A stretch of 64,000 nucleotides of DNA, from positions 67,275 to 131,274 of the IMG/VR virus record IMGVR_UViG_3300024299_000001; one strand, 5' to 3'. The stretch is from a virus. A program made the translations under genes and the position numbers. Below are positions 1 through 64,000 of the stretch, piece after piece (positions within the stretch are counted from its first letter, which is position 1; the number at the start of each line of letters is the position of its first letter). The notes under the pieces were generated by a model, which worked only from the letters and a program-made list of their open reading frames with translations, was not told the origin of the DNA and did no database searches.

Positions 1-2912
1 AATAAAGTTTTTTCAGATGGCTCAGACTCAGAAAATGCCGACGCGTCGTCAGCATTTTCTTCGGGTTTAGAGCCATCTTCTTTCTTTGGTTTCTTTTCAG
101 TTGCATGCTTTGTTCTAAGTACTGCTTCAATTTCTTGTCTTCTGTCAGTATTAGTTTTTTCAGTATTCTGATAAAGAGTTTGTAATTCCGCTTTGGTCAT
201 TTCTTCTAATGTTAAGAATGTTTCAGATTCATCCTGACCAAAAAAAGTATCTTCCTCTTCAACTACAAAATCTTCTTGTACTGGTGTAGTTGTTTCAATA
301 TCTTGGTCTGTTTTATAGGCTTTTAAACCTAATTCTTGTGCTGTTGCAGTAAGAACTTTACCTGTATTTGTTTTTATTTCAATACTATAACCAGTAACAG
401 TTTTTACCCCATTAACTATACTGAAGCTATCTGGAATCACATTACCAGTTACCTGAGCTTTAAAGGTACCAGTGTATTTAGGAAAATCAACAGTAACCCA
501 TTTTCCTTTATTTGTTTTAACTAAAGAAGTTATTTCTTGCTCAGCACTCAAAGGTTGTTCATTACTTCCGACTTCCTCTGAGGAAACATCTTCCGCTGTC
601 GCTGCAGAAATTTCCTCCTCCTCAGTCTCAGACTGAACAACCTTTTCGGCAGTAGGCTGAGCTTGGGGAGGGGTGATCATATCCTGTGCAACTGAAAGAG
701 CTTCAGACAGAGAATCAGCCTCACGCTCCATGGATTGAATTGAAGCTTCAAAGTTTGTATTAAAGTCATAATCGGCATTATAACCAATTGATGCACGTTC
801 AGTGTTCAGTTGTTCTAAGAATTTCTGATCAGCCGCAGAGAATGTTTTAATGACTGCTTCTTGTTCTTCAGTTGTTTTAGCTTTTGCTTTAATTACTGCA
901 TCCTGAAGTCTACGAAATAAATCAGCTTTAATGGCATGTCTTTCAGTGAATGCCTGAAGATCTGATAACTGAGATTTAGCTAATTTGGTGTCCTTATTTT
1001 GTGTTGCAATGGCTATGGATTGCAGGTAGCCCTTGATACCTTTAAATTTATCTTTGATTCTACCATTGATAATATCTTGGTTCACCTGCACAGATGTCTT
1101 GTTTATAGGGCTTTTTTGGCCCTCTAGAGTCGCTTTGGCACTTTTCTGATAGGAGAGTATGCGTTTGAACTTAACCTTCGTTATATCGTCTATTTTGGGG
1201 TTATTCAGGACCTCATTGATATCAGCATCTGTAAAATCACCTTTTGAACCAAAAACAGTAAGAATAGCTTCCTGGATCTTAACAGAATCAGAACCCTTAA
1301 GAATTGTCTTAACTTCTTTGAGTTTCTCAGGTGAAGCAGTCTCTTCTCGGCCCATACTATCGATGACCGGTACTATCTGATCTATGATGGCTTTAGAGGC
1401 CATGGCTTGTTTCATTGCAGAGACGGCTAACTCACCCTCTTCTTTAGTAAGTTCTCTTTCTTCTTTAATTGCCTGGTACTTCTGTACTTCTTTAATTTGT
1501 TCCTGGAATTCAGCATCTACTGCATTATGGATCTCTATTGCTTTATCATGATTGGTTATTTTAACCGATGGATCCAGATCTTTCTTTTGATTAATCTGTT
1601 GTAATGCTTCAGCTGCCAATACAGGATTATCTTTATGCATGGAAATGTCTTCTGTTTCAACAGCAGCTGATAATTTATCTTCATAACCTAATTGTGCTTT
1701 AGGATTCGCTTTAACCCTGAGAGCTTTACGTTCTGCTTTACGTTCAGTAGATTCTTGCTGTTCCTGTTCTGACCGAGTAAATACTCCGCCTACACTGGTA
1801 ACCGGTCCACCAAGTGAACCAAGCATACCAGCATCAAACTGTTCTTTACGAGATTCAGCAGAGAAAGGATTCTTACCAGTACCCCATTGTTCAATGGCTG
1901 TTTGCGCGTACTCTTCAGCAAATTCAACAGGAGCAACTTTACCTGCGGTTACACCAACTCTGGTAGCTTTGCCGGCCACACCACTTACTTTTTTACCTAA
2001 TCCACCAATGGTACTGAGGCCACCTTTTAAAGCTTTTACATTAAACAGTAAATCTAAGTATTCAACTGCTCCGGCCAGTCCAGTAGCAATTCCAGCTTTC
2101 TGGATTTGTTTCCAGGTTACATCTGCTTCCTGGGATAGAGTACCAAATATCTCACCACCCTCTAAACCAAAACCAGCAGAGGCCATACCAATATGGGTAC
2201 CAGCTTTACTGGTTACAGAAGATATTGCTAATTTAGATACTGAATCAGTTGCAGCAACTTTAGCAATGTTTTCAGTAGTTACTTTAGCACCTTGAGTAAT
2301 TAATTGCTGTTTAGCTATCCGATCAGCTTCTTTCTTAACTAAACCACCCATAAGCTTACTAATTGCTTTTTTACCAGTAAGCTCCACACCGGTTTTAATA
2401 ATACCACTACCAACCAACAAGCTAGTTAATTGCCCGGCCACATAACCCGAACCATGGGAGAACCAAGAAACTAATGCTTTCCAATCGCCTTCTTTAGCTT
2501 TTTCATAAGAGTAAGTAAAAGAATCTTCTGGTTGGGCGCCCACACCAATGTCTTGTTCAATTTTATGATACTTACCAGCAGCCGCTTCTTTAATCTTGGT
2601 AGCAATACCACCTTCCCCTACAATCTTTTCAGCCACAAGAGCACCGCCAGCTACTACACCTGAAGCTAACATAGGAATGCCCTTAACTGATTCTACAACA
2701 CCCCGAGCTGCTGCTTCAGGAAGAGTCTCTTTATAAGGGATTAAAGGCTGATTAGGTTCTTGAAAAGTGTTAACACTGCTTCGTAACTGTGCTTCCATAG
2801 TTGCAGTATCAAATTGCTTTTCTGCTGTTTTACTATTCAATATATCTATCTTAGCTTGAAGAGTATTTTGAAGATCAATACCTTTTTGCGGAGCAAGCTC
2901 TGGATCAAACAT
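1..2912 (-). CDS. Large virion protein, N-terminal ~970 codons only (3' end lies beyond window start); occupies the position of N4 gp50 virion RNA polymerase
   Basis: Open minus-strand frame from ATG at 2912 (AGGA upstream) toward the window edge. I hand-translated it and re-checked the segments at 1-120 and ~480-560; no stop seen. Absent from the ORF track because there is no stop in the window. It directly follows the gp51-55-like structural genes, as in N4. The sequence is acidic and coiled-coil rich; no polymerase motifs are visible in this part. Confidence 0.45.
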   Translation of the reverse strand, partial: MFDPELAPQKGIDLQNTLQAKIDILNSKTAEKQFDTATMEAQLRSSVNTFQEPNQPLIPYKETLPEAAARGVVESVKGIPMLASGVVAGGALVAEKIVGEGGIATKIKEAAAGKYHKIEQDIGVGAQPEDSFTYSYEKAKEGDWKALVSWFSHGSGYVAGQLTSLLVGSGIIKTGVELTGKKAISKLMGGLVKKEADRIAKQQLITQGAKVTTENIAKVAATDSVSKLAISSVTSKAGTHIGMASAGFGLEGGEIFGTLSQEADVTWKQIQKAGIATGLAGAVEYLDLLFNVKALKGGLSTIGGLGKKVSGVAGKATRVGVTAGKVAPVEFAEEYAQTAIEQWGTGKNPFSAESRKEQFDAGMLGSLGGPVTSVGGVFTRSEQEQQESTERKAERKALRVKANPKAQLGYEDKLSAAVETEDISMHKDNPVLAAEALQQINQKKDLDPSVKITNHDKAIEIHNAVDAEFQEQIKEVQKYQAIKEERELTKEEGELAVSAMKQAMASKAIIDQIVPVIDSMGREETASPEKLKEVKTILKGSDSVKIQEAILTVFGSKGDFTDADINEVLNNPKIDDITKVKFKRILSYQKSAKATLEGQKSPINKTSVQVNQDIINGRIKDKFKGIKGYLQSIAIATQNKDTKLAKSQLSDLQAFTERHAIKADLFRRLQDAVIKAKAKTTEEQEAVIKTFSAADQKFLEQLNTERASIGYNADYDFNTNFEASIQSMEREADSLSEALSVAQDMITPPQAQPTAEKVVQSETEEEEISAATAEDVSSEEVGSNEQPLSAEQEITSLVKTNKGKWVTVDFPKYTGTFKAQVTGNVIPDSFSIVNGVKTVTGYSIEIKTNTGKVLTATAQELGLKAYKTDQDIETTTPVQEDFVVEEEDTFFGQDESETFLTLEEMTKAELQTLYQNTEKTNTDRRQEIEAVLRTKHATEKKPKKEDGSKPEENADDASAFSESEPSEKTL

Positions 2913-2920
2913 AAGACATC

Positions 2921-4768
2921 CTATTTATTAAGATTAACCGGAAGTGCTCGTAAAAATGAGTCTCTATCTTTTTTTAAACGGCGGGAAGTTCCTTTTGTAA
3001 AGTCCCCACTTTTAAGTTTTTTAATTATTTCAACAGGAGCTCCTGTATGGGTAACACCCCCGAGTTTTTTTATAGTTTTTTCAAATTCTACTGCTGACAT
3101 TTGTTTTATATCTTTGGTTAGTTGATCCCCAACTTGTTTTGAAATAGCAGAATTGTTCTCTAAGGCTCTCTTAAAAGCAGCTTTAGCCTCTATCAAAGAT
3201 TGCTTTTGCAAAGTAGGCGAAGATTCATTAGGAAGTTTTGAAAAAGCTGTACTCATTTGTTCAACAAATGAACCATTATTGACAGTACCAGAAAGGTTTC
3301 CTTTTCGTTGTTCTTGTCTCCAACCTAGTAATGCACCACTCTTTGCAACTGCAGCTTTTTCAAGTTCTCTTTTTAAACTTTTAGAGTCTGTAATTATTTG
3401 TTGTCTAATAGCTTTACCATCATTATATTGCCTCATTCGAGCTCTAATTGTGGCATCTAAAGCTTTTGGGGCTACTCCTTTTGCTCCACCAAAACCATAA
3501 CTATCTCCAACAGAATCCTGATAAGCCAACCAGAGTAAACTATTTGCATCAACATCATTAATACCAGGAAGACTTCTTAATTGCTGTAATTTATTATTTA
3601 AAATAGAACTAACAGTACCTGGGCTAGTTTTTAAAGCGCTCCACCAATCAGAAGGTTCGACTTTTCCTGTTTTTGTGAGACTCTTCATAATCTCGCCTAC
3701 CATACCACCATCCTGCAATACTGTTTTTTCAGCAAATGTTTTTGTATTCTCATCAAGCCCAGTAACATTACTTAATTGTTGCTTTAAAGAATCTATATGC
3801 GCAGTAGCATCTGCTTGTTGTTGTGTAAGCTGTGAATCAGCTTCTAATTTAAGCTGATTATACATTTCTTCTTGAGGACCTTTAAGTTTTTGTTTTTGCT
3901 TTGCATAACCTAGAGCCATGTTAGAAGCAGCTATTTGCTGAGTACCATTAAGGTTTGCTTTTTTAGCACCAACTTGTACTGCTTGTGCAGGATCCATACC
4001 ATTATTAATATTTTTTAAAAAATCAGTGTTGAAAGCGTTAAGAGCTACTCTATCAGCTTCTTGTCTCTGATAAATACTTTCTGTTCTATTTGCTGACATT
4101 TCTTGAGTGAGCTTTTGCTGGACAACATCCCAATTAGCCTTAATCCCTTGTTGTTTACCCGCATCAATGGTTTCTTGAATTTTTGCTGGAGAAGTTATTG
4201 GTCCTGTATTTAATAAGAAAGTGTCTGTAGCATCTTTTCTTTCTTTATTAAATTTATTCTGTAATACCCCAGCTCCTTGTTCCCACTTAGAAGCCTGTTG
4301 CAGTGCCCAGTCATTATCAGCGCCTTTAGCAATCAAATTTTCATATACAGCCTTTGAACCAAGAGTAATATCCTTACCATCGTTGGCTGCTTGAGTACCA
4401 ATTCCAGAGGCAATACTAAGTGCATCAGCCCTTAGATCAGTACGTTGCTTGGCTACATTTTTAGTAAGCTTATCAAAGTTCGCCATCTTACCGTACTGTT
4501 GTTCTATAGTACCAATATCAAACCGACCTGCATCTTCTGCTTGGTTCAACTCACCAAGAGATTTTAACTTTTGTAAGTTAGCTTGGATACCAGTATCAAC
4601 ATTTTCTCCTTGTTGAATAAAATTCTCTTCCTGGAGTTTTTGATGATCGGTAAGTATTTTTTTAAAAGGATCAAACCCACTAATAATATCTTCATTAGCA
4701 TCACCTATTGCTTCCAGTGGGCCTTCAAAGGAGGGTGCATTTACATTCCGCCAAGTAATCTGAGCCAT
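2921..4768 (-). CDS. Virion/ejection-module structural protein, coiled-coil rich
   Basis: 615-aa ORF in the capsid-to-vRNAP block; Q/K/E-rich heptad-like segments; position only. Confidence 0.35.
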   Translation of the reverse strand: MAQITWRNVNAPSFEGPLEAIGDANEDIISGFDPFKKILTDHQKLQEENFIQQGENVDTGIQANLQKLKSLGELNQAEDAGRFDIGTIEQQYGKMANFDKLTKNVAKQRTDLRADALSIASGIGTQAANDGKDITLGSKAVYENLIAKGADNDWALQQASKWEQGAGVLQNKFNKERKDATDTFLLNTGPITSPAKIQETIDAGKQQGIKANWDVVQQKLTQEMSANRTESIYQRQEADRVALNAFNTDFLKNINNGMDPAQAVQVGAKKANLNGTQQIAASNMALGYAKQKQKLKGPQEEMYNQLKLEADSQLTQQQADATAHIDSLKQQLSNVTGLDENTKTFAEKTVLQDGGMVGEIMKSLTKTGKVEPSDWWSALKTSPGTVSSILNNKLQQLRSLPGINDVDANSLLWLAYQDSVGDSYGFGGAKGVAPKALDATIRARMRQYNDGKAIRQQIITDSKSLKRELEKAAVAKSGALLGWRQEQRKGNLSGTVNNGSFVEQMSTAFSKLPNESSPTLQKQSLIEAKAAFKRALENNSAISKQVGDQLTKDIKQMSAVEFEKTIKKLGGVTHTGAPVEIIKKLKSGDFTKGTSRRLKKDRDSFLRALPVNLNK

Positions 4769-4781
4769 TTTGTCCCCCTAC

Positions 4782-5291
4782 TTAGATATTAATAGTTTTT
4801 TTCTGGTAAGAAGCATTGGCTAGTTTTCTTGCATTTTCACGCCAATTAAAATCTGCCTCAACTAATTGTTTCTGAGCAGCATAGTTTTTATTGAATGCTT
4901 GCTTCTGGAAGTTAAAAGAATCTTCAGCCAGTCCTAGTTTCTTCAAACCAAGATAAACTTTAGCTCCCCCTTCAAGAGCATCAAATGCTCCACCAGCCCA
5001 ACTACCATGTTTCATTTTAGTAAGAGGATCTTGGTATCCGCCAAGGTGTTCCATACCAGTAGCTCTATATCTGCCAAACTCATCAACACCTCCTTTACCC
5101 CAAAACTTAAATCCATCGTAGTCAGGAAGATTAAGAGGATTAGTGTTAAGATTTGCTAAATCTCCTAAACCAAAACCTTGATTAACAAAATTCTGATTCT
5201 GAGAAGACCCATATGTTTTGCCCACATCGGTTTTAAATAAATTTTCATCTATATCAAAATCAAAATTAAATTGATCGTTATTGTTTACCAT
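4782..5291 (-). CDS. Hypothetical virion-module protein
   Basis: 169-aa ORF tightly packed in the late operon. Confidence 0.3.
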   Translation of the reverse strand: MVNNNDQFNFDFDIDENLFKTDVGKTYGSSQNQNFVNQGFGLGDLANLNTNPLNLPDYDGFKFWGKGGVDEFGRYRATGMEHLGGYQDPLTKMKHGSWAGGAFDALEGGAKVYLGLKKLGLAEDSFNFQKQAFNKNYAAQKQLVEADFNWRENARKLANASYQKKTINI

Positions 5292-5326
5292 AGTCAGTCC
5301 CCTTATTAAAATTTATTTATTTATTA

Positions 5327-7543
5327 TTAACCTATATTTGCCATATTAGCAAAAGCATAATTATTTGGTTCAGGTAATTTTAAAGACATATCAAAAAAAT
5401 TAGGTACGATATCATGTGCAACAACAGTACCTATATTGCCTGCATGAATTGTGTACTCATAAAACTTTTCTGGATCTGTTATAGGATGCTGTAATAACCT
5501 GGCTGATTGTGCCATTAAAAGATTCTCAGCCAATAAATTAGGTTCAAGTTCTTCTTGAATAAGTGCTAATTCATCCCATTGCTTTTCTGCAGCCAATAAG
5601 AAATTATCATACTCTTGCTTTAGGTTTTCTAACTGACCGGCTATAAACTCATTACTCTTATTTAACAATGCAGGAACCATGGATAATAATATATCAGAAG
5701 TAAGCATGTCTTTACCGAATACAGATATACCAGAACTGGAGGGCCCTTTAAATGCTGTAATAGCAAAAATAAGAATTGCTAAAATTGCAGCACCTTCTGG
5801 CCCAATGGCTTCTACAATAAGCTGTACACCATAATTTAAAGCTACTCCAAAAACAACTTGAGGTAGGATAAAATTAATAACGGCCATATAACCTGCCGAA
5901 GCTGCAGTAGCAAGATCTAACAACCAAGGCTGAGCAGACCATAATGCAAAAGCAAGAGATGCAAATAAAAAGATAAATTTAAACAAACTAGATTCATACC
6001 ATTTAAGCTTAACAACATCTACAGCATTAATAACCAGTATAAGTGCTTCTTGATAAAGTTGATTTTGCATTATCTTATTCATATTGAAAGATACACCGTA
6101 ATGCACTGGTACAATAAAGTTTAAATTATCTGCATCATCGATTACATCATTAAGGTAAGTATTAACTGAATGCCCGGTCCATATGTCATTATTATGTCTG
6201 GGAGCGTATACAGTTACTTCTTTATATAAATTAGCTTCTGTCTGTAATTTGAAGACTACTTTAGAATTATCATCCCAAGAGCTTAAATTATAAACATCAC
6301 CAACAGTATTCCGGGTAAACGTCTTAGTAGCAGTGCCAATAGCCCCAATTGAACCAACAATAAAAACTGTAGTAATATATAAGAATTCAATTTTAAGTTT
6401 AAGGCCATACTCCACAAGAGAGGTATTCATGGTGTAGGTTTGTTTAGTATTAACATTTACTGTTGAATCTCCATTAAGAATATCATCCACATGGGTCCAA
6501 GCAGTAGCAGTTGTTAAGGCACCAATATGTTCAAAGAATTCTCCAAGGTACCAGATGCCTGCATTACTGGTAGTCTGCATATTAACCCCAAACATTACAT
6601 AAGCATGATCAATATCATCTTTATCTGGGTTATCATTTATTTGGGTCGCAATCTCATCAATATCTAATTTTATTTTCTTTAGTAAAGCTTTACCGGTAAT
6701 ATATTGTTGAGTACTCTGATAGGGTGCAGAAGTTAGATCAATATTTACTCTTCTAATAGGAACCACTGGCATAAAATCAGTAGAAGTTTGTATTGTAACG
6801 GTACCACTTAAAGCTGGATGTGTGCCATCGGAAAGTTTATATGCCCACCATTTGAGTGGCAGGGTCGTTGCGCCACCAGCATCCAGCTCGTAATAAGAGG
6901 CCATACAGTATTCAGCACCTAATTCATAGCTGGAACTGATTACCTGGTCTTCATTGTAATAAGTAGCAGGATCTGATTCAACGGTAGCATTAGCCTTTGA
7001 GTGGAGAACAACGTAAGAGGTTAGAATTTTATAAGTAATGGTAACTGTAACATTATCTGCAGCTAAAGACAGTTCATACAAAGTGACTTTATTAATTGCT
7101 AAGGCACCAGTGGAACTAACAGTAGGAATAGTCATTCCTGCAGGAAAGGTAGTTATTTCTTGAGTTAAATAATCATAGGTTCGGTCAGCAGTTAAAAATG
7201 GTAGAACAAGATAGTAGATCGATAAAGGATCTGTGAAGTATGCTTCAACTTGTACTCCAAGGGGTAAGATCATATCAGTAACAATTGCAGCTGCAACATC
7301 AGCTTTAGGGGCGGTAAATAAAGTATCAGTAGTTCCTTGTGGTAAACCAAGAGTATAAAACTGTTCAGCATAGCCCATAAAGCCGGCTACTTTGGTGGCC
7401 ATACCACCTAGTACAATATTAGTTAAACTGTTGCTTATATTGTTGCCAGATAAAACGGCAGAAAGGACAGCATTCTCTACAGGAGAATTATCAGGCTCCA
7501 TAAGCTGCATTGTTGCGGTTGCTACTGTAACTCTAGTTGCCAT
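5327..7543 (-). CDS. Virion-module protein with C-terminal cluster of transmembrane helices
   Basis: 738-aa ORF. Hydrophobic run FKFIFLFASLAFALW...VINFILPQVVFGVAL...AILAILIFAITAF near the C-terminus. Confidence 0.35.
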   Translation of the reverse strand: MATRVTVATATMQLMEPDNSPVENAVLSAVLSGNNISNSLTNIVLGGMATKVAGFMGYAEQFYTLGLPQGTTDTLFTAPKADVAAAIVTDMILPLGVQVEAYFTDPLSIYYLVLPFLTADRTYDYLTQEITTFPAGMTIPTVSSTGALAINKVTLYELSLAADNVTVTITYKILTSYVVLHSKANATVESDPATYYNEDQVISSSYELGAEYCMASYYELDAGGATTLPLKWWAYKLSDGTHPALSGTVTIQTSTDFMPVVPIRRVNIDLTSAPYQSTQQYITGKALLKKIKLDIDEIATQINDNPDKDDIDHAYVMFGVNMQTTSNAGIWYLGEFFEHIGALTTATAWTHVDDILNGDSTVNVNTKQTYTMNTSLVEYGLKLKIEFLYITTVFIVGSIGAIGTATKTFTRNTVGDVYNLSSWDDNSKVVFKLQTEANLYKEVTVYAPRHNNDIWTGHSVNTYLNDVIDDADNLNFIVPVHYGVSFNMNKIMQNQLYQEALILVINAVDVVKLKWYESSLFKFIFLFASLAFALWSAQPWLLDLATAASAGYMAVINFILPQVVFGVALNYGVQLIVEAIGPEGAAILAILIFAITAFKGPSSSGISVFGKDMLTSDILLSMVPALLNKSNEFIAGQLENLKQEYDNFLLAAEKQWDELALIQEELEPNLLAENLLMAQSARLLQHPITDPEKFYEYTIHAGNIGTVVAHDIVPNFFDMSLKLPEPNNYAFANMANIG

Positions 7544-7556
7544 AAGCTCCTACAGT

Positions 7557-7581
7557 AATGGGGGCTAATTAAGCCCCCATT
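7557..7581. other. Perfect 10-bp hairpin (AATGGGGGCT/AGCCCCCATT) between two structural genes, no U-tract
   Basis: Inverted repeat read directly; possible RNA stability or processing element. Confidence 0.3.
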
Positions 7582-7587
7582 AGTTAA

Positions 7588-8622
7588 TTAAGGAATTGGT
7601 GTAACATTTGCCCCAGCCAGAAGAACATCCAACATTGCACCAAGATTAGGATCATCTAAACGATTGGCTGATTTAACTGTACCAACACCCATAGTAGCAG
7701 AAACTGACCAAGCATCAACCATAAGCTTAGCTGCTTTCTGTTCTGCATCCCGAGTAAATCCATCAGTCTGAGCTTGGAATAAAGCTTTCTGTTTACCAAT
7801 AACACCAGCAACAATTGCAGCACTAACAGTAAGATCTTGGATCTGGGCTAATTCAGTTGCTTTTTTCTGATCAAGTAAGTTCTTTTCAGATAGAATTTTC
7901 TCTCTCTGAGGATATGCTAAACCTTCAATAACAGTAACAGAGTTCATCTGTCCTAAAGTAGCTGGTTTAGAGTCACTAGTATTAGATAATTCAGTTACAA
8001 TTTTCTGTTCTGTTAGAGCTACATCCATCTCTTGTTGTTGTTTTTTATATTCAGCAAAACCACCAAGGTTATCATTTCCATTATATCCGTATCCAGCAGC
8101 TTTAGCTGTAACAAGACTGTCGCCAGTTTGGACCAATTCAGTAATAATCTTCTGACCAAGTAAATCCTTCTCAGCAGTAGCAGTAGTAGTCTGAGCAGTT
8201 GCTAAAGCTAATTGCTGGGTAACCAGAGCCTTTTGATCAGCAACTACTCCTTCAACAGCAGTCGTACCATTAAAACCAAGATTAAGTAATATAGTATCAT
8301 CAGTCTGAGCAAGCTCAGTAACAGTCTTCTGTCTTACCAAGCCAATCTCTGCCCTGATCCGTTGGCCATTCTGATGGCTGTCAAGGAAAGCAATTGATTG
8401 CTGCATAACAGCGCTAAGAGCCCCTAAATATACTTTGGAGTACTCATCACCAGTAATACGGTCATTGTTGTATTCATCAAGCAAATGGAGCTTAACAACA
8501 GCCATTAGCTTATCAAATACACCGGTACCAGTAATGCTGCTGGTAGTTAACTGCTCAACATCTGGTTCATCCAGACTAACATTTGGTTCTACTTCAATTG
8601 GATCAAGGGTTAAGTTTGCCAT
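7588..8622 (-). CDS. Virion-module protein with four internal QK-x-(V/I)TEL-x-QT-x-D repeats
   Basis: The protein contains RQKTVTELAQTDD, GQKIITELVQTGD, EQKIVTELSNTSD and DQKKATELAQIQD. Confidence 0.35.
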   Translation of the reverse strand: MANLTLDPIEVEPNVSLDEPDVEQLTTSSITGTGVFDKLMAVVKLHLLDEYNNDRITGDEYSKVYLGALSAVMQQSIAFLDSHQNGQRIRAEIGLVRQKTVTELAQTDDTILLNLGFNGTTAVEGVVADQKALVTQQLALATAQTTTATAEKDLLGQKIITELVQTGDSLVTAKAAGYGYNGNDNLGGFAEYKKQQQEMDVALTEQKIVTELSNTSDSKPATLGQMNSVTVIEGLAYPQREKILSEKNLLDQKKATELAQIQDLTVSAAIVAGVIGKQKALFQAQTDGFTRDAEQKAAKLMVDAWSVSATMGVGTVKSANRLDDPNLGAMLDVLLAGANVTPIP

Positions 8623-8631
8623 TTATGACTC

Positions 8632-9198
8632 CTAATCTTCTATTCTATTACCCATCGCCTGGCGTTGGGCTAGGTCTTTCAGTTCTTGTGGAGTTAAGGG
8701 ATCTAAAATTTCAATTGCAAATTCTTTAACCAAATGGCCTCTTTTCTGTTTCTGGCCATTGGGTAGTTTAATTTCTTTAAAAGCCTGGTATTTTCGTTCC
8801 TGCACCAATCTTAAAATAGCTGCTGGTACATGATATCCGACTTCAGTATTAAAAGGAACAAACTTTTTAATAGTACCAATAACTCGATTACTGATACTAA
8901 GTATTTCTCCAGGCCAATCTTTTTTGTTTGGATTCATGCATGTTAAATTTATACGAACTAACCGGTTTGCTGTTTTTCTCAACCGGGTATTACTTTCCGC
9001 TTTACGGGTTGCTTCTGATTTCTGTTTAAATCGAGGCTTGGGTTTCTGTACAACCATCTCTTCTACTTCTTCTTCCGAGTTGAGTACTGCATTGAGTTTT
9101 TCTTTCAAAGACTTTACTCCAATTGAAGGATGAAATTTAATACCCATTAGTGTTGCTCTATCTTTTAAAAGACTTAATTCTGTTGCTTGCTTTGCCAT
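8632..9198 (-). CDS. Hypothetical basic protein downstream of the capsid gene
   Basis: 188-aa ORF in the late operon. Confidence 0.3.
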   Translation of the reverse strand: MAKQATELSLLKDRATLMGIKFHPSIGVKSLKEKLNAVLNSEEEVEEMVVQKPKPRFKQKSEATRKAESNTRLRKTANRLVRINLTCMNPNKKDWPGEILSISNRVIGTIKKFVPFNTEVGYHVPAAILRLVQERKYQAFKEIKLPNGQKQKRGHLVKEFAIEILDPLTPQELKDLAQRQAMGNRIED

Positions 9199-9228
9199 TT
9201 GTCCACCTTTATTTGTGTCAGGTTACTG

Positions 9229-9263
9229 TTAAAGAAACTCTTCCCCTAATTAAAGGGGAAGAG
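9229..9263 (-). terminator. Rho-independent terminator after the major capsid gene
   Basis: 10-bp stem CTCTTCCCCT/AGGGGAAGAG with a 6-nt loop, followed on the minus strand by TTTCTTT. Confidence 0.6.
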
Positions 9264-9304
9264 AGTAAATTACATTTTACTCAACACTTAGTGTCAAGTT
9301 GATT

Positions 9305-11104
9305 TTACCACTGTGCAACAGTCCACAACACGGCCAACCGTTCTGGGCGCAAAATCATGGAACCGTAGTACCATTTGATACTCATAAGCCCAGATTCACC
9401 GTAAGGATCCTGCGTGGAAACCATCTCTTTACCTGGTTTCTTATGGAAGATGGTAAACTTGGTGCTTTTACCGCTGGTCTGGAAACCAATAGTAGTAAAT
9501 GAAGCATCACCAACAACAAGCATCGGATACGCATCATAATAACCATCAGTTACACGATAACCAGAGTTAACACCCTCAGCGATACCTACGGAACCGGCAG
9601 CACCGTTATGGTGCATCATCTCAGGAACAACAACAATTCTGAAATGTCCAATGGTACCGATTTCACCATTAATCTCAGAACCAGCAGCCGCATAATGTGC
9701 CAGCGGGATAAATGCCTGGTTACTGAAATGATCAGTCATCTTTTCAATGGTAGGAATCAACTCAGAACCAATATATATAATACGGGCGGAGTTAATAACC
9801 TTTGTATCAACCATTCGGGAACCGGTTATAATCTTGGTGTTCTTAGGACATCTGTTGTTATCAAGATCAATGGAAAGCTTACTTAGATCATCATAATCAA
9901 CTTCAGTCAGGGTAGAAGCAACACCAGACATATCCTCTTTACTTAAAGCATCACCGGCATAACGAATAACACCAGCACCGTTAAGCAGATCAATCTGCAG
10001 AGCATCCTCGGTAATTTCATTGGCACCAAAGAGCATTTCACGGTTAATATGCATGGCCATCTCAGCATCAGTATCAAAGTCCAGAGATTCCTGGGTGTAC
10101 TCATCAAAGAAACCAAATTTCTCAATAGATCCTTCCAGAGTAATACGTTTGAAACCAACACGGTTAACTCTTCCACCAACCTCGGTCAGTGCAGGGAGTT
10201 TACCGGAGATATAACCAACATCTTTACTGGAACCATAAAGATTACCAGCACCATTTACAGAAGTGTTCAGGGTTGTTTCATAACCCAGATCGTAAATAGT
10301 ATTAGCACCTTCTACAGTTTCTGCAACAGACTCAGTACCAGTACCAGCTATTGTACAGGCTACACGACTAGCCTGATAGCCAGCACGATCAAAAGTTGCA
10401 GTAAGAGTTCCACCATTAGTACCGGTACCGGTAGCAAGAGCAAGGGTGAAAGGCATAGCTGCGTAGTTTGCAGCATTTGGGGATGCAATCAAACCAGCCA
10501 GAGCAGCATCAATAGTCTGAACACCAGCCATAGTAAATTCAAGATCTACTCCATCCCAAGTGATAGTAATTACATCATCAGTAGTAAGAGTAACCAGGGT
10601 AATAGTATCAACCTGAATTGCTTCACCGGTAGCTGCCTGAATGGCATAATCGGCTGCAACAGAAGCATGGGCCATGGTTGCATACTGATCAGGAAATTGT
10701 GATTGGATCCAGGCAACAAAAGCTGTCTTTGCAGCAGTAATAGCTGTTGCATCAACTGATGCATGGTTACCAACAAAATATTCTTTCATTCCTGCGCCAA
10801 GGGTACCTTCACCGTCCGGACCTGCAACAGTAATGGTAGATTCAAAAGTCGTTGTTGCACCAGCAGCATCCAATCCCTGATCATTGATATTCGCATCATC
10901 AAGTAAAGGCATGTAATGGTACCGTTTAATTGTTTTACCCATGTGTTTGGGCATGGCCGTTACATCAGCCAACTGGGAAAAGTACTGTTCTTTTTTCAGC
11001 TCAATAAGAGCTTTTTTCTGATAATACTCAGTTACTAGCTGAGTACCTATATCAGACGCCGCTCCGCCTGTTACAAAGCCTCGTCCACCGTCAGGTAGTG
11101 CCAT
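9305..11104 (-). CDS. Major capsid protein (N4 gp56-like) with a large Ala/Thr/Gly-rich internal insertion
   Basis: 599 aa. Sits between the portal/scaffold-like genes and a strong terminator. The N-terminal and C-terminal thirds (..FGFFDEYTQESLDFDTDAEMAMHINREMLFGANE..) resemble N4-like capsid proteins as I recall them. Confidence 0.75.
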   Translation of the reverse strand: MALPDGGRGFVTGGAASDIGTQLVTEYYQKKALIELKKEQYFSQLADVTAMPKHMGKTIKRYHYMPLLDDANINDQGLDAAGATTTFESTITVAGPDGEGTLGAGMKEYFVGNHASVDATAITAAKTAFVAWIQSQFPDQYATMAHASVAADYAIQAATGEAIQVDTITLVTLTTDDVITITWDGVDLEFTMAGVQTIDAALAGLIASPNAANYAAMPFTLALATGTGTNGGTLTATFDRAGYQASRVACTIAGTGTESVAETVEGANTIYDLGYETTLNTSVNGAGNLYGSSKDVGYISGKLPALTEVGGRVNRVGFKRITLEGSIEKFGFFDEYTQESLDFDTDAEMAMHINREMLFGANEITEDALQIDLLNGAGVIRYAGDALSKEDMSGVASTLTEVDYDDLSKLSIDLDNNRCPKNTKIITGSRMVDTKVINSARIIYIGSELIPTIEKMTDHFSNQAFIPLAHYAAAGSEINGEIGTIGHFRIVVVPEMMHHNGAAGSVGIAEGVNSGYRVTDGYYDAYPMLVVGDASFTTIGFQTSGKSTKFTIFHKKPGKEMVSTQDPYGESGLMSIKWYYGSMILRPERLAVLWTVAQW

Positions 11105-11127
11105 TTTATATTTCCTTGTTTAATAGA

Positions 11128-12369
11128 TTATTTTACTTTAAAATCATTAGGGTCAATTTTAGCAAAATCATCATCAGACATGGATAAAGGATTATACGAT
11201 ACGACTGCTGGAGTACCTTTACTCTTAGTAGGGCTAGCAGCCTTCTTGCGTTCTTTCCGTTTTTCCTCTGCTTTAGAATCGATTTTAGTTGGAGCAATAA
11301 CTGGTTCAGGTTTAGTTTCTGTTACAGGAGATGTTTCCTCCTTTTTAAACTGCCCTGCTTCGTATAGCTGATCACCCATTTGTTTATACGCATGAATATC
11401 AGATATCCCAGTTAAATTCCCCATGCTGCGTTCATACTCTACGGCTTTCATGACTTTATCATAGGTCCCATCGGCAACGTGCTCATTGATTGTTTTAATA
11501 ATTTGAGGTGAGTTGGCAATGATGTTACGACTGTCTTGATCCCATACATTCGTTATTACATTCAGAGTATCCTGATAGGTGGGCGTACTATGAATATCTT
11601 CAAGTACAGCGTCTAAATCAAGTTCTGATTCATTAACAGTATGTTGGGTCGGAGTATATTTACTGTCATCTTTAACATTTACATCCAAAGGATCCATACC
11701 ACTGTCTTTAACCAGTTTAGTAATTGCCTCTGGATTTTTGTTGTGTAGATCAATTAAAAAGTTAAGATCATTCTCTTCCATCAGGCCATTCTTTTCGAGT
11801 AACTTAAGAATGCGCATTGAAGGTTTAAGACCGGCCATCTTCTTATGATAATTGGCTCCCATCTGCATAAGACGGATAGCATCATCAGTATTCTTTACAG
11901 CCATGTCATAACCATTTGCTTTAAATGGAGCAGTGATCTTTTCATACTCAGCTTTATAATCAATCCCCGCTTTATCAGACTTTACTTCTTTGTCTTCTTT
12001 TTTATCTGTTTTAATTTTTTTATCCGAATCCGCCTCAAGGTCAGTTTCAACCTCCTCTTTTTTCTTTTCTGGTTCTGGCTTCTTCAAATCTTTATCTTCT
12101 TCTGAGAAAACTTTACTGGCTTCTTCAGCTGCAAGCTCTTCAGCCTTTTTATTAGCAGCTGCATCAGCTTCTTCCTGGGCTTTTGCTTCAGCTTCTGCAT
12201 CTTCCTCAGCTTTTTTAACTGCATCAGGATCAACCTCTTCTTCCGGCTCTTCCTCAACAATTTTTTCTGTAAGTTCTGGAGGACCCTCTAATTTAGCAAA
12301 GTCTTCATCAGACAATTCCAGTGCCTCAATCGGTGCTTCTTCCATTTTTGTTTCTTCGGCAACAGCCAT
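11128..12369 (-). CDS. Acidic, Glu/Lys-rich protein in the scaffold position
   Basis: 413 aa with a low-complexity EEE/KKK N-terminal half, located between portal and capsid. Confidence 0.4.
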   Translation of the reverse strand: MAVAEETKMEEAPIEALELSDEDFAKLEGPPELTEKIVEEEPEEEVDPDAVKKAEEDAEAEAKAQEEADAAANKKAEELAAEEASKVFSEEDKDLKKPEPEKKKEEVETDLEADSDKKIKTDKKEDKEVKSDKAGIDYKAEYEKITAPFKANGYDMAVKNTDDAIRLMQMGANYHKKMAGLKPSMRILKLLEKNGLMEENDLNFLIDLHNKNPEAITKLVKDSGMDPLDVNVKDDSKYTPTQHTVNESELDLDAVLEDIHSTPTYQDTLNVITNVWDQDSRNIIANSPQIIKTINEHVADGTYDKVMKAVEYERSMGNLTGISDIHAYKQMGDQLYEAGQFKKEETSPVTETKPEPVIAPTKIDSKAEEKRKERKKAASPTKSKGTPAVVSYNPLSMSDDDFAKIDPNDFKVK

Positions 12370-12372
12370 GGG

Positions 12373-12705
12373 TTACCCCTCTTCGGCTAGGATATTCTCT
12401 AGCTCTTGTTCTGCACTAAATAGTGCTTCTCTTGCAGTAACACCAGTCTGTCTCACATTAGCCAAAAATTGCTGTAAACCAGCAACACCCGTAAGCTGAC
12501 ACTGAGCATGAGCCTGAACCTTTGGTTCCTGGGCCTGCAAACTAGCAGTAAACGTCAGCATACCCAGAGCAAAGTCCCTTAAATAAGTCTCAGTAAATAA
12601 CTTTTTAAAGTGTTTGTTTTTCTCCAGGAAAATCAATGCATCAGCCAGTTCTACTTTGTCCCGTTCTGCTCTAATGTTTAACTCAATCTTTTCTAAATTT
12701 GTCAT
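12373..12705 (-). CDS. Hypothetical head-module protein
   Basis: 110-aa ORF between the portal and the scaffold-like gene. Confidence 0.3.
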   Translation of the reverse strand: MTNLEKIELNIRAERDKVELADALIFLEKNKHFKKLFTETYLRDFALGMLTFTASLQAQEPKVQAHAQCQLTGVAGLQQFLANVRQTGVTAREALFSAEQELENILAEEG

Positions 12706-12784
12706 AGTTTTATTCCTCTTTGTGTCCTCCTGCGATATGCTGCAGTGAGCTATTATAGGTTATACCTGAGTATAAATATACTGG

Positions 12785-14956
12785 TCAGGCAGTAGCTTTT
12801 TCTGGTTTAACGGTATCGGATATTATTTTAGTAGTCAAATCATTTTGTGCTTTTACATCTAACTTTTCCAACTCTCGGGCTTGATTTACTCCGGATTCTT
12901 GTTCTAAGTAACTTAAATCTTTATTATCAGCATCACTGGAGATATCTCTTGTTTTAGCGCCCTCAGTACCTGCTTTTGCCTCATTAAGTCTACCCTGAGT
13001 AATCTCACGGTAGCCCTTCTCACCGTTCAGTTCCGCTTCAGCAGCATGCTTGGTTGCCAATGCTTCTTCTTTAGCAATCTGAGCTTTAAGTAGATATATT
13101 TCTAATTCTCTCTTTGCTTCTTCAATTGGATCAGGTTTGGGCTCATACTCTTCAATCTTTTTAGCCATACCAGGCATCTTTCTTAAAGTAGCAATATCAG
13201 CAAGAATCATATTCCTTAAATCAGGGTCCATATTATTACCGGTAGTCTGAAGCATGAAAGCTAATTCCTCTGCTTTCTTATTATCAGCTTCAGCAGTACT
13301 TATGCTTAACTCAAGATCAAAATGACCAGCAAGATCATCTCTACGGATCGGAATGAATCTTTCATTGGTTACTCTAATAATTTCTTCTTCAGATAAGAAT
13401 TCAGCATTCATACTGATCATCTTACGACCAATCTGGATTATACCTAATGCAAGGCGCCTAAGTATACCAAATTCACGTTTACTAGCTGCATCTAAGGCAT
13501 CCCTACCACCTCCGACACTATCGCCTAATGCGCGGCTATTTATACCCGAATGGAAGGCCTTCACACCGGTAAGACTCTCAGCATCAGCATTCTGCATAGC
13601 AATCATATTGGGGGCTGAAGCAGGTATTTCCGGAAAGGAGTGCATATATACTGCTTGACGGGGATCCATTACCTGATTAAATACATAATCCTCACCCCTA
13701 TCAAATTTACGTTTATTAGTAAAATCAAGGAAACCTTGTTGCATGCCAGTCTGACTATTAGCTGATCGACCCAAAAGATCAATCATACCACGAGTGGTAG
13801 CACCAATAATCTGTTGATTCTCAATCAGTAATTCACCATCAGGTTGACCATAAAGGGATTTACGTACTGGCAAATACACTGCTTTAACAAAGGGATGTTC
13901 TTTATCCGGGAAAGGGTTCTCTTCCATACGGATCTTACGATCATTAACCCAAGCAGCAACAATGGGTACTACTGTACCATCACCATGGATATCCCAGTCA
14001 CCCCAGTACTGTTGCACGGTAAACTGCTTACGGGGTTCATCAGTAAAATTAAAAGAATCATTATCAGGTGTCTCTTCATAATCCGGATCAGTTAAAGGAG
14101 AAGAGGCTTCTTTATTTATATGCTTTAAATTATGATACTTACCGTCTTTCTTTAAACCGGCTACTGAAGCTTTAAAAGTCTCACCAATAAAACCTGCCTT
14201 ACGAATATCACCACCACAGGACGGATCCATAACAAGATTTTTATGCTCCATCACTTCAAGAACTGGTTGATTCTTTGTTTCCTTCATTACTTTCTCAATA
14301 CGAACACCAATTTGATTGGGTGTAACCGCCTGGCCAGTTGTAGCAAATATTTGTAATGTTTGATCCATCCCGGGATTGCTGTATTCTTCGTACACATCCC
14401 GGTTATCTTTCTTAAGTTGCAATAGCTGAATGTATTTAGGAATAGTTTGCTGCAGTACTTCCGGATCAGTAATAGGAATAAATTCGTATTCAGGAATCTC
14501 TTCCTCAACTTCCTCTTCTTCTGAATCCCAGCCTACTTTAACAATGACAGTACCTAGATCAACAGCATCCCGGATATAGGCATCAATAAAATTTACTTTA
14601 TCTATCTTAGTATTAAACTGATTATTCAGTACCAGAGCATTTTGTTTAGCCCGGTCTCGGTCACCAGCAGTAATTGGATTTACATTAAAAATATCTGAAG
14701 TACTTAAGAATGGTTCAGATAAAGAAGAGTACCGCCATTCAGCCTGCTTCCGGATAACCTTGGGCACAACAGAAGATCTACCTTTTGCAGTGGTAATCTT
14801 AGCAGCTCCAGTAATATTTAAATTCTCTAACCAGGTATCAACATTATTGATATGCTTATCATAGTCCGACCGGGCATCATCTAAATTTTGTTTCAAATCA
14901 GCGATAGATGGCTCATTAGCCCAATCAGTAAGTTTTGTTTTAGCTGTATCTTCCAT
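12785..14956 (-). CDS. Portal protein (N4 gp59-like)
   Basis: 723 aa. Size, position relative to terminase and capsid, and a charged helical C-terminus. Confidence 0.65.
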   Translation of the reverse strand: MEDTAKTKLTDWANEPSIADLKQNLDDARSDYDKHINNVDTWLENLNITGAAKITTAKGRSSVVPKVIRKQAEWRYSSLSEPFLSTSDIFNVNPITAGDRDRAKQNALVLNNQFNTKIDKVNFIDAYIRDAVDLGTVIVKVGWDSEEEEVEEEIPEYEFIPITDPEVLQQTIPKYIQLLQLKKDNRDVYEEYSNPGMDQTLQIFATTGQAVTPNQIGVRIEKVMKETKNQPVLEVMEHKNLVMDPSCGGDIRKAGFIGETFKASVAGLKKDGKYHNLKHINKEASSPLTDPDYEETPDNDSFNFTDEPRKQFTVQQYWGDWDIHGDGTVVPIVAAWVNDRKIRMEENPFPDKEHPFVKAVYLPVRKSLYGQPDGELLIENQQIIGATTRGMIDLLGRSANSQTGMQQGFLDFTNKRKFDRGEDYVFNQVMDPRQAVYMHSFPEIPASAPNMIAMQNADAESLTGVKAFHSGINSRALGDSVGGGRDALDAASKREFGILRRLALGIIQIGRKMISMNAEFLSEEEIIRVTNERFIPIRRDDLAGHFDLELSISTAEADNKKAEELAFMLQTTGNNMDPDLRNMILADIATLRKMPGMAKKIEEYEPKPDPIEEAKRELEIYLLKAQIAKEEALATKHAAEAELNGEKGYREITQGRLNEAKAGTEGAKTRDISSDADNKDLSYLEQESGVNQARELEKLDVKAQNDLTTKIISDTVKPEKATA

Positions 14957-14983
14957 GTGATATATCCTATTTAAATATGTTTA

Positions 14984-15454
14984 CTATTCTTTTGGAAATC
15001 TATTTTTAGCTGAACGACAAACAGCATCATATGCTTTAAGTTGCTCTTTACTTTTTTTTCTTTCTTTTGGGTCATCACTACGCAATTTAAACTGTATATC
15101 TAAATAATCATTTGAATCCGGGTATAACCACTTACGGAAAGTTGTATAGTATTTCTTTTTAAAAGCAACAGGTTCTTCACCTAAATTAATAATTGCTTTA
15201 TTAAAATTATCTTCTGAATCTACATATTGTTTTAAACTGAACAAATTAGTAACAGGAAATTCTGGATAAGGTATTGTGGGCTCTGTAACAACTAAAGTTT
15301 CAGGATTAATTATACAAGTTTCTTCATACCTTTGATCACATAAAATTTCTGTGACTGGATCAAAATTAAGTTTAGCTTGATGAAGCGAACAACCTAAGTA
15401 TTTTACAACTTTACCTGTTACTTTATTAAAAACTGTATATTCATTATTTTGCAT
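14984..15454 (-). CDS. Hypothetical protein
   Basis: 156-aa ORF in the late operon. Confidence 0.3.
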   Translation of the reverse strand: MQNNEYTVFNKVTGKVVKYLGCSLHQAKLNFDPVTEILCDQRYEETCIINPETLVVTEPTIPYPEFPVTNLFSLKQYVDSEDNFNKAIINLGEEPVAFKKKYYTTFRKWLYPDSNDYLDIQFKLRSDDPKERKKSKEQLKAYDAVCRSAKNRFPKE

Positions 15455-15459
15455 AATTC

Positions 15460-17628
15460 CTACTTATATGAAATCATTACTATAATACAAGGATAGCCTG
15501 TTGCGCCACCTAAAGTACCCTGTACTTTAAAAGAATATGAACCGGCTGCTACTGTTGACCAAGTTCTGCCACCAGAGTACATTCCTCCCTCACCACCAGC
15601 AGACCATATGAGTGTTGTACCTGCATAAAAATTAACAGTACAAGTAGTATACCCTACCATAGAAAACTGTACGGATATGTTTGCAGTAGAATGTGTAGAA
15701 AAATTATGAGTTAAAGTGTAATCAGTAGAAAGTCCACTATCTCCAGTAATCTCTGTTGCGGCATTAGCGTCAAGTTTACCAGTATTAACAGCTAGATCTT
15801 GGATATTACCAGTAGCAATAATATCACCGGTAACAGTTAAAGTAGAGCCATTCCAAAGAATACTTTTGGAGGAATTACCAAAAGCTAATTTATAGGTCCC
15901 ACCATCATAGCCCATCCAAAAACCAGCAGTTGGATCAGCATGCGAAGTTTTACCCCCTCTAAGGCTTCCAGTGGTTCCAACATTCAGTAAACCAGTATTA
16001 ACAGAAAGAGCGGCTAAATTAGATACATTTATTTGGTTTGCAGTAATAGAATTAGTATAAATCTTTCCGCCATCAATAAAGGTTTGTCCTGGATATTTCC
16101 AGAGTACCGTTGAATTGTAGCCAAGTACCCCATTTGCAGCATCAGCAAGAACTGCAGCACCGCCATTTAATTCCCCAACAGTTATTGCTCCAGTATTTAT
16201 TAAACTTGTTTGAATTTTAGTTCCTGAAATAATAGTGCCATCTAGGTTGCTAAAACCAACAGAAGATAAATAAGCCATAGCAGCTAAACTTAAAGCTGAC
16301 TTAACAGATGCAGGATCTGCACCAATTGAACCAACAATTAAAGTTGTGGGGATATTTACATAAGTAGAATTTAAACTAATAACATCACCAGCTACTGAAA
16401 ATACAGGATCAGCCGAAGTACTGGTTAACACTTTAAAAGTGTCAGCGTTAACAATAAATTCTGATTTAGTATCATCTGGTTGAGCTGTCCAATAAGCCGG
16501 GTCTACACCAGGAGCATTGCCTGCAGCAGACGTATGAGCTAAAATACAAAGATAAACTACATTACCATAAACAACTTTAACGTCTAATGGGTAGTCTTCG
16601 CCACTGAGCCAAATAGGATTAAGTAATAACTGAAAACCGGTTGCATAAGATTTACCATTACCATCTTCAACAATGTTTACTGCAAATTGATTAGCCAATA
16701 AAGTTTGGGTGGCCTCTAAAGAATATTTTGTTGCACCAAGTTTCGTGCTGTTGACTTGGGAAAGAATTTGATTAGCTGAAATTGTAGTTTCTGCAATATT
16801 TACTCGACCTGTAACACTATCAGTTGCAATTACTTGTAGATCAATAAGATCTCCTTGAATAGTAAGAGTAGCTGTATTTACATCTGCTTTTCCATTTACT
16901 AATATTCGCGCTTCAGACTCTAATATCAATCCAGCAGCATTAATACCAATAGAAGAAGTAAGTGTTTCAATATCTCCACCAGGGCCATTAATAGCCAATA
17001 CATCTGTAGCAACTAAATCAATATCATCCGCTGTTTGGTTTATTAATGTAGTATGGGCTGAAAGAGAGCCGTTAACAGATGTTTCCAGGTCAGTAACACT
17101 CTGACTAATCTGAATAGCAGTTAGCTCAATGCTAGCAGCTCTTGCATTTAATTTACCAGCAGTATCTGCTTTAATATCTACCGCTGAAAGGGCTATCTTC
17201 GCATCTGTTGCAATAACTGAAGTCGCAATTAAAGAATTACCGGCACCTAAAGTTAACAGAACATCTGCACCAACACTAACCCATAAATCTGCCAATTTAG
17301 TTAAATCAGAAGCAAGACTAGCTGCCATCTGTGTAGAGGTTAATTGACCGGCCAACATTGCTATAACTGTTGCTGTATCATACTTATTACCAACACCCGT
17401 ATTAATCACAACCACTGGCTTCTCATCACCAAGAACAGTAACCGGTGTTGCGCCGGTAACAGTAATTTGAGGGATTACATTGCCTATAACTGTGACTTGA
17501 GAGGTAGAATTATCTGTAACAGTTATTGCAGCAATAGAACTATCAGTAATAGTTACAGTAGGTTGATTATCAGTTACTGTAACGGTTATCACTGTAGGGA
17601 CTACATTTACAACAGCCATATCGCTCAT
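15460..17628 (-). CDS. Tail fibre / tail appendage protein
   Basis: 722 aa. N-terminus has (V/I)TVTD-type beta-repeats, the middle is Ser/Thr/Ala/Ile-rich, and the C-terminus is a Gly/Thr-rich globular end. Confidence 0.45.
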   Translation of the reverse strand: MSDMAVVNVVPTVITVTVTDNQPTVTITDSSIAAITVTDNSTSQVTVIGNVIPQITVTGATPVTVLGDEKPVVVINTGVGNKYDTATVIAMLAGQLTSTQMAASLASDLTKLADLWVSVGADVLLTLGAGNSLIATSVIATDAKIALSAVDIKADTAGKLNARAASIELTAIQISQSVTDLETSVNGSLSAHTTLINQTADDIDLVATDVLAINGPGGDIETLTSSIGINAAGLILESEARILVNGKADVNTATLTIQGDLIDLQVIATDSVTGRVNIAETTISANQILSQVNSTKLGATKYSLEATQTLLANQFAVNIVEDGNGKSYATGFQLLLNPIWLSGEDYPLDVKVVYGNVVYLCILAHTSAAGNAPGVDPAYWTAQPDDTKSEFIVNADTFKVLTSTSADPVFSVAGDVISLNSTYVNIPTTLIVGSIGADPASVKSALSLAAMAYLSSVGFSNLDGTIISGTKIQTSLINTGAITVGELNGGAAVLADAANGVLGYNSTVLWKYPGQTFIDGGKIYTNSITANQINVSNLAALSVNTGLLNVGTTGSLRGGKTSHADPTAGFWMGYDGGTYKLAFGNSSKSILWNGSTLTVTGDIIATGNIQDLAVNTGKLDANAATEITGDSGLSTDYTLTHNFSTHSTANISVQFSMVGYTTCTVNFYAGTTLIWSAGGEGGMYSGGRTWSTVAAGSYSFKVQGTLGGATGYPCIIVMISYK

Positions 17629-18026
17629 AGTGTTATTTCGCCAGTAACCTTTACTAAGCCAACAAGAATCTTGTCAACCACTTCAGCAACTACCGGAGGT
17701 CCGACAACAGCATCAGTAACTAGTTCCAGGTCATAACGGCCTTCATTAAAAGTTAATGCAGCCGTGTCAGCTGCAGAAATAAACATAGTAAGAGTAGTGG
17801 TTACTACTTCAATACCACCATTATCAGTTGTCAACTCTAATAGTGGTACCATTGGGCTATTACCATGTTTTTTAATCCAAGCAGGTCTGATCTGCATACG
17901 TACCGAATCGTAAGTACTGAAATCAATTGCTACTCCTGCAGCATTCTCAGCATTAATACCTACTGAAAATGTACCACCTCTGTAAATTGTAATATCGTAA
18001 TTACCAGGTACCATAATTAAGTCCAC
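17625..18026 (-). CDS. Hypothetical tail-module protein
   Basis: 133-aa ORF with overlapping start/stop with its neighbours. Confidence 0.3.
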   Translation of the reverse strand: MDLIMVPGNYDITIYRGGTFSVGINAENAAGVAIDFSTYDSVRMQIRPAWIKKHGNSPMVPLLELTTDNGGIEVVTTTLTMFISAADTAALTFNEGRYDLELVTDAVVGPPVVAEVVDKILVGLVKVTGEITL

Positions 18027-18742
18027 CCATTACTTTCAAATTTTTCGGAAGATTCCTCAGTCTTATCAGCCAAACCAAGTAACTCTATTTTTTTACATGA
18101 ATTTTCATATTGGTACATAAAAGTAGTATAAAGACTTCGCTCACCTTCAGCAGCCTTAGAAGCCTTTCCCTGGAACACCCGGGCAGCAACATAAAGCAAT
18201 AGGGGCTCTAGTATCCAACTAGGAAAGAATAATTCTACTTCTTCTGGATTAAAGTCATCTTCTACTACAATTTTGGGATAACTGGCCAAATAGATTAAAG
18301 TCAGAACTCTTAAAGGATCTTGAGGCGTAAGTCTTATAGTATCAAATGCTTGAGTGAACACCCCCAGATCCGGAAAACGTTTATCATTAAGATGGATTGG
18401 ATCATCATCAGCATCAATAACTTCAGTAATCTTAATTATATCATCTTCAAAGGGATCATCGCTATCTTCAATTAAATAACCATTAGAGGACACAGCAGCT
18501 ACAGTGCTGCTAAGGTAATCTGAACGAATTAAATAATGAGTAATACCAGTCTGTTCATAAAGATCAATTCTCTTTTCTTTAAGAGTAAAGCGCTTATAAA
18601 TCTCAATAAGACCTAAATTTACATTACTAACTATCTTGGGATATTTTTCTTCGGTAATAGTGGATAACACTGAATTGCCTAGAGCCAAATTAGAAAATTC
18701 TCCAGAGGCTAAAGTGTCAAAAAACTCTTGTAAGGTAATCAT
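18017..18742 (-). CDS. Hypothetical structural protein adjacent to terminase (N4 gp67 position)
   Basis: 241-aa ORF; position only. Confidence 0.3.
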   Translation of the reverse strand: MITLQEFFDTLASGEFSNLALGNSVLSTITEEKYPKIVSNVNLGLIEIYKRFTLKEKRIDLYEQTGITHYLIRSDYLSSTVAAVSSNGYLIEDSDDPFEDDIIKITEVIDADDDPIHLNDKRFPDLGVFTQAFDTIRLTPQDPLRVLTLIYLASYPKIVVEDDFNPEEVELFFPSWILEPLLLYVAARVFQGKASKAAEGERSLYTTFMYQYENSCKKIELLGLADKTEESSEKFESNGWT

Positions 18743-18769
18743 GAGTACCCTCTACGTTAAATATTTAGT

Positions 18770-20365
18770 TTACACTACATAAGAATCAATTGTTGATACA
18801 TTGTCTTCCTTCTCACTTTCATAAACATTATTTTGGTCTTTATGCATGATCACATTATCACTTGGTCTCCATACTGTCAAACTACTCAACATAGAAATAG
18901 TATCTATAAAGTCATCGTGTTTACTCTTCATACCGCTCGGAGAAACTAATTGCAACTCATTTATGCACTCTTGCATTGGAGGGGTGTCTTTTAATTCTAA
19001 AGGAAGATACATTTTTTTAGCCTTGAACCAAGGAACAACAATATTAAATCTAACCATTTTATGGGAGTTAGGTCTTATGCCCGGCTGGTTACTATTATTG
19101 TCAGTTGCGAGCATAAAATAAATATTACGATCCATCATTTCACTTTGGATCCAGGGTATAAATCCACCTTGCTGGCCACTCACCTCAACACCTACTGTCT
19201 GGGGTTGCCACTTCTGAGCCAACCTAAATAAGTCATCAATGTTATGGTTCATTAACTGCTTTTTACAAATGCCATCGATCCAAAACCAAAAGCCTTTATT
19301 ATTCAGGGCCCACACCGATATAACAGAAAAATCACTAGAACTCTTCTTACTGGTGGCAAAATCAGTAGTAATATAATAATTAAAGGCCCCTAAATTATTT
19401 AAGATCATTTCATGTTTATACCAACAAATATCTGAATCCTGGATTAACCTGTCTTCCTGAGACATAATTCTCAACATTAACTCCTGGTTAAACGCACTGA
19501 TCTCACCATTCTCTGAGAGAGTATCATACTCCTGCTGTACAAAGTCAAAGGTAAACCTGTCCTCCCAAGCGCCTTTAAAGTCCTCTCTGGCACAGGGAAA
19601 CTCTTCACAGATCGGATATACTCTGGTATTCCAACCACTACTGCCTGCAGCTTCATATAATGGGTCTCTTTGATTAAAAGGGGTACCGGTCCATATAACC
19701 ATACGCTTAGCAGGATGCATAGCCTGTCGAGCAGCTTTATATATAATATTCTTTATATCCCGGGTAATAGTAGCTGATTCAGCATTCTTATCACTCATTA
19801 AATCGTCAAAGCCTGCCCAGGATGGCCTGGTCCCATATTCTTTAAATCCTCTCACACCGGTACTGGCCCCGAACCCTCTGACACAAAATCTATGGCCGGC
19901 AGCATTAATAAACTCCCATCGGACATCAGTAAAGTTTGCAGTAGGAATATAAGTTTTTAAGAATTCAGAATTATTATACCTGAACTCTAAATTCTTACGC
20001 ATACTCTTAATACCGTTATCAATGGTGTCACTGATATACATTGCCACTGACACCTCACCAAAATCAAAGAATTCACCATATACTGCAATATATAAAAACA
20101 TGTACTCATGTAGAGCAGTCGTTTTGGCACTGCCACGGAAAGACACAAATAGATTATTATTATTAGCATTTATATTATCGAGCATATCCATATGGAAGAC
20201 AGGTGACTTATTTTCTTCACCTTCAGTACCATTAACTAACTTAATAAAAGTAATATAAGCCAGTGCTTCTTCTGACGGGACATAATGCTCATTGAAAAAA
20301 GAATAATTAACTTCATTAAGTAATTTTTCTAAAGATGGGTTATCTTTTAATTTATCAGTCATCAT
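18770..20365 (-). CDS. terL: Terminase large subunit (N4 gp68-like)
   Basis: 531 aa. Walker-A-like FRGSAKTT, coupling region VIWTGTPFN, and nuclease-domain acidic motifs (TTDFATS..DFSVISVWA, HDDFIDTISM). Confidence 0.8.
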   Translation of the reverse strand: MMTDKLKDNPSLEKLLNEVNYSFFNEHYVPSEEALAYITFIKLVNGTEGEENKSPVFHMDMLDNINANNNNLFVSFRGSAKTTALHEYMFLYIAVYGEFFDFGEVSVAMYISDTIDNGIKSMRKNLEFRYNNSEFLKTYIPTANFTDVRWEFINAAGHRFCVRGFGASTGVRGFKEYGTRPSWAGFDDLMSDKNAESATITRDIKNIIYKAARQAMHPAKRMVIWTGTPFNQRDPLYEAAGSSGWNTRVYPICEEFPCAREDFKGAWEDRFTFDFVQQEYDTLSENGEISAFNQELMLRIMSQEDRLIQDSDICWYKHEMILNNLGAFNYYITTDFATSKKSSSDFSVISVWALNNKGFWFWIDGICKKQLMNHNIDDLFRLAQKWQPQTVGVEVSGQQGGFIPWIQSEMMDRNIYFMLATDNNSNQPGIRPNSHKMVRFNIVVPWFKAKKMYLPLELKDTPPMQECINELQLVSPSGMKSKHDDFIDTISMLSSLTVWRPSDNVIMHKDQNNVYESEKEDNVSTIDSYVV

Positions 20366-21029
20366 TCACCAACGTACTCTCAGCAATGGTCTTAACTGAG
20401 TGTGAACCATTAAGAATAAGCTCTTGCTGTTGCTTAGCTAATTTGAGAGTAGTTTCTCTTAAAGTCCTGATAGAGTCATCCTGTTTTACTGTAATATCTA
20501 ACTCCAGTTTAGAGGATTCTGGGGGTTTCAAATGAACCATTACACTGTTGGCTGCATCAGATCTTACTTTCTCTGACTTGGCATGATGCATCAGGTCAAC
20601 TTGAGTATTCAAAGCATCCTGGTACGCGGGGGCATTCAGTACATGAAAGGGTACTAGTGTCTGTTCAAAAATAAGATTAACTAATTTACTCTTGTTATAG
20701 GCAGTGGTGTAACTCGCAATATCCTTTTGAGCTACACCATCTGCCAGAAAGCCTACATACTTATCCGGAAAGGTTTTGATGTAAGCATCTTTATTTGTAT
20801 GACCCAATAACTTAAAACTAACATATTTCACTGCACTGATATAGCTGGTCATCTTAAACCGGCCTTCAGTCATCACATTGGTATAGCTTAACAGGTTCTC
20901 TCGGAAATGTTCCAAAGCCTCCGGATTCATCAGCATATCATTAATATCATCAATGATCTGAGGATTAACTAATTTCTTAACCGTTACCGGTAGTGCAGCT
21001 TTAAATTGTTCTTCAGTTATTGGGTCCAT
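20355..21029 (-). CDS. Conserved protein upstream of TerL (possible small terminase; N4 gp69 position)
   Basis: 224 aa, overlaps the terL start; position only. Confidence 0.3.
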   Translation of the reverse strand: MDPITEEQFKAALPVTVKKLVNPQIIDDINDMLMNPEALEHFRENLLSYTNVMTEGRFKMTSYISAVKYVSFKLLGHTNKDAYIKTFPDKYVGFLADGVAQKDIASYTTAYNKSKLVNLIFEQTLVPFHVLNAPAYQDALNTQVDLMHHAKSEKVRSDAANSVMVHLKPPESSKLELDITVKQDDSIRTLRETTLKLAKQQQELILNGSHSVKTIAESTLVNDD

Positions 21030-21037
21030 GGTTTATC

Positions 21038-21562
21038 CTATTTTATAATCATCCAATCATCAGCCAGCATATCAGTCTGTGAAGCTAACCAGCCTGGTAA
21101 CCATTTCTTATCAGCAGTCCACATTGCAATATACGGAAGCGTTACAAGGGGTGTGTCTTCACCAATCCATTTTGCGGTTCGATCATTAACCTTTCTATCT
21201 GTCCCTTGTGTTGAGAAAGGAGGTAAAGTCATTCCAGTCATAAGTACCAACCACATATCTTTACCATTCCAACCTGCCCGGGCAACCTTATGCCCAGTTT
21301 TAAGTGCTGCAATAGCTGTTCCAAAGGTCATAGAATCTTCAAGTGATTTATAAGCTGCCTCAAACACATCCATTGGGCTCCATGAGATATAATGACAACC
21401 GCTTTCCAAGGGTCCATCAAATTTACCCTTAGCATTTGAGTAACCAACCATATAGCCATCAGCTAATGGTTCATCCGGAACATCCATTCTCTGTGAATCA
21501 CAGTAATCTCCACGAGTCATAGGTGTTGCTTTAATAATTTTTGTACCAATAAACTTTTCCAT
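21038..21562 (-). CDS. DUF2829-domain protein (family that includes the Thoeris anti-defence protein Tad2)
   Basis: C-terminal half: FGTAIAALKTGHKVARAGWNGKDMWLV...WLASQTDMLADDWMII, which matches the DUF2829 signature as I recall it. Confidence 0.55.
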   Translation of the reverse strand: MEKFIGTKIIKATPMTRGDYCDSQRMDVPDEPLADGYMVGYSNAKGKFDGPLESGCHYISWSPMDVFEAAYKSLEDSMTFGTAIAALKTGHKVARAGWNGKDMWLVLMTGMTLPPFSTQGTDRKVNDRTAKWIGEDTPLVTLPYIAMWTADKKWLPGWLASQTDMLADDWMIIK

Positions 21563-21570
21563 CTTTCCTC

Positions 21571-21774
21571 CTAAGCTGGTTCTAAATTATCTTCAAAATA
21601 CTTACGGGCCACATACCACTGGTCAGCATGATTCTGTGGATTCCGGGCTACCATACCCATATCATTTTCAGGGTCATCTACTTCAGCTACTGAAATATCT
21701 GTTAAATCTTCTCCTTTTACATAAGGACGCATCTCAGATAAACCTTTTCTTTTGTACTGTTTAAATTCTTCCAT
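21571..21774 (-). CDS. Hypothetical small protein
   Basis: 67-aa ORF, same-strand packing. Confidence 0.25.
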   Translation of the reverse strand: MEEFKQYKRKGLSEMRPYVKGEDLTDISVAEVDDPENDMGMVARNPQNHADQWYVARKYFEDNLEPA

Positions 21775-21813
21775 CTTTCCTCCTCCTTGGGTTAGTGTAT
21801 AGGGTAAGTATAG

Positions 21814-22044
21814 TCAAACATTTCTTAAAAGCAAGTTTTTTATTTTTAACTCTTTTAATTCTATCTCTAATTCCTTTAAAGTATTAAAAATAAAACCATC
21901 CTTTCGTTTTGGGAGTTTAACTTTAAAATCAATACGATCCATTGGGTAATTATAGCGTTGATCAACTTTAAAATTGTAATAACCAAATTGCTGTAACAAC
22001 CGTCTAAAAGGCAAAGTATTTTTATATTTAGCATCAGCTATCAT
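21814..22044 (-). CDS. Hypothetical small protein
   Basis: 76-aa ORF. Confidence 0.25.
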   Translation of the reverse strand: MIADAKYKNTLPFRRLLQQFGYYNFKVDQRYNYPMDRIDFKVKLPKRKDGFIFNTLKELEIELKELKIKNLLLRNV

Positions 22045-22346
22045 AAAGAATTCCCCTCTATTTTAAAAGCATCTATAGTAAAATTAGCATATTGGGGCTT
22101 ATTTACCTTATCCAGCAATAGGTCTTTCATCTTTAATTCGTTATTATGTTTTTTAACAGCCTCAATACATTCTTCTTCTGAACCAAAAATATAAACTAAC
22201 AGCATACCTAAAGACTCAACGTATGCATGGCATGCACAGCTGGAGTCTTCTTTGTAAACACTGGCCCCAGAACGCTTATGCTTCACAGCAAACAAGCAGT
22301 TCCTTTCCCACTTCTTATCCTGGAATAATTCACGGTTATCAATCAT
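22041..22346 (-). CDS. Hypothetical small protein
   Basis: 101-aa ORF. Confidence 0.25.
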   Translation of the reverse strand: MIDNRELFQDKKWERNCLFAVKHKRSGASVYKEDSSCACHAYVESLGMLLVYIFGSEEECIEAVKKHNNELKMKDLLLDKVNKPQYANFTIDAFKIEGNSL

Positions 22347-22393
22347 TAAATTCCTTTGGTTTAGTTTATTTAAAATAATATTTTTTATTTATA

Positions 22394-22497
22394 CCCCTTG
22401 GGAATACACTACGCAATTTACGCCGGACTCTCGCTGCGCTACGCTTGCTCGCCCGGTCTCATTGCTCCGTATTCCCTGCGGGTAATGGGGGTTGGTG
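22394..22497. other. GC-rich structured island A (closed by an 8-bp stem GGGAATAC/GTATTCCC plus CCCC/GGGG)
   Basis: Sharp local GC rise in AT-rich DNA. The core at 22411-22468 resembles the reverse complement of 47892-47941 and shares CGCTACGCT with 23150-23158. Confidence 0.5.
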
Positions 22498-22513
22498 TCT
22501 TACTATATAATAT

Positions 22514-22942
22514 TTATTTTTCATTGGTTAATTCTCCTTTATTCTCCCACTGTTCAAGCACATCATCAAAAGTAGAGAAATCTGATAGAACTGCCCGGGG
22601 GTTAATCAAGTAATGCTGCTGTTTAATCCGTCTAACTAATCCCAAACCCTCAAGGGCTTTGTAGGCCACACTTAACCGATTAATAGCAACTTTACCCTCT
22701 GGCCGGTAAACAGCAATATTAGTGTAAGGGTCTCTTGAATCAACCAACTCCCACCATAGCCAGGCTACCTGCTTAGACATAGCCTGAATGGTCTTATACA
22801 AATGTGGGTAATTCTTAACTCTGGTTTGGTAACGCATATTCCCTCCAATACAATCATAAGATGGTGTTACTACTTTATGCTTAACCTTCCGGCTAATATA
22901 AACCTCTTCATCATCTCCGATAACCTCTACAAACTGTGTCAT
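22514..22942 (-). CDS. Winged-helix DNA-binding protein, RepL-like; paralog of 48203..48649
   Basis: The segment SKQVAWLWWELVDSRDPYTNIAV...RLSVAYKALEGLGLVRRIKQQHYLINP aligns with SKPAYSLFNQLKSNRNPTNNISF...SYIINP in the other ORF. Confidence 0.4.
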   Translation of the reverse strand: MTQFVEVIGDDEEVYISRKVKHKVVTPSYDCIGGNMRYQTRVKNYPHLYKTIQAMSKQVAWLWWELVDSRDPYTNIAVYRPEGKVAINRLSVAYKALEGLGLVRRIKQQHYLINPRAVLSDFSTFDDVLEQWENKGELTNEK

Positions 22943-22972
22943 AGTTTATCCCCTTATTTTATGGATAAACAC

Positions 22973-23000
22973 AGCATACCATATAAAACATGTAAGTCAA
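22973..23000 (-). promoter_or_regulatory. Sigma70-like promoter for the leftward operon
   Basis: On the minus strand: TTGACT, then 16 nt ending in TGG, then TATGCT (extended -10), about 30 nt upstream of the ATG at 22942. Confidence 0.35.
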
Positions 23001-23095
23001 GGACTATTTTCCCATAAAAAGTGTGGTAAGAAATTGTTCATAACTATTTGAAATTATTAGTGATTCGCAGATTGGTGACGTCTATATATATATTA

Positions 23096-23160
23096 TTTGC
23101 GCGTACATGCGCGCGCGTATATAAGAGCATGCTGCGCATACCCATGTTTCGCTACGCTCA
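23096..23160. other. GC-rich island C with a ~26-nt perfect purine-pyrimidine alternation (TGCGCGTACATGCGCGCGCGTATATA) and a CGCTACGCT box
   Basis: Read directly; lies in the divergent terminus-like region. Confidence 0.45.
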
Positions 23161-23232
23161 ACTAAGAGCAACTAAAACTGAACCAAAGAGAAAGAACACA
23201 AGATCGGTAGATCTGTAACCGATTATTAAGGG

Positions 23233-23247
23233 TGCGCCAGAGGCGCG
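23233..23247. other. 5-6 bp stem / 3-nt AGA-loop hairpin (GCGCC AGA GGCGC)
   Basis: Inverted repeat read directly. Confidence 0.3.
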
Positions 23248-23384
23248 TAAAAAGAAAAAGGACCGAGTTTACCAAGCCCGATCCTTTTTCAACAACCACT
23301 AACCAAAAGGAGTTTAACATGTCCCATGAGAAGACATTAACTAAAACCTATACTAATTAAATTTAACTTGCAAGTAATAAAACT

Positions 23385-23420
23385 AAAAAAGAGTAAACTA
23401 GTTAAAGTTCACTCTTTTTC
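23385..23420. terminator. Terminator-like hairpin flanked by an A-run and a T-run (bidirectional type)
   Basis: AAAAAAGAGTAAAC..GTTCACTCTTTTT; 8 of 9 bp pair. Confidence 0.3.
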
Positions 23421-23516
23421 AGGGAGGTTAAAAAAAGGCCCGTGAGAAACCTTAATATTACTATTATATTATATAATTACCTTAAGCAAGTAATTTTAAC
23501 TTTTTGCAACTTTTCT

Positions 23517-23700
23517 CAAAAAATAAAATTTGAGTACACCGGTAGTTCTGTTTCAGGTTTTTCAGAAAAAAATAAATTAGACGTAGATGAAGTTCGGTTC
23601 CAGGTTTTTGTCAAAAAAATAAATTACGTACAGATGAAGAGTTTGCGAGTTTTTTAAAAAAATAAAAATTACGTACACCGGTAGTTCTGCTCTGTAAAGA
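23517..23700. repeat. Four imperfect ~43-49-bp direct repeats, each with an A6-7TAAA(A)TT head, in A-B-B-A order
   Basis: Units 1 and 4 share GTACACCGGTAGTTCTG. Units 2 and 3 share GTA(G/C)A..GATGAAG. Confidence 0.6.
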
Positions 23701-23771
23701 GCCTACAACACAAACCCACCCCCGGGTGCTTAAAACTTTAGGGCTACGTTTTCATCACCCACCATCTGCCT

Positions 23772-23797
23772 GGCCTCTGGCTATATCAATGGCACTA
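23772..23797 (+). promoter_or_regulatory. Candidate vRNAP-type hairpin promoter (variant loop TCT)
   Basis: GGCCTCTGGCTATATCAATGGCAC; member of the 7-copy motif family. Confidence 0.4.
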
Positions 23798-23827
23798 ACG
23801 CCACAATCCCTAGCTAGGAGATTTATC

Positions 23828-24085
23828 ATGTTTCAAAATTTAACCCGGGTAATGACCCGTACATCCGATGTCATTGTGGACACAATGGGTGTCCTATCTA
23901 TTAACATGTCCTCACTTAAAGTCATAAGCGAAGGCGGTAACGTCAAAGCTGAGGACTTCAAAGCAGCATGTATCGATGATGCTGCTCTTGCCGCTGACAA
24001 GCGTAAGTATGACATCACAAAACAACGTATTGACCTCGATGCCGATCATCAAGCGCTTCTGGCCACTCCTAAACCTAAGAAATAA
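23828..24085 (+). CDS. Hypothetical early protein
   Basis: Internal ATG of track ORF 23726..24085, preceded by AGGAG. The upstream part of the track ORF overlaps the promoter motif. Confidence 0.4.
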   Translation: MFQNLTRVMTRTSDVIVDTMGVLSINMSSLKVISEGGNVKAEDFKAACIDDAALAADKRKYDITKQRIDLDADHQALLATPKPKK

Positions 24086-24093
24086 CCCTAACC

Positions 24094-24131
24094 AGCCATA
24101 CCCAGTCCATCGGGTATGGCTTTACTCTTTT
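24094..24131 (+). terminator. Rho-independent terminator
   Basis: 10-bp stem AGCCATACCC/GGGTATGGCT with an 8-nt loop, then TTACTCTTTT. Confidence 0.55.
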
Positions 24132-24330
24132 ACTACACAAAGAACACATTAAGATAGTTGCTTTAAGATTGCTGTTTAGCTCCGTGCGTAAGAGGTCGTA
24201 ATTACCTGTAATAACACTGTTATTTAAATGTTTACACTGTTTAGCTTGATTTAACATAGTTCATCACTCCGACCATCGGTCACTATACCTACCCGACATA
24301 CTAACACCTTCAGTCTGTATCAACACCTCT

Positions 24331-24356
24331 ACCTCCGGTTATATAAACGGATAGTT
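24331..24356 (+). promoter_or_regulatory. Candidate vRNAP-type hairpin promoter
   Basis: ACCTCCGGTTATATAAACGGATAG. Confidence 0.45.
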
Positions 24357-24755
24357 GTTATAAAGGCAAGTTCATCCATGTGACATATCTCCGTAACGAG
24401 ATATATGCACGTTGAACTAGCAAAGCATAACAACTGTTCCTTTGCTAGAAAGACATTACCGCCGAACGGCAATGAGCGGTAGTATCATGCATCGAAACTA
24501 TAAATAAAGCCGACAAGCTTAGTGCACTTGGAACTCCCAACGCACTAATTCACACCTTGGACCGTGTGTCTTAAATTACTAACCAGTTGGTTAGTCCATT
24601 ATTTGATTGACCAGAATGGGGAGGTGTTTGAAAAGAATATGCATAGCTCGTTGCTTAATAACTGCAAGCATATCACCTAAATCTACATTGGTCTAATCAT
24701 CTTAAAGCTATAACCTCTGGGCAAGGTTAAAAGAATACTGCCCATTAACTTGCCC
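24346..24755 (+). ncRNA. Candidate structured early non-coding RNA or long leader
   Basis: About 410 nt between two promoter motifs, with no ORF longer than 15 codons on the + strand and at least six 6-9-bp helices read by eye. Confidence 0.35.
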
Positions 24756-24787
24756 AACCTCCGGTTATATCAATGGAAGTATTAATA
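24756..24787 (+). promoter_or_regulatory. Candidate vRNAP-type hairpin promoter
   Basis: AACCTCCGGTTATATCAATGGAAGTATTAAT. Confidence 0.5.
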
Positions 24788-24826
24788 CTTCTTTAAACTA
24801 ATTACTACTAATAGGAGCTACCAACC

Positions 24827-25000
24827 ATGCGTAATACTCAAACTGAAGAACTAACCAACTTACTCAATAATATTAATATTACTAACTTTCAAAAACAAAT
24901 TAAAGCCTTTGATATTACTAAAAATCAATTCTTCTTTATTGATAAAGATACAGTTATTCATGCTTATTGTATTAAAGGTATTTGGTACTGCAAAGCTTAA
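24827..25000 (+). CDS. Hypothetical early protein (57 aa, below track cutoff)
   Basis: ATG preceded by TAGGAG; hand translation MRNTQTEELTNLLNN...GIWYCKA. Confidence 0.4.
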   Translation: MRNTQTEELTNLLNNINITNFQKQIKAFDITKNQFFFIDKDTVIHAYCIKGIWYCKA

Positions 25001-25073
25001 TAATTATACCTTTCTAATTAAATTATAAGTGTGGGCCTAACCGGGCTCACACATTAACCAAAGGAGATAGACC

Positions 25074-25280
25074 ATGCGTAACCAAATCGGAGCACGTTAC
25101 CTACATCACTGCATCAATCGTACTGATAAGTCATTCAATGGCATCATTAACATTGCCAACCGACAATATGTTAGACTATCAGCAACTACCCTTAAACGCA
25201 CTAAAACAGGAGACTTAAATAATGGAAAATCATTCAAGCAGTTCAGAAAATACAAAGAAAATAACCAGGTTTTGGGATGA
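25074..25280 (+). CDS. Hypothetical early protein
   Basis: 68 aa with a strong SD (AAAGGAG). Confidence 0.35.
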   Translation: MRNQIGARYLHHCINRTDKSFNGIINIANRQYVRLSATTLKRTKTGDLNNGKSFKQFRKYKENNQVLG

Positions 25281-25758
25281 CCTTAAATCCGGGCATTTTG
25301 CGTCTATGATCAAGGAATCCAGTAAGGGCAATGCTTTATCAAATGCCCAGGAGGTCTGTAATATCATGAAGCCTTTCTTTGCCAGGCATGACGACATCGA
25401 AAAAATGTACTGTATCTTACTGGATGCCAAAAATCACATCATTGCTATCGAAAAGATGTTTTCTGGCTCAATCACAAGTTCCGCAGTATACCCCAGAGAA
25501 ATTGTAAAAAAGGTGTTGAAAAATAAAGCTGCAGCAATAATTTTGACACATAACCACCCGTCGGGCTCCACAAAGCCATCATCTGAAGATCTTATGATTA
25601 CAGCACGAATTGGAATTGCACTTTCAAGCATTGATGTAACCTTGCATGACCATCTGATTATTGGAGAAAATTATTACAGTTTTTCTGAACAGGGATGGTT
25701 AGAGAAAACAAACCAAAAATATCAGGATTTCATCTTTGCCAGCATCATAGCAGATTAA
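25222..25758 (+). CDS. radC: RadC-like JAB/MPN-domain protein
   Basis: HNHPSGSTKPSSEDLMIT (JAMM H-x-H-P-S-G motif) plus the typical RadC C-terminal fold length. Confidence 0.75.
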   Translation: MENHSSSSENTKKITRFWDDLKSGHFASMIKESSKGNALSNAQEVCNIMKPFFARHDDIEKMYCILLDAKNHIIAIEKMFSGSITSSAVYPREIVKKVLKNKAAAIILTHNHPSGSTKPSSEDLMITARIGIALSSIDVTLHDHLIIGENYYSFSEQGWLEKTNQKYQDFIFASIIAD

Positions 25759-25782
25759 ACCCAGTTCAATAAAAATTAATAG

Positions 25783-25820
25783 AAACCTTTTGGAGTTGTT
25801 CCAAAGGGTTTTTTGTTTTT
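25783..25820 (+). terminator. Rho-independent terminator
   Basis: AAACCTTTTGG/CCAAAGGGTTT stem followed by TTTTTGTTTTT. Confidence 0.65.
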
Positions 25821-25845
25821 GAATTAATAACCAAGGAGAAGACCA

Positions 25846-26121
25846 ATGGCCAAAAAGCCTCATAACATTAAATTACAAGGCATCCTTCCTGACGGTCATA
25901 TTGCTAAAACATCTGATGCTGACCAAGTATCAGCCTTCGTATCAATTGACCGCAAAGTATCTGTGGTAATACGCCCAGACAGAGCATTCCTTAGAACTCC
26001 CAAGGGTCACTATCAGCTTACCAAACATAAGAGTGCCAACCGGTACCAAGGCATTGTAGAGGGAAATAAAACCCACATAACCACCAAATTAATAGTTGGT
26101 AAAGTAATATGGTGGGCATAA
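25846..26121 (+). CDS. Hypothetical early protein
   Basis: 91 aa; SD AAGGAG. Confidence 0.35.
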   Translation: MAKKPHNIKLQGILPDGHIAKTSDADQVSAFVSIDRKVSVVIRPDRAFLRTPKGHYQLTKHKSANRYQGIVEGNKTHITTKLIVGKVIWWA

Positions 26122-26144
26122 CTACAACAGCTGGAGGTCGAACA

Positions 26145-26176
26145 GGCCTCCGGCTATATCTTTGGGTATTAATATT
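26145..26176 (+). promoter_or_regulatory. Candidate vRNAP-type hairpin promoter
   Basis: GGCCTCCGGCTATATCTTTGGGTATTAATAT. Confidence 0.5.
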
Positions 26177-26193
26177 AAATAAAGGAGATAGTT

Positions 26194-26385
26194 ATGAAAC
26201 TCTATGAACCCGTTGAACTCGGTGAAACCATTAAAGCCGGTTATCAATTTAAACGCCGAGGAGAGAATACCTGGGTTAGCTTAGATCAGTCTTCGATCGA
26301 TAGCTTTGTTGCAATAACCAAGAAACCTATTATCTATGATGCCCTTGATCGTCTTTGTCGTAAACCATTAAAGGAGTTTGAATAA
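26194..26385 (+). CDS. Hypothetical early protein
   Basis: 63 aa; SD AAAGGAG. Confidence 0.35.
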   Translation: MKLYEPVELGETIKAGYQFKRRGENTWVSLDQSSIDSFVAITKKPIIYDALDRLCRKPLKEFE

Positions 26386-26471
26386 TGTGCAACAGGTACT
26401 GCTCATCCAAAAGAAATTAAAATATCATTACAAACAACAATAGTTTAATTATAAATAAAGGAGTAATTATT

Positions 26472-26747
26472 ATGGTTCAGTCATTTTGGGACAGGCCTTC
26501 ACCGGTTCTTACTCAACAAGAGTTAAAAAACTGTGAAACAGTACTTGCACAAATAAAAATAGATGGTAAATCTTCTTTATGCCCCATTAATACAAAATGT
26601 GAAAGTATTTGCTGTAAACTCTTTCCAGAATTACCTGACTATACATGTCCTTGTGGGTCTCAGTATAAACCCTTGCATCTTATCCGCGTACTTAATAAGT
26701 TAATCAGAGAGAATACTTACCGATTAAATAAAACAAAAGGAGACTGA
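26472..26747 (+). CDS. Hypothetical Cys-rich early protein
   Basis: 91 aa; contains C-x-n-C clusters (CPINTKCESICC, CPCG). Confidence 0.35.
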   Translation: MVQSFWDRPSPVLTQQELKNCETVLAQIKIDGKSSLCPINTKCESICCKLFPELPDYTCPCGSQYKPLHLIRVLNKLIRENTYRLNKTKGD

Positions 26748-26752
26748 ACCAA

Positions 26753-26944
26753 ATGCCAAAGTATAAAATACATTGGACAGAAATCAGACAAGTCAGTTAT
26801 CATACTGAAATAATTGCTGATAATAAGATTAGTGCCCAAAAGATGCTCTTTCATGATACTGATGAAGTTAGATCATCTGTTGAGAAAGTAGATGAAGACT
26901 GCTTTGATTATATATCTAAAATTAAAATAGAGGAGATCAAATGA
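26753..26944 (+). CDS. Hypothetical early protein
   Basis: 63 aa; SD AAAGGAG. Confidence 0.35.
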   Translation: MPKYKIHWTEIRQVSYHTEIIADNKISAQKMLFHDTDEVRSSVEKVDEDCFDYISKIKIEEIK

Positions 26945-27273
26945 CTATTGAAATTATGAACCTTCGTACTGATCAACCGACTGAAGAGTATGATGTAAAA
27001 ATTGACCGTACATCTGTTCTTGGTAATCCTTACCATATGCTCAATGAAAAACAGAGAGATCTGGTATGTGCTCAGTATGAAGACTATCTGAAGAGTAGAG
27101 CAGCAGCGGGTCATCTCATGGAGAATAGATCATTTATCAAGGAATTGGAAAGGCTGGTTGAGCTGTATAAAGAACATAAGCAACTCAGATTGTTCTGCTG
27201 GTGTGCCCCGAAACGTTGCCACGGTGCCTCTATTAAGCGCTGGGTACTAAACGAATGCCATAGTACCAGTTAA
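26941..27273 (+). CDS. DUF4326-domain protein
   Basis: VKIDRTSVLGNPY...LRLFCWCAPKRCHG matches the DUF4326 pattern as I recall it. Confidence 0.55.
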   Translation: MTIEIMNLRTDQPTEEYDVKIDRTSVLGNPYHMLNEKQRDLVCAQYEDYLKSRAAAGHLMENRSFIKELERLVELYKEHKQLRLFCWCAPKRCHGASIKRWVLNECHSTS

Positions 27274-27325
27274 TCACTTAAGGGTCTTAAATGGCCCTTT
27301 ATACCTCTTTAAAAAGGAAATAGAT

Positions 27326-27766
27326 ATGGAATTACAAGATTTTAAAGGTTGGTACTTATTAACCGGTGTAGAATTCTCTACAATCAAACCTTCACGTAAT
27401 AGTTATTCTTCAGATATTGGGTGTTGCCGATTTGTATTAAATAATATCACTTATCAGATAACTGAAGATGAAAATGATGGTTATCGTAGTGCCCTAGAAG
27501 AGGTTAAAGTTATTGCTGATCATCAAGTAAAAAATACTTTTGAGCCAGCTTGGGTCAAAGCAGTGTATGTATCAGTAAAAACAAAGGGTGATTACCATTA
27601 TAACAGGGATTGTGATATTATCCAATTTATCGATGTAATAACTAATAAAATAGTATTAGAAATTGGTACTGAAAATACTGATGACTATTACCCAACGTAT
27701 ATTGATAGTTTTAACCCAGAGAATATGGCTATAAATGCAAACCTTAAACAGGAAATAGAGATATGA
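27326..27766 (+). CDS. Hypothetical early protein
   Basis: 146-aa ORF. Confidence 0.35.
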   Translation: MELQDFKGWYLLTGVEFSTIKPSRNSYSSDIGCCRFVLNNITYQITEDENDGYRSALEEVKVIADHQVKNTFEPAWVKAVYVSVKTKGDYHYNRDCDIIQFIDVITNKIVLEIGTENTDDYYPTYIDSFNPENMAINANLKQEIEI

Positions 27767-28215
27767 TGAAAGAATTAATCAAAGAAATCATAACTGATCC
27801 AATGAAATTAAAGATACCTTGTCGACCAATTGGTAAGCTGCAGAATAATGCTTTGCTTGATGAGATAGTTATGTATCTCACTGATACTTACAAAGCTAAC
27901 CAGAAGAGATGCTTAGGTCTTGCAGCTAATCAGATAGGCTACCAGAAGAGAGTTATACTGGTTAGGATAACCCAAGGGTTTGTTATTATGATTAACCCGG
28001 TTATTGTACCCAGTCTGATCCATGGTCGGATTACCAAGAAAGAGAACTGCTTAAGCTTCCCGGGACAGGTATTCAGAGTTAAACGATATAAACGTATCAA
28101 AGTTATCTATCATCCGTATACCAAGGAACCAGTATTACAGACTCATAAATATACTGGTCTTGCTGCTCGTATTGGTCAACATGAGGTTGATCATCTTAAT
28201 GGTGTACTCAGATGA
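27763..28215 (+). CDS. def: Peptide deformylase
   Basis: All three PDF motifs are present: GLAANQIG, ENCLSFPG (a variant of EGCLS) and HEVDHLNG. Confidence 0.85.
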   Translation: MMKELIKEIITDPMKLKIPCRPIGKLQNNALLDEIVMYLTDTYKANQKRCLGLAANQIGYQKRVILVRITQGFVIMINPVIVPSLIHGRITKKENCLSFPGQVFRVKRYKRIKVIYHPYTKEPVLQTHKYTGLAARIGQHEVDHLNGVLR

Positions 28216-28454
28216 CTTTTAAGTGGGAACCAACTGATTCGGGTGGTATGCGAAGAGTCCGAGTATACAATATTTATGAGGCTATTGATTACATCTGGAC
28301 AAACCAAGACAATGTAAAAGCTAAAAGTCATTTGCACAGAGATGCTAAAATGTGGAACATACTCTGTCATATTATTGAGAACAGCCCAGATACTGTATTT
28401 ACTGTGGAACAGCTTGATAAGTTTTTACTGGTTTGTGAAGGAGTATACATTTAA
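28212..28454 (+). CDS. Hypothetical early protein
   Basis: 80-aa ORF with an overlapping start. Confidence 0.35.
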   Translation: MTFKWEPTDSGGMRRVRVYNIYEAIDYIWTNQDNVKAKSHLHRDAKMWNILCHIIENSPDTVFTVEQLDKFLLVCEGVYI

Positions 28455-28461
28455 CCAAACA

Positions 28462-28490
28462 GGCCTCCGGCCATATGAACGGGAGTACAT
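28462..28490 (+). promoter_or_regulatory. Candidate vRNAP-type hairpin promoter
   Basis: GGCCTCCGGCCATATGAACGGGAGTACAT. Confidence 0.5.
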
Positions 28491-28528
28491 TACGTGCTCC
28501 TGTTTACATTAAACTAAAGGAGATTACC

Positions 28529-28702
28529 ATGGCTAAGAAATTTGCATTTAACATTATGTCTACCAGACGGTGTGCTCACCCGATGTGTATCAAGCTTATC
28601 AAACAAAGATTAGTTGATAAGGATCCTGCAGGGACAAAGTTCACTTTATGCTACAAACATTGGCACCAACAAGAATATAACAGGAGAGGCAACCATGTGT
28701 AA
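28529..28702 (+). CDS. Hypothetical small Cys/His-rich protein
   Basis: Internal ATG of track ORF 28475..28702 with AAAGGAG. The upstream part of the track ORF overlaps the promoter motif. Confidence 0.35.
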   Translation: MAKKFAFNIMSTRRCAHPMCIKLIKQRLVDKDPAGTKFTLCYKHWHQQEYNRRGNHV

Positions 28703-28895
28703 GATTATCGGATTTACCAAAAGAGTTGATGGTTATCGTACTGCTGCTGGTTTTATGAAAACTGAACTGTTTAAAACTGCCTGTATGAAAGTTGCTGGTA
28801 AAGGTAACTATGTTGACTATGCACAGCTGTACACCAAACGCCAAGCCAGTAAGTTCCTTAAGAGCAGAGGTATTGTATTTAACCACTTAAATTAA
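28695..28895 (+). CDS. Hypothetical small protein
   Basis: Internal ATG of track ORF 28614..28895, preceded by AGGAGAGG. Confidence 0.35.
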   Translation: MCKIIGFTKRVDGYRTAAGFMKTELFKTACMKVAGKGNYVDYAQLYTKRQASKFLKSRGIVFNHLN

Positions 28896-28904
28896 GAGGT
28901 TCTT

Positions 28905-29042
28905 ATGTTTGATAGATTCTTGGTACTTGTAGGTATTGTTGGTTTGGTTCTGGCTTGTAATGAATCAAACTATTGGGAAGTTAATGTATTGGGTGTTATG
29001 CTGTTAGCTACTTCAGTAGCACTCTTTAACTTTAAAAGCTAA
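28905..29042 (+). CDS. Small membrane protein (45 aa, below track cutoff)
   Basis: MFDRFLVLVGIVGLVLAC...VLGVMLLATSVALF; two hydrophobic helices. Confidence 0.35.
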   Translation: MFDRFLVLVGIVGLVLACNESNYWEVNVLGVMLLATSVALFNFKS

Positions 29043-29044
29043 AA

Positions 29045-29073
29045 GGCCTCCGGCCATAAAAAGGGGAGTATTC
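29045..29073 (+). promoter_or_regulatory. Candidate vRNAP-type hairpin promoter
   Basis: GGCCTCCGGCCATAAAAAGGGGAGTATTC. Confidence 0.5.
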
Positions 29074-29112
29074 GCTCTCAAATAATCAACCATTAATCAA
29101 GGAGTATGTACC

Positions 29113-29376
29113 ATGGAAAAGAAAAGTAAAAAGAAAGACAAACAACGTGCTGCAGCATTTGTTAATTGGGAAGTAACTACTAAAACTGGTATTGTTGTTA
29201 AATCTGATAGAGGTTTTCCTATCTTTCAGAACCCTGAATATCCTAATGCCAAAGAAGATCTGTTGGTTGCGGCAGCTGGTCAGACCGAGAATGGTATTCT
29301 TGAGTTGGATATGAAAGTCCGTATCTGCTTGAATGCCCCTGTTGAAGCTATTGTCAAACCCGAAGACTTGTTCTAA
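29113..29376 (+). CDS. Hypothetical basic early protein
   Basis: 87 aa; SD AAGGAG. Confidence 0.35.
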   Translation: MEKKSKKKDKQRAAAFVNWEVTTKTGIVVKSDRGFPIFQNPEYPNAKEDLLVAAAGQTENGILELDMKVRICLNAPVEAIVKPEDLF

Positions 29377-29571
29377 ATCAACTGGCTCACAGTCATCCCA
29401 GGTTACATAAAAAACGGGATTGAGACATCGAGCCGCATAATGGGTTATCCTTAATTGGGTAGCCCATTAAAAATTAATACTCTAATATTTTCAGACATAT
29501 ATTATATACATATGGAATTTGAGATCATTGGTATTAGGGTATTAATTTTAAAAATTTAAAAGGAGACAAGC

Positions 29572-30396
29572 ATGTTAAACCAAAGTGAACAATTTGTACT
29601 TGATTATATTATTGCTGAAGGTGGGCTCAAAGAGATCCCTGAAGCTATTGAACTGATTAGACAATACTGGCGTAAAGACCACTATAAATCTAAAAATATA
29701 AGACTTAAACAATGGGCTCCTCATAATGCTGACTCATTAGAGATAATTATATCAGTATTTACTGTTACTTTAATGGAAGAGACTATTACTTATCAGGCTA
29801 TGGTTGGTAAGTTAAACCATTTGATTAAAGTAAAAGATAGTCTTGATAGATTTAAAATAATAGCTGATGTAATTGCTCTGATCAGTCAGACTGGTTTGAT
29901 AGACATTGTTAGTCCCGGGCAGGGTACCAGTATACTCATTAGTACTGATTATGAGATACTTGATATCCCTAAACCAGATAAGCATGTTATTCTTACCCAT
30001 CGACCACAGCCTATTGAATCTAACTGGGATCCAGAGCTGGGCTCAATGCTGTTGGGGCATAACATGAACCATCATGATGAGGAGATCTGTTTACAGCACT
30101 TGAACCAATTAAATCAAATACCTTTGCAACTGAATAGGGCTTTTGTAAATATGTATACCGAGGCGCCTAGGAATGCCCCTAATAGTGTAAAAGCTGAACA
30201 ACAATGGTATCAATTTATGAATGAATCCTTTGGTAAGTATCAAGAGATTCTGAACCACAATAATTATTTCTATTTGGGTCATAAATATGATACCCGTGGT
30301 AGAACTTATGCTTGTGGTTACCATGTTACTACTCAGGGTAATTCTTATAAGAAAGCCATTATTGAATTGGCTAATGAGGAATTAGTGGAGGGCTAA
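29572..30396 (+). CDS. T7-like single-subunit RNAP family, N-terminal subunit (N4 RNAP II gp15-like)
   Basis: 274 aa. HKYDTRGRTYACGYHVTTQGNSYKKAIIEL aligns with T7 RNAP NMDWRGRVYAV..NPQGNDMTKGLLTL. The size matches the N4 RNAPII small subunit. Confidence 0.8.
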   Translation: MLNQSEQFVLDYIIAEGGLKEIPEAIELIRQYWRKDHYKSKNIRLKQWAPHNADSLEIIISVFTVTLMEETITYQAMVGKLNHLIKVKDSLDRFKIIADVIALISQTGLIDIVSPGQGTSILISTDYEILDIPKPDKHVILTHRPQPIESNWDPELGSMLLGHNMNHHDEEICLQHLNQLNQIPLQLNRAFVNMYTEAPRNAPNSVKAEQQWYQFMNESFGKYQEILNHNNYFYLGHKYDTRGRTYACGYHVTTQGNSYKKAIIELANEELVEG

Positions 30397-30400
30397 TATT

Positions 30401-30589
30401 ATGGAACTACCCTACGAAATCATTGAAAAATTATTAGAGATAGAAATTAAAAAGAGGTTTACACTACATAAACTAAATGTAAATAAGTATGAAAGAAATC
30501 CGCTACATCGAATGCAAATGCTTAATAGTAAAAAGCGTTGGAAAGATGCTGAACACGCTCTTACTTGGTTTATGCGAAATACATATTAA
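30401..30589 (+). CDS. Hypothetical small protein between the RNAP II subunit genes
   Basis: 62-aa ORF with an SD. Confidence 0.3.
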   Translation: MELPYEIIEKLLEIEIKKRFTLHKLNVNKYERNPLHRMQMLNSKKRWKDAEHALTWFMRNTY

Positions 30590-30612
30590 TTAAATTAGTG
30601 AAAGGATAAATT

Positions 30613-30894
30613 ATGGTTTCATTTCCAAGTATGGATCAAATGATTAAAGATGCCGATAAACTTAAAAAGAAAACCTTTAACGAGCGGCAATTTGAAGAGG
30701 CTCGTAGACAATTGATGGAGTTATGCACTAATGCCTTTGAAGAAGGTAAACGTCAACAAATAGGAATAGACAAAAAAGGCTTAGGTTATGGTAGAGTAGG
30801 TTTTGTGTATACCCCGACTTATAAAATTATCATGTCTCTTAAAACTGTTAATGAACAAATAACTGAATTACTATTGAAAGGAAAAGGCTTATGA
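30613..30894 (+). CDS. Hypothetical protein between the RNAP II subunit genes
   Basis: 93-aa ORF with an SD. Confidence 0.3.
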   Translation: MVSFPSMDQMIKDADKLKKKTFNERQFEEARRQLMELCTNAFEEGKRQQIGIDKKGLGYGRVGFVYTPTYKIIMSLKTVNEQITELLLKGKGL

Positions 30895-31130
30895 GATATT
30901 TTGTTTATTTATTTAATAAATTAGTATTTAAAGTCTTTGCACCCAAACCCCGGCCTCCGCTTGATTATGTATTATTAATACAATTATTTAATAGACTGGA
31001 TATTGATTTTACAGTCAATGAACCAGAAAATAATACTGTAATTATTACTATTTATGGAAAAGACAAACATGTTGAAGCAGGCATTAATTTCTGTTTTAAA
31101 CGATCTGGCAAATTAATTGGTACATACTAG
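30891..31130 (+). CDS. Hypothetical protein between the RNAP II subunit genes
   Basis: 79-aa ORF with an overlapping start. Confidence 0.3.
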   Translation: MRYFVYLFNKLVFKVFAPKPRPPLDYVLLIQLFNRLDIDFTVNEPENNTVIITIYGKDKHVEAGINFCFKRSGKLIGTY

Positions 31131-31146
31131 AAAAGGAATTTAAACT

Positions 31147-32361
31147 ATGAGATTGTATACCGGTAAAGAGTACTTACAGATTGATATGGCTAATCATTTT
31201 GGTTTAGATAAATCTCAGTTTGGTGGTCGATTGAAGTGGGTACAAGATAATGAAACTCAACTTGAAACATTAGTAGAACATGCCAAGGAACCCTTTAGAT
31301 TTGCTGCTGCACTAATGGCTTACCGCAAGACTCAGGCTGGGCAACCTACTGGTTATTTGGTTGGTTTTGATGCCTGTGCTTCCGGTCCACAGATCATGAG
31401 TACTTGGATGGGTTGTAAAGTAGGTGCCCGTAATACTGGTCTCACTGGTCAAACCAGAATGGATATTTATAAAGAAACTGTTAAAGCAATGGATAAAATT
31501 CTTGGTAAAAACAGTAACTATAATCGTGATGCAGTGAAAATTAGTTTAATGACTCATTATTATGGTTCAAAGGCTGAACCTAAGAATGCCTTTGGCGAGG
31601 ATACCCCAGAGCTTGAAGCCTTTTATGAGGCACAGAAGATAGTTGCACCCGGGGCAAGTGAATTGATGCATCACATGTTAAATGCCTGGCAACCCTTTGC
31701 ACTACAGCATACATGGATCATGCCAGATGGTTTCTTTGTTAACAAGAAAGTAAAAGATATGGTTGATGATAAAATTGAGGTAGATGAGCTTGAAGGCCAT
31801 CCTTGCTTCATCTATCGGCATACTGAGAATGTAGGCTTAGAAGAAGGTATTTCATTAGCTGCTGATTGTGTCCACAGTGGTGATGGCTTTGTAGTAAGAG
31901 AGATGAATTACCGATGTAACTATGATCGTACAGCATTGAAAAGAGCTGAACGTATGCTACATTACCGGTTATTCCAAGGCATACCTGCTGTAGGTGCTAC
32001 CAGTAAGATAGAACGATTAGCTGATCAGCATCAGTTTATATCTTTGGCTGGTGCACATGACTTGACCCAAGAAAGAGTGAATAGTTATAGTTATGAATAT
32101 GCTTACAATTTATTGAAATTAGTTAAGCAGACATTAGCTAAACCCGCATTTCCAATAGTATTCGTTCATGATGATTTTAAATGCCATGCTAATAATATGA
32201 ATATAGTTAGACAGACTTATAATGACATATTTGTAGAGATGGCTAATAGCAATATAATTAATGCTATTCTTACAATGATTACTGGTAAACCAACAAATAT
32301 TACTAAATTATCTGATGACTTGTCTGTTGAAATTAGAAGTTCTGAATACTTCCTATCTTAG
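31147..32361 (+). CDS. T7-like single-subunit RNAP family, catalytic subunit (N4 RNAP II gp16-like)
   Basis: 404 aa. Motif A is GFDACASGPQIMS (T7 DGSCSGIQH), motif B is LMTHYYGSKAEP, motif C is FVHDDF. Confidence 0.85.
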   Translation: MRLYTGKEYLQIDMANHFGLDKSQFGGRLKWVQDNETQLETLVEHAKEPFRFAAALMAYRKTQAGQPTGYLVGFDACASGPQIMSTWMGCKVGARNTGLTGQTRMDIYKETVKAMDKILGKNSNYNRDAVKISLMTHYYGSKAEPKNAFGEDTPELEAFYEAQKIVAPGASELMHHMLNAWQPFALQHTWIMPDGFFVNKKVKDMVDDKIEVDELEGHPCFIYRHTENVGLEEGISLAADCVHSGDGFVVREMNYRCNYDRTALKRAERMLHYRLFQGIPAVGATSKIERLADQHQFISLAGAHDLTQERVNSYSYEYAYNLLKLVKQTLAKPAFPIVFVHDDFKCHANNMNIVRQTYNDIFVEMANSNIINAILTMITGKPTNITKLSDDLSVEIRSSEYFLS

Positions 32362-32375
32362 TTAATTGAAGTATA

Positions 32376-32428
32376 TCCTATAGGGCTCACCTCCGGTGAG
32401 TTCTGTAGGATTATTTCTTATTTTTTTT
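32376..32428 (+). terminator. Rho-independent terminator (core CTCACC-TCC-GGTGAG)
   Basis: Extended hairpin followed by TTATTTCTTATTTTTTTT. Confidence 0.7.
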
Positions 32429-32587
32429 GAGAGTGAAGAAATACTTCTTTCCGATATACTAATAGTTCTGAATTTAGCATTTTTGACTATATACAGACTA
32501 TAACGTAACTGCTATATTTTAGTTAAAACTATATTTTAAGTAAAATCCATAAAATAACACTTTTAGACTTTAATAGGAGATCCAAAC

Positions 32588-32758
32588 ATGTCAAAAAAAT
32601 CACTAATAGGTTTAATTCCAAGACATATCCACAATGAAAAAAGAATCTGGGAAATTATATTAGCAATAAATCGTTATGCTGCTGTAAGAAAAGTAATTCC
32701 AAATGAATGGATGGAAGAGTTAAAAGAATTATACCCAAAAGAAGCACAGGAGGATTAA
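32588..32758 (+). CDS. Hypothetical small protein (56 aa, below track cutoff)
   Basis: TAGGAG SD; MSKKSLIGLIPRHIHNEKRIWE... Confidence 0.35.
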   Translation: MSKKSLIGLIPRHIHNEKRIWEIILAINRYAAVRKVIPNEWMEELKELYPKEAQED

Positions 32759-32760
32759 TC

Positions 32761-32916
32761 ATGCCAGGTAGACAAGCCAGTTGTCCAGAATGTGGTGCCA
32801 GTATTGATGTATTTAATAATAAAGATGGAGATATTTTTCCTTGTTCTGATTGTGGAGAAAGTTTGGAATTAATAAAGAACACCGGAGAAGAACCAGAATT
32901 AATCTATAATTATTAA
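32761..32916 (+). CDS. LysW-like zinc-ribbon protein with acidic tail
   Basis: Internal ATG of track ORF 32707..32916 after AGGAGG; CPECGA...CSDCGESLELI...EEPE. Confidence 0.45.
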   Translation: MPGRQASCPECGASIDVFNNKDGDIFPCSDCGESLELIKNTGEEPELIYNY

Positions 32917-32931
32917 CAGGAGTAATGAGCC

Positions 32932-33116
32932 ATGGGTATGAAGATAAACAGTAAAGAGGCGGTTAAATTTATAATTGCTGCCATGAAAGCAAATCTTGTT
33001 ACCATGATATCTGGTTCCCCAGGTATTGGTAAAAGCGCTATTGTACAACAAATTGCTGATCAATATAATCTTGAACTAATTGATGTAAGATTAAGTCAGT
33101 GTGATCCAACAGACCT
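32932..33116 (+). CDS. AAA+ (MoxR/AAA_5-type) ATPase, exon 1 (N4 gp24-like)
   Basis: Walker A GSPGIGKS. The frame is broken after ..RLSQCDPTDL and resumes at 34000. Confidence 0.75.
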
Positions 33117-33999
33117 TAAGTTACAAAGGGCTTCATAAGAGCAATCTTATGTCGAAAACTATCTAAACGGTGAAACACCTTGACTAATGGAAACCCTTAA
33201 CATACAGTGGGGTAACTATTAATTTTAAAGCGAGGTCAATACCGTGCTAAATACTAATAACATTACAGAAATTTGGGTACCGATTAAAAATTTTGAAAAA
33301 AGATATGAGGTATCTAATTTAGGAAGAATACGCTCTATTCAAGATAATCATCATAATTATCGTATTAAAATAATAACAGGTTTCATAAGATCAAAAACTT
33401 GTCAATATTTATATGTACAATTATGGCGAAAAGATAAACCAACAACAAAAGCAGTTCATCGATTAGTAGCACAAGCATTTAAACCAAATCCTTATAATAA
33501 ACCAATGGTTAATCATAAAGATGGTATTAAAATAAATAATATTGAAACAAATATTGAGTGGGCTACTAATTCAGAAAATGTTAAACATGCTTTTACAACT
33601 GGGCTACAGGATAGAGAAAAATGTGTAAAGCGAATGATTGGAACTAAATTTAACACCAGATCCAAATACAAAAATGTATCTTGGGATAACTCCAGAAAAA
33701 AATGGATTGGTGGTGTTAAACACAAAGGAAAAGTTATTAAAAATAAACGTTTTAATAGCGAAATAGAGGCAGCTTTACATGTTAACTGGATTATAGATAC
33801 TTATAATTTAGACCGTCCAAAAAATGTTATTAGTTAAATTGCGTAACGACCATCCCGCAAGGGAGTACACTCAAGTGAGTGGAAACGGTAGTCGTCCTGC
33901 TTATAATAGTAGGATGTTGATATGGTCTATTCTGCATGGTAACATGCAGCAGTTCAGAAGAGAACGGGTAAAGATTAACGAACTTTATCGAATATTAAG
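33117..33999 (+). mobile_element. Group I intron carrying an HNH homing endonuclease gene
   Basis: Joining 33116 (U) to 34000 (which follows intron-terminal G 33999) restores DPTDL-L-GFPF and a 344-aa ATPase. The 3' core (AGTACACTCAAGTGAGTGGAAACGGT, TAACGAAC) is homologous to the intron at 52916. Boundaries +/- a few nt. Confidence 0.6.
33244..33837 (+). CDS. HNH homing endonuclease (NUMOD4 + I-HmuI-like HNH_3)
   Basis: EIWVPIKNFEKRYEVSNLGRIRS, AVHRLVAQAF.PNP..KPMVNHKDGIKINN..NIEWATNSEN; GTG start after GAGGT. Confidence 0.8.
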   Translation: MLNTNNITEIWVPIKNFEKRYEVSNLGRIRSIQDNHHNYRIKIITGFIRSKTCQYLYVQLWRKDKPTTKAVHRLVAQAFKPNPYNKPMVNHKDGIKINNIETNIEWATNSENVKHAFTTGLQDREKCVKRMIGTKFNTRSKYKNVSWDNSRKKWIGGVKHKGKVIKNKRFNSEIEAALHVNWIIDTYNLDRPKNVIS

Positions 34000-34849
34000 T
34001 TTGGGCTTTCCTTTCATTAGTGAAGATCGGAAGAAAGCTTCCTATGTGCCCATGGATATATTTCCATTAGAAAATACTCCAATACCTGAAGGCAAAGTAG
34101 GTTTTCTTTTATTCCTGGATGAGATCAATGCATCCTCATTAGCAGTGCAGGCAGCGAGTTACAAGCTGATACTGGATGAGAAGGTAGGACAGCATCACTT
34201 ACATCCAATGACCAAGATGGTGGCTGCTGGTAACCTTGCTACGGATAAGGCCATTGTGAACCGACAAAGCACTGCAATGCAGTCCAGACTGGTTCATCTT
34301 GAACTGGTAACAGATCCGGAACTATGGCAGGAGTGGGCAGCTAAAGAAGGTATTGATCATCGTATCATTGCTTATATCAACAGTAAGCCAGATGATCTTT
34401 ATAATTTTAACCCAGAGCATAATGACCATACATTTGCTTGTCCTCGTACCTGGGATTTCCTTTCAAAGATTATTGGTAGCATTGAAACTAAACAATTGCA
34501 TACATATTTACCTTTGATTGCTGGTACTGTTAGTGAAGCCATTGCTCGATCATTTGTAATGTTTACTAAAATCTACACCAATATGCCTGATTTCCAAGAA
34601 ATAATGGCCAGACCAGGATTAGCTCGTTTGGACAATGATCCCTCTTTTAGATTTGGTGTATCCCATATGATTGCTGCTTACACTAAAACAAATAATATTT
34701 CTACTTTAATGACATACATTGAACGCTTACCACTTGAGTTTCAAACAATTACCCTTCAGAATATTATGCGTAGAGATCCAGAAATGATCAAAGAAGATTG
34801 TGTTAAGAGGTGGATCTCAGTTAAAGGTCAACAATTGTTTAAGGAGTGA
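34000..34849 (+). CDS. AAA+ ATPase, exon 2
   Basis: Walker B LLFLDEINA and sensor AAGN. The track ORF 33824..34849 includes an intron-derived N-terminus. Confidence 0.75.
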
Positions 34850-34853
34850 TCCA

Positions 34854-36008
34854 ATGAGTAAGAAACCAGAAGACCTAGCCTTAGAAAAAGCTAAGATCCA
34901 ATTAATGATGATGCCAAATACTGTATTTATTACTACTATTTTATTCTCATTAGTCCAGGAATGGAAAGATGATATTGAGACCGCTCAAACCAATGGTACC
35001 TTCTTGTATATCAACCCTAAATGGTTTTTAAGTTTAGATGAGAAAGAAAGAGTAGGATTGCTGGCTCATGAAGTAAATCATGTTGCTTTCAGTCATATGA
35101 CTCGTAGGGGCCCTAGAGACCCTGGAATATGGAATGGAGCCGGTGACCAGGTTATTAACCTTGAATTGACAGGTGCTGGTTATACAATACCTAAAGGTGG
35201 TTTATGTGACAGGCAATATCAAAACATGAATACTGAACTGGTATATGATAAATTATTTGAAGAGGCGGAGCAGAATCCTGGTGGTATGTTTGGAGCCAAT
35301 GGTTCTGGTATACCTGGAGGACAAGACATATCTTACCCAGAAGACTCTAAAACACTTGAGGCTACTGAGAAAGCTATTGCTGATACAGTCTTAAGAGCAG
35401 CAGTACAATCCCGAGCTGCAAATGAAGATCCAGGAACCATAGCTGGTGAAATAAATATTCAATTACAAAGTGTTATTAATCCAAAATTACCCTGGAATGT
35501 TATTTTACAGAACCATATGCAAAGTATTCTGAAAGATGATTTCTCCTGGTGGAGACCTAATAAACGGTTCATGCCAGATTATTATTTACCTACTGCTTTC
35601 AGTGAGGCTATTTGTAATATTGCCGTAGCAGTTGATAGTAGTGGTTCAGTTATGCCAGATGAGTTTAGTTTCTTTATTGTTGAAATTGCTACTATTCAAG
35701 AATTAATGAAACCAGAGTTAATTACCTTAATTGACTTTGATACTAAAATACGAAGTATCCAGGAAATTACTGAGGGTACTGATTGCTTCCGCGATCTCAA
35801 GTTTACTGGTGGTGGTGGGACTGATGTACTGGATATGCTTAAATGGGCTAAAAAGAATAAACCTGATGTATTGTTAGTATTTACTGATGGTGAGTTTCAT
35901 ATGCCTAACAAAAAACATTATCCGTCCTGCCCAACTATCTGGTTAATTCATGATGATCCCAGATGGAAGAGTGACTTTGGAGAAGTAGTGCACTACGATA
36001 TATTTTAA
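34854..36008 (+). CDS. VWA-domain protein with N-terminal putative metallopeptidase domain (N4 gp25-like)
   Basis: Start is an internal ATG after AAGGAG. Contains HEVNHV and the MIDAS motif VAVDSSGS. Confidence 0.75.
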   Translation: MSKKPEDLALEKAKIQLMMMPNTVFITTILFSLVQEWKDDIETAQTNGTFLYINPKWFLSLDEKERVGLLAHEVNHVAFSHMTRRGPRDPGIWNGAGDQVINLELTGAGYTIPKGGLCDRQYQNMNTELVYDKLFEEAEQNPGGMFGANGSGIPGGQDISYPEDSKTLEATEKAIADTVLRAAVQSRAANEDPGTIAGEINIQLQSVINPKLPWNVILQNHMQSILKDDFSWWRPNKRFMPDYYLPTAFSEAICNIAVAVDSSGSVMPDEFSFFIVEIATIQELMKPELITLIDFDTKIRSIQEITEGTDCFRDLKFTGGGGTDVLDMLKWAKKNKPDVLLVFTDGEFHMPNKKHYPSCPTIWLIHDDPRWKSDFGEVVHYDIF

Positions 36009-36030
36009 TAAACTAATAAGGAGACATAGA

Positions 36031-36900
36031 ATGTCAGAATTAAACGTAAACACAGCCAATATAGCATACATGAATTATTTAATTAGAACCTATCAGGCAG
36101 TTACAAAAGTGATTGCATCCACTAAGAACAGGCTCCAAAGTCTTCCTGGTGACCATCCAGTAAAATTTGATAATATTCTACATGGAGAAGACAATGGGAA
36201 AAATAAAGAAGTTGGTCTTATAACTATCAAAGGGCGTATTGCCCGAATGGTAGGTAATGAACTAATTCATTGGGATATATGGAATTTATGGTTAAAAGAT
36301 ATCCCAGGTATTGGTCCTGTTACTGCGGCTGAACTAATTATGCTGTACTACTATAGGTTCATACCTGTCTGCTCTAAATGTAAGACCGACATTGAAAAGA
36401 TAAACGATACTTACTGGTGCAGTAAATGTGAGAAATCTCTTAAAGGTGATGGCCTTTTAAATTACCGAACTGAAGAAAAAGATTTTGCAAATATCTCTAA
36501 ATGGTGGGCTTACATGGGTCGTGATATTAGAGATGGTGCCATGAGAAAAAAGAAAAAGGGTGAGCAAATGAACTGGTCAGCAGCAGGTAGGAAGTTAGGC
36601 TTCCTCATCGGTGAATGCTTCAACAAACAACAACCAGATCATTTGTATAAAAAAGTATGGTTGGAAGAGAGAGCCAAATACCATAAGGTACCAGAAAAGA
36701 CTCGCTGGACAACAGGCCATATTTATAATGCATCAAAAAATAATACTGTTAAATTGTTTCTGGCTCACTTCTGGACAGTAGCCAGGACTCTTAGTGGTAA
36801 AGATGTAACACTGCCATATGCCATGACAATCATGGGACATACAGGATATGTAGCACCATTTTACTTTGATCCCAAGGTTGCTAAAGAAATAGCAGCATAA
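36031..36900 (+). CDS. HhH + Zn-ribbon DNA-binding protein resembling the C-terminal (Transposase_20-like) domain of IS110-family proteins; no DEDD nuclease domain
   Basis: IPGIGPVTAAELI (HhH), inserted CSKC..x15..CSKC, then WWAYMGRDIRDGAMRKKKKGEQMNWSAAGRKLGFLIGECF. Confidence 0.4.
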   Translation: MSELNVNTANIAYMNYLIRTYQAVTKVIASTKNRLQSLPGDHPVKFDNILHGEDNGKNKEVGLITIKGRIARMVGNELIHWDIWNLWLKDIPGIGPVTAAELIMLYYYRFIPVCSKCKTDIEKINDTYWCSKCEKSLKGDGLLNYRTEEKDFANISKWWAYMGRDIRDGAMRKKKKGEQMNWSAAGRKLGFLIGECFNKQQPDHLYKKVWLEERAKYHKVPEKTRWTTGHIYNASKNNTVKLFLAHFWTVARTLSGKDVTLPYAMTIMGHTGYVAPFYFDPKVAKEIAA

Positions 36901-36922
36901 AATATTAAAGCTACTAACACAT

Positions 36923-37282
36923 TGAAATCTAGGCAAATTATGCGAGTCATAATTGGTTTGAAACCTGTTGTTAAAATACAAACTACTCCGGCTATGAAAC
37001 CTATACTGAGATTGTGAGTTAGAAATATGCTGAAATCTATCTGTGCTGTGCGAGTTACAGGATGATTGAAACCTATTATGTTCATGCGAGTTACGATTGA
37101 CTTGAAATCTACTACCAATATACGAGTTAAAGGAAAAATAAAATCTAAGGATTAAATACGAGTTACCATGCAATTGAAGTCTATGAACAAACTACGAGCC
37201 AAAAATATTCTGAAGTCTAAAATGCGGGTGCGAGCTACTATATGCATGAAATACATAAAGAGTTTGCGTAACATTAATTTTA
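36923..37282. repeat. Ten tandem 36-bp units, each TGAAAYCTA-N10-T-RCGAGTTAC-N8
   Basis: Unit starts at 36923, 36959, 36995, 37031, 37067, 37103, 37139, 37175, 37211 and 37247, exactly 36 bp apart. Confidence 0.9.
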
Positions 37283-37298
37283 AAGGAGAATTCATAAA

Positions 37299-37904
37299 AT
37301 GAAAAAGAAAAATCTAAAACAGAAATATGAAAAAAAGACTATTGCACAGATTGAGAAATCAATTAAACTGAACTTTGAAAAGTCCATGGGTCTTAAATTA
37401 GAAGCAATGTTAGGCTTATATTTCCTAAAAACATCCAAAAGGTATAAAGAAAATCCTCTATATAAAAAGAGCAGCTTTAAGGTTTACCTTGAGAGCGTTT
37501 ACAATATGAGAGAAGGTACATTTGATGATAGTATAAGAGCAGCCTTAAGATTTCCTGATGAAGCCACTAAATATGGAATCGGTCTTGTAGCCAAAGTTTT
37601 TAGAGATTGTGGTTTTAAAAAAGAAAAAATAGTTTTTAAAGAGATTGCTATTAAAGCCAAACAGCTTAAGACTCCAATCAAACGAGGGCAGATTGACACC
37701 ATTATTAAAAAATATGCCAAACCATTACCACCGGCCAAACCTGCATATAAAGAATTATATGTCACTGAAAAAGCTGCTCATGATAATCTGATTGCCCAAT
37801 ACAACGATCTCATGACAGCTTACAAGTCTGCCCAGGAACAAATTAAGTTTTTAAAAAAATCAATAGCTAAGTGCCATAATCTATTAGGCGAGGATGCAGC
37901 ATAG
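37299..37904 (+). CDS. Basic, Lys-rich protein with C-terminal coiled coil (possible DNA-binding)
   Basis: 201-aa ORF immediately after the repeat array. Confidence 0.3.
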   Translation: MKKKNLKQKYEKKTIAQIEKSIKLNFEKSMGLKLEAMLGLYFLKTSKRYKENPLYKKSSFKVYLESVYNMREGTFDDSIRAALRFPDEATKYGIGLVAKVFRDCGFKKEKIVFKEIAIKAKQLKTPIKRGQIDTIIKKYAKPLPPAKPAYKELYVTEKAAHDNLIAQYNDLMTAYKSAQEQIKFLKKSIAKCHNLLGEDAA

Positions 37905-37917
37905 TAAATACAGCAGT

Positions 37918-38009
37918 TTAGCAGGGCACTCCATCGGGGAGAGAGTATATTTTTTAAACGAATGAAATTAACATATCTTTAGTTTTTACTCATGCCCTGC
38001 TAATTTTTT
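37918..38009 (+). terminator. Terminator-like 11-bp stem (TTAGCAGGGCA/TGCCCTGCTAA) enclosing a 64-nt loop, followed by T6
   Basis: Read directly. Confidence 0.4.
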
Positions 38010-38129
38010 AAATAAACAGTTTAGTTAACATATTAACAGAATGGTCTGTTAACTCACAGGTGGAGTCGAGAAGTTAACCGGTATACGGGAGCCGTTCCAC
38101 TACCCGTCTGATAAAATAAGGAGTAACCA

Positions 38130-38240
38130 ATGCCCAATATAACATTGACCCAAGACCAAGATAATGCTCTTAACTCTTTTCTTGATTTTCTTAATCAACC
38201 AAAAGAGAAATACATGATAATCCAAGGAGCTGCTGGATGT
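38130..38240 (+). CDS. Dda/RecD-like SF1 helicase, exon 1 (37 codons; below track cutoff)
   Basis: MPNITLTQDQDNALNSFLDFLNQPKEKYMIIQGAAGC. It ends inside the Walker A motif; SD AAGGAG. Confidence 0.75.
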
Positions 38241-39220
38241 TAACTTATAGCATCCTTTGAGGAGCAATCCTCTCAAAATAAATTCCGTGAATTGCTGGAA
38301 ACTCTTAGCACGTAATGGTGAAGACAATCAGCAGCCAAGCTTAGGAAGGAATTCCTTTGAAGGTTCAACGATCAGGATATACTGCCCAGAACGGGGAATG
38401 AAATCCATAGAGATCAAGTGATCTCGAAGTGCGGAACTCTATATAACAAATAATTCATTGATTTTCCTAAAATTAAAGAGTAAACCTTATGTAAGGTTTA
38501 AACGTATAAATAAAGGAAAATATCATGCAAGAACAGATTCGAGACATTAAAGGCTATGAAGGTAGATATCAAGTTACTAACACAGGTAAAATTTTTTCTT
38601 TACCTAATGGTAGCAGAAAAGGAATAAGAGAATTAAAACAAGAAATAAGCAAACGAAAATGTACTTCTTACAGAAGAATTACATTAAGTGTAAACGCCAA
38701 ACCAAAACGTTATCAAGTACATCAGTTAATGGCTATTGCTTTTATTCCCAATCCTGATAATAAACCTTTTATTAATCATATTGATAATAATGGTGAAAAT
38801 AATTTTATAGATCCCAATGACTTATATGGCCCTAATACAAATATCGAATGGTGTACTCATAAAGAAAATATGAAACATTCGTTTAATCAAGGCCGACAAG
38901 ACTTGGTAAAAAAATTAGGCGGTAAAGCTACTGCTACAATTAAAAAAATTAAAACTATAAAAAAATTAAAATCTTTATTAAATAATAGATTAATCACTAC
39001 CAGTATTTATAGTACACATTCAGGTACTCGTAGAAAAGTCACATATCAATGTAAATATTGTAATAATGTTTTTAGTAGAAGATCTGATTCACCCGCCGTA
39101 TTACGTGGTGGTGTATGTACAGATTGTTATAGAGATGATGATATGATCTAGACTGCATAGAAATATGTAGAAGTTCATTGACGAACTGATGTAAATTAAC
39201 GCCTTACATTGAATGTTTCG
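38241..39220 (+). mobile_element. Group I intron carrying an HNH homing endonuclease gene, inserted inside the helicase Walker A motif
   Basis: The exon end GGATGU pairs with intron GCAUCC 9 nt downstream, giving a 6-bp P1 with terminal U.G. The intron ends in G. Splicing gives GAAGC-GKSTL. The motifs AATTGCTGGAAAC and CAATCAGCAGC are shared with the intron at 52916. Confidence 0.75.
38525..39151 (+). CDS. HNH homing endonuclease (I-HmuI-like)
   Basis: IKGYEGRYQVTNTGKIFS, VHQLMAIAFIPNP.NKPFINHIDNNGENN...NIEWCTHKEN, and a C-terminal CxxC..CxxC. Confidence 0.8.
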   Translation: MQEQIRDIKGYEGRYQVTNTGKIFSLPNGSRKGIRELKQEISKRKCTSYRRITLSVNAKPKRYQVHQLMAIAFIPNPDNKPFINHIDNNGENNFIDPNDLYGPNTNIEWCTHKENMKHSFNQGRQDLVKKLGGKATATIKKIKTIKKLKSLLNNRLITTSIYSTHSGTRRKVTYQCKYCNNVFSRRSDSPAVLRGGVCTDCYRDDDMI

Positions 39221-40381
39221 GGTAAGAGTACCCTTATTAAATATCTGATGAGAGCACTGGAAGCTCAATATAAAATGTATGCACTCCTGCTGCAGACCAA
39301 TAAAAAACAAAGTAAATTTGAAGTAAGGGTTTCAGCAACAACCAACCAGGCAGTCTCAGTACTTGAAGAATTAACGAACTGTGATGCAACTACTATCCAT
39401 TCTCTTCTTGGTTTAAAAGTTGTTAATAATATTAAAACTGGTAAAACTGAACTTGAACGTAAAAAAGATTATGCCCCTCTTTATAATAAATTATTTATAA
39501 TTGATGAAGCCAGCATGATTGATGATAACTTATTAAAAGAAATTGATGCTACAGCTAAAAACTCTAAAATAGTTTTAATTGGAGATGAATGGCAACTTGC
39601 TCCAGTAGGACAAAAGATTGCAACCATGTCCACTCTTAATTTCAGAAAAGTTAAAATGAATAAGATTTTAAGAAATAGTGGTGCCATCATGCAGACGGGT
39701 GCACAATTCCGAGAGACAGCTGAAACAGGCATCTTTAAACCAATTAAACAAGATCCCACTGTTGCCCATGTTACTGGATCCAAGTTTCAAAGATTAGTAG
39801 ATGCCGCTTTCATGGATCCAAATTATGTAACCAATTCAATTAAAGTACTGGCTTGGACCAATGCCAGAGTACAGGCCTACAATGCTCATATCCGTCAAAT
39901 CAACGGGTACGCCAAATTACTACAAGCTGGAGAATATGCAATTACTAATAATGCCCTTAATGAAAGAGGTTATTTTTATAAAACAGATAGTTTTGTTAAA
40001 ATTACTGATGCAAGCAGTGAACGAGAAAGATTAGGAGTACGCGGACGCAATATTGAAATCAATGGCAAATTAATTGGTTTCATGGCAAATGATCCTCATG
40101 ATGTTAAATTACTTTTAAAATCATTAGCTGCACAGAAAGAATGGACTGATTATTTCAGTGTTAAAGAGACTTGGTTTGACCTCCGACCAGCATATGCCAG
40201 TACAGTGCATAAAGCCCAAGGTAGGTCCTACAATACTGTATTTATTGACCTGGCAGATATAAGTAAATGCAGGGTTGCATCAGACGTTGCGAGAATGCTA
40301 TATGTTGCCATCAGTCGCAGTAAACATCAGGTCTATTTATACGGCCAATTACCCCCTAAATATGGAGGTTACAAACCATAA
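39221..40381 (+). CDS. Dda/RecD-like SF1 helicase, exon 2
   Basis: GKSTLIKYL, Walker B LFIIDEASMI, motif VI STVHKAQGRSYNTVFIDL. Confidence 0.8.
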   Translation, partial: GKSTLIKYLMRALEAQYKMYALLLQTNKKQSKFEVRVSATTNQAVSVLEELTNCDATTIHSLLGLKVVNNIKTGKTELERKKDYAPLYNKLFIIDEASMIDDNLLKEIDATAKNSKIVLIGDEWQLAPVGQKIATMSTLNFRKVKMNKILRNSGAIMQTGAQFRETAETGIFKPIKQDPTVAHVTGSKFQRLVDAAFMDPNYVTNSIKVLAWTNARVQAYNAHIRQINGYAKLLQAGEYAITNNALNERGYFYKTDSFVKITDASSERERLGVRGRNIEINGKLIGFMANDPHDVKLLLKSLAAQKEWTDYFSVKETWFDLRPAYASTVHKAQGRSYNTVFIDLADISKCRVASDVARMLYVAISRSKHQVYLYGQLPPKYGGYKP

Positions 40382-40392
40382 GGAGTTGAACC

Positions 40393-40926
40393 ATGGATAT
40401 GAATCCAATCCAAGCTAGGATGTTAATGATTAGACAGTTACAAAATAACATGCTTGCTTACTTATATTCCGCTCAGGAAAAGTCAGAAGTTAAACAACTC
40501 TGTAAAATAGCAATTGAAAACCAACTGTTATTAAAGTGTGATACAGCTTCTTTTACTTTTAATGGTCGAATGCATGGATCAATTGATTCTGCAGTACCAA
40601 CCAATAAAATAAACAAAGAACTACACCCTTCTTTATTAAAACAAGTATCTGACATATTAAGTAAACATACTTTTGATGCTACTGCTATTAAAACCCACAT
40701 CAGTCATATGTTTTCCACTGTTTTAATGAAAGCCAAGCATGTTAATGATTTAAAGCGCCTATTACCTAATGCTTTTTTAACTCAAATTCGAGCAGTAGAT
40801 CCAGATATATTTAATACTGGTGATCCACTTTCGGATCAAGAGATTGCTAGTATTCAAAAACACTCAGCAAAAAGTATCGCTTATATTAATGAGTTATGTT
40901 TAACTCGTTTACTATTAACCAAATAA
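40393..40926 (+). CDS. Hypothetical replication-module protein
   Basis: 177-aa ORF. Confidence 0.3.
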   Translation: MDMNPIQARMLMIRQLQNNMLAYLYSAQEKSEVKQLCKIAIENQLLLKCDTASFTFNGRMHGSIDSAVPTNKINKELHPSLLKQVSDILSKHTFDATAIKTHISHMFSTVLMKAKHVNDLKRLLPNAFLTQIRAVDPDIFNTGDPLSDQEIASIQKHSAKSIAYINELCLTRLLLTK

Positions 40927-40938
40927 CTGGAGTCAATC

Positions 40939-41370
40939 ATGAGAAAATTTGAAATTGAACATTTAACCAATAGAATTACACAAGTTATACAGTGCACTAA
41001 AGGAACCATAAGTACTTTTATTAATGCAAAAAGTAAACCAATAGCTTACACACAGCAAGAACGATTAGAGCTGATCCGAGCAGGTAAAGGTATTTTAAAA
41101 TCAAACACAGAATTAAAAGATGGTAACGGTTCTTACGCATCGGACTCAATGGCAGTACTTATTCGTTGTTACGAGTTTCCGGAAACTGCTACACAAAAAG
41201 CAAATAAAGCTTTTAATAAAAGACTAGTAGCAAAAAAAGATGATATATGGGCTGCTATTGATACAGCTAGTAAACGTCTTTTGGATAATGCGGTATTAGG
41301 ATTAATCCCTATTGAATCTCTTCCTCATGAATTGGAAAAACTCAACGAAATGAGTGAATTAATTAAATAA
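40939..41370 (+). CDS. Hypothetical replication-module protein
   Basis: 143-aa ORF. Confidence 0.3.
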   Translation: MRKFEIEHLTNRITQVIQCTKGTISTFINAKSKPIAYTQQERLELIRAGKGILKSNTELKDGNGSYASDSMAVLIRCYEFPETATQKANKAFNKRLVAKKDDIWAAIDTASKRLLDNAVLGLIPIESLPHELEKLNEMSELIK

Positions 41371-41378
41371 TTAATCAC

Positions 41379-41469
41379 GCCTGTCTCAAGTATATATAAT
41401 CCATAAGGAGTCAATGCAGTGAGGGCCTATACCATTGGATATACTTAAGGCTTTACCACCGAGACAGGC
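41379..41469 (+). other. Two-tier long-range hairpin (GCCTGTCTC/GAGACAGGC outer stem; AAGTATAT/ATATACTT inner stem)
   Basis: Read directly. The apical loop contains AAGGAG plus a 2-codon ATG-CAG-TGA. Confidence 0.35.
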
Positions 41470-41492
41470 CACAACTTTAAACAGGAGTAGCT

Positions 41493-41690
41493 ATGAAAGA
41501 TCCTATAGAAATAACTGTAGAAATTTTAACAGAAACAGATGCCGCTTACAGGGTAACTGATACTGATGATCTTGACAGCAATATTTGGGTACCTAAATCT
41601 CAAATTGAACTATTACACCCAGCTGGTGTAGGGGATATAGTTACAATTGAAATGCCAGAATGGTTAGCTTTAGATAAAGGTTTTATTTAA
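41493..41690 (+). CDS. Hypothetical small acidic protein
   Basis: 65-aa ORF. Confidence 0.3.
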   Translation: MKDPIEITVEILTETDAAYRVTDTDDLDSNIWVPKSQIELLHPAGVGDIVTIEMPEWLALDKGFI

Positions 41691-41691
41691 T

Positions 41692-41865
41692 ATGAATGGT
41701 TATATGTGTTTTTATAAAAAGAAACAAACTGAAATATACGCAAATACGACTTTAGAGGCTCAGGAAAAAGCTGCTAAGTTTTTTAAAGCTAAAAAATCCT
41801 GGGAAGTGACAGTTGTTCTTGCAGAGAAAAATGGAAAACAAATAACCCATACTGCAGATTTTTAA
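41692..41865 (+). CDS. Hypothetical small protein (57 aa, below track cutoff)
   Basis: MNGYMCFYKKKQTEIYANTTLEAQEKAAKFFKAKKSWEVTVVLAEKNGKQITH.. Confidence 0.35.
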   Translation: MNGYMCFYKKKQTEIYANTTLEAQEKAAKFFKAKKSWEVTVVLAEKNGKQITHTADF

Positions 41866-41877
41866 ACAGGAGTAACT

Positions 41878-42834
41878 ATGCAACATATTCTTTTTGGTTC
41901 AGATTCTTCTTTAGTTTCTATTGCTATTTTAATTAAAACTACGGCTTTTGCTAAAAGTACAATCCAAAGGGCTTATGTAACCCCATCAACTATTCCTTCT
42001 GAAAAATTTATAGCTTTTGATTTAGCATATACTTTAAATAATAAATGTCCTGCTAAACTGGCTAAAGAATATCTTGAAGACTTACTGCCTGAAATAAGTA
42101 TTTTAAATGTAACTACTCTTTTGGTTTGTGATCCAATTTACTTTAAAATATTAACCAAATTAAAAAAGGTTAATGACTGTTATGGGCATATTTATGAATG
42201 TGCCATTAAAGATTATGAATACTTAGATATTATTTTAGCACCCAACTACCAATCAGTACTTTATAATCCTGCAATACAAAGTAAGATCGATACAGCCAAT
42301 GAAACCCTCATTGATCATGTGGGCAACACTTATGTAGTTCCAGGAACTAATGTTATTCATTCTGCCTATTATCCAGAAACTATATCCGCTATTAAAGCAG
42401 CTTTACATGATCTGCAGCAATATCCAGCATTAACATGTGATATTGAAGCAACTAGTTTAAAATTCTATAAAGCAAAGATAGAAACAATAGCTTTTGCTTG
42501 GGATAAACATAATTTTATTGCTTTTTGTGTAGGAAGAGACAACACCACAAATACACAAATTCAAATACAAACCATGTTACGAAAGTTTTTTACGTTGTAC
42601 AAAGGTACAACAATATGGCATAATGCAAATTATGATCATAAAGTTTTAATTTATAATCTATGGATGCAACATTTAGCTGATTATAAAAATATGATTAAAG
42701 GAATTAAAATTATGACTAAAAACTTTGAAGACACGAAACTAATAGCTTATCTTGCAACTAATAATGCTATTCAAAACAAGTTAAGTTTAAAAGAACTGTC
42801 TTCCCCTTTTATGGGTAATTATGGAGTACTTTAA
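41878..42834 (+). CDS. Family A DNA polymerase, N-terminal piece (3'-5' exonuclease Exo I and Exo II)
   Basis: TCDIEATSL (Exo I) and WHNANYDHKVL (Exo II). Ends ..MGNYGVL* just before Exo III. Confidence 0.8.
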   Translation: MQHILFGSDSSLVSIAILIKTTAFAKSTIQRAYVTPSTIPSEKFIAFDLAYTLNNKCPAKLAKEYLEDLLPEISILNVTTLLVCDPIYFKILTKLKKVNDCYGHIYECAIKDYEYLDIILAPNYQSVLYNPAIQSKIDTANETLIDHVGNTYVVPGTNVIHSAYYPETISAIKAALHDLQQYPALTCDIEATSLKFYKAKIETIAFAWDKHNFIAFCVGRDNTTNTQIQIQTMLRKFFTLYKGTTIWHNANYDHKVLIYNLWMQHLADYKNMIKGIKIMTKNFEDTKLIAYLATNNAIQNKLSLKELSSPFMGNYGVL

Positions 42835-42835
42835 A

Positions 42836-43486
42836 ATGAAACAAAAATTAGTAGGTAAACGTTTTGGTAAATTATTAGTCATTAATGAAGAACCAGAAAG
42901 AGCAAACAATTCAAGGTATTTTAAAGTACTTTGTGATTGTGGTAATACCCCTGTAATGCATATGTCTAGTATAAAACGTAAAATAGCAGGTATTAAAAGT
43001 TGTGGTTGTGCTAATAAACATAATGGTACTGGGACCCGTTTACACAGTATTTGGCAAAATATGAAACAACGCTGTTTAAATCCAAAAAATACTAATTATA
43101 GAAATTATGGAAAAAAAGGTATCACAATCTGTACTCTTTGGTTAGAAGATTTTACTTTGTTTCGTACTTGGGCTTTAAATAGTGGATACCACGCTAATTT
43201 AACTATAGACAGAAAAAACGGAAAATTAGGATATACACCATTAAATTGTAGATGGGTAGACCAAATAACACAAACTCGTAATTCTTATAAACGAAGGAAA
43301 ACCAATTCAAAATATATTGGAGTATGTTTTTACCAACGTACTAAATTATGGGCAGCATATATTAATGTTGACAAAAAACGTATCCATTTAGGTTTTCACT
43401 CTTCCGAATATAAAGCGGCTATAGCTAGAGATTCTTATATTGTAGCACATAATTTACAAAATTTTATTATGAATGAGGTGTTATAG
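42836..43486 (+). CDS. Free-standing homing endonuclease (HNH-like IDR..N..N plus AP2 DNA-binding domain)
   Basis: GKRFGKLLVI, LHSIWQNMKQRC.NP, LTIDRKNGKLGYTPLNCRWVDQITQTRN, YIGVCFYQRTKLWAAYI...HLGFH. Fills the whole gap between the two polymerase pieces. Confidence 0.75.
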   Translation: MKQKLVGKRFGKLLVINEEPERANNSRYFKVLCDCGNTPVMHMSSIKRKIAGIKSCGCANKHNGTGTRLHSIWQNMKQRCLNPKNTNYRNYGKKGITICTLWLEDFTLFRTWALNSGYHANLTIDRKNGKLGYTPLNCRWVDQITQTRNSYKRRKTNSKYIGVCFYQRTKLWAAYINVDKKRIHLGFHSSEYKAAIARDSYIVAHNLQNFIMNEVL

Positions 43487-45120
43487 TGGGTGTTACTGCA
43501 AAAATAGCAACTCCAGATTTATTAAAGTATAATGGTCAAGATTGCTTGGCTACCTGGTACGTTAATGAGACCCATAAACCAACAATGATAGCTGATCAAC
43601 AAGAGCAACTATATGAAGAATTATTTAAACCAACAGTAATTACTCTCTTGCAGACTGAGCTGTGTGGCATGCCAATTAATCCAAAAAAAGTACAATTTGC
43701 TAAACTTCATTTAGTTTCTATTGAACATACCTGTTTAGATTATTTTAATAATTCTAAATTAATCCAAGATTTTCATTTTACTCAATTAATAGCATTAGCA
43801 GAAAAGATGACTGCTAAAGCTAAAAAGAAAATTTACGATATCACTGATCCAATCATTGCCCGGGAAGTATTTAATCCTGGCAGTGATACCCAACTCAGGG
43901 CTTTAATCTTTGATTATATGGGTTACGATATAATCAATCTTACAAAAGGTAAACAAGCCTCTACCAGCAAGGGTACCATTGAGAAGTTAATTAATCATGC
44001 CAAGACTCCTGAACATAAAGAAATATTTGAACATCTTATTAAATTAGCTGATGTCAGTATCTTACTTTCAACTTTTATTCCTTCAATGGAGAAAGCACAA
44101 AGATTACCTGATGGTAGTTACCGGTTATATGGTAACTTTAATCTTGGCGGGACCCAAAGCTTAAGGCTATCCAGTTCAGATCCTAATCTGCAAAATATTC
44201 CATCACATTCAATATTTGCTCAAATCATTAAAGAATGCTTCGAACCGATTATTGGTTGGTTATTCTTTGGTTCAGACTTTGATGCACTGGAAGATAAAAC
44301 AAATGCTCTAATAACTAAAGATCCAAATAAATTAAAAATCTATACTGATGGTTTTTGTGGCCACTGTCTTCGGGCATTCTCTTACTTTGGCGATAAAATG
44401 AATGGTATTATTGAAACAGTTACTTCTATTAATTCCATTAAAAAACTCTATCCTGATCTAAGACAAGATTCTAAAGCCCCTACCTTTGCACTTACCTACG
44501 GGGGAAGTTTTCATACTTTAATGAAGAATTGTGGATTTACTAAACCTCAAGCCAAACAAATTGAAAAGATGTACCACCAGCTTTACACCGTAGCAGATAA
44601 ATGGGTTGATAATCTTGTAGAGCAAGCCAAAAAAATAGGATACATTCCCTTAGCATTTGGTGGCCGGATACGTACCCCATTGCTCGCTAAAACCGTAGGG
44701 AAGGTCAAAGTACCCTTTGCAGCTCAAAAGGAGGCTAGGAGTGCAGGAAATGCTGCTACACAGTCATATTGTTTCCTGACCCAACGTGCAATGAATGAAT
44801 TCAGAGAAAGAGTATGGGCTTCACCATATATTTACACTATATTACCTGCTGCTACAATTCATGATGCAGCTTATTACATGGGACAAGATAATGCTGATCT
44901 GATCAAATGGGCCAATGATAATCTCATTGATTGTATGGCTTGGCAGCAATTACCTGAACTAATGCATCCTACGATTAAAATAAGCTCTGGATTAGAGATT
45001 TACTGGCCTTCCTGGGGTAATAAGGTCAAGATACCCAATAACGCTTCTAAACAGCAAATTAAAGCCCTTTGTTTGAAAGCTGAACAAGAAGAAAAGGCTA
45101 AACAATTAATTACACCATAA
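43486..45120 (+). CDS. Family A DNA polymerase, C-terminal piece (Exo III + polymerase domain)
   Basis: GTG start after GAGGTG. Contains YNGQDCLATW (Exo III), SSSDPNLQNIP, RQDSKAPTFALTYG (motif B) and IHDAAYY (motif C). Confidence 0.85.
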   Translation: MGVTAKIATPDLLKYNGQDCLATWYVNETHKPTMIADQQEQLYEELFKPTVITLLQTELCGMPINPKKVQFAKLHLVSIEHTCLDYFNNSKLIQDFHFTQLIALAEKMTAKAKKKIYDITDPIIAREVFNPGSDTQLRALIFDYMGYDIINLTKGKQASTSKGTIEKLINHAKTPEHKEIFEHLIKLADVSILLSTFIPSMEKAQRLPDGSYRLYGNFNLGGTQSLRLSSSDPNLQNIPSHSIFAQIIKECFEPIIGWLFFGSDFDALEDKTNALITKDPNKLKIYTDGFCGHCLRAFSYFGDKMNGIIETVTSINSIKKLYPDLRQDSKAPTFALTYGGSFHTLMKNCGFTKPQAKQIEKMYHQLYTVADKWVDNLVEQAKKIGYIPLAFGGRIRTPLLAKTVGKVKVPFAAQKEARSAGNAATQSYCFLTQRAMNEFRERVWASPYIYTILPAATIHDAAYYMGQDNADLIKWANDNLIDCMAWQQLPELMHPTIKISSGLEIYWPSWGNKVKIPNNASKQQIKALCLKAEQEEKAKQLITP

Positions 45121-45130
45121 GGAGTAAATT

Positions 45131-45487
45131 ATGTCAGATCTAAGTCATTACCCAAAAACAGATAAATTTGAAATTATAGATACCATTGGTACCCCTCACC
45201 CATTTTGTATTACACCCCGTCATGTAGTATTTGCCTCTGATCATCATGGAGGTATGCTGGGAAAAGAGGCAATAGAAGCCTATGAAAAATCAAAAGGATC
45301 CTGTCATTGTGGGGTAAAAGGATGCCAATTATCTTTTGCAGAACATGAGACTGCTTTGCTTATTGCAGTAGATGACTCCCGGGAATTAGGGGCGATACCA
45401 GAATTACCTACTTATTTATTAAAATGTAAACCTATCTGTGAAAAAGATGGTTATGCTGGTTTTGCTTTTATGAAAAAGAAATCATGA
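45131..45487 (+). CDS. Hypothetical Cys/His-rich protein
   Basis: 118-aa ORF. Confidence 0.3.
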   Translation: MSDLSHYPKTDKFEIIDTIGTPHPFCITPRHVVFASDHHGGMLGKEAIEAYEKSKGSCHCGVKGCQLSFAEHETALLIAVDDSRELGAIPELPTYLLKCKPICEKDGYAGFAFMKKKS

Positions 45488-45687
45488 CACCTGAAGACAT
45501 AGACTTACATAAACTTGCTATTGGTCAATTAGACCATACTGACATGGCAATCATACATCGATTTGCTCCTTCGGAACACCCATTCTTTACAGTGGATACC
45601 GGTCTATCTAAATATTTCAATGATAGATTTAAAAAACTTGGAGGGATGACTCCAGAAATATCTAAATTAATAGGATGGCAAATGTGA
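45484..45687 (+). CDS. Hypothetical small protein
   Basis: 67-aa ORF. Confidence 0.3.
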   Translation: MTPEDIDLHKLAIGQLDHTDMAIIHRFAPSEHPFFTVDTGLSKYFNDRFKKLGGMTPEISKLIGWQM

Positions 45688-45893
45688 CTCTTATCTGTCC
45701 ATTCTGTAAAAGCAAAGCAGTAAGATATTATGCAAAACGCACACGCGGAGGACTGAGACCTCTTTCGCATATTGTCTTTTGTATAAGTTGTGAGGCTAAA
45801 GGACCTAAAGCTCTAACCAAAAAAGAAGCTATTAAATTATGGAGCATAACACTATCTACTGGCGAAAGGAAAATATATGATCTTATCAGTTGA
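45675..45893 (+). CDS. Lar-family-like zinc-ribbon protein (restriction alleviation family)
   Basis: CPFCKSKAV...FCISCEAKGPKALTKKEAIKLW matches the Lar pattern CPFCG...C..C.A.GP....EAI..WN. Confidence 0.5.
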   Translation: MANVTLICPFCKSKAVRYYAKRTRGGLRPLSHIVFCISCEAKGPKALTKKEAIKLWSITLSTGERKIYDLIS

Positions 45894-46134
45894 AATACCA
45901 AAAAGATGTTATTGTGATAATACTCATCAAAACAATCAAACTGTTTGTATAGAATGTTGGGTATTGGGTTATAGGTATAATTCACCATTTTATCCACGAG
46001 TTTGGTGGAACCCTATTTTAACTAATATACACGCAGTAAAAATAAAAACTGAATATGCTAAAGGAAATATTTCACAAAGAACTTTAGCTAAAAAATATAA
46101 TATAAGTCAAAGTAACATGCATAATCAATCTTAA
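45877..46134 (+). CDS. Small protein with C-terminal HTH
   Basis: GNISQRTLAKKYNISQSNM. Confidence 0.35.
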   Translation: MILSVEIPKRCYCDNTHQNNQTVCIECWVLGYRYNSPFYPRVWWNPILTNIHAVKIKTEYAKGNISQRTLAKKYNISQSNMHNQS

Positions 46135-46154
46135 AGCTTATAAGGAGGCTTAAT

Positions 46155-46751
46155 ATGGTACTTTCAGTTGATCCAGGATTATCTAATTATGGTTATGCCG
46201 TTTGGAATGAGTATGGAGAGATCTGTGATACTGGTCTTCTTCAAACCAAAAAAACTAAAAGAAAGAATATATTGGTAGCTGATGACATGGTGCACAGGAT
46301 GGCTAGGCTTACCGTTGATCTTGAATGGGTTATCAGAGCATTTAAGATCAAAGCAGTCATTGGAGAACGCCCAGGATTTGCCAGTCAGAATTCAGCAGCA
46401 ATGAGAGATATGTCAGCCAGTATGGCTGTATCAGTGGCTGTATTTACAATGCTTAATTTATCAATGGAATGGGCAACCCCAGAAGAAGTTAAAGTAGCTT
46501 TTACTGGTAAAAAAACAGCTTCTAAAAAAGAAATGATGATAAAGGTTTGTAAACGGCATTCTTGGAATATTACTACTAAAAGGGTTAATTTTAAAAATTC
46601 TAAACAACTTAAACGTTTAGATAATATTTACCATCCAATGGGTGTACCAATGGGAGCCAATAAATTTGAACATATTGCTGATGCAGTTGCTGCAGCTCAT
46701 GCCTTAAAGAACGGTAACATTATTAAAATGTATTTAAATAAAAGAAGATAA
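46155..46751 (+). CDS. ruvC: RuvC-like Holliday junction resolvase
   Basis: LSVDPGLSNYGYAV, VIGERPGF, HIADAVAAAHAL. Confidence 0.75.
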   Translation: MVLSVDPGLSNYGYAVWNEYGEICDTGLLQTKKTKRKNILVADDMVHRMARLTVDLEWVIRAFKIKAVIGERPGFASQNSAAMRDMSASMAVSVAVFTMLNLSMEWATPEEVKVAFTGKKTASKKEMMIKVCKRHSWNITTKRVNFKNSKQLKRLDNIYHPMGVPMGANKFEHIADAVAAAHALKNGNIIKMYLNKRR

Positions 46752-46757
46752 CCAATT

Positions 46758-46840
46758 TAAGGGCAACACTACACTGGGTGGGGGATTAAAATTAAAGTTT
46801 CCTCATATAGTTTCTTTGATTCCCAGTTGCCCTTACTTTT
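46758..46840 (+). other. Long-range hairpin (TAAGGGCAA/TTGCCCTTA plus CTGGG/CCCAG) with a 43-nt loop, then T4
   Basis: Read directly. Confidence 0.35.
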
Positions 46841-46860
46841 AAACCAAAAAGGAAAATATT

Positions 46861-47148
46861 ATGCATATTATAATAGGAGATCTTGTATTACGCAGTGGAC
46901 CTAATGATTTTGTAATTTCTGATAAAGAACCCTTCATAAGTAAAAAAGGAATAAAAACATATTACAATGCTACTTATTACCCTACAATAGAATCAGCCTT
47001 AAATAACGTGTTAAAGAGACGTTTACTCAAAAGTGATGCTACTACCCTCACAGAACTCAGAAACGAATTGTTGGCACATAGACAGGAGCTGAGTGAGATA
47101 TTTAAAGAGATTATTACAACCAACCCTGAACCAAAGGAAAAAGAATGA
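46861..47148 (+). CDS. Hypothetical protein
   Basis: 95-aa ORF. Confidence 0.3.
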   Translation: MHIIIGDLVLRSGPNDFVISDKEPFISKKGIKTYYNATYYPTIESALNNVLKRRLLKSDATTLTELRNELLAHRQELSEIFKEIITTNPEPKEKE

Positions 47149-47465
47149 AAAAATTAACTTACTATTTGCCCTTAGTGGGCCCTAAGACCACTGCAGTATT
47201 TTTGATGTATAATGAAGATACTTTTAAGGCTGTTGCTAGAGGAGTTGCCTTCTGTAGTGACAAAGATCAATTCAATAAAAAAAGAGGAAGATCTATTGCT
47301 GCCGGTAGAGCATGTAAAGCTTTCATGAATGCTGAGACCTGTCCCAATAATAAAATTCGAAGAAAGACTGTACCTGCTATAGATTTCACTAATAAATGCA
47401 CTTACCTCCCTACTCTTACTGAATTTGAAAAGACCCTCATAGCCAAAATAAATAATTTAGATTAA
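47145..47465 (+). CDS. Hypothetical protein
   Basis: 106-aa ORF. Confidence 0.3.
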   Translation: MKKLTYYLPLVGPKTTAVFLMYNEDTFKAVARGVAFCSDKDQFNKKRGRSIAAGRACKAFMNAETCPNNKIRRKTVPAIDFTNKCTYLPTLTEFEKTLIAKINNLD

Positions 47466-47469
47466 TAAT

Positions 47470-47778
47470 ATGAGTGTATTTGAAGTAGGAAGATTTATAA
47501 ACCGAAAATATGAAAAACATCCACACATGCATCGATGGCCTGCTGAAAAGACATTACCAATTGCTTTTGGGTTAAAAGAACTTGAACTCCAACAAGAACC
47601 CGATAATATCACTGAAAATGTTTCAGATGAGCGTGGAAGATACGAAGAAATTAATAATAGAGGTATTTATGGTTTCTACAGAGAATCTGTTTGTCTTACT
47701 GAATACAGACAAGGTAAAGTAATTCAGCCAGCCCATACTTTATCTGAAATAGGTCAAGTGATACTCCGATGTGATTAA
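47470..47778 (+). CDS. Hypothetical protein
   Basis: 102-aa ORF. Confidence 0.3.
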   Translation: MSVFEVGRFINRKYEKHPHMHRWPAEKTLPIAFGLKELELQQEPDNITENVSDERGRYEEINNRGIYGFYRESVCLTEYRQGKVIQPAHTLSEIGQVILRCD

Positions 47779-47810
47779 TAATATATTTAAATAATATTTA
47801 ATTTAAATTC

Positions 47811-47960
47811 CACGCAGTCTTGTCGTACAGGGTACTATCGTCGACCCGAGCTAAAGCTCTCTCTCCTCTGCACCCTTCCCGACCGACTGCTGGAGTGAGC
47901 ACAGAGGGCGCGAGCGAAGCGAAGGCGACCGGTAAGTGCGTCTACGACAGCAGGAAGGTC
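47811..47960. other. GC-rich island B; the core at 47892-47941 is related to island A
   Basis: GGAGTGAGCACAGAGGGCGCGAGCGAAGCGAAGGCGACCGGTAAGTGCGT compared with the reverse complement of 22411-22468. Confidence 0.5.
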
Positions 47961-48052
47961 ATATAAATTATATATAAAACCTCTTTATATACTATATGTG
48001 TACATGACAGAATGTTTATTGGCAATAAATTCAGATAGTTACAAAAGACAAA

Positions 48053-48102
48053 ATCAAGTATATATTTTTGTTTTTAAAGTAAAATTCAAATATATACTTG
48101 AT
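48053..48102. promoter_or_regulatory. Perfect 15-bp inverted repeat ATCAAGTATATATTT / AAATATATACTTGAT with a 20-bp spacer
   Basis: Read directly; lies 100 bp upstream of the wHTH gene 48203. Confidence 0.5.
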
Positions 48103-48202
48103 CTTTTAACAGGTACCAGATAAGATGGCATAAACGAAATAAGACACAGTATCCCCATACTTTAATAGTCTTATTTTCTAAATAATGAGGTCACTATAAC
48201 AG

Positions 48203-48649
48203 ATGCCACAAATACAAAGCAACATTAATATTATTGAGATTAAAGGTAAGCGTCTCATTGTCAGTGAAACGCATAAAGAAAAACTCGGTAAATTCCAAGC
48301 AATAGGGAGAATTAATAGTATGTACAGTAAAAAGGAAACAAACTTGGATATTTTTAATTTATTGGATCAAGTGTCTAAACCAGCTTATTCTTTATTTAAT
48401 CAATTAAAAAGTAACCGCAATCCTACTAATAATATTTCTTTTATAAAAACATCACAGATGAATAAAAGCCAAAAGACTATGTTCAGCTCCAGGATCTTAG
48501 AATTAAAAAAACAAAATATTATTAAAAAAGCATTCACCATTGACCGCACTAAACCAATTCAAAAAGGCTCTTACATAATTAACCCAAATCTGATACTTTG
48601 TCCGGGACATCAAGAAGAAGCCCTTAGAATATGGGACTATTTAAAATAA
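48203..48649 (+). CDS. Winged-helix DNA-binding protein, RepL-like; paralog of 22514..22942
   Basis: See the alignment under 22514..22942. Confidence 0.4.
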   Translation: MPQIQSNINIIEIKGKRLIVSETHKEKLGKFQAIGRINSMYSKKETNLDIFNLLDQVSKPAYSLFNQLKSNRNPTNNISFIKTSQMNKSQKTMFSSRILELKKQNIIKKAFTIDRTKPIQKGSYIINPNLILCPGHQEEALRIWDYLK

Positions 48650-48662
48650 AAAGGAGTAACAC

Positions 48663-48923
48663 ATGACTGACATGAACATCTTACCGCTCTATTCAAATCT
48701 TATTAAAGATCCAGATAGTAAATCAGTTTTACCTGAAGATAATTTTTATATAGCTAAAAGATTTGGGGATCAATGGCATATTATTGAAAGTGCTATTGAT
48801 GTCTCCCGGGCAGCTGCTGCTCGAATGATCATTATGAAGCAAGACCACAAAGCCCATCCTGAAACCCGGCCCACCGATTATCGTATATTTAAAAAAGGCT
48901 TAAATAAAATTATAACTAAATGA
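48663..48923 (+). CDS. Hypothetical protein
   Basis: 86-aa ORF. Confidence 0.3.
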   Translation: MTDMNILPLYSNLIKDPDSKSVLPEDNFYIAKRFGDQWHIIESAIDVSRAAAARMIIMKQDHKAHPETRPTDYRIFKKGLNKIITK

Positions 48924-48990
48924 TATATTTAGATGACTGTCTCAAATGAGACACATTAACAGTATAACTACTTATTGAGAGGACAAAAAC

Positions 48991-49173
48991 ATGCATAAAA
49001 AGATTTTCTGTGACCAACATAAATGTCTATTACGAGAGTGCGGATGCGATATCAAAGAAGCCTCTCAATCAGTAAATGCAGCGGTTGCTTATTATACTTG
49101 CAAAAGTTGTGGCAACTATAACCTTTGGCAATATCACCGGGATTTTTGCCCAAAATGCAAAACGCACCGATGA
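48991..49173 (+). CDS. Small zinc-ribbon protein
   Basis: CDQHKC..CGC...CKSCG...CPKC. Confidence 0.35.
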   Translation: MHKKIFCDQHKCLLRECGCDIKEASQSVNAAVAYYTCKSCGNYNLWQYHRDFCPKCKTHR

Positions 49174-49219
49174 TTAAAATATTACACTAAATAATATATC
49201 AAGATTAATTTAATAATAG

Positions 49220-49248
49220 CCAACCTCCGGTTGGTTTAAAAGGATTAC
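49220..49248 (+). promoter_or_regulatory. Hairpin-promoter-like element (CCAACC-TCC-GGTTGG) outside the early region
   Basis: 6-bp stem with the same TCC loop and a downstream AAAAGGATTACT similar to the element at 29045. Confidence 0.35.
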
Positions 49249-49249
49249 T

Positions 49250-49432
49250 ATGAAAAAGCCAAAATCTTTTACATTAGTTAATGCTATTGGTTCAAATGAT
49301 AAATCAAAGATGTATCAAATATGTTGGGAACCATACCGTAAAGAATTTATTGAACCAATAACAAATAAAGAGGCTGAATCTGTACTTGGAAAAATAATCT
49401 ATTGGGAGTATATGAAATGTCTAATCCGGTAA
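49250..49432 (+). CDS. Hypothetical small protein
   Basis: 60-aa ORF. Confidence 0.3.
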   Translation: MKKPKSFTLVNAIGSNDKSKMYQICWEPYRKEFIEPITNKEAESVLGKIIYWEYMKCLIR

Positions 49433-49602
49433 TTCAATTAGAATGTTCTTGTTGTGGTAAATGTACAAAAGGCAGACAATGGTGGAATCGAGATAATGGT
49501 TATGGTTTATGCCCTGATTGTGCTAAATGGCTCAGAGATAAAGGTAATTTAATGATATATGAAAACTATGGAACAAGAGGAGTGCACTATGAAATATACT
49601 AA
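49417..49602 (+). CDS. Small zinc-finger protein
   Basis: Internal ATG of track ORF 49402..49602; CSCCGKC...CPDC. Confidence 0.35.
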   Translation: MSNPVIQLECSCCGKCTKGRQWWNRDNGYGLCPDCAKWLRDKGNLMIYENYGTRGVHYEIY

Positions 49603-50611
49603 TACAGAAAACCAATCACTTTCAATAGCCGTATGGCTTGTAACCGATTCTTATGATAAAGATCCCTTTCCCGGGCAATTGCATATAAGTGTCACTGGAC
49701 TGCTTAAACCAGCCAGAATGATTGTTTTAAGTGGTAGACTTACTGATGCCCAGGCTGTAGACCCAGAAGAAACAGAATATGATATTTCAATGAATATACC
49801 CAATAGAATGGGTACTGCTATTCATAGTGGTATCGAGAATGCTTGGATCAAAAACTATAAACAAGCATTAAAAGATCTGGGTTACCCACAAGCAATAATT
49901 GATAGAATTGTTATTAACCCATCATACAATGACCGACAAGCAGTTCCTAACTGTATTCCAGTTTATATGGAACAGCGTATACATAAAACCATTGAAGGCT
50001 ATATTGTCAGTGGTAAATATGATTTTGTTGGTGAAGGAATCATAGAAGACTTCAAATCAACTGGTGTATATGGTTACATGAAGAAAGATCCACATGATGA
50101 TGAACTTAAAATATTACAGGGTAGTATTTATCGTTGGCTCAATCCTGATATTGTTACTGCAGATCATATGCTTATCCAATATGTATTTACTGATTGGTCC
50201 AAGCTTGATTCAAAGATCAGGGCTAAACGAGGTTACCCAGCATCTCGCATTGTACCCAAAAAATTAATGCTCAAATCTATTCCGGAAACTGAATCCTGGA
50301 TCCGTCAGAAGATCCAATTAGTTAAATCTTTAGAATTGGTTCCAGAACATGAATTACCCCTTTGCACTGATGAAGAACTATGGCAGAGCAAACCAGTGTA
50401 TAAATACTTCAAAAACCCTACTAAAACGAAGAGGAGTACCGCAAATTTTGATGATTACCACTTAGCCCATGCCAGACTACTCAAAGACGGTAATTGTGGC
50501 TTAATCAAAGAATTTAAGGGCACAGTACGCCGATGTGGTTATTGTACCGCATATGAACTGTGTACTCAGAAAAATGCATATTTAAACAATGGAACACTAC
50601 AGTTACCTTAA
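49589..50611 (+). CDS. PD-(D/E)XK (Cas4/RecB-like) nuclease with C-terminal Cys cluster (N4 gp43 position)
   Basis: Start is the internal ATG after AGGAG. Contains GKYDFVGEGIIEDFKSTG and RRCGYCTAYELC. Confidence 0.6.
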   Translation: MKYTNTENQSLSIAVWLVTDSYDKDPFPGQLHISVTGLLKPARMIVLSGRLTDAQAVDPEETEYDISMNIPNRMGTAIHSGIENAWIKNYKQALKDLGYPQAIIDRIVINPSYNDRQAVPNCIPVYMEQRIHKTIEGYIVSGKYDFVGEGIIEDFKSTGVYGYMKKDPHDDELKILQGSIYRWLNPDIVTADHMLIQYVFTDWSKLDSKIRAKRGYPASRIVPKKLMLKSIPETESWIRQKIQLVKSLELVPEHELPLCTDEELWQSKPVYKYFKNPTKTKRSTANFDDYHLAHARLLKDGNCGLIKEFKGTVRRCGYCTAYELCTQKNAYLNNGTLQLP

Positions 50612-50622
50612 AGGAGGAATAA

Positions 50623-52779
50623 GTGAGAGATTTACAGACGTTAACTTTTCATCCAACTGCTGAAAAGATTGTAGACATACTCTGTAAGAAAACCCAGAAT
50701 ACCAATCCAATGTTCTTCAGAGTATTAATCAGTTATTATCTTGCAAAGATTACAGCTATGATGCGGGTTAAGATTGCTACTCAGGATAGAGGTGAAATAC
50801 CTGTAAATCTGTATGCAATTAATTTAGCGCCCAGTGGACAGGGTAAAGGCCATTCAACTAATATAATTGAAGAGCAGTTAATTGATAAGTTCAGATCAAC
50901 ATTCTTTGATGTAACTGAACCAATTGTATCAGCTGAAAACTTAGCCAAACTGGCAGTAGAACGGGCCTTTGTACATAATGAGGATCCAGATACTGTTGAA
51001 GTGAGAGTTAAATCAGAATTTGCTGCTTTAGGCGCCTTAGCCTTCTCATTTGATTCAGGCACTACTGCTGCTATCAAACAGATGCGGTATAAACTATTAA
51101 TGGGTGGTATTGGTTCAATGAATCTGGAGATAGATGAGATTGGCAGCAATCTATTAGGTAATGCTGATGTACTCTCTTCTTTCCTGGAACTATTTGATGT
51201 TGGTAAAATCAAACAGAAGCTAACCAAAAATACAAAAGAAAACCTTAGAGCAGAAGAGATTGATGGTAGGACGCCTACTAATCTTTTACTATTTGGTACA
51301 CCCAGTAAATTATTAGATGGTGGCCGAACTGAAGCTGAATATGATTCTTTTCTGGAAACCGGTTATGCTCGTAGATGTATCTTTGGTTACACTAAAACAA
51401 CCAAAAAAGACAAAACCTTAACACCTGAACAACGGTATAACTCTTTAACGGATGCTACAATAAGTGATTTTATATCAGATACCTCAATTGCTTTTGGGGA
51501 ACTGGCTAACATAGCCAATTATAATAAAACATTATTGGTATCCAAAAAAGTAAGTATCCTAATTATTGAGTATACCATGTATTGTGAAGATTTAGCTGAA
51601 AAGATGGGTGAGCATGAAGAGACGGCTAAAGCAGAGATGGCTCATCGATACTTTAAAGCCCTTAAGTTAGCTGGCTGTTATGCATTCATTGGTAATGAAG
51701 TAGAAATCACTGAAGATAATTTTTATCATGCAGTTCATATGATCGAAGAATCAGGTAAAGCTTTTAATCGTATGTTAACCCGGGACAGGGCTTATGTAAA
51801 ATTAGCTAAGTATATTGCCAGTATCGGCCGAGAGGTTACTCATGGCGATCTGTTTGAAGACTTGCCATTCTATCGTGGTTCTAATCAAGTAAAACAAGAG
51901 ATGATGCAATATGCTATTGATTGGGGTTATCGTAACCATATCGTAATTAAACATGTTACGAATAATGGTATTGAGTTCATTACAGGCGAGACCCTTAAAA
52001 GAGTTGATTTAGGAGCTTTACGAATTGCTCATAGTGCAGACATCTCAGATAATTATGCAAATGATCCAGCACCATGGGACAAGATGCACATCTTAACTCA
52101 ATTGCCTCATCATAATTGGATCAACCATTTTACCATGAATGGCCATCGAAGTAATGATACCCTTAAGCCAGGCTTTGATTTAATTGTTTTGGATATAGAT
52201 GATAAAGGCGTTACTATTGAAGCAGCTTCAAAATTATTAGAAGACTACAAATTCTTCTTATATACTACAAAACGTCATACACCAGTTCATCATCGATTCA
52301 GAATAATCTTACCAATGAATTACCGGTTAACACTGGACACAGATGATTACAGTGAGTTCATGTGTAATATATTTGAATGGTTACCATTTGATGTGGACAT
52401 CCAGGCAAAAGACAGATGCCGTAAATGGCTAACCCATAAACACTTCTTTACTTACAATACTGGTATTAAATTAATTGATGCCAGATTATTCATTCCTCGA
52501 ACCAGTAAGAATGATGAAAGAAAGAAAACAATTCAAACATACCAGTCTTTAAGTAATATACAGCGTTGGTTTGTACAGAATTCTACTATGGGTGGCCGTA
52601 ACAACCAATTAGTCCGTTATGCTTTAGTTTTAGTGGATATGGGCTATCCAGTAGATATAGTTGAAACCCAGGTTAAGAAACTTAATGCCGGGTTACCTGA
52701 CAGTCTGCCGGATAAAGAAATTGATGATACTATTATGAGAACAGTATCTAAAGCAATTATTAAAAGAGAAAAACCATAA
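50623..52779 (+). CDS. DNA primase-like replication protein (N4 gp42 position)
   Basis: 718 aa with a GTG start after AGGAGG. Has a P-loop-like PSGQGKGHS and a C-terminal LIVLDIDDKG ... HHRFRIILP (DxD primase-polymerase-like). Confidence 0.5.
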   Translation: MRDLQTLTFHPTAEKIVDILCKKTQNTNPMFFRVLISYYLAKITAMMRVKIATQDRGEIPVNLYAINLAPSGQGKGHSTNIIEEQLIDKFRSTFFDVTEPIVSAENLAKLAVERAFVHNEDPDTVEVRVKSEFAALGALAFSFDSGTTAAIKQMRYKLLMGGIGSMNLEIDEIGSNLLGNADVLSSFLELFDVGKIKQKLTKNTKENLRAEEIDGRTPTNLLLFGTPSKLLDGGRTEAEYDSFLETGYARRCIFGYTKTTKKDKTLTPEQRYNSLTDATISDFISDTSIAFGELANIANYNKTLLVSKKVSILIIEYTMYCEDLAEKMGEHEETAKAEMAHRYFKALKLAGCYAFIGNEVEITEDNFYHAVHMIEESGKAFNRMLTRDRAYVKLAKYIASIGREVTHGDLFEDLPFYRGSNQVKQEMMQYAIDWGYRNHIVIKHVTNNGIEFITGETLKRVDLGALRIAHSADISDNYANDPAPWDKMHILTQLPHHNWINHFTMNGHRSNDTLKPGFDLIVLDIDDKGVTIEAASKLLEDYKFFLYTTKRHTPVHHRFRIILPMNYRLTLDTDDYSEFMCNIFEWLPFDVDIQAKDRCRKWLTHKHFFTYNTGIKLIDARLFIPRTSKNDERKKTIQTYQSLSNIQRWFVQNSTMGGRNNQLVRYALVLVDMGYPVDIVETQVKKLNAGLPDSLPDKEIDDTIMRTVSKAIIKREKP

Positions 52780-52798
52780 ACTATAAAGGAGGTTAAGT

Positions 52799-52915
52799 GT
52801 GGTCGATCAAAATGATAATCTTGTATTAATTGTTGGTTCAAGTGGTGGTGGTAAATCAGCATCATTACGGGATATTAAAGATCCCCAAAATGTATATTAC
52901 TTCAATTGTGAAGCT
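52799..52915 (+). CDS. AAA_24/RecA-like ATPase, exon 1 (39 codons; below track cutoff; N4 gp44 position)
   Basis: GTG start 5 nt after AAGGAGG; VVDQNDNLVLIVGSSGGGKSASLRDIKDPQNVYYFNCEA (Walker A). Confidence 0.7.
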
Positions 52916-53843
52916 AAATAATTGGCTTCGTTAAACCCATTGAATTGCTGGAAACCCCAAACAAATAATGTTGTGGGCAATCAGCAGCGAAGACTTAACG
53001 TGTCTTGACAGAGCAGTTTAAATATGGTACTTTGAACAACTTCTCAATTAAATAAAGGAGAAATTGTATGAAAGAATACATAGAAGAAACTGAAACTGGA
53101 ATTTACAGAATAACCGAAAGAGGTAAGATCTTTTCCCAAAGTAAGCTTAAAATACCTATTGTGGGAAAAGGTATGCAACATACAGGAAAATTCCACATGA
53201 TAACAAAACCTGAAAGGGAACTAACATATACTCTCAATAATAGAGGGTATTTATCAGTAGGAATTATGAAAAAAACTTTTATGGTGCATAGATTAATCGC
53301 TAAAGTATTTGTAATTAATCCGTGTAATAAGCCTCAAGTGAACCATATTGATGGTAACAAACTAAATAATTGCGCTTTAAACTTGGAATGGTGTACAGCC
53401 CAAGAAAATATCCAACATGCTTATAGAATTGGTATAAATAAAGGATGTCTTGGGCTAAAACGCATATATAGTAGTGCCCAAATTAAAGCTAAATGTCTTG
53501 CAAATTTAAAGAATAAATCTAAACTGACTCCTGATGAAGTCAAATATGTTAGAAAAGTATATATTGCAAGAGATAAAAATTTTAGTTGTACTGCATTAGC
53601 TACACAATTTAATGTTAGTATCGCCGCCATGAGTAAAATTGTAAAAAGACAGTCCTATCAACACATTAAGTAACGTTCAACGACTATCGAAAGCATCTTA
53701 TATAAGATAAGCAAGTAGAGTACACCCAAGTGGGTGGAAGCGGTGGGACGTAGAAATACGTATGATATAGTCTACTCTCATATGAAAGTATGAGCAGAGT
53801 TAAAAGCTCGATATTAGCGTAACGAACTAATATGAATATAAGG
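52916..53843 (+). mobile_element. Group I intron carrying an HNH homing endonuclease gene
   Basis: The exon end GAAGCU pairs with intron GGCUUC 8 nt downstream, giving a 6-bp P1 with terminal U.G. The intron ends in G. Splicing gives NCEA-NKKLPF. Shares 5' core motifs with the intron at 38241 and 3' core motifs with the intron at 33117. Confidence 0.75.
53068..53673 (+). CDS. HNH homing endonuclease (I-HmuI-like) with C-terminal HTH
   Basis: GIYRITERGKIFS, VHRLIAKVFVINP.NKPQVNHIDGNKLNN..NLEWCTAQEN. Confidence 0.8.
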   Translation: MKEYIEETETGIYRITERGKIFSQSKLKIPIVGKGMQHTGKFHMITKPERELTYTLNNRGYLSVGIMKKTFMVHRLIAKVFVINPCNKPQVNHIDGNKLNNCALNLEWCTAQENIQHAYRIGINKGCLGLKRIYSSAQIKAKCLANLKNKSKLTPDEVKYVRKVYIARDKNFSCTALATQFNVSIAAMSKIVKRQSYQHIK

Positions 53844-54458
53844 AATAAAAAATTACCATTTCCAGCTAAATTTCAACAGTTTAATATTACCAATCCTTAC
53901 CAGGTTCATGAGGGATTAGTACATGCTGAATCCAAACCTGATATTCATACTATTGTAATTGATAGTTTAACCTTTTTAATGGATATGTGTGAGTTACAGT
54001 TTATTCTGGATGACCGGATAACTGATACAATGAAAGGATGGGCCGAATACCAAAAATTCTTTAAAAAACTTATGCAGGAACATGTTGCAAAGTCTACAAA
54101 GAATATCATATTCACAGCCCATGTTCAGTCAATCCTTAATGAGACAGATATGGTTCTTGAGAAAAAGGTACCTATTAAGGGTGCTTTAAAAGCAAATGGT
54201 GTTGAGGCTTATTTCAGTACTATTGTGAGCGCACGAACCATAACGGTAAATAAACTGACAAACTTTAAGAATCCACTACTTACTGTTACACCTGAAGAAG
54301 AAACTTTAGGATTTAAGTATGTATACCAAACCCAATTAACCAAAGAAACGGTCAATGAAAGGATCCGTGCCAGTATGGGTATGTGGACCCAACAAGAAAC
54401 TTTCATTGATAACAATGCACAATTTTTAATGGATCGATTACATAAATACTATGTGTAA
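53844..54458 (+). CDS. AAA_24/RecA-like ATPase, exon 2
   Basis: Walker B IVIDSLTFLMD. The track ORF 53832..54458 starts 12 nt inside the intron. Confidence 0.7.
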   Translation, partial: NKKLPFPAKFQQFNITNPYQVHEGLVHAESKPDIHTIVIDSLTFLMDMCELQFILDDRITDTMKGWAEYQKFFKKLMQEHVAKSTKNIIFTAHVQSILNETDMVLEKKVPIKGALKANGVEAYFSTIVSARTITVNKLTNFKNPLLTVTPEEETLGFKYVYQTQLTKETVNERIRASMGMWTQQETFIDNNAQFLMDRLHKYYV

Positions 54459-54490
54459 TTGATTTTAATTTTTAACAAGGAGAATACCGT

Positions 54491-55243
54491 ATGAGTTTAC
54501 TTGATCAACTAACAACTGATGACAAAGACATCCAGCAAGAAACTGATTCCGTTGGAACCAGTTTTTCACCCTTAGAGAGTGGTCTATATCTGCTGAAGGT
54601 TATATTTGCTTATATCACCATCTCAGCAGGTGAAGCCATGGCCCTAAACATTCTGTTTGAGACCCCAACTAAACAGAGAATCAGACAGCAGTTCTGGATG
54701 ACTTCCGGCAAGGACAAAGGTAAGAAGAATTTCTATATCAACAAGAAGACTAAAGAAAAACACTACTTACCTGGTTTTAACCAAGCTAATGGTATTGCCC
54801 TGCTGACTTGCAACAAAGGCATTAACCAGATGGTAACTGAAACCAAAACCATTAATCTCTATGATTATGATCAGAAAAAAGAAGTACCAAAAGACGTTGA
54901 CATGATTGTAGAGCTGATTGACAAAGAAATTACTGCCGGTGTCATTAAACAGATTGTTGATAAAAATGTTCAAAATGATACTGGAGCATATGTACCTTCC
55001 GGTGAGACCCGAGTTGAAAATGAAGTAGATAAGCTTTTCCATACTGATGGCCGTACCATTACTGAAATCCGGGCTAAAAAACCAGCTACTTTTAAAGATA
55101 CCTGGCTTGAACGTTGGGAAGGAAAAGTTAAAGACAAATCTGCAGCTAAAGCAGGAGTAGTTAGTGGGGCCCCTAAAGCCAATAAAGTCCAGACTGCTAC
55201 TGGTGGAACCACTGCTAAAGCAGATTCACTCTTCCAGGATTAG
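54491..55243 (+). CDS. Single-stranded DNA-binding protein (N4 gp45 position)
   Basis: 250 aa. Called on synteny after the ATPase, the flexible Gly/Ala/Thr C-terminal region and the tail ..KADSLFQD. Confidence 0.5.
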   Translation: MSLLDQLTTDDKDIQQETDSVGTSFSPLESGLYLLKVIFAYITISAGEAMALNILFETPTKQRIRQQFWMTSGKDKGKKNFYINKKTKEKHYLPGFNQANGIALLTCNKGINQMVTETKTINLYDYDQKKEVPKDVDMIVELIDKEITAGVIKQIVDKNVQNDTGAYVPSGETRVENEVDKLFHTDGRTITEIRAKKPATFKDTWLERWEGKVKDKSAAKAGVVSGAPKANKVQTATGGTTAKADSLFQD

Positions 55244-55316
55244 TTTTTAAATTACCAAAGGTCCTATTAAACAGTAGGGCCTTTATCATTAATTCATATT
55301 ATAAGGAGATTAAAAT

Positions 55317-55691
55317 ATGGAAATCAGTATTAACGAGGACAAGATCCTTAAAACCATTAAAAAGCATGGTGGTGCTATCATTGAAGCTGGGATTATTCAG
55401 GCCATTAAAGACTATGCTGGCAATGTAGTCAGTGACAGTCTTATTGAAGGACCGACTACTGTTGGTGGTGCAATTGCTGAACATGTAGGACCTGAAGTTA
55501 AACCAATGCCAGCCAAGCCTAAACGTAAAAGACGTTCTCAGGCTGAAATGAAAGCAGATGCTGCAGCTAAACAAAAAGCTGAAGAAGAAGATAACGCTGA
55601 AGAACCAAACAGTGATCCAGTGGTTGAAGAAACCCCAGTGCCTCAGACACCTACTGTTGGTACAGGTGTTGATTCATTGTTTAATACTTAA
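55317..55691 (+). CDS. Hypothetical acidic/Lys-rich protein with an SSB-like C-terminal tail
   Basis: Ends ..GTGVDSLFNT. Confidence 0.3.
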   Translation: MEISINEDKILKTIKKHGGAIIEAGIIQAIKDYAGNVVSDSLIEGPTTVGGAIAEHVGPEVKPMPAKPKRKRRSQAEMKADAAAKQKAEEEDNAEEPNSDPVVEETPVPQTPTVGTGVDSLFNT

Positions 55692-55693
55692 TT

Positions 55694-55858
55694 ATGTGGA
55701 AACTCTGGGATGATGTTAAAATCATTGGGAGTTTGATATTAGTTGCTTTTTTTGGTTTCCTATTCTTATTAAGTGTTCCACTTATAATTATATTTGGTAT
55801 TAGTCTTGCTTTAGGTTTTATTGGCTGGATCCTATTTACTGATAAACCACTCCCATAA
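55694..55858 (+). CDS. Small membrane protein (54 aa, below track cutoff)
   Basis: MWKLWDDVKIIGSLILVAFFGFLFLLSVPLIIIFGISLALGFIGWILF.. Confidence 0.35.
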   Translation: MWKLWDDVKIIGSLILVAFFGFLFLLSVPLIIIFGISLALGFIGWILFTDKPLP

Positions 55859-55879
55859 CAATTAATTAACTAATCAAAT

Positions 55880-55908
55880 GATCCCCTTGAAATATAGGGG
55901 ATCTATTT
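55880..55908 (+). terminator. Terminator-like hairpin GATCCCC/GGGGATC
   Basis: 7-bp stem, then TATTT. Confidence 0.35.
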
Positions 55909-55923
55909 AAAAAAGGAGTACCA

Positions 55924-56112
55924 ATGGCTAAAATTCAAAGAGAACCTATCCCATTTATTCCATATATTTTAACTATTGAGTCACAAAAAGAACATGATTT
56001 CTTAGAAGGTTTATTTTATGCCAGTGAAGGAGAAGCAAAAGAAAGATGTCGAAATTTTGATTCTACTCTTGATAAAGAATTCCATGCACTTATTAAATCA
56101 ATGGAGAAATAA
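55924..56112 (+). CDS. Hypothetical small protein
   Basis: 62-aa ORF. Confidence 0.3.
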   Translation: MAKIQREPIPFIPYILTIESQKEHDFLEGLFYASEGEAKERCRNFDSTLDKEFHALIKSMEK

Positions 56113-57410
56113 TGGAAACTGTTACTTATTTAATTCAAAAGAATACCAATGGTAAAATTAAATTTATCCAATTTGCTCTTAATGGTGCAACGTTAACCCG
56201 GGAATGGGGTTTAATTGGTGGTGTAGCTCAAGGTACTGTTAACACCTATGAAGCAATTAATGTTGGCAAAGCTAATGAGCAATCACCTGAAGAAGCTGCA
56301 GAGGCTAAATACAAATATATCTGGGATAAAAAAATTAAAGAAGGTTATGTACCCACCCCATCTTTAGATGCTATCCCAGCACTACCTGATTTCTTATCTG
56401 AACTTGACCTGGATAATATTCCTAAATCTTTCTGTCTTTCCAAACCAACTGCAAAGATATCTGATGCAGCAATGGGTACCCTATTGGCTTCAGGCCATGC
56501 CAGAATATTTATAAAGTATAACGGCGGATGCCATTATGTTGTTATTGGTTCAAAAGGCAATGTCGAAATATACACCAGGCGCTGGGATAACCATACAGCT
56601 AAGTATCCTAAAATAGTACAAACAATTTTAGATGAAAAATATCCTCCTAACTCTTTATTTGCAGTTGAATTATGTATTGATCCATTATTGAATCTACCTC
56701 ACATGACATGTCTTAAGAATGCAAGTAAGGTAGCCAAAACGAATAATAGCGGGGGAACTCTTAAAGCAGACTTGACCAAGAGCCATGCACTGCAAGAGAA
56801 CCCGCTATATTCTATTAAAGCTGCAGTGTTTGGAATCCTTTATTATAATGGTGCTCAACTTTGGAACCAACCATATGAAATTATGTTAAAATTAATTGAA
56901 AAGATTGTTCCACTACTCAGTACTCAGCAATTAATATTTCAACCACAAAATATTGGTCTGAATACAGTTAAAGCTGTTATTGATGCAGCTACTGCTAATC
57001 AAAAATTAATTGAAGGTTTTGTTATCTGGGATACTACTAAAGCCATGGAAGTTACCATGAATGGTAAACCGGTCAGAAGAGCTGCATACAAAATCAAAAT
57101 TAAAAATGAAAAGGATGTGATAGCTTATGGTTGGGAAAACGCTAATAACAAACCTGCTGGTATTATTGGGGCCCTTAAAATTTGTCAATATGACGCCAAA
57201 GGTAATATGGTTGATCTTGGTACTGTTGGAGGTCTCAAACCAAAAGAAGGAGAGACCGACCCAGCTAACTGGAGCTTCCCCTGTGTCATCGAAGTTGGCT
57301 ATGATAATCGGTTCCCTGAAACGGGCAGATTCCAATTTGGGCATTTTAACAAAGTACATGAAGACAAAGTTCCGGAAGAAGTAGAAATCTTTGACTTAAA
57401 AGAACTGTAA
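56112..57410 (+). CDS. ATP-dependent DNA-ligase-like nucleotidyltransferase with N-terminal WGR domain
   Basis: WGR region: LTREWGLIGG...KIKEGYV. Ligase motifs: I is IKYNGG, III is FAVELCI, IIIa is VFGILYYNG, IV is EGFVIWD, V is AAYKIKIK. Confidence 0.6.
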   Translation: METVTYLIQKNTNGKIKFIQFALNGATLTREWGLIGGVAQGTVNTYEAINVGKANEQSPEEAAEAKYKYIWDKKIKEGYVPTPSLDAIPALPDFLSELDLDNIPKSFCLSKPTAKISDAAMGTLLASGHARIFIKYNGGCHYVVIGSKGNVEIYTRRWDNHTAKYPKIVQTILDEKYPPNSLFAVELCIDPLLNLPHMTCLKNASKVAKTNNSGGTLKADLTKSHALQENPLYSIKAAVFGILYYNGAQLWNQPYEIMLKLIEKIVPLLSTQQLIFQPQNIGLNTVKAVIDAATANQKLIEGFVIWDTTKAMEVTMNGKPVRRAAYKIKIKNEKDVIAYGWENANNKPAGIIGALKICQYDAKGNMVDLGTVGGLKPKEGETDPANWSFPCVIEVGYDNRFPETGRFQFGHFNKVHEDKVPEEVEIFDLKEL

Positions 57411-57634
57411 TGAATAAAAATGGTCCTATAAGTGCAACTGCTTTGAATGCTGGAGTAACTTCAAGAAATGCTATTACAATAGCTACAGCTGTAGCAAGTA
57501 GTGATGCAGTTCTTGACTTACAGGAACGGGTAGCTAAACTTGAACAGGCACTCACTGCTAAAATTAGTGAATTGGTTCAAAATGATCCAGACTTTAAAAT
57601 GATTAAATTACTGTTTCAAAAAGGAGAGCTATGA
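57410..57634 (+). CDS. Hypothetical protein; paralog of 57859..58107
   Basis: Shared C-terminal motif NDP(D/E)FKM(I/V)KLL. Confidence 0.3.
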   Translation: MNKNGPISATALNAGVTSRNAITIATAVASSDAVLDLQERVAKLEQALTAKISELVQNDPDFKMIKLLFQKGEL

Positions 57635-57849
57635 AATCAGAAGATTTTATAAAAATAGTTAATACACACAGAAGAAAGAATAAGAACACTTGGTATTCTT
57701 TTAATGAAATTGTGGAAAATAAAAAGGTTAAATTATCAGGTTATAATACTTGGTTGCGTACTTATTTAGTTGATGGTACGGTCTATTCAGGTCTTCATGG
57801 TTTGTCAGTGAAAGAATTTAAAGAAGAATTATCCCAACCTTTTAGGTAA
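57631..57849 (+). CDS. Hypothetical protein
   Basis: 72-aa ORF. Confidence 0.3.
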   Translation: MKSEDFIKIVNTHRRKNKNTWYSFNEIVENKKVKLSGYNTWLRTYLVDGTVYSGLHGLSVKEFKEELSQPFR

Positions 57850-57858
57850 GGAATTGTA

Positions 57859-58107
57859 ATGACTGATCTTAATGAAATCTGTACTTATATACATATGTCT
57901 TTAACAGAATTAGGTGCACACGTACAAGCATTAGTGGTGGCATTAGAGGAGCAACAAAATAAAAATAAAGCTGAAATGAATGTCTTACGTGCAGATCTTA
58001 AACTTCAGATCCAAGAAACTATAAGAAATGACCCAGAATTTAAAATGGTTAAATTATTACTAAATAAGGAGACCTATAAAAATGAACCAAAAAGAAAAAG
58101 ATCCTAA
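57859..58107 (+). CDS. Hypothetical protein; paralog of 57410..57634
   Basis: Shared C-terminal motif. Confidence 0.3.
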   Translation: MTDLNEICTYIHMSLTELGAHVQALVVALEEQQNKNKAEMNVLRADLKLQIQETIRNDPEFKMVKLLLNKETYKNEPKRKRS

Positions 58108-58558
58108 TAACATTGATCAACATGATCCAGGTGCTAAACTAGACCAAGGTAAATTATTGGCTGGAATACTTCAACAATTTTCATTAGCCCTTACTGCAGT
58201 TCTGGAGGTAGCCACCTTTGGTGCAAATAAGTACAGCAGAGGGGGCTGGAAACACGTCAAGAATGGCCAAGAAAGATATTCTGATGCTATGATACGCCAT
58301 TACCTCAAAGAGGCCTTAGAACCGCTTGATCTGGATTCAGGGTTACTGCATGAAGCCCACCTTGCATGGAATGCTTTGGCTCGACTTGAACTTAAGTTAC
58401 AAGAGATAGGCCAAAAGGCTACTTTATTTGATTCTTCTTGTACCTTCAGTCATAAATGTGCTCTTATAGGTATGGGCTGCTATTCTGGTGGTAAACATTA
58501 TTTTACAACTAAAGCTGAAGCTGATATTAGAGCAGAGCAGGTAACTAATGAAAAGTAG
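58082..58558 (+). CDS. DUF5664-like (dATP/dGTP diphosphohydrolase N-terminal-like) domain protein
   Basis: LDQGKLLAG..ALTAVLEVATFGANKYSRGGWKHV...RYSDAMIRHYL...DSGLLHEAHLAWNALARLE. Confidence 0.5.
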   Translation: MNQKEKDPNNIDQHDPGAKLDQGKLLAGILQQFSLALTAVLEVATFGANKYSRGGWKHVKNGQERYSDAMIRHYLKEALEPLDLDSGLLHEAHLAWNALARLELKLQEIGQKATLFDSSCTFSHKCALIGMGCYSGGKHYFTTKAEADIRAEQVTNEK

Positions 58559-58736
58559 CAAAGAGTGGGAACGCGTTCAACGGATGCGAAGAGAGCATGA
58601 TCCATTAGTTAAAGGTGGTCATTACCATGAAGTACCAGACTTTGGTGCTTACGATGGTACTGGTAAAGGGATGCCAAATCATAATAAAAAGAAAGCCCTT
58701 AAACCAAAGAAATCATATTACAAGAAAAAGAAATGA
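58548..58736 (+). CDS. Hypothetical basic small protein
   Basis: 62-aa ORF. Confidence 0.3.
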   Translation: MKSSKEWERVQRMRREHDPLVKGGHYHEVPDFGAYDGTGKGMPNHNKKKALKPKKSYYKKKK

Positions 58737-58912
58737 ATAAATTATTTATTATATTTTTGGTTCTATTACTTTCAGCCTGTAATCAGGTTAAAACAACTGA
58801 ACCAGAAGAAAAGAAATACTGGCATGAGTTGAGGAAGAAATATGTTCCTTTAAGATCTTCAGCAATCATAAAACATATTAAACGACATCCAGGATTAAAG
58901 GAGAAAATATGA
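58733..58912 (+). CDS. Small lipoprotein (59 aa, below track cutoff); possible outer-membrane spanin component
   Basis: MNKLFIIFLVLLLSAC with lipobox LSAC; start overlaps the upstream stop. Confidence 0.45.
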   Translation: MNKLFIIFLVLLLSACNQVKTTEPEEKKYWHELRKKYVPLRSSAIIKHIKRHPGLKEKI

Positions 58913-59304
58913 GATCACCAACTGGTTCAAATGAAATAAGAATGGATTTAATGGGTAGTGGTGTATATGGTGCTCCCAGAGGCCACAGAAAGCATTTAGG
59001 GACTGATTATACTGTTATTCCGGGCGCAGCAATAGTAGCGCCTATCTCAGGTGAAATAACCCGTGTAGCAGTACCTTACGTGGGACAGGAGTATAGTGGC
59101 CTGGTTATTGCCAGTAAAGCCATGACAGTTAAGTTATTTTACTTTAAACCACTATCAGAAATTGTTGGGAATAATGTACGAGAGGGAATGGTTATTGGGT
59201 TTGCTCAAGATATTTCAAAGATGCATGGGGAAGACATGCTCCCCCATATACACCTTCAAATAGATAGAATCAGTCAGAATCCGGCAGATTGGATAAATCT
59301 TTAG
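58909..59304 (+). CDS. M23-family (LytM-like) metallopeptidase
   Basis: HRKHLGTDY (HxxxD), APISGEIT, LPHIHLQI (HxH). Confidence 0.75.
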   Translation: MRSPTGSNEIRMDLMGSGVYGAPRGHRKHLGTDYTVIPGAAIVAPISGEITRVAVPYVGQEYSGLVIASKAMTVKLFYFKPLSEIVGNNVREGMVIGFAQDISKMHGEDMLPHIHLQIDRISQNPADWINL

Positions 59305-59698
59305 AATGCTTGTGTTGCCCAGCCAAAGCATTTATTGCTTTGGCATTCTTTTCAATATGTTCTGCGTTGTTTGCTATTAGTACAGCATTACTAGTGGTAG
59401 AAACTCTATTAATTCCCATTGCACCAAACAGAATAACAAATAAACCAACGGCAATACCAATAATTTTAAATGAACTTTGTTTACTGGTTTTGTCGTCAAT
59501 CTTGGTATACACACCACCGATTCTTTTGTCACATTTGTCTTCACTTCTTTTCATAAAATCTTTTAAATCTTTTTGAGTTACTGTATGGGCTAAACATACC
59601 GCAGTCATTTTAGTAGATAGTTCAATGAGAATATCATGATCTGATGCTTTTGTCAGATGATCAGTATAACGTCTTTTAAGTAATTGAGGGGTACTCAT
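59270..59698 (-). CDS. Single-pass membrane protein (holin/spanin-like)
   Basis: TM segment FKIIGIAVGLFVILFGAMGI; converges on the M23 gene and overlaps it by 35 nt. Confidence 0.35.
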   Translation of the reverse strand: MSTPQLLKRRYTDHLTKASDHDILIELSTKMTAVCLAHTVTQKDLKDFMKRSEDKCDKRIGGVYTKIDDKTSKQSSFKIIGIAVGLFVILFGAMGINRVSTTSNAVLIANNAEHIEKNAKAINALAGQHKHSKDLSNLPDSD

Positions 59699-59721
59699 AA
59701 TCAGCTCCGGTGCGCGTTAAA

Positions 59722-59925
59722 TTATTCTACCCAACCTTCAAAACTATAAGCGATACCTGCACCAGTTGCAGTACCAATTGCTCTTACATCAATATCAGCT
59801 GCAGCAACAATAGGTACATGCCTGGAAGTGTTAAGTGTTGTTTTTACTGTAGTAGTAATCGTCCCCCAAACAAGTGAGGGTACCAGACCAAGTAATAAGA
59901 TAAAAATTAAAAGTGCACGTTTCAT
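59722..59925 (-). CDS. Small secreted/membrane protein
   Basis: N-terminal signal-like MKRALLIFILLLGLVPSLVWG. Confidence 0.35.
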   Translation of the reverse strand: MKRALLIFILLLGLVPSLVWGTITTTVKTTLNTSRHVPIVAAADIDVRAIGTATGAGIAYSFEGWVE

Positions 59926-59937
59926 ATTGTTTTCCTT

Positions 59938-60282
59938 TTATGCTGCTAAAACTGCATCATCTTTTACGATAAGAATAAACTGAGACCATAACATTCCATT
60001 AACATGATCATTCCCATCATAGACAATGAATTCAACTAATTCACCTTTTTTTCTTGAAGCAGCTAGACCAAGGGAATAAGGTTTAATTTCTACTTGACCA
60101 TTAGGGTTATCCTCAACAAAAGCAAGAGGATAGGTATCAGAATCATAATAAGTATTCTGATACTTAATTTCAAATTTAAGGAATTGGTTCATTTCAGACT
60201 CAGTTAATGTAACCCCATTTTTCACTAAAGTAATCAAAATAGGGTTACTACGATCTTCATATATTATTGCTTTAGCAACCAT
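59938..60282 (-). CDS. Hypothetical protein
   Basis: 114-aa ORF. Confidence 0.3.
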   Translation of the reverse strand: MVAKAIIYEDRSNPILITLVKNGVTLTESEMNQFLKFEIKYQNTYYDSDTYPLAFVEDNPNGQVEIKPYSLGLAASRKKGELVEFIVYDGNDHVNGMLWSQFILIVKDDAVLAA

Positions 60283-60292
60283 AATTTACTCC

Positions 60293-61117
60293 TTAATCAA
60301 GATCTACATCAAAGGCGCCGGCTACCAATTGAACTGTATCACCAGTAGTTGGGGTCTGATCAATTATGTTGGTATTATCAAATGCCAGCAGATCTCCACC
60401 AACACCTGACAAATCATCAACAATAAAGAGAGAGGTTACCAGGCCCCAGGTTCCGGAAGGAATATCAAACACTATTCCAGTATTATTGGTTGTTACCCCT
60501 GCAGCTGCAGCATCGATACTTGAAGCAGGTACAGGTTCCCGGGCATAATTATTACCAGAGCATTCAGTAACATCCCCAATACCATCTGAATCAGAAATAG
60601 TAGCAGTAGCCAAACCAAAATGAATAGTTGCATTAGGAGAAGCCCAGGCAACATTTCTAAACATTAGGTTAAGCATCAAGTGTACCGCAACATCAGTAAA
60701 GCCATTGGTAGAGGCACCAATTGATATCTCTATTTCAGCTGCAGGAATCTTTGGGGTGTTACCATTCACAACATTCCAAGAGCTGTTAAATGCACCAAAA
60801 GCAAGCATATTTCCAGCAGAAGCGGCATCACAGATAGCATAATGAGTAATAACACTACCAGAAGCTCCACCAGCTTGAGCAAATTCAATATCCAATGCCT
60901 GAACAATCTTTCTTAAAGCAGCTGCATTGAAAGAAGTTACGGTAAAAGATTTTCTTACATAATTAGTGTAATCAGTTTCCACAATAGTTGAACCGGTACT
61001 CGCAGCAGTTGGTGCTGCAGTGCACAATGCAAGATATAAAGTTGCAGCTGGAGTGTATGCTGCCTTAAAAATGTGGTCTACAAGCTCAGTTGTAGCAAAA
61101 TCGGATAAAGTTCCCAT
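60293..61117 (-). CDS. Hypothetical virion-associated protein
   Basis: 274 aa, Ala/Thr/Gly-rich, immediately downstream of the fibre gene. Confidence 0.3.
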   Translation of the reverse strand: MGTLSDFATTELVDHIFKAAYTPAATLYLALCTAAPTAASTGSTIVETDYTNYVRKSFTVTSFNAAALRKIVQALDIEFAQAGGASGSVITHYAICDAASAGNMLAFGAFNSSWNVVNGNTPKIPAAEIEISIGASTNGFTDVAVHLMLNLMFRNVAWASPNATIHFGLATATISDSDGIGDVTECSGNNYAREPVPASSIDAAAAGVTTNNTGIVFDIPSGTWGLVTSLFIVDDLSGVGGDLLAFDNTNIIDQTPTTGDTVQLVAGAFDVDLD

Positions 61118-61129
61118 AATCTCTCCTGT

Positions 61130-62956
61130 TTAATTAATATTTACAATCATATTATCTTGCGTAACACTTAAGGCTAAAGCATCAGTGGCATTTATTATAG
61201 TCAAAAGGTCTTGACTGGTTATAAAACTTAAAACATCTGTTGGCAATAAAATTAATATATGTGTAATAATTGCCAGGTCATCAGTAGTTAAACTTTGATT
61301 AGCTAAAGCAGCAACCAAGTTTAATAAGAATTCCATTGTGATGTCAGTTGTTAAAGAATCATTTTCTAAAGCCATAAGTAAATTTAAAACTAAAGCATCA
61401 TCAATTGTACTGGTACTACTGGTGTTTAAAATCTCTGTAATCAATGGACGGATAACATTAGCATCCATACCAGTGGTACTTGATGTATTAACTAAATTAG
61501 TAATCAATCGGTAGATAAAAATTTTATCAACATCAGTAACACTGGAAGCATTGGCAATATCAGCAATTAACTGTAAATATATTTTATGATCAATTGCAGT
61601 TGTAGCCGAAGCATTAGCCAGGCTTGTAACAAGAGATCTTATAAATCCATGGATTATTCCGGTAGTAGCAGATAAATTATTTATAACTGCTAACAGCAGT
61701 CTATTAACTATTGGATCAATGCCAGGAGTAATAGAAAGATTATTTATATTAGTTAATAAGTCCCTGGTAAATTGTAAATCAATAGCAGTAACAGTTGAGG
61801 TATTAGCTAAATTAACAATAATGTTAGCAAGTCTTTCCCAATCTATATCAGTAACTGCTGAAGTATTAGTTAAAGCACATAAAATATCTCTAGTAGTTAT
61901 TGGGTCAGTAGTAGTTACAGCTGAAGCATTAACCAGATCAACCAATAAATTAATGTTAGCAACAAGACCAGCATCGGTAGTAAAAGAGCTATTAGCAAGA
62001 TTAACAAGAAGGAAACGTTCCCTTGTTTCCATTATTAAATCATACCCATCTTCTAATAAGAGAAAACCAGAATCATCTTCAAGTATGATTCGATCATACT
62101 GAGCATCAAATAAATTATCAATATCAGCAGTTAAAGAAGCATTAAGTAATGCTGCAACAAAAACTCTAGGTACCGTCTTATCTATACCAGCTACAGCAGA
62201 AAGATTGGTTAGAGTAGCAGTTATTGTTTTTTCAACTGTCGGATCAATTCCAGATGTAACTGAAGTATTAGCCAAAGCTGAAACCAAATAAAAAACATAC
62301 AGATGATCAATATCTGAAGTAAGTGTATCATCTAATAAAACAGTTGTAATATTCCGAGTTATTGTTGGTACTACAATATCTGTGGTAGATGAAGCGTTAG
62401 CTAAATTTATTGTTTGGTTCAAAGTCTTTTTCAGATCTATGGCTGTAGTAGCTGAAGCATTAGCAAGACTGGTGGTAAGCAGTCTAACTGTAGTTGGATC
62501 TACTGTAGTTAGAGCAGAGGTATTCTGTAAATCAGCAACTACTGGTCTTGTGATAATTATATCAGTAGCAGTAATTACAGAAATATTATTTAAATCAACA
62601 ATATACTTTATAGTAATTTGTTGGTCTATTCCTGTTTCTAATATAAGCTTAAACCCATCTTCTAATAATAAATTATTATCATTTTCTAATGCTAAAGCAT
62701 CTCCTCCTGGTAGAGCTGAAGCATTTAATGCCATTACAGAGAGGTTCCGGGTTACCGTAGGGGATACGTCCAGTAAAGCAGAAACATTGCTTAAATCGAC
62801 TATTATGGCCCTTGTGTGGGTTATTTCAATAGCAGTAGTAACTGAAGTGTTTTCAATAGATGTAGTAAGGTCAATAAATGTCTTTTCTAATTCAAGACTA
62901 AAACCGTCTTCAAGGAGTAGATTGGAACCATCTTCTAATAATAATATATCTGCCAT
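61130..62956 (-). CDS. Repeat-rich tail fibre-like protein (~21-aa L-x-N-x-S-x-x-T-x-(I/V)-D solenoid repeats; three LLLEDG boxes)
   Basis: 608 aa; about 20 repeats read in the translation. Confidence 0.5.
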   Translation of the reverse strand: MADILLLEDGSNLLLEDGFSLELEKTFIDLTTSIENTSVTTAIEITHTRAIIVDLSNVSALLDVSPTVTRNLSVMALNASALPGGDALALENDNNLLLEDGFKLILETGIDQQITIKYIVDLNNISVITATDIIITRPVVADLQNTSALTTVDPTTVRLLTTSLANASATTAIDLKKTLNQTINLANASSTTDIVVPTITRNITTVLLDDTLTSDIDHLYVFYLVSALANTSVTSGIDPTVEKTITATLTNLSAVAGIDKTVPRVFVAALLNASLTADIDNLFDAQYDRIILEDDSGFLLLEDGYDLIMETRERFLLVNLANSSFTTDAGLVANINLLVDLVNASAVTTTDPITTRDILCALTNTSAVTDIDWERLANIIVNLANTSTVTAIDLQFTRDLLTNINNLSITPGIDPIVNRLLLAVINNLSATTGIIHGFIRSLVTSLANASATTAIDHKIYLQLIADIANASSVTDVDKIFIYRLITNLVNTSSTTGMDANVIRPLITEILNTSSTSTIDDALVLNLLMALENDSLTTDITMEFLLNLVAALANQSLTTDDLAIITHILILLPTDVLSFITSQDLLTIINATDALALSVTQDNMIVNIN

Positions 62957-62970
62957 TTGTCAGCTCCGTA

Positions 62971-63549
62971 TTACATTAATTCTTTTGGTTCACCGGTTAA
63001 TTGTTTTGTTTCATCAAATATTGGAAGTAGGCAACCATTTATTGGAGTCATCTCACTTGCATTAATTGGTCCAATAACACCTGCTCGTTCCATACCCTCA
63101 GCGTAAAGCTCTGAACAGAAAAGCTTATCAAAGTCTTCTTTCTGATCAGGCAGGAAATCAATGGCACTACCCAGTGCTTGAACCAAATCATAAGGCTTAC
63201 CCTCTTGGGCCCTCATCCAGGTAAAGAATTTATCCTCATCAAATAGAGCTCTGGCTGACTTGGATAATGGTAGCCACCACATCCCACCTTTATAGGCTTT
63301 AACCCGGGTACTCATCTGATTAATCTGTACACCAGCAAAACCATCACCAATACTGGTAGACTCAATAATAAGATTAATTCGTTTAATAGTTGTATTGGAT
63401 ATCTTGACTTGAAGGATAGTACCAATGTGAGAGACATTAGATTTAGTATAACCTTTAATTATTGAAGAAGCTAAACCTGTCCCATTAAACGCAATTGCAT
63501 CTCCGGGAAGCATTAAGTCTCTGGCCATACCATAAGGCATCTGTTTCAT
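62971..63549 (-). CDS. Permuted papain-like (YiiX/NlpC-P60-like) hydrolase, possible cell-wall amidase/peptidase
   Basis: LPGDAIAF...SNVSHIGTIL and ..LFCSELYAEG. Confidence 0.45.
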   Translation of the reverse strand: MKQMPYGMARDLMLPGDAIAFNGTGLASSIIKGYTKSNVSHIGTILQVKISNTTIKRINLIIESTSIGDGFAGVQINQMSTRVKAYKGGMWWLPLSKSARALFDEDKFFTWMRAQEGKPYDLVQALGSAIDFLPDQKEDFDKLFCSELYAEGMERAGVIGPINASEMTPINGCLLPIFDETKQLTGEPKELM

Positions 63550-63698
63550 TTCTTAGCCTCCACTTTATCAAATAAACTAATTAATAAATCTAAGTCACCT
63601 GAGTATGCTGCAGCAATAATAAGAGCAAGAGCAATAGTAGTAATGCAGCCCATTGCAAACATTTTAGTTTTTGGTTTCATTTCTTTTAACCATTGCAT
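63546..63698 (-). CDS. Small membrane protein (50 aa, below track cutoff)
   Basis: AAGGAG SD; MQWLKEMKPKTKMFAMGCITTIALALIIAAAYSG..; the stop overlaps the next start. Confidence 0.35.
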   Translation of the reverse strand: MQWLKEMKPKTKMFAMGCITTIALALIIAAAYSGDLDLLISLFDKVEAKK

Positions 63699-63711
63699 AA
63701 TATCTCCTTAT

Positions 63712-64000
63712 TTACACCGTCATCCTTAAAATTCTTATTTCATCATATTTGGAATAAGGTGGTTTTTCACCATATTTCCAAACAAAAGTTTCCACTTGTG
63801 GATCGTACATCCATAGATCCATATTATCATCAAGGATATGTGTGATTGCGTGTTTAATTATATCTTGACCTTGATACCTTAATATTACATCAGACCTTTT
63901 GCCAAAGACCAGATTGCCGTAGTTCCACCTTGACAACCATCCAGTTGTTTCATTAACAAAGTCATCGCAGTCGTGGGATTCTTCAATATATAATCGTCTG
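63712..64000 (-). CDS. Hypothetical protein, 5'-truncated by the window end
   Basis: The frame stays open upstream of the track's TTG start through position 64000 (..RRLYIEESHDCDDFVNETTGWLSRWNYG..). Confidence 0.35.
   Translation of the reverse strand, partial: RRLYIEESHDCDDFVNETTGWLSRWNYGNLVFGKRSDVILRYQGQDIIKHAITHILDDNMDLWMYDPQVETFVWKYGEKPPYSKYDEIRILRMTV

Follow-up and report, generated by a model that had tools for sequence, protein, structure and literature searches.

Short template-strand hairpins as candidate early promoters for the virion RNA polymerase of an uncultured N4-like phage

Six copies of a short hairpin-bearing element in the early region of an uncultured N4-like phage probably serve the injected virion RNA polymerase (vRNAP) as early promoters, a role that a first-pass annotation had put forward and that sequence and comparison support. 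Most likely, they are a feature to be expected in the N4-like family and do not represent a novel type of element. The window, by which we mean the whole 64-kb stretch of DNA analysed, is a circularly permuted N4-like (Schitoviridae) genome, and the phage is represented by metagenome contigs only. As the first-pass annotation had it, the elements start at 23772, 24331, 24756, 26145, 28462 and 29045, all on the + strand, and all are intergenic. Each begins with a stem of 3-4 bp enclosing a 3-nt loop; an A/T-rich spacer of 8 nt follows, and then an invariant GG, which lies 14-15 nt past the loop centre in all six. The elements and the polymerase genes are as follows.

e1, 23772..23800, + strand: GGCC-TCT-GGCT hairpin with 3 perfect pairs, template loop AGA, loop centre 23777; spacer ATATCAAT; GG 23791-23792, 14 nt downstream; then ATG 23828; first element past the genome junction
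e2, 24331..24358, + strand: ACC-TCC-GGT hairpin; spacer TATATAAAC; GG 24349-24350
e3, 24756..24784, + strand: AACC-TCC-GGTT hairpin; spacer ATATCAAT; GG 24775-24776; then ATG 24827
e4, 26145..26173, + strand: GGCC-TCC-GGCT hairpin with 3 perfect pairs; spacer ATATCTTT; GG 26164-26165; then ATG 26194
e5, 28462..28490, + strand: GGCC-TCC-GGCC hairpin; spacer ATATGAAC; GG 28481-28482, then GAGTAC; ATG 28529
e6, 29045..29073, + strand: GGCC-TCC-GGCC hairpin; spacer ATAAAAAG; GG 29064-29065, then GAGTATTCGCTC; ATG 29113
vRNAP gene, 1..2912, - strand: 5' part (about 970 codons of 3603 aa), continuing beyond the left end of the window
RNAPII small subunit gene (N4 gp15 homologue), 29572..30396, + strand: downstream of all six elements
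RNAPII large subunit gene (N4 gp16 homologue), 31147..32361, + strand: Pfam RNA_pol

The family stands out clearly from its background. A search of the window with the core pattern CCTCYGGYYATA, allowing at most one mismatch, returned 7 matches against 1.26 expected, a number reached in 0 of 100 shuffles. When a 32-nt weight matrix was run across both strands, the six sites scored 32-42 bits (14.6-26.8 bits on leave-one-out scoring), and the runner-up, at 49120, reached 15.8 bits; this site lies within coding sequence and has no complementary arms. A repeat finder independently returned the element family as the top direct-repeat family of positions 22900-33000 (D1/D2). The first-pass annotation had counted six or seven copies, and the number comes to six: the remaining core match, at 63518, carries one mismatch, falls within a - strand ORF and does not reach 8 bits with the weight matrix, and is therefore not a member. 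Each of the sites considered as seventh copies (63518, 49120, 32027, 24714 and 17700 on the - strand) is coding, or is without complementary arms, or has no GG at offset 14. Searches for Rfam families and tRNAs found none anywhere in the window.

Several details of the earlier description hold for most rather than all copies. The inverted repeat around a 3-nt loop is present in all six, but only 3 perfect stem pairs form in e1, e2 and e4. Likewise, the template strand of the hairpin core reads C-GGA-G, giving the proposed 5'-GGA-3' loop, in five elements, whereas in e1 it reads C-AGA-G, with the central G retained and the 5' G gone. This 5' G is needed for extrusion in N4, and its loss from e1 counts against the promoter reading. 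Placement just upstream of small + strand ORFs is borne out for five elements, which are followed by a Shine-Dalgarno sequence and ATG 30-52 nt past the invariant GG; e2 is followed by about 405 nt, as far as e3, with no + strand ORF of at least 40 aa. That no protein-coding gene stands behind e2 likewise speaks against promoter function. What had been called a long downstream box is probably the A/T-rich spacer, the start site (the invariant GG) and the first transcribed bases. Upstream of the hairpin there is no conservation among the elements.

Strand, position and gene content all match an N4-like transcription programme. All six elements are found in the interval that separates the genome junction from the RNAPII genes and point along the early genes, whereas the late genes and the intact vRNAP gene lie on the - strand before the junction. 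Both N4 hallmarks claimed at first pass are present: the giant ORF, of 3603 aa, is a virion RNA polymerase (phrog_2206, E 5.5e-253), and the two-subunit RNAPII is represented by a small subunit matching N4 gp15 (E 3e-23) and a large subunit matching Pfam RNA_pol. Searches with the vRNAP gave no match in Pfam and, for the whole protein and its central domain, none in the PDB even at E 10 (phmmer); the protein was therefore aligned directly with the N4, LUZ7 and phi50-12 vRNAPs using MAFFT, an alignment that is solid at the catalytic motifs and weak at the N-terminal loop-recognition element. The window vRNAP retains the catalytic residues that in N4 gp50 are D559, Y678 and D951. At the position of N4 W129, which stacks on the loop base, it has an aromatic F. 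The lineage is a distant one: its RNAPII large subunit shares no more than 43% identity with cultured-phage versions and its vRNAP polymerase domain 20-25%, and megablast of the element region against cultured phages gave no matches.

A control pattern (stem of at least 3 bp, C:G closure, T-N-C loop and GG at a fixed offset) recovered known promoters in related phages. In N4 (45 kb, both strands), with an offset of 11, it returned only P1-P3, and in LUZ7, with an offset of 13, three known early-type sites. In the window, an offset of 14 gave five elements, all on the + strand, and nothing on the - strand, compared with 0.66 matches on both strands together in window shuffles; e1 was missed solely because its loop is TCT.

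The motif scan suggested at first pass, extended to relatives, found no comparable extra site in the window and the same architecture elsewhere. Indeed, relatives at 38-67% protein identity carry it on the early-gene strand only. Three of them (L044, L046 and L061), whose RNAPII small subunits are 38-65% identical to that of the window, have 3, 5 and 3 pattern matches on the + strand of their early regions and none on the - strand, where 0.01-0.12 per strand would be expected, and three others (L053, L054 and L055) have one element each with the same 14-nt loop-to-GG ruler as the window. Across the 18 elements from the window and relatives, each of the two GG positions holds a G in 17, regardless of stem length, which ranges from 3 to 6 bp. 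Stems vary within a single genome yet stay complementary, for example GCC/GGC and ACC/GGT in the window, and compensatory stems occur in relatives (AGC/GCT in L044; GCCC/GGGC and GGTC/GACC in L061). In the 18-element set, 95.8% of cells are paired, double changes occur at all 4 pairs and the covariation score was reached in 0 of 500 shuffles, although the set is partly circular because the relatives' elements were chosen by a hairpin search. The MAFFT gap for 4-nt loops fell at the 5' end, and one loop base was removed by hand from five 4-nt-loop elements for pair counting. When IMG/VR was scanned for exact matches to GGCCTCCGGCYATAT, a near-identical contig was the only one with multiple copies; the single matches at 41 other loci are taken to be chance.

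Comparison with N4 is instructive both for what is shared and for what differs. The N4 genome reads GTTGC-TTC-GCAAC-ttat-GG at P1, AAGAAGC-TCC-GCTTCTT-tt-GG at P2 and AAGCTGC-TCC-GCAGCTT-tt-GG at P3. Like the window elements, P1-P3 combine an inverted repeat and a 3-nt loop with an A/T-rich spacer and then GG, and the TCC loop (template 5'-GGA-3') and C:G closing pair of P2 and P3 are identical to those of five of the six window elements. In N4 a template loop of the form 5'-G-purine-A-3' and its C:G closing pair, at positions -9 to -13, are required both for extrusion and for the contacts at -9 to -12 (PMC4496689). Placement in a left-end early region, on the early-gene strand and upstream of the RNAPII genes, is also shared, as is the giant vRNAP gene. 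In contrast, N4 has three copies rather than six, stems of 5-7 bp rather than 3-4 bp, and GG at 11 rather than 14-15 nt from the loop centre; the window elements also have a semi-conserved GG(G/A)AGTA as their presumed initially transcribed sequence (the start site being inferred), and e1 has a TCT loop. In addition, the essential stem G at -8, contacted in N4 by R904 of the specificity loop, is replaced by C in the window elements with a compensating G at -14 (template CC-GGA-GG versus GC-GGA-GC in N4); one element of L044 reads GC-GGAA-GC. Neither D901 nor R904 of N4 is conserved in the vRNAPs of the window phage, LUZ7 or phi50-12, and for this reason the -8G contact looks N4-specific rather than family-wide. 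The shorter stems and the C at the -8G position are further observations against promoter function.

Another counterpart is LUZ7. The first-pass annotation had regarded the copy number, short stems and long downstream box as unusual, but they lie within the LUZ7 range: ONT-cappable-seq identified nine early start sites in that phage, where the hairpins have a 3-nt loop on 4 bp or more of stem and the initiating G follows 13-14 nt downstream of their centre (PMC9163698), although the 3-pair stems of three window elements fall below this stem length. Early promoters of LUZ7, LIT1 and PEV2 had been predicted earlier (PMC3715699). Short stems (4-5 bp in LUZ7), a C:G-closed T-N-C loop of 3 nt and many copies are common to both, and two LUZ7 hairpins, at 3663 and 3695, stand in tandem before the Drc gene, in agreement with the published description (PMC9163698). 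Both genomes also contain, past the RNAPII genes, TCC hairpins of a second class with longer stems. The LUZ7 loops are TTC or TAC rather than TCC, the ruler is 13 rather than 14 nt, the spacer is not ATAT-rich and the vRNAP polymerase domains share only about 24% identity; moreover, the LUZ7 sites were mapped by experiment, whereas those of the window are predicted from sequence. T7-type promoters offer a looser parallel, being conserved elements of about 20-28 nt that end in a G-rich start (GGGAGA in T7; GGGAGTA in e5 and e6) and are used by a polymerase of the same superfamily as vRNAP. However, they are read as duplex DNA from -17 to +6 with no hairpin, whereas in the window the stem covaries and only the loop, closing pair and start are fixed. 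Comparison shows the loop and closing pair to be the apparent constant part of vRNAP promoters, whose stems differ in length between lineages and whose -8 base and distance from loop to start drift as well.

By analogy with N4 and LUZ7, entry of the left genome end into the cell would be followed by extrusion of the short inverted repeat under negative supercoiling, forming a template-strand mini-hairpin, 5'-(G)GCC-GGA-GGC(C)-3', with a C:G-closed G-N-A triloop. The vRNAP would bind the loop and stem, while the 8-nt A/T-rich spacer (ATATNAAY) would remain single-stranded and serve as a ruler, so that transcription would be initiated by GTP at the invariant GG, 14-15 nt past the loop centre, and proceed through the semi-conserved GG(G/A)AGTA. 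The six promoters would split the early region of about 6 kb into short units ending with the RNAPII genes. Hairpin extrusion, the acting polymerase and the exact start site are points that we infer only. Nearest-neighbour DNA folding gives -1.3 to -3.3 kcal/mol for the short hairpins, with z of -0.4 to +0.4 against shuffles, no better than shuffled sequence, and thermodynamics therefore gives no support. The minimum-energy DNA fold of e2 is a pairing different from the mini-hairpin.

Perhaps the elements are instead middle-type promoters for the heterodimeric RNAPII, although we consider this unlikely. In LUZ7, the middle promoters likewise take the form of GC-rich hairpins; these have loops of 3-4 nt and precede a G start by about 15 bp (PMC9163698), close to the 14-15 nt spacing in the window, and hairpin architecture alone therefore cannot separate the two polymerases. 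Stem length and position do point away from RNAPII, however: the stems of LUZ7 middle hairpins measure 6 bp or more (PMC9163698) as against 3-4 bp here, both RNAPII genes come after the last of the six elements, and the early region contains no other repeated promoter-like family that could express RNAPII first. The features of LUZ7-type middle promoters are found not in the six elements but in hairpins at 32386 and 49220, the sole long-stem TCC hairpins in the window, which are separate from the six and downstream of the RNAPII genes. Moreover, the short-stem counterparts in LUZ7 (81, 792, 3663 and 3695) are located where early promoters have been placed (PMC9163698).

It is very unlikely that the elements function in RNA, where GGCC-UCC-GGCC hairpins would govern the processing, stability or attenuation of a long early transcript. 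The elements do form transcribed-strand hairpins between genes, and e4, e5 and e6 begin 3-24 nt past a stop codon; the RNA stems are very short, however, no U-tract follows the hairpin in five of six, and an RNA element would have no need of an invariant GG 14 nt away. The fixed loop-to-GG distance, together with a loop and closing pair common to N4 DNA promoters and a pattern that, with its offset set to 11 nt, recovers the mapped N4 promoters and nothing else, argues for DNA promoters. An intrinsic terminator would have a G+C-rich stem of at least 5 pairs and a T/U tract, whereas the elements have 3-4 pairs followed by ATAT. The earlier remark that they are not ordinary terminators holds; only e4 was flagged by a terminator scan, through a different, larger pairing of its 3' arm with 26129-26137 next to a T-rich stretch. 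Least credible to us is a host RNA polymerase promoter, or an operator at which a dimeric regulator recognises the GGCC-N3-GGCC palindrome. The TATAT or CATAT past the hairpin is loosely -10-like, and palindromes are typical of operators, but sigma-70-type -35/-10 pairs with 16-18 nt spacing in 22900-33000 number 37 against 40.3 in shuffles and none overlaps an element, conservation is absent upstream of the hairpin, and stems that vary among sites of one genome while keeping complementarity fit base pairing rather than half-site reading by one protein.

If the six elements are vRNAP promoters, they provide a concrete candidate promoter set for a deep-branching uncultured N4-like lineage, of use in annotating early transcription units in metagenomic Schitoviridae, and natural variants for the study of DNA-hairpin reading by single-subunit polymerases; the current picture of N4-type transcription is unchanged. 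One such variant is contig L001 (about 95-99% identical), in which the 18-nt hairpin part of e6 is precisely deleted; the e6 copy is therefore dispensable, and its absence there is an observation against the promoter reading.

It is tempting to speculate, though we hold this as doubtful, that N4-like phages rely on a two-tier hairpin code in which the ruler is lineage-specific. In its first tier, short C:G-closed T-N-C mini-hairpins would set vRNAP starts, with loop-to-GG distances of 11 nt in N4, 13 in LUZ7 and 14 in this clade. In its second, long-stem CC-TCC-GG hairpins from just past the RNAPII genes would mark the early/middle switch, perhaps as terminators or as RNAPII promoters. Were both classes promoters, the two phage polymerases would have inherited hairpin recognition from the ancestor of the family, and the hairpin-free middle promoters of N4 would be the exception. 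The same tentative scheme includes e2, which would be the promoter of a structured non-coding RNA, early and about 400 nt long; the RNA downstream of e2 has a fold z of -4.35.

Judging from sequence comparison, six + strand elements in the early region of this uncultured, divergent lineage of Schitoviridae are quite probably N4/LUZ7-type hairpin promoters, candidates for use by the virion RNA polymerase (vRNAP). All six sequences are present where the first-pass annotation had placed them:

23772 (+), e1
24331 (+), e2
24756 (+), e3
26145 (+), e4
28462 (+), e5
29045 (+), e6

Each element has a stem of 3-4 bp and a loop of 3 nt, followed by an 8-nt A/T-rich spacer, an invariant GG at 14-15 nt past the centre of the loop and, directly after it, a semi-conserved (G/A)AGTA. 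The starts predicted at the GG fall at 23791, 24349, 24775, 26164, 28481 and 29064 for e1 to e6. The non-template loop is TCC (TCT in e1); the template-strand core reads 5'-CC-GGA-GG-3', with the e1 loop lacking the 5' G. The elements belong to an already known kind, and the particulars of this lineage are a predicted 14-nt ruler from loop to start and minimal stems.

Allowing up to one mismatch, the window has seven matches to the core CCTCYGGYYATA against 1.26 expected, a count reached in none of 100 dinucleotide shuffles. One of these matches, at 63518 (one mismatch), lies within a - strand ORF and was rejected as a seventh copy, so that of the 'six or seven copies' first suggested, six stand. 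A 32-nt weight matrix made from the six sites was run over both window strands; the sites score 32-42 bits (14.6-26.8 bits when each is left out in turn); the best non-member on either strand reaches 15.8 bits, at 49120, and was also rejected, being coding sequence with arms that are not complementary. Independently, a repeat finder ranked e1-e6 first among the direct-repeat families of the early region. All six are intergenic and lie between the junction region (~22950-23770) and the genes of the phage two-subunit RNA polymerase (RNAPII). A Shine-Dalgarno sequence and ATG follow 30-52 nt past the GG in five; the description of the elements as lying just upstream of small + strand ORFs fails for e2, where the next ~405 nt hold no sizeable ORF.

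Comparison with N4 and LUZ7 provides the closest parallels. The N4 genome reads GTTGC-TTC-GCAAC-ttat-GG at P1, AAGAAGC-TCC-GCTTCTT-tt-GG at P2 and AAGCTGC-TCC-GCAGCTT-tt-GG at P3, and therefore the TCC loop and C:G closing pair of P2 and P3 are identical to those of the elements here; in N4, this loop and closing pair are listed as required for extrusion and the -9 to -12 contacts (PMC4496689). N4 differs in stem length, in a loop-to-GG distance of 11 nt rather than 14 nt, and in its -8 base, which is G where the corresponding base here is C, so that the N4 -8G contact has no counterpart. A single structural pattern was searched for, requiring three or more perfect pairs closed by C:G, a loop reading T-N-C or T-N-N-C, and a GG whose offset from that loop was set for each genome. 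It gave the following matches:

N4 (45 kb), offset 11: P1, P2 and P3 exactly, and no other match on + or -
LUZ7 (first 12 kb), offset 13: 85, 796 and 3700; also 3668 at offset 12
Window, offset 14: e2-e6, all on +; no match on -

Shuffles of the window gave 0.66 matches, both strands combined, and e1 escaped the pattern solely through the final T of its loop. Among the LUZ7 matches is the tandem pair ahead of the Drc gene known from ONT-cappable-seq. That method mapped nine early promoters in LUZ7, most of which have stems of at least 4 bp and a conserved 3-nt loop, with transcription starting at a G that lies 13-14 nt past the hairpin centre (PMC9163698). For LUZ7, LIT1 and PEV2, three potential hairpin promoters had been predicted (hairpin of 4-5 nt, loop of 3 nt; PMC3715699). 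Given this mapping and these predictions, the copy number, short stems and long downstream box that the first-pass annotation considered unusual all fall within the known range of the family; the downstream box is spacer plus start site.

The elements are kept in near-identical contigs. Contigs whose RNAPII small subunits share 38-67% identity with that of the window served as relatives. In their early regions the structural pattern found three matches in L044, five in L046 and three in L061, all on the early-gene strand, with none on the other strand and an expectation of 0.01-0.12 per strand. Contigs L053, L054 and L055 carry one further element each, with the 14-nt ruler kept. Loops vary by lineage (TCC/TCT in the window; TTCC in L044; TAC in L061; TAC, TCC and TTC within L046), and the GG distance is constant at 14 across relatives' stems of 3-6 bp. 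In an 18-element alignment, with one loop base removed by hand from five 4-nt loops, 95.8% of cells are paired and 4/4 pairs show both-sided changes; the covariation score was reached by 0/500 shuffles, a partly circular result, as the relatives' elements came from a hairpin search. More telling than this count are stems that differ within a single genome and yet remain complementary (GCC/GGC vs ACC/GGT in the window; GCCC/GGGC and GGTC/GACC in L061; also AGC/GCT in L044), which favours base pairing over recognition of two half-sites by their sequence.

The window is a circularly permuted N4-like genome, and the N4 hallmarks first noted, a two-subunit RNAPII and a giant ORF, are borne out by database matches. 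Positions 1-22000 are filled by - strand genes, including a vRNAP ORF cut by the window's left end; its full form (3603 aa), found on a 74.5-kb contig that carries these genes too, matches PHROG 2206 'virion RNA polymerase' (E 5.5e-253). Sequence-level searches of PDB and Pfam gave no match for it, and known vRNAPs share only 20-25% identity with its polymerase domain. Alignment with the N4 mini-vRNAP places this domain at roughly residues 1190-2350. In an alignment with the N4, LUZ7 and phi50-12 vRNAPs, for which N4 numbering was checked residue by residue beforehand, catalytic D559, Y678 and D951 are conserved and the W129 position holds an aromatic residue, F. The early region and RNAPII genes comprise:

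25222-25758 (+), RadC-like JAB protein
26941-27273 (+), DUF4326 protein, likewise found in N4 (gp12)
27763-28215 (+), peptide deformylase
29572-30396, RNAPII small subunit (N4 gp15 match, E 3e-23)
31147-32361, RNAPII large subunit (Pfam RNA_pol; identity to cultured N4-like phages no higher than 43%)

The - strand block carries a Tad2-like (anti-Thoeris family) gene (21038-21562, -) at its promoter-proximal end.

That the elements serve RNAPII instead is unlikely, because they precede both RNAPII genes and because neither the matrix scan nor the repeat finder revealed another candidate early promoter family in the early region. Hairpins acting in RNA, or terminators, would find some support in e4, the only element flagged by a terminator scan, through a different and larger pairing; against them, the elements have no U tract, as was remarked at the outset, and the GG ruler would serve no need. 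Host promoters would be expected to resemble -35/-10 sequences, and no such match overlaps an element; nor is there conservation upstream of the hairpin, for promoters or operators, and the stem covariation within the genome speaks against operator half-sites. The vRNAP promoter reading has the support that sequence comparison can give, from the pattern control and from the relatives. A specialist is unlikely to be surprised by such promoters here; the set helps with annotation and offers natural variation in hairpin-promoter recognition.

Some evidence gives no help or counts against this reading. The short hairpins reach only -1.3 to -3.3 kcal/mol in nearest-neighbour DNA folding, no better than shuffles. 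G-N-A triloops with C:G closure are unusually stable in DNA, a bonus that the folding parameters used may or may not include. The absence of the N4 -8G contact and the loss of the loop's 5' G in e1 also count against it. In L001, a contig ~95-99% identical to the window, the exact 18-nt hairpin of e6 is deleted (L001 9385 vs window 29041-29058) between short TAAAA repeats with the GG box retained, and this copy is therefore dispensable. L001 also differs across 24819-29549 by whole-ORF replacements and indels between elements, with ORFs 26194-26385 and 27326-27766, for example, missing; early ORFan cassettes therefore turn over around the predicted promoters.

A second hairpin class shares the CC-TCC-GG top of e1-e6 on longer stems (6 bp in the window, 5-7 bp in relatives):

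32375-32411 (+), DNA fold z -2.6
49220-49234 (+), DNA fold z -2.9
Counterparts: L044 12681, L056 3163, L046 12512, L061 10999, L060 14582, LUZ7 (L062) 8238 and 9521

The first begins 25 nt past the RNAPII large-subunit stop and tops an imperfect hairpin of 17 pairs with a T-rich tail after it; the second lies 17 nt ahead of the ATG at 49251. In six further phages that were examined, a TCC-loop hairpin lies downstream of the large-subunit gene, no more than 60 nt from the stop in three of them; most of these hairpins are followed by a YTTGT box with G at +12. N4 has a classic terminator at the corresponding spot. The hairpins of this second class may act as terminators of the early region or as middle promoters of the LUZ7 type.

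Between e2 and e3, 24351-24755 (+; ~405 nt) holds no + strand ORF of at least 40 aa, and folds as RNA with an MFE of -109.8 kcal/mol (z -4.35; 0/100 shuffles as good). An Rfam search of this stretch gave no match; it may give rise to a structured, early non-coding RNA under the control of e2. Just upstream of e1, a ~46-47 nt unit (GGTTTTT-N-AAAAAAATAAATTACGTAC...) is present four times (23503-23689, +). Some 150 nt of non-coding sequence ahead of the first promoter (23630-23830, +) is kept at 69% mean column identity in L044 and L061, whose RNAPII small subunits are only 38-65% identical to the window's; conserved blocks include GCAGGTTTTT, CTGTAAAGA and CCACCCCCGGG. This stretch may be a genome terminus or first-injected DNA. 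The junction region also has a GC hairpin of 5 bp whose loop is TCT (23234-23246, -; GCGCC-TCT-GGCGC), which points to - strand ORF 22514-22942 and has no GG at offset 14, and nearby an alternating GCGC/TATA stretch (23095-23130; gcgcgtacatgcgcgcgcgtatata). Finally, two alike hairpins, agtaCAC(T/C)C-AAGT-G(A/G)GTGgaa(a/g)cggt, lie at 33868 and 53723 (+), one at the start of ORF 33824-34849, directly after a NUMOD4/HNH homing-endonuclease ORF (33244-33837), the other in the gap separating ORF 53068-53673 from ORF 53832-54458. Duplicated gene ends or homing sites are possible explanations for the pair.

Follow-up and report, generated by a model that had tools for sequence, protein, structure and literature searches.

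N4-like phages bring along with their DNA the polymerase that transcribes their early genes, which makes the products of these genes the first phage molecules in the cell. For the virion RNA polymerase (RNAP) of N4 itself the promoter rules comprise a template loop 5'-G-R-A-3', a closing C:G pair and a C at template position +1 (PMC4496689). In the N4-like Pseudomonas phage LUZ7 the hairpins of the early promoters combine a stem of 4 bp or more with a 3-nt loop, the start is a G 13-14 nt from the centre, and the putative sRNAs of this phage are late intergenic transcripts of <250 nt, situated between orf69 and orf70 (PMC9163698). In the N4 sequence we found the same architecture as in the promoters described below at positions 95 (GTTGC-TTC-GCAAC), 564 (GAAGAAGC-TCC-GCTTCTT) and 4553; the loop reads TTC at 95 and TCC at 564 and 4553, and a GG lies 11-12 nt from the loop centre. 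Each of the first two hairpins precedes a protein gene (gp1 and gp2) by ~60 nt or less, and the third is located 50 nt before the RNAP1 gene.

The early region of T7 contains tandem promoters A1-A3, a long structured untranslated leader and an RNase III site before gene 0.3; the host RNAP acts there at duplex promoters, and the RNase III processing has been demonstrated. Promoter-bounded early gene cassettes are known to shuffle between phage strains, e.g. those with the promoter-early stem-loops of T4-type phages. Non-coding early RNAs and structured leaders of phages are already known as a kind, to which the unit described here probably adds a case in an N4-like phage; our literature search returned no report of a hairpin-promoter-driven early non-coding unit or product in an N4-like phage.

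The window, i.e. the whole 64,000-nt stretch of DNA analysed here, comes from an uncultured, marine, N4-like phage. It represents an N4-like (Schitoviridae) genome that is circularly permuted, the assembly spanning the junction of the genome ends, with the late genes on the minus strand (1-22942) and the early and middle genes on the + strand from ~23700. The large terminase (18770-20365) matches PHROG 38 and 482 phage records; the matches listed are N4-like phages, the closest among them being Vibrio and Alteromonas phages with ~60% identity. An N4-type RNAPII subunit is encoded at 31147-32361, and an ORF of >966 aa, truncated by the start of the window, matches the virion RNA polymerase profile phrog_2206 with E = 7e-6 over profile positions 334-905 of 3406, which correspond to the N-terminal part (third) of the virion RNAP. 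The nearest annotated relative, Vibrio phage 1.238.A, was considered and set aside, as its early region is arranged differently. The segment of interest lies ~0.6-1 kb inside the early region.

Analysis of this region revealed five + strand copies of the motif CCTCYGG-YYATAT-N4-GG, termed here P1 (23773), P2 (24331), P3 (24757), P4 (26147) and P5 (28464), all located within 23.7-28.5 kb, upstream of RNAPII. The pattern CCTC-GG--ATAT----GG is invariant across the five, and a motif scan with at most 2 mismatches yielded 6 matches against 1.0 expected, a number reached by 0 of 100 shuffles. The two elements flanking the segment, which a previous sequence-only reading of this DNA had described as promoter-like, are members of this + strand-only family and share a perfect 14-nt direct repeat, ACCTCCGGTTATAT, at 24331 and 24757. 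P2 (24331..24350, + strand) comprises ACC-TCC-GGT, TATAT, four nucleotides and GG, with the start predicted at G24349/G24350; P3 (24757..24776, + strand) carries an AACC-TCC-GGTT hairpin, with the start predicted at G24775/G24776. P1, P2 and P3 lie within 1 kb of each other.

The resemblance of the flanking elements to the N4 type of promoter is supported by their loop and closing pair. The + strand loop is TCC (template 5'-GGA-3') in P2-P5 and TCT (template AGA) in P1, the loop is closed by a C:G pair in all five copies (all read CC-TCY-GG), and the invariant GG, taken as the predicted start, lies 14-15 nt from the loop centre in each of them. The family shares with N4 the TCC-type loop (template 5'-GRA-3'), the closing C:G pair and a GG, the predicted start, at a fixed distance downstream (PMC4496689), as well as the clustering of promoters on the early-gene strand, close to the end at which the genome enters, and a predicted transcript that opens with a hairpin at +1, while the short stems, the 3-nt loops and the GG spacing are close to those of LUZ7. 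It differs from N4 in the stems (5-7 bp in N4 vs 3-4 bp here), in the distance of the GG from the loop centre (~11 nt in N4) and in the conserved YYATAT box that follows the hairpin in this phage. The stem of P2 has 3 bp (ACC/GGT), those of P3 and P5 have 4 bp, and in P1 and P4 a G-T pair adds to 3 bp, so that P2 falls below the lengths typical of N4 and of LUZ7 (at least 4 bp) and the family as a whole is at the limit of the LUZ7 rule. Downstream of every promoter except P2, AGGAG and an ATG occur within 45-70 nt; unlike the first two N4 hairpins, this "orphan" promoter has no gene behind it. Hairpins starting at the conserved GG occur at P2, P3 and P5, at the promoters of a distant relative (L042, see below) and at N4 P1 and P2, and this recurrence supports both the start-site assignment and the use of P2, which we infer from the sequence to fire.

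On the upstream side the segment is preceded by the intrinsic terminator of an early gene (23828-24085). The strong terminator that had been claimed at 24094-24131 is real: on the + strand, a stem-loop at 24094-24121 with a stem of 10 bp (6 of them G-C) and a loop of 8 nt is followed by the T-rich tail TTACTCTTTT, and it is identical in all relatives. It is followed by a C/A-rich, unstructured spacer (24122..24330, + strand) with conserved boxes, including ACCCGACATACTAAC at 24296-24310, which can be partly aligned with the terminator-to-promoter spacer of L042. Over the 224 nt that separate the terminator from P2, folding is weaker than in shuffled sequences (z +2.9 and +2.0). On the downstream side P3 is followed by the short leader of the next gene (24775..24829, + strand), with a 5' hairpin at 24775-24792, AGGAG at 24813-17 and the ATG at 24827, which opens a 57-aa ORF (24827-25000).

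Between these flanks coding signals are missing. The unusual ORF-free stretch noticed previously was confirmed: nowhere else in the early/middle region (23700-59300) does the + strand go as far without an ATG ORF of 40 aa or more as in 24153-24826. The accompanying statement that no + strand ORF exceeds ~15 codons was too strict, since ORFs of 38 aa (GTG, 24564-24680), 29 aa (TTG), 25 aa (ATG, 24405-24482) and 21 aa exist, none of them with a Shine-Dalgarno motif. Throughout 24340-24812 no Shine-Dalgarno-like motif was found 4-12 nt before an ATG, GTG or TTG, the first match being the gene at 24827; the neighbouring genes all possess AGGAG 7-9 nt upstream. Stop codons number 11, 12 and 6 in the three frames, each of ~137 codons. 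Gene callers made no call inside the element in any related contig; within 24086-24826 they reported nothing but a minus-strand ORF of 60 aa, which lies in the upstream spacer. We also considered a decayed gene and rejected it: a tblastn search of the relatives' ORFs against the region gave noise, and each frame carries 6-12 stops.

Our preferred reading, to which we assign a probability of roughly 0.55, is that P2 is a genuine early hairpin promoter, that its product is an untranslated RNA composed of a string of hairpins, and that the two together form a promoter-bounded RNA cassette. The P2 unit is probably a non-coding early transcription unit, and what it produces is probably a non-coding early RNA or a long leader.

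The whole segment folds with -125.5 kcal/mol (z = -3.9) and ranks 4th of 66 windows of 480 nt (mean -1.0, sd 1.7); the high density of helices suggested by eye is thus elevated but not unique. All helices listed in the sequence-only reading were recovered, positions included. The dominant one, H1, is an imperfect hairpin of 91 nt that runs from the predicted +1 (24349..24439, + strand; -33.9 kcal/mol), and its 13-bp basal helix (24349-61/24427-39) starts at G24349, within the conserved GG. The corresponding segment 24346-24449 has z = -5.3, none of 200 shuffles folding as well, and among the 1,229 windows of 104 nt scored along the 64 kb, on a grid anchored on H1, it is the most significantly structured. 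With an anti-structured spacer upstream and a strongly folded H1 downstream, structure switches on at the predicted start. An alternative 9-bp helix, CTAGCAAAG/CTTTGCTAG (24417..24448, + strand), had been suggested to be either exclusive with H1 or part of a pseudoknot. We find the two to be mutually exclusive. H1 is favoured, the penalty for forcing the alternative helix being 5.8 kcal/mol and rising to 8.4 kcal/mol when the majority allele C24418 is used; the pseudoknot is sterically implausible, since a loop of 0 nt would have to cross the 13-bp stem, and was rejected.

The helices that follow on the + strand are less prominent. H2 (TACCGC/GCGGTA, 24452..24486) is present, and its segment is not significant (24450-24514, z = -0.8). 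Within 24519..24595 lie H3 (TTAGTGC/GCACTAA, 24519-48), H4 (CACAC/GTGTG, 24551-68) and H5 (ACTAACC/GGTTAGT, 24578-95), and for the segment 24515-24600 z is -3.3, with 1 of 200 shuffles folding as well. H5 and the CCATTATTTGATTG that follows it form a weak terminator-like site (24578..24608, + strand; 7 pairs, 3 G-C in the terminator scan), with a tail inferior to the tails seen at 24094 and 25781, where the terminators are clear. A middle domain (24604..24699, + strand) shows long-range pairing with a poorly defined ensemble (24601-24705, z = -2.1, 8 of 200 shuffles folding as well). Finally, a composite + strand hairpin (24709..24769) made of ATAACC/GGTTAT and GGGCAAGGTT/AACTTGCCC ends inside P3 (24706-24800, z = -2.95). 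The 11 nt at 24585-24595 are complementary to codons 8-11 of the 57-aa gene, a match discarded as not conserved, the gene being replaced in other strains.

Two further results bear on how this structure may be interpreted. First, folding energy shows no strand asymmetry, the minus strand giving the same z-scores, and assignment of a strand on this basis was rejected; the helices are close to Watson-Crick palindromes, and folding energies therefore do not discriminate between RNA and DNA or between the two strands. Second, the unpaired probabilities predicted for the Shine-Dalgarno sequence and the AUG are the same in the P2 transcript (552 nt) and the P3 transcript (126 nt), and this equal accessibility of the ribosome site in the long and the short form argues against the earlier suggestion of a regulatory leader, if this is taken in the translational sense. 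The Rfam comparison proposed along with it assigned the segment to no family: with Rfam 15 at gathering thresholds there was no match in the whole window, and a permissive search of 22900-25100 returned only chance-level matches (E >=0.46, far below gathering). ARAGORN found no tRNA or tmRNA. The idea of a candidate early non-coding RNA or regulatory leader accordingly gains from the absence of translation signals and from structure that begins at the predicted start, and draws nothing from Rfam or from strand asymmetry of the fold.

The segment is carried by 20 contigs (from JGI, ENA, Logan and one MAG), all at least 99% identical here and differing at no more than 4 positions in 24086-24800. 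Upstream, the 85-aa gene occurs in these contigs as three alleles (aa identity 100, 79 and 71%), and downstream there is one or the other of two different genes; the P2 unit is present in all population variants, and no strain without it was found. We rejected the near-identity as a sign of selection, as most of the genome is 99-100% identical between strains and diverges only in patches. Two of the recurrent polymorphisms affect helices: C24749T, the one SNP that falls inside a helix, turns a G-C pair of GGGCAAGGTT/AACTTGCCC into G-U, so that pairing is kept on the + strand only, and T24418C (C being the majority allele) weakens the end of an inner helix of H1 by 2 kcal/mol. Judged from these near-identical contigs, the two substitutions appear too little to count as covariation.

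Searches for more distant forms of the element covered several collections. A search of annotated phage DNA in distant mode with 24050-24900 as the query gave no match. Relatives in IMG/VR identified via RNAPII and TerL were either members of the same population or had at most 70% TerL identity and no similarity to 22943-24826; those identified via the upstream 85-aa gene belonged to the same population only, and those identified via a 142-aa late protein were L042 and L044, both without the element, plus short or unrelated contigs. A metagenome scan for promoter pairs spaced 398-428 nt apart recovered one contig, already known, and scans for the conserved upstream box returned the known contig and a single chance match in IMG/VR and 12 chance matches in GTDB genomes. 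In the collections searched, the element thus appears to be restricted to one near-clonal population, with no diverged homologue found.

The only distant relative found with the same layout is L042, in which the adjacent late protein has 53% identity. It retains the A-rich repeats, the small first gene with its terminator, a ~240-nt, partly alignable spacer that includes ACCCGAYATACTAAC, and a second promoter; a conserved box, CAAACCCACCCCCG, is located ~55 nt before the first promoter in L042 as well. Its promoters use AGC-TCC-GCT, a sequence that also forms the central part of the hairpin at N4 position 564. In L042 the slot of the P2 unit is occupied by an ordinary small gene, and the second promoter drives this 74-aa gene directly. 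Compared with L042, our phage thus appears to have a ~426-nt non-coding unit, bounded by two promoter copies, in the slot of a small early gene.

The protein gene in the matching slot of L042 and the confinement of the element to one population would also fit a reading in which P2 matters only as a transcribed genome-entry promoter, the 410 nt behind it being transcribed spacer or the remnant of a lost cassette and their RNA having no function. In N4, too, hairpin promoters are located close to the end that enters first (positions 95 and 564). According to a current model, transcription from P1-P3 pulls the genome in, with a separate polymerase copy for each promoter (PMC13434306), and the promoters called P1-P3 here are clustered within 1 kb. 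We nevertheless regard this reading as unlikely, as one would not expect the 104-nt window with the most significant structure in the 64 kb to lie in a neutral spacer, the sharp change from anti-structured to structured sequence at the start site is unexpected for such a spacer, and an ORF that decayed recently has left no trace (6-12 stops per frame, no protein similarity to the relatives' early genes). If the segment were merely transcribed spacer, the finding would be an ordinary one.

The equal z-scores of the two strands could instead mean that the inverted repeats act in DNA, as cruciforms or single-strand hairpins with a part in replication priming, packaging or terminal-repeat functions, or in the extrusion of P2 and P3. 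Promoters of this type themselves function as extruded DNA hairpins (PMC4496689), the hairpin at 24709-24769 overlaps P3, and the region lies at the late/early gene junction, near the expected genome ends. However, candidate end-like or iteron-like features are found elsewhere, namely repeats at 23503-23689 and a box at 23709-23750 that is conserved in distant relatives, and L042 keeps these features yet lacks the element. The structure, moreover, begins at the predicted RNA start and is not centred on a symmetric site. The contig ends at 24328, 24314 and 24748, which we considered as genome termini or as the borders of a 420-bp terminal repeat, were rejected as physical ends, since they sit at SNP-1 or SNP + k, with k = 141 or ~127 (assembler k-mer size). 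Action of the repeats at the DNA level is in our view somewhat less probable than a mere entry promoter.

Less probable again is a discrete, stable, stand-alone early RNA of ~250-410 nt, made by the injected virion RNAP in the first moments after infection and acting in trans. The role that such an RNA might have in trans, e.g. diverting a host nuclease, an RNA-binding protein or a defence sensor in the manner of a decoy or sponge, is part of the same doubtful proposal. Intergenic, non-coding, structured transcripts have been reported in the N4-like phage LUZ7 (PMC9163698); those sRNA candidates differ in being late, in not arising from an early hairpin promoter and in having no sequence similarity to the P2 segment. 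If a stand-alone trans-acting RNA were made here, it would be the first functional early-class non-coding RNA in Schitoviridae.

Very small proteins (25 aa from ATG 24405, 26-38 aa within 24564-24696, or 13 aa from ATG 24639) are highly improbable as the product: ORFs of 21-38 aa do exist and a GGAGG is present at 24621-24625, 13 nt before ATG 24639, but no start codon has a Shine-Dalgarno sequence 4-12 nt upstream although the neighbours all have AGGAG, the ORF lengths are at the level expected by chance for non-coding A+T-rich sequence, and a gene was never called here in any contig.

Returning to the preferred reading of a promoter-bounded RNA cassette, we envisage that the virion RNA polymerase injected with the DNA of the N4-like phage would read P2 and start at about G24349. 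The RNA would fold into a string of independent hairpins, the dominant one being the 91-nt hairpin that begins with the first nucleotide, and the unit, in the place where the related phage has a small early protein gene, would yield RNA and not protein. Transcription may end at the weak terminator-like site near 24600, in which case the RNA would measure ~250 nt. Read-through into the hairpin abutting P3 and beyond is more probable, and the RNA would then extend the next early mRNA at its 5' end by a long, structured stretch. We infer both this end point and the action of the structure in RNA rather than in DNA. The structure might serve to stabilise or process the transcript by means of the long 5' hairpin, and a role of H1 in stabilisation or processing would be a more economical guess than a translational switch.

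A leader of this kind would resemble the early region of T7, where several promoters are likewise located near the entering end, an untranslated, hairpin-rich leader of several hundred nucleotides precedes the first genes, and transcription is coupled to genome entry. It would differ in the use of hairpin promoters and a virion RNAP in place of duplex promoters and the host RNAP, and processing of H1 by RNase III is here just possible. The resemblance to shuffling cassettes lies in the identical 14-nt promoter repeats that flank the unit and in the adjoining genes, which vary or are swapped among strains; in contrast to such cassettes, the cargo here is non-coding and no unit-free strain was found. 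If the RNA is functional, the immediate-early arsenal of N4-like phages would consist of RNA as well as small proteins, and the 20-nt promoter with the 91-nt 5' hairpin would make a compact test case.

Two minor observations concern the promoters themselves. The GG, invariant across the promoters and always equally far from the hairpin loop, sharpens the prediction of start sites in uncultured schitoviruses, and the opening of early transcripts with a +1 hairpin, seen here, in the distant relative and in N4, aids this prediction likewise.

Early transcripts appear to start with a hairpin that begins at the +1 GG in the phage of the window, in L042 (a distant relative with the same early layout) and in N4 itself. 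In the window such hairpins begin at 24349, 24775 and 28480, the predicted +1 GG positions behind the candidate virion-RNAP promoters P2, P3 and P5, respectively; they also occur at the L042 promoters and at positions 107 and 576 of N4, where they read GGACA-TGT-TGTCC and GGATG...CATCC.

The probably untranslated structured segment behind P2 is bordered on either side by variable early genes. The first early gene (23828-24085) exists in the population as three alleles with 100, 79 and 71% amino acid identity, which diverge only in the 5' two-thirds of the gene (23824-24049). The gene behind P3 is exchanged (within 24800-25005), encoding 57 aa in the window vs 90 aa in the related contigs L002 and L009-L011. 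The flanks of both 23824-24049 and 24800-25005 retain 99-100% identity, and the two look like hypervariable early cassettes.

The spacer upstream of P2 (24122-24345) folds significantly worse than shuffled sequence, with a z of +2 to +3. It has blocks in common with the corresponding L042 spacer (6925-7232, minus strand), among them ACCCGAYATACTAAC, located 25-33 nt before the promoter hairpin. A promoter used by a different polymerase might lie in this spacer. A 60-aa minus-strand ORF (24075-24257), predicted by gene callers in several contigs and preceded by GGAG 9 nt before its ATG, overlaps both the terminator and this unstructured spacer; it is probably spurious, because the gene calls in L042 include no counterpart.

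Late and early genes are separated by 0.8 kb of non-coding DNA, in which A-rich repeats occur at 23503-23689: two 47-nt units in tandem, and two 48-nt units at 139-nt spacing. Similar repeats are found in L042 (7540-7770). The repeats could represent iterons, or else mark a terminal-repeat region or the region of a late promoter. We also found a conserved box, CAAACCCACCCCCG followed after 22 nt by CGNTTT (23709-23750; about 7500-7460 on the minus strand in L042), which is kept in L042 and L044/L045, relatives only ~50% identical in the neighbouring protein. The box precedes the first early promoter hairpin by ~55 nt and may serve as a signal for the genome end, for first entry or for packaging. 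At 23098-23129 there is a palindrome, TGCGCGTACATGCGCGCGCGTATATA, of alternating purines and pyrimidines, within non-coding DNA that is otherwise A+T-rich.

Promoter-like hairpins also occur outside the early cluster. Directly after the RNAPII gene, a perfect 17-bp hairpin followed by a T-run (32375-32411) is a terminator; its core, ACC-TCC-GGT, equals that of the early promoters, and it possibly doubles as a middle-class hairpin promoter. An N4-type hairpin, AAGTG-TTC-CACTT followed by ATAATTATATTTGG, lies on the plus strand at 55771-55783, distant from the early region.

Other strongly structured or ORF-free plus-strand spots include a 13-bp terminator hairpin followed by an A+T-rich hairpin of ~80 nt (29438-29550), a 620-nt ORF-free gap (37905-38524), and structured segments at 49760-49885 and at 47798-47901. 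The segment at 47798-47901 lies within a 424-nt ORF-free gap (47779-48202); its z was -5.8 in the grid of 104-nt windows, but refolding of 47780-47920 gave only -1.4. The late genes include one for a Tad2-like protein (PF11195, phrog_872; 21038-21562, minus strand), and the early genes one for a RadC/JAB-like protein (phrog_10276; 25222-25758, plus strand).

Follow-up and report, generated by a model that had tools for sequence, protein, structure and literature searches.

Our analysis indicates that positions 38241-39220 of the window, the 64,000-nucleotide stretch of viral DNA analysed here, very probably represent a mobile group I intron of subgroup IA2, which interrupts the helicase gene of an N4-like marine phage (Schitoviridae type) and for which splicing and homing are expected from its class. 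The 980-nt element lies on the plus strand, as do its parts and the two exons. The initial annotation had placed a group I intron with these splice sites in the Walker A motif of a Dda/RecD-like helicase, and this placement is now supported by partial matches to the Rfam model RF00028, by covariation and by natural alleles from which the element is exactly absent.

The host gene encodes an SF1 helicase of the Dda/RecD type (N4 gp37-type). Exon 1 (38130-38240), preceded by an AAGGAG ribosome-binding site, contains 37 codons, has the C-terminal sequence IIQGAAGC and ends with U38240, the 5' splice-site U, while exon 2 (39221-40381) opens with GGT AAG AGT (GKSTLIKYL) and ends at the stop codon. 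The reading frame is kept across the two exons (111 + 1161 nt), the letters at the junction are ..GGATGT on the exon 1 side and GGTAAGAGT.. on the exon 2 side, and the Walker A motif is cut as GAAGC|GKS. When ligated, the exons give a helicase of 423 aa that aligns in a single piece to N4-like helicases and reads IIQGAAGCGKSTLI, the same as in uninterrupted homologues. In fact, 21 metagenome contigs from this phage carry, without a break, the gene for a protein, P0241, that is identical to the ligated product at 423/423 residues. The DNA of these intron-less contigs (L220 10001-11272, for example) aligns through 38240 and resumes at 39221, with 0-2 mismatches per 1272 nt. Because the natural intron-less alleles break exactly at 38240|39221, the intron boundaries are fixed independently. 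The first exon and the GKSTLIKYL restart that had been proposed are thus confirmed by the sequence and by the identity with P0241, and the insert does end in G39220 with the frame restored. The helicase is presumably essential. Compared by megablast with 50,697 phage records, the locus matched none, and the phage has no close cultured relative. A promoter and terminator scan of 37900-39300 scored no better than shuffled sequence.

Assignment to the group I class rests on both homology and covariation. In a focused 1.25-kb search, the Rfam model Intron_gpI (RF00028) matches 38235-38399 at 43.3 bits (E=2e-9), which is below the curated gathering cut-off of 50 bits, and a second piece, from the 3' part of the model, matches 38997-39170 at 19.5 bits. 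The window copy falls under the cut-off because a 627-nt ORF in P8 splits the model; its nearest relatives with this core but no ORF reach 64.7-99.4 bits. Whole-window Rfam scans, at the gathering threshold or at E<=0.01, miss the intron, which is seen only in the focused search. An unconstrained fold of the intron with the ORF deleted recovers P1-P6, P7.1, P7.2, P8, P9 and P9.1. A covariance model covering P3 to P3' detects 135 phage introns, in which pairing is 94.2%, against 31-47% in a slid-partner control, and 38 of the 44 pairs are compensatory. Similarly, a six-copy alignment of introns of the same lineage shows 96.7% pairing, against 42-48% in slid controls, with compensatory changes in 30 of 75 pairs, including pairs in P1, P7 and the ORF-spanning P8. 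Since the alignments and structures behind both counts were fitted to or derived from these sequences, the percentages paired are inflated; the numbers of compensatory pairs are not. Two other classes of element were considered and ruled out: an intein, as TAA is the first intron codon and the endonuclease ORF has its own frame and its own start, and a group II intron, as there is no Rfam group II match and the ORF encodes an HNH/NUMOD4 protein.

The predicted ribozyme begins within exon 1. P1 (38235-38255) pairs the exon sequence GGAUGU (38235-40) with an internal guide, GCAUCC (38250-55), that starts 9 nt into the insert, and its terminal pair at the splice site is U38240.G38250, all as first annotated; three of its six pairs are compensatory across copies. 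A 6-bp P1 alone could be a product of chance, but the guide changes together with the exon in four other complete copies (GGAACU/GGUUCC, GGUUCU/GGAACC, GGAAUU/GAUUCC), which argues that more than chance is involved. The in-frame stop UAA (38241-43) forms the first intron codon, and in every copy a stop lies 0-2 codons into the intron. A candidate P10 of 5 bp, recognised from the letters alone, would join CUUAU (38244-38248) to GUAAG in exon 2 (39222-26), in a register that is not conserved in relatives. Next come the P2 hairpin GAGGA-GCAA-UCCUC (38259-38272) and the 5' strand of P3, UUCCGUG (38283-38289), whose partner UGCGGAA lies at 38430-38436; six of these seven pairs are compensatory in the 135 relatives. 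The Rfam alignment places P3' at about 38390-99 (5+2 pairs, one of them G.G), and we rejected that position for 38430-36, which offers seven contiguous pairs, leaves space for P7.1 and P7.2, is found by the minimum-energy fold and covaries. Between the two strands of P3 lie P4 (38292-98/38328-34; whole region 38292-38334), which surrounds P5 (38303-06/38321-24) and P5a (38309-11/38318-20), and P6/P6a (38338-38365), the register of which is unlike that of same-site relatives. The initial annotation had also pointed to the core motifs AAUUGCUGGAAAC and CAAUCAGCAGC as common to this intron and the insert at 52916. Both motifs are indeed present in both elements; they are, however, generic P4/P4' strands of a very common phage intron core, with more than 120 matches in viral contigs, and speak for membership of the class, not for any particular link with the intron at 52916.

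The 5' strand of P7, A-[C bulge]-GAUCA (38368-38374), pairs across the ORF with UGAUCU (39144-49) in a pseudoknot that forms the guanosine-binding helix, and the window pairing GAUCA/UGAUC is a perfect double compensation of the family pairing GACUA/UAGUC (n=79). Between P7 and P3' are P7.1 (38375-78/38403-06, plus an inner stem) and P7.2 (38410-15/38420-25, with an AAGU loop), together spanning 38375-38425. Subgroup IA2 is defined by these extra helices and by a G-U-A linker (PMC3428280). Both helices are present and covary in the intron, which points to an IA2-like subgroup; the P7.1-P7.2 linker is GUA in five relatives and AUA in the window copy. P8 spans the ORF, its 5' strand UCUAUAUAACAA (38438-38449) pairing at 11 of 12 positions, with one A.G, to the 3' strand UUGUUAUAGAGA (39124-39135), which lies within the ORF. 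Five of the 11 counted P8 pairs are compensatory across copies. An alternative P8 register, CUCUAUA/UAUAGAG plus a bulge, was dropped in favour of this one, which is homologous to that of the relatives. J8/7, UGAUGAUA (39136-43), leads into the 3' strand of P7, the two together occupying 39136-39149, and is followed by P9 (39153-59/39164-70, GAAA loop), P9.1 (39173-76/39183-86) and P9.2 (39189-94/39204-09, all six pairs compensatory), which extend over 39153-39209. The terminal G, or omega-G, at 39220 marks the 3' splice site. A further conserved and covarying hairpin (38482-38499) is found about 25 nt upstream of the ORF start.

The ORF within the intron (38525-39151) encodes a 208-aa homing endonuclease of the I-HmuI type with NUMOD4 and HNH regions and a C-terminal CxxC..CxxC segment. 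It had been described as sitting near the 3' end of the intron; the ORF itself stands, and its placement is refined here to the P8 loop, from which it reaches into P7. Its last nine or so codons form J8/7 together with the 3' strands of P8 and P7, and the final base of P7 is overlapped by its stop codon. In the window ORF, Pfam detects NUMOD4 at E=1.2e-7 and, with a limit of E<=0.01, no HNH_3. Among solved structures, I-HmuI alone is matched at a meaningful E-value (PDB 1U3E, E=2.2e-15, residues 6-129), and the motif His and Asn are aligned. About 15 homologues share 50-63% identity with the ORF, many of them with precomputed HNH_3 assignments, and the ORF is intact in all copies.

Catalysis, the position of the nick and the route of homing are inferred from the class. 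The primary transcript would fold into a ribozyme with helices P1 to P10 and the P3/P7 pseudoknot, an external guanosine would attack after U38240, and the freed exon 1 would then attack after G39220, so that TGT is joined to GGT and the helicase regains its Walker A loop GAAGCGKS. The stop at the first intron codon may keep ribosomes out of the ribozyme. For homing, the I-HmuI-like HNH endonuclease encoded in the P8 loop would act on intron-less DNA, and repair would then copy the intron in.

Three alternatives to a spliced intron deserve consideration. One is that the insert is a free-standing homing-endonuclease cassette and that the helicase fragments, a 37-aa peptide and a product started within exon 2, are made separately without splicing, as is reportedly the case for the split ribonucleotide reductase of Aeromonas phage Aeh1. 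Gene callers do render the locus as three separate ORFs, of 37 aa, 208 aa ('HNH') and 377 aa (the exon 2 product P0001, 'exonuclease V'), exon 1 runs into a stop codon, and ATG and TTG codons occur early in exon 2. However, the sequences on both sides of the ORF make up a whole group I core that covaries extensively and has a guide that tracks the exon, a P-loop split as GAAGC and GKS over two polypeptides would be unlikely to bind ATP, and neither a ribosome-binding site nor selection is seen for a start in exon 2; we therefore regard this arrangement as highly improbable. An equally slim chance is given to a decayed intron, in which the ribozyme no longer splices and the helicase is inactivated, so that the genome would be defective or dependent on a helper or host helicase. 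The sub-threshold Rfam score, the A.G mismatch in P8, the missing P5 extension and the apparent mosaic of two lineages could all be read in this way. Against it, the core helices, the G-binding pair of P7, the U.G pair and omega-G are all intact in the window copy, the divergent centre is close to introns that score well in Rfam (see below), and the intron-plus allele was assembled on no fewer than 24 contigs drawn from several data sets (ERZ27250236 and JGI 3300024243 among them), the two of these contigs that were read being identical, which argues for a viable and abundant genotype. A chimeric contig, in which the 980-bp insert was mis-joined from a mixed sample, might be suspected from the presence of both forms in the same projects and from several contigs that end near the gene, but it is the least credible reading of all, given the identical insertion in independent ENA, JGI and Logan assemblies, homologous insertions that four other phages have at this codon and a guide complementary to this very exon.

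Presence/absence polymorphism and same-site copies in divergent hosts are what a homing intron is expected to show, and both are found. The intron-minus form, carried by the 21 contigs mentioned above, has flanks about 99.8% identical to those of the intron-plus form, and genomes of the two forms coexist in the same sequencing projects. In principle, the intron-less contigs could have lost the intron precisely and would then not represent a target that is still free. Copies at the same site are found in four other phages (L146, L215, L217 and L219), although the helicase that hosts the L146 copy is only about 41% identical to that of the window; the ORFs are 58-63% identical, and the ribozymes 65-72% over the whole alignment and up to about 77% in the best-aligned segments. 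The earlier rationale that insertion at the most conserved codons of an essential gene is a homing strategy gains support from the polymorphism and from these same-site copies. In searches with ribozyme sequence, none of the 120 loci with the P4/P5 motif encodes this helicase, the closest cores sitting in an RNA-polymerase-like gene, and a P9-P9.1 search found one same-site relative only, the remaining matches being different introns.

The genomic contexts of the closest endonuclease relatives (44-63% identical) suggest a wider site preference, for all seven that were examined lie inside a Walker A motif. Their host genes, from three unrelated enzyme families, include five SF1 helicases, not counting the window copy, two gp24-like MoxR AAA ATPases (L216 and L227) and a PIN-PhoH gene (L228), where the insertion lies one codon away; in its ribozyme, the L216 intron falls among the helicase copies at 80% identity. 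It is somewhat more probable than the contrary that the lineage is a Walker A specialist, whose endonuclease recognises DNA encoding any GxxGxGK[S/T] loop (..GGN NNT | GGN AAR..), so that the element can hop from one P-loop NTPase gene to another, unrelated one and would be the RNA-level equivalent of P-loop inteins. If so, one universal protein motif would let a group I lineage land in genes that are not related to each other. This would explain the colonisation of new genes and make available nicking enzymes whose target, being encoded by the motif, could be predicted. The window copy itself looks like a mosaic, or natural chimera, of two intron lineages. Its P1-P2 end, its P8-P9.2 end and its ORF belong to the Walker A lineage. 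The centre, P3-P7.2, shares about 83% identity with introns in an RNA-polymerase-like gene, which score 93-97 bits in Rfam, and lacks the P5 extension of same-site relatives; breakpoints would be expected where the conserved J2/3 meets P3 and where P3' meets P8.

The element itself is an ordinary kind of mobile group I intron. Its nearest counterparts in P7.1/P7.2 and in endonuclease family are the IA2 introns with HNH nicking enzymes in phage DNA-polymerase genes, namely those of SPO1 (I-HmuI), SP82 (I-HmuII), Bastille (I-BasI) and Pf-WMP3 (I-PfoP3I). As here, the Pf-WMP3 ORF overlaps ribozyme core elements, and in divergent phages the DNA-polymerase introns are inserted where a replication gene is conserved (PMC3428280). 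Unlike them, the window intron lies in the Walker A loop of an SF1 helicase, in an N4-like podovirus from marine metagenomes, and its predicted endonuclease carries the extra C-terminal CxxC..CxxC segment. The T4 td intron (IA2, I-TevI) is similar in overall architecture, in its early intron stop and in its presence/absence polymorphism among related phages, and differs in that its ORF lies in P6a, with a GIY-YIG product that introduces double-strand breaks, whereas the window ORF lies in P8 and is of the HNH family. The likeness to td extends to the P7.2 loop AAGU and to the GAAR and P3' that come after it. P-loop inteins (DnaB site b, MCM site a, RFC-S site a and others) share the site preference of the window lineage; inteins, however, splice in frame at the protein level, whereas the window element, with its in-frame stop, would splice at the RNA level. 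Group I introns with HNH ORFs have already been recorded in the N4-like phages pVa5 (PMC5746245) and pYD6-A (annotation of JF974296.1), the former in td and the latter after residue ~212 of an ATPase, and neither lies in a helicase or a Walker A motif. Searches of the open-access literature found no account of a phage helicase or P-loop interrupted by a group I intron, an absence that is weak evidence.

The coexistence of forms with nearly identical flanks provides a natural system in which to measure homing or intron-mediated competition between co-infecting phages, in a phage that is uncultured. Two more introns are present in the window, where they split the genes for a gp24-like ATPase and for an annealing protein of the Sak4-like kind; the Walker A site of the gp24-like gene, around 33022, is uninterrupted. 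An intron-aware annotation restores three intact replication genes in this stretch.

The insert in the helicase gene is bounded by exons that can be read directly in the window. The first exon, of 37 codons (38130-38240), ends ..IIQGAAGC, with AAGGAG upstream of its ORF and TAA directly after it, and the second opens at 39221 with GGT AAG AGT.. (GKSTLIKYL..) and ends at 40381. Joining the two restores the frame (111 + 1161 nt). GGAUGU at 38235-40 is complementary to GCAUCC at 38250-55, 9 nt inside the insert; this pairing ends in U.G, and the last base of the insert (39220) is G. The exons, the frame, the pairing and the terminal G are as described in the initial annotation, and its reading of the insert as a group I intron is now supported by exact intron-less alleles and by ribozyme covariation. 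The ligated product of 423 aa carries AAA_30, AAA_19 and UvrD_C_2 domains and aligns in a single piece, at 35-37% identity and 97-99% coverage, with the Dda-like/gp37-type helicases known from N4-like phages (Schitoviridae); no close DNA relative of the locus was found among cultured phages. Uninterrupted metagenomic homologues (53-72% identity) read IIQGAAGCGKSTLI and are gapless at the junction. A natural protein, P0241 (423 aa), which falls in the same protein cluster as the exon-2 fragment, is identical to the predicted ligated product at 423/423 residues. Assemblies from ENA, JGI and Logan contain 21 contigs on which it is encoded uninterrupted and among the same neighbouring genes. Their DNA aligns to the window through 38240 and resumes at 39221; the 1272-nt gene differs at 0-2 positions, and identity in the flanks is about 99.8%. 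The IMG/VR contig L180 shows the same intron-less DNA alignment. At neither end does the insert repeat the adjoining exon base, which fixes it at exactly 38241-39220, and the natural intron-less allele is the decisive evidence for the junction. The intron-plus allele is found on at least 24 contigs, and both of the two that were read match the window exactly over the locus. A precisely delimited 980-bp element is therefore polymorphic in this phage population, and comparison of the alleles and of the RNA structure makes it very probable that this element is a group I intron able to splice at these junctions.

The Rfam group I model matches 38235-38399 with 43.3 bits (E=2e-9) and, weakly, a segment 3' of the ORF. 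The window copy stays below the curated cut-off of 50 bits because its 627-nt ORF splits the model, and the intron is therefore missed by whole-window scans; the nearest ORF-less relatives of its core score 65-99 bits, well above the cut-off. When the ORF is deleted and the intron folded without constraints, the minimum-energy structure contains P1, P2, P3 (38283-89/38430-36), P4, P5, P6, P7.1, P7.2, P8, P9 and P9.1, with P8 closing the ORF loop. The placement of P3' by Rfam was rejected; UGCGGAA (38430-36) forms seven contiguous pairs with UUCCGUG (38283-89), leaving space for P7.1 and P7.2. The presence of both these helices between P7 and P3' is a stated hallmark of subgroup IA2 (PMC3428280), and the linker between them is the typical GUA in the relatives and AUA in the window copy. 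A covariance model of P3 to P3', built from the window sequence alone, gave 135 matches among the fetched viral loci. Their alignment has 94.2% of cells paired and compensatory changes in 38 of 44 pairs, against 31-47% paired when partners were slid by 1-3 columns; it was fitted to the model, which inflates the percentage paired but not the count of double changes. The P7 pseudoknot links both sides of the ORF, and its GAUCA/UGAUC in the window intron, set against the family majority of GACUA/UAGUC (79 cases), is a perfect double compensation. The two 'core motifs' which the initial annotation had offered as shared with the insert at 52916 are indeed present in both, but they correspond to the P4 and P4' strands of an intron core that is very common in phages (more than 120 exact matches in viral contigs), and indicate class membership only, not a special tie.

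Further copies were reached through homologues of the intron ORF and of the helicase. On four contigs (L146, L215, L217 and L219) this element interrupts an N4-like helicase gene at the identical codon, the introns being 974-983 nt long, and every copy has an in-frame stop 0-2 codons inside the intron. An alignment of six ORF-deleted copies supports 75 pairs in 13 helices, 96.7% paired and 30 of them changed on both sides, compared with 42-48% paired and 3-10 such changes in slid controls, a comparison tempered by the derivation of the structure from these same sequences. The exon and guide strands of P1 occur in compensatory versions (GGAUGU/GCAUCC, GGAACU/GGUUCC, GGUUCU/GGAACC and GGAAUU/GAUUCC), and compensatory changes are also seen in P2, P3, P5, P6, P7, P7.2 and P9, as well as on both sides in 6/6 pairs of P9.2. 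P8 is likewise compensatory, although its strands flank the ORF about 680 nt apart (38438-49 with 39124-35 in the window, 11/12 pairs). A candidate P10 in the window copy would pair CUUAU (38244-48) with GUAAG (39222-26); its conservation was sought in the relatives and not found. About 25 nt 5' of the endonuclease start lies a hairpin (38482-38499, AAACCUUAUGUAAGGUUU) that is conserved and covarying in all family members, for example as GAACCUUACACAAGGUUC in L215, and that may control ORF expression or act in RNA processing or stability. In L146, helicase exon 2 shifts frame near its 3' end, at about 3459-3568 (ORF 2477-3568, then 3459-3719), a change that may reflect a sequencing error, a frameshift or another interruption.

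The ORF product (208 aa) has a NUMOD4 motif at its N-terminus and CxxC..CxxC at its C-terminus. It aligns with I-HmuI, an HNH homing endonuclease from Bacillus phage SPO1 (PDB 1U3E; E=2.2e-15), and the catalytic His and Asn of the two proteins line up. The product is a putative homing endonuclease that would act by the mechanism of its class and is probably still active in homing. The ORF sits in the P8 loop, and its final codons (..C Y R D D D M I stop) form the P8 3' strand, J8/7 and the P7 3' strand, with the stop overlapping the last base of P7; three relatives use another reading frame over the same RNA elements. Phage IA2 introns with ORFs that overlap core elements are already known (PMC3428280).

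Between the window and L146, identity is 58-63% for the ORF products and 71% for the ribozymes in the six-copy alignment (75-77% pairwise, in two halves), compared with about 41% for the helicase proteins and 62% for the exon DNA. The intron is thus better conserved than its host gene, a pattern expected from, but not proof of, horizontal spread to a conserved site. Among the closest relatives of the ORF (44-63% identity), all seven contexts examined lie inside Walker A coding sequence: the four helicases, L216, L227 and L228, with the window copy an uncounted fifth helicase case. The introns of L216 (1097-2070; ..LHGHPGI|GKSDLI..) and L227 (2209-3146; ..GSPGI|GKSAMI..) occupy the equivalent position in gp24-like MoxR AAA ATPase genes of N4-like phages, and that of L228 (2222-3218; ..ALAGSG|KTITAL..) lies in a PIN-PhoH gene, shifted exactly one codon on. 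The product of the ligated L216 exons aligns unbroken with ATPases of Vibrio N4-like phages, and the L228 junction is spanned by Pfam PhoH (E=1e-36), with AGSGKT gapless against the PhoH structure 3B85; in L227, the protein-based junction would close P1 with U-A, not U.G. The ribozyme of L216 shares 80% identity with those of the helicase copies L146 and L215, being as distant from them as they are from each other, and the window copy is farther from all of them. Since the L216 ribozyme nests with the helicase copies, the element has moved between unrelated genes. The common target has GG at -6/-5, T at -1, GG at +1/+2 and AA at +4/+5, which is what G-x-G-K must encode, and we infer that the endonuclease may recognise motif-encoding DNA. 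A P-loop preference is likewise shown by inteins (PMC4760082); we found no description of one for group I introns in the open-access papers searched. The Walker A site of the phage's own gp24-like gene (~33022, TCCCCAGGTATT|GGTAAAAGC) is unoccupied.

The segments of the window copy differ in their affinities. The P2-J2/3 end (23-24/27 nt) and the 3' domain (58/72 nt against L146) group with the Walker A lineage, as does the ORF, unlike the centre of the intron. There, the P3-P6 segment is identical at 69/83 positions to L097 and 67/83 to L012, and of it the same-site relatives share only the invariant 17-nt P4; L097 is also the closer match to the P7-P3' segment. Over 38283-38436 (P3-P7.2) the identity is about 83% to L097 7079-7324 (-) and to L012 4471-4736 and 5490-5735, introns hosted by a MuF-domain + T7-like RNA-polymerase gene just 3' of its DASSSGAQ motif. 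This pattern suggests that the window copy is a recombinant, mosaic intron. Bryk and Belfort reportedly described in 1990 T4 phage introns recombining through conserved core sequences. L012 holds two such introns, 1 kb apart.

Two other group I introns lie in the window. An IA2-like intron at 52916-53834, with an HNH_3 ORF (53068-53673) in P6, interrupts a Sak4-like AAA_24 annealing-protein gene (exons 52799-52915 and 53835-54458) about 20 codons past Walker A, and the ligated product of 246 aa aligns unbroken, at 99% coverage, with N4-like Vibrio phages. A third, with tentative boundaries (~33117-33999; exon 1 32932-33116, exon 2 34000-34849), follows ..DPTDL of the gp24-like MoxR AAA ATPase gene, holds a NUMOD4/HNH ORF (33244-33837) and gives a partial Rfam match at 33743-33949 (E=1.7e-6). 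In the cultured N4-like Pseudoalteromonas phage pYD6-A (JF974296.1 15595-17480), the gp24-like ATPase is annotated as a two-piece join with an embedded ORF labelled 'ATPase'; the insertion, after residue ~212, is a third intron site of this ATPase family. Phage pVa5, also N4-like, has a group I intron with an HNH ORF in its td gene (PMC5746245), so that such introns are already documented in N4-like phages, in pVa5 td and the pYD6-A ATPase. What is notable to the specialist is the helicase Walker A site, the clean polymorphism in nature and the distribution of the relatives at the level of the motif.

Presence/absence variation also occurs just 5' of the helicase, where window 38012-38112 and 36144-37823 differ from the intron-less contigs L220-L222: 38012-38112 is replaced in L220 and L222 by 175 nt with a 57-aa ORF, and the ORFs of 289 and 201 aa are missing from L221. 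Because L180, although intron-less, has the window-type upstream segment, the upstream polymorphisms are independent of the intron. The virion RNA polymerase of N4-like phages is about 3500 aa long. No ORF in the window exceeds 740 aa, and at 5327-17628 (-) three ORFs of about 720 aa and several others stand head to tail.
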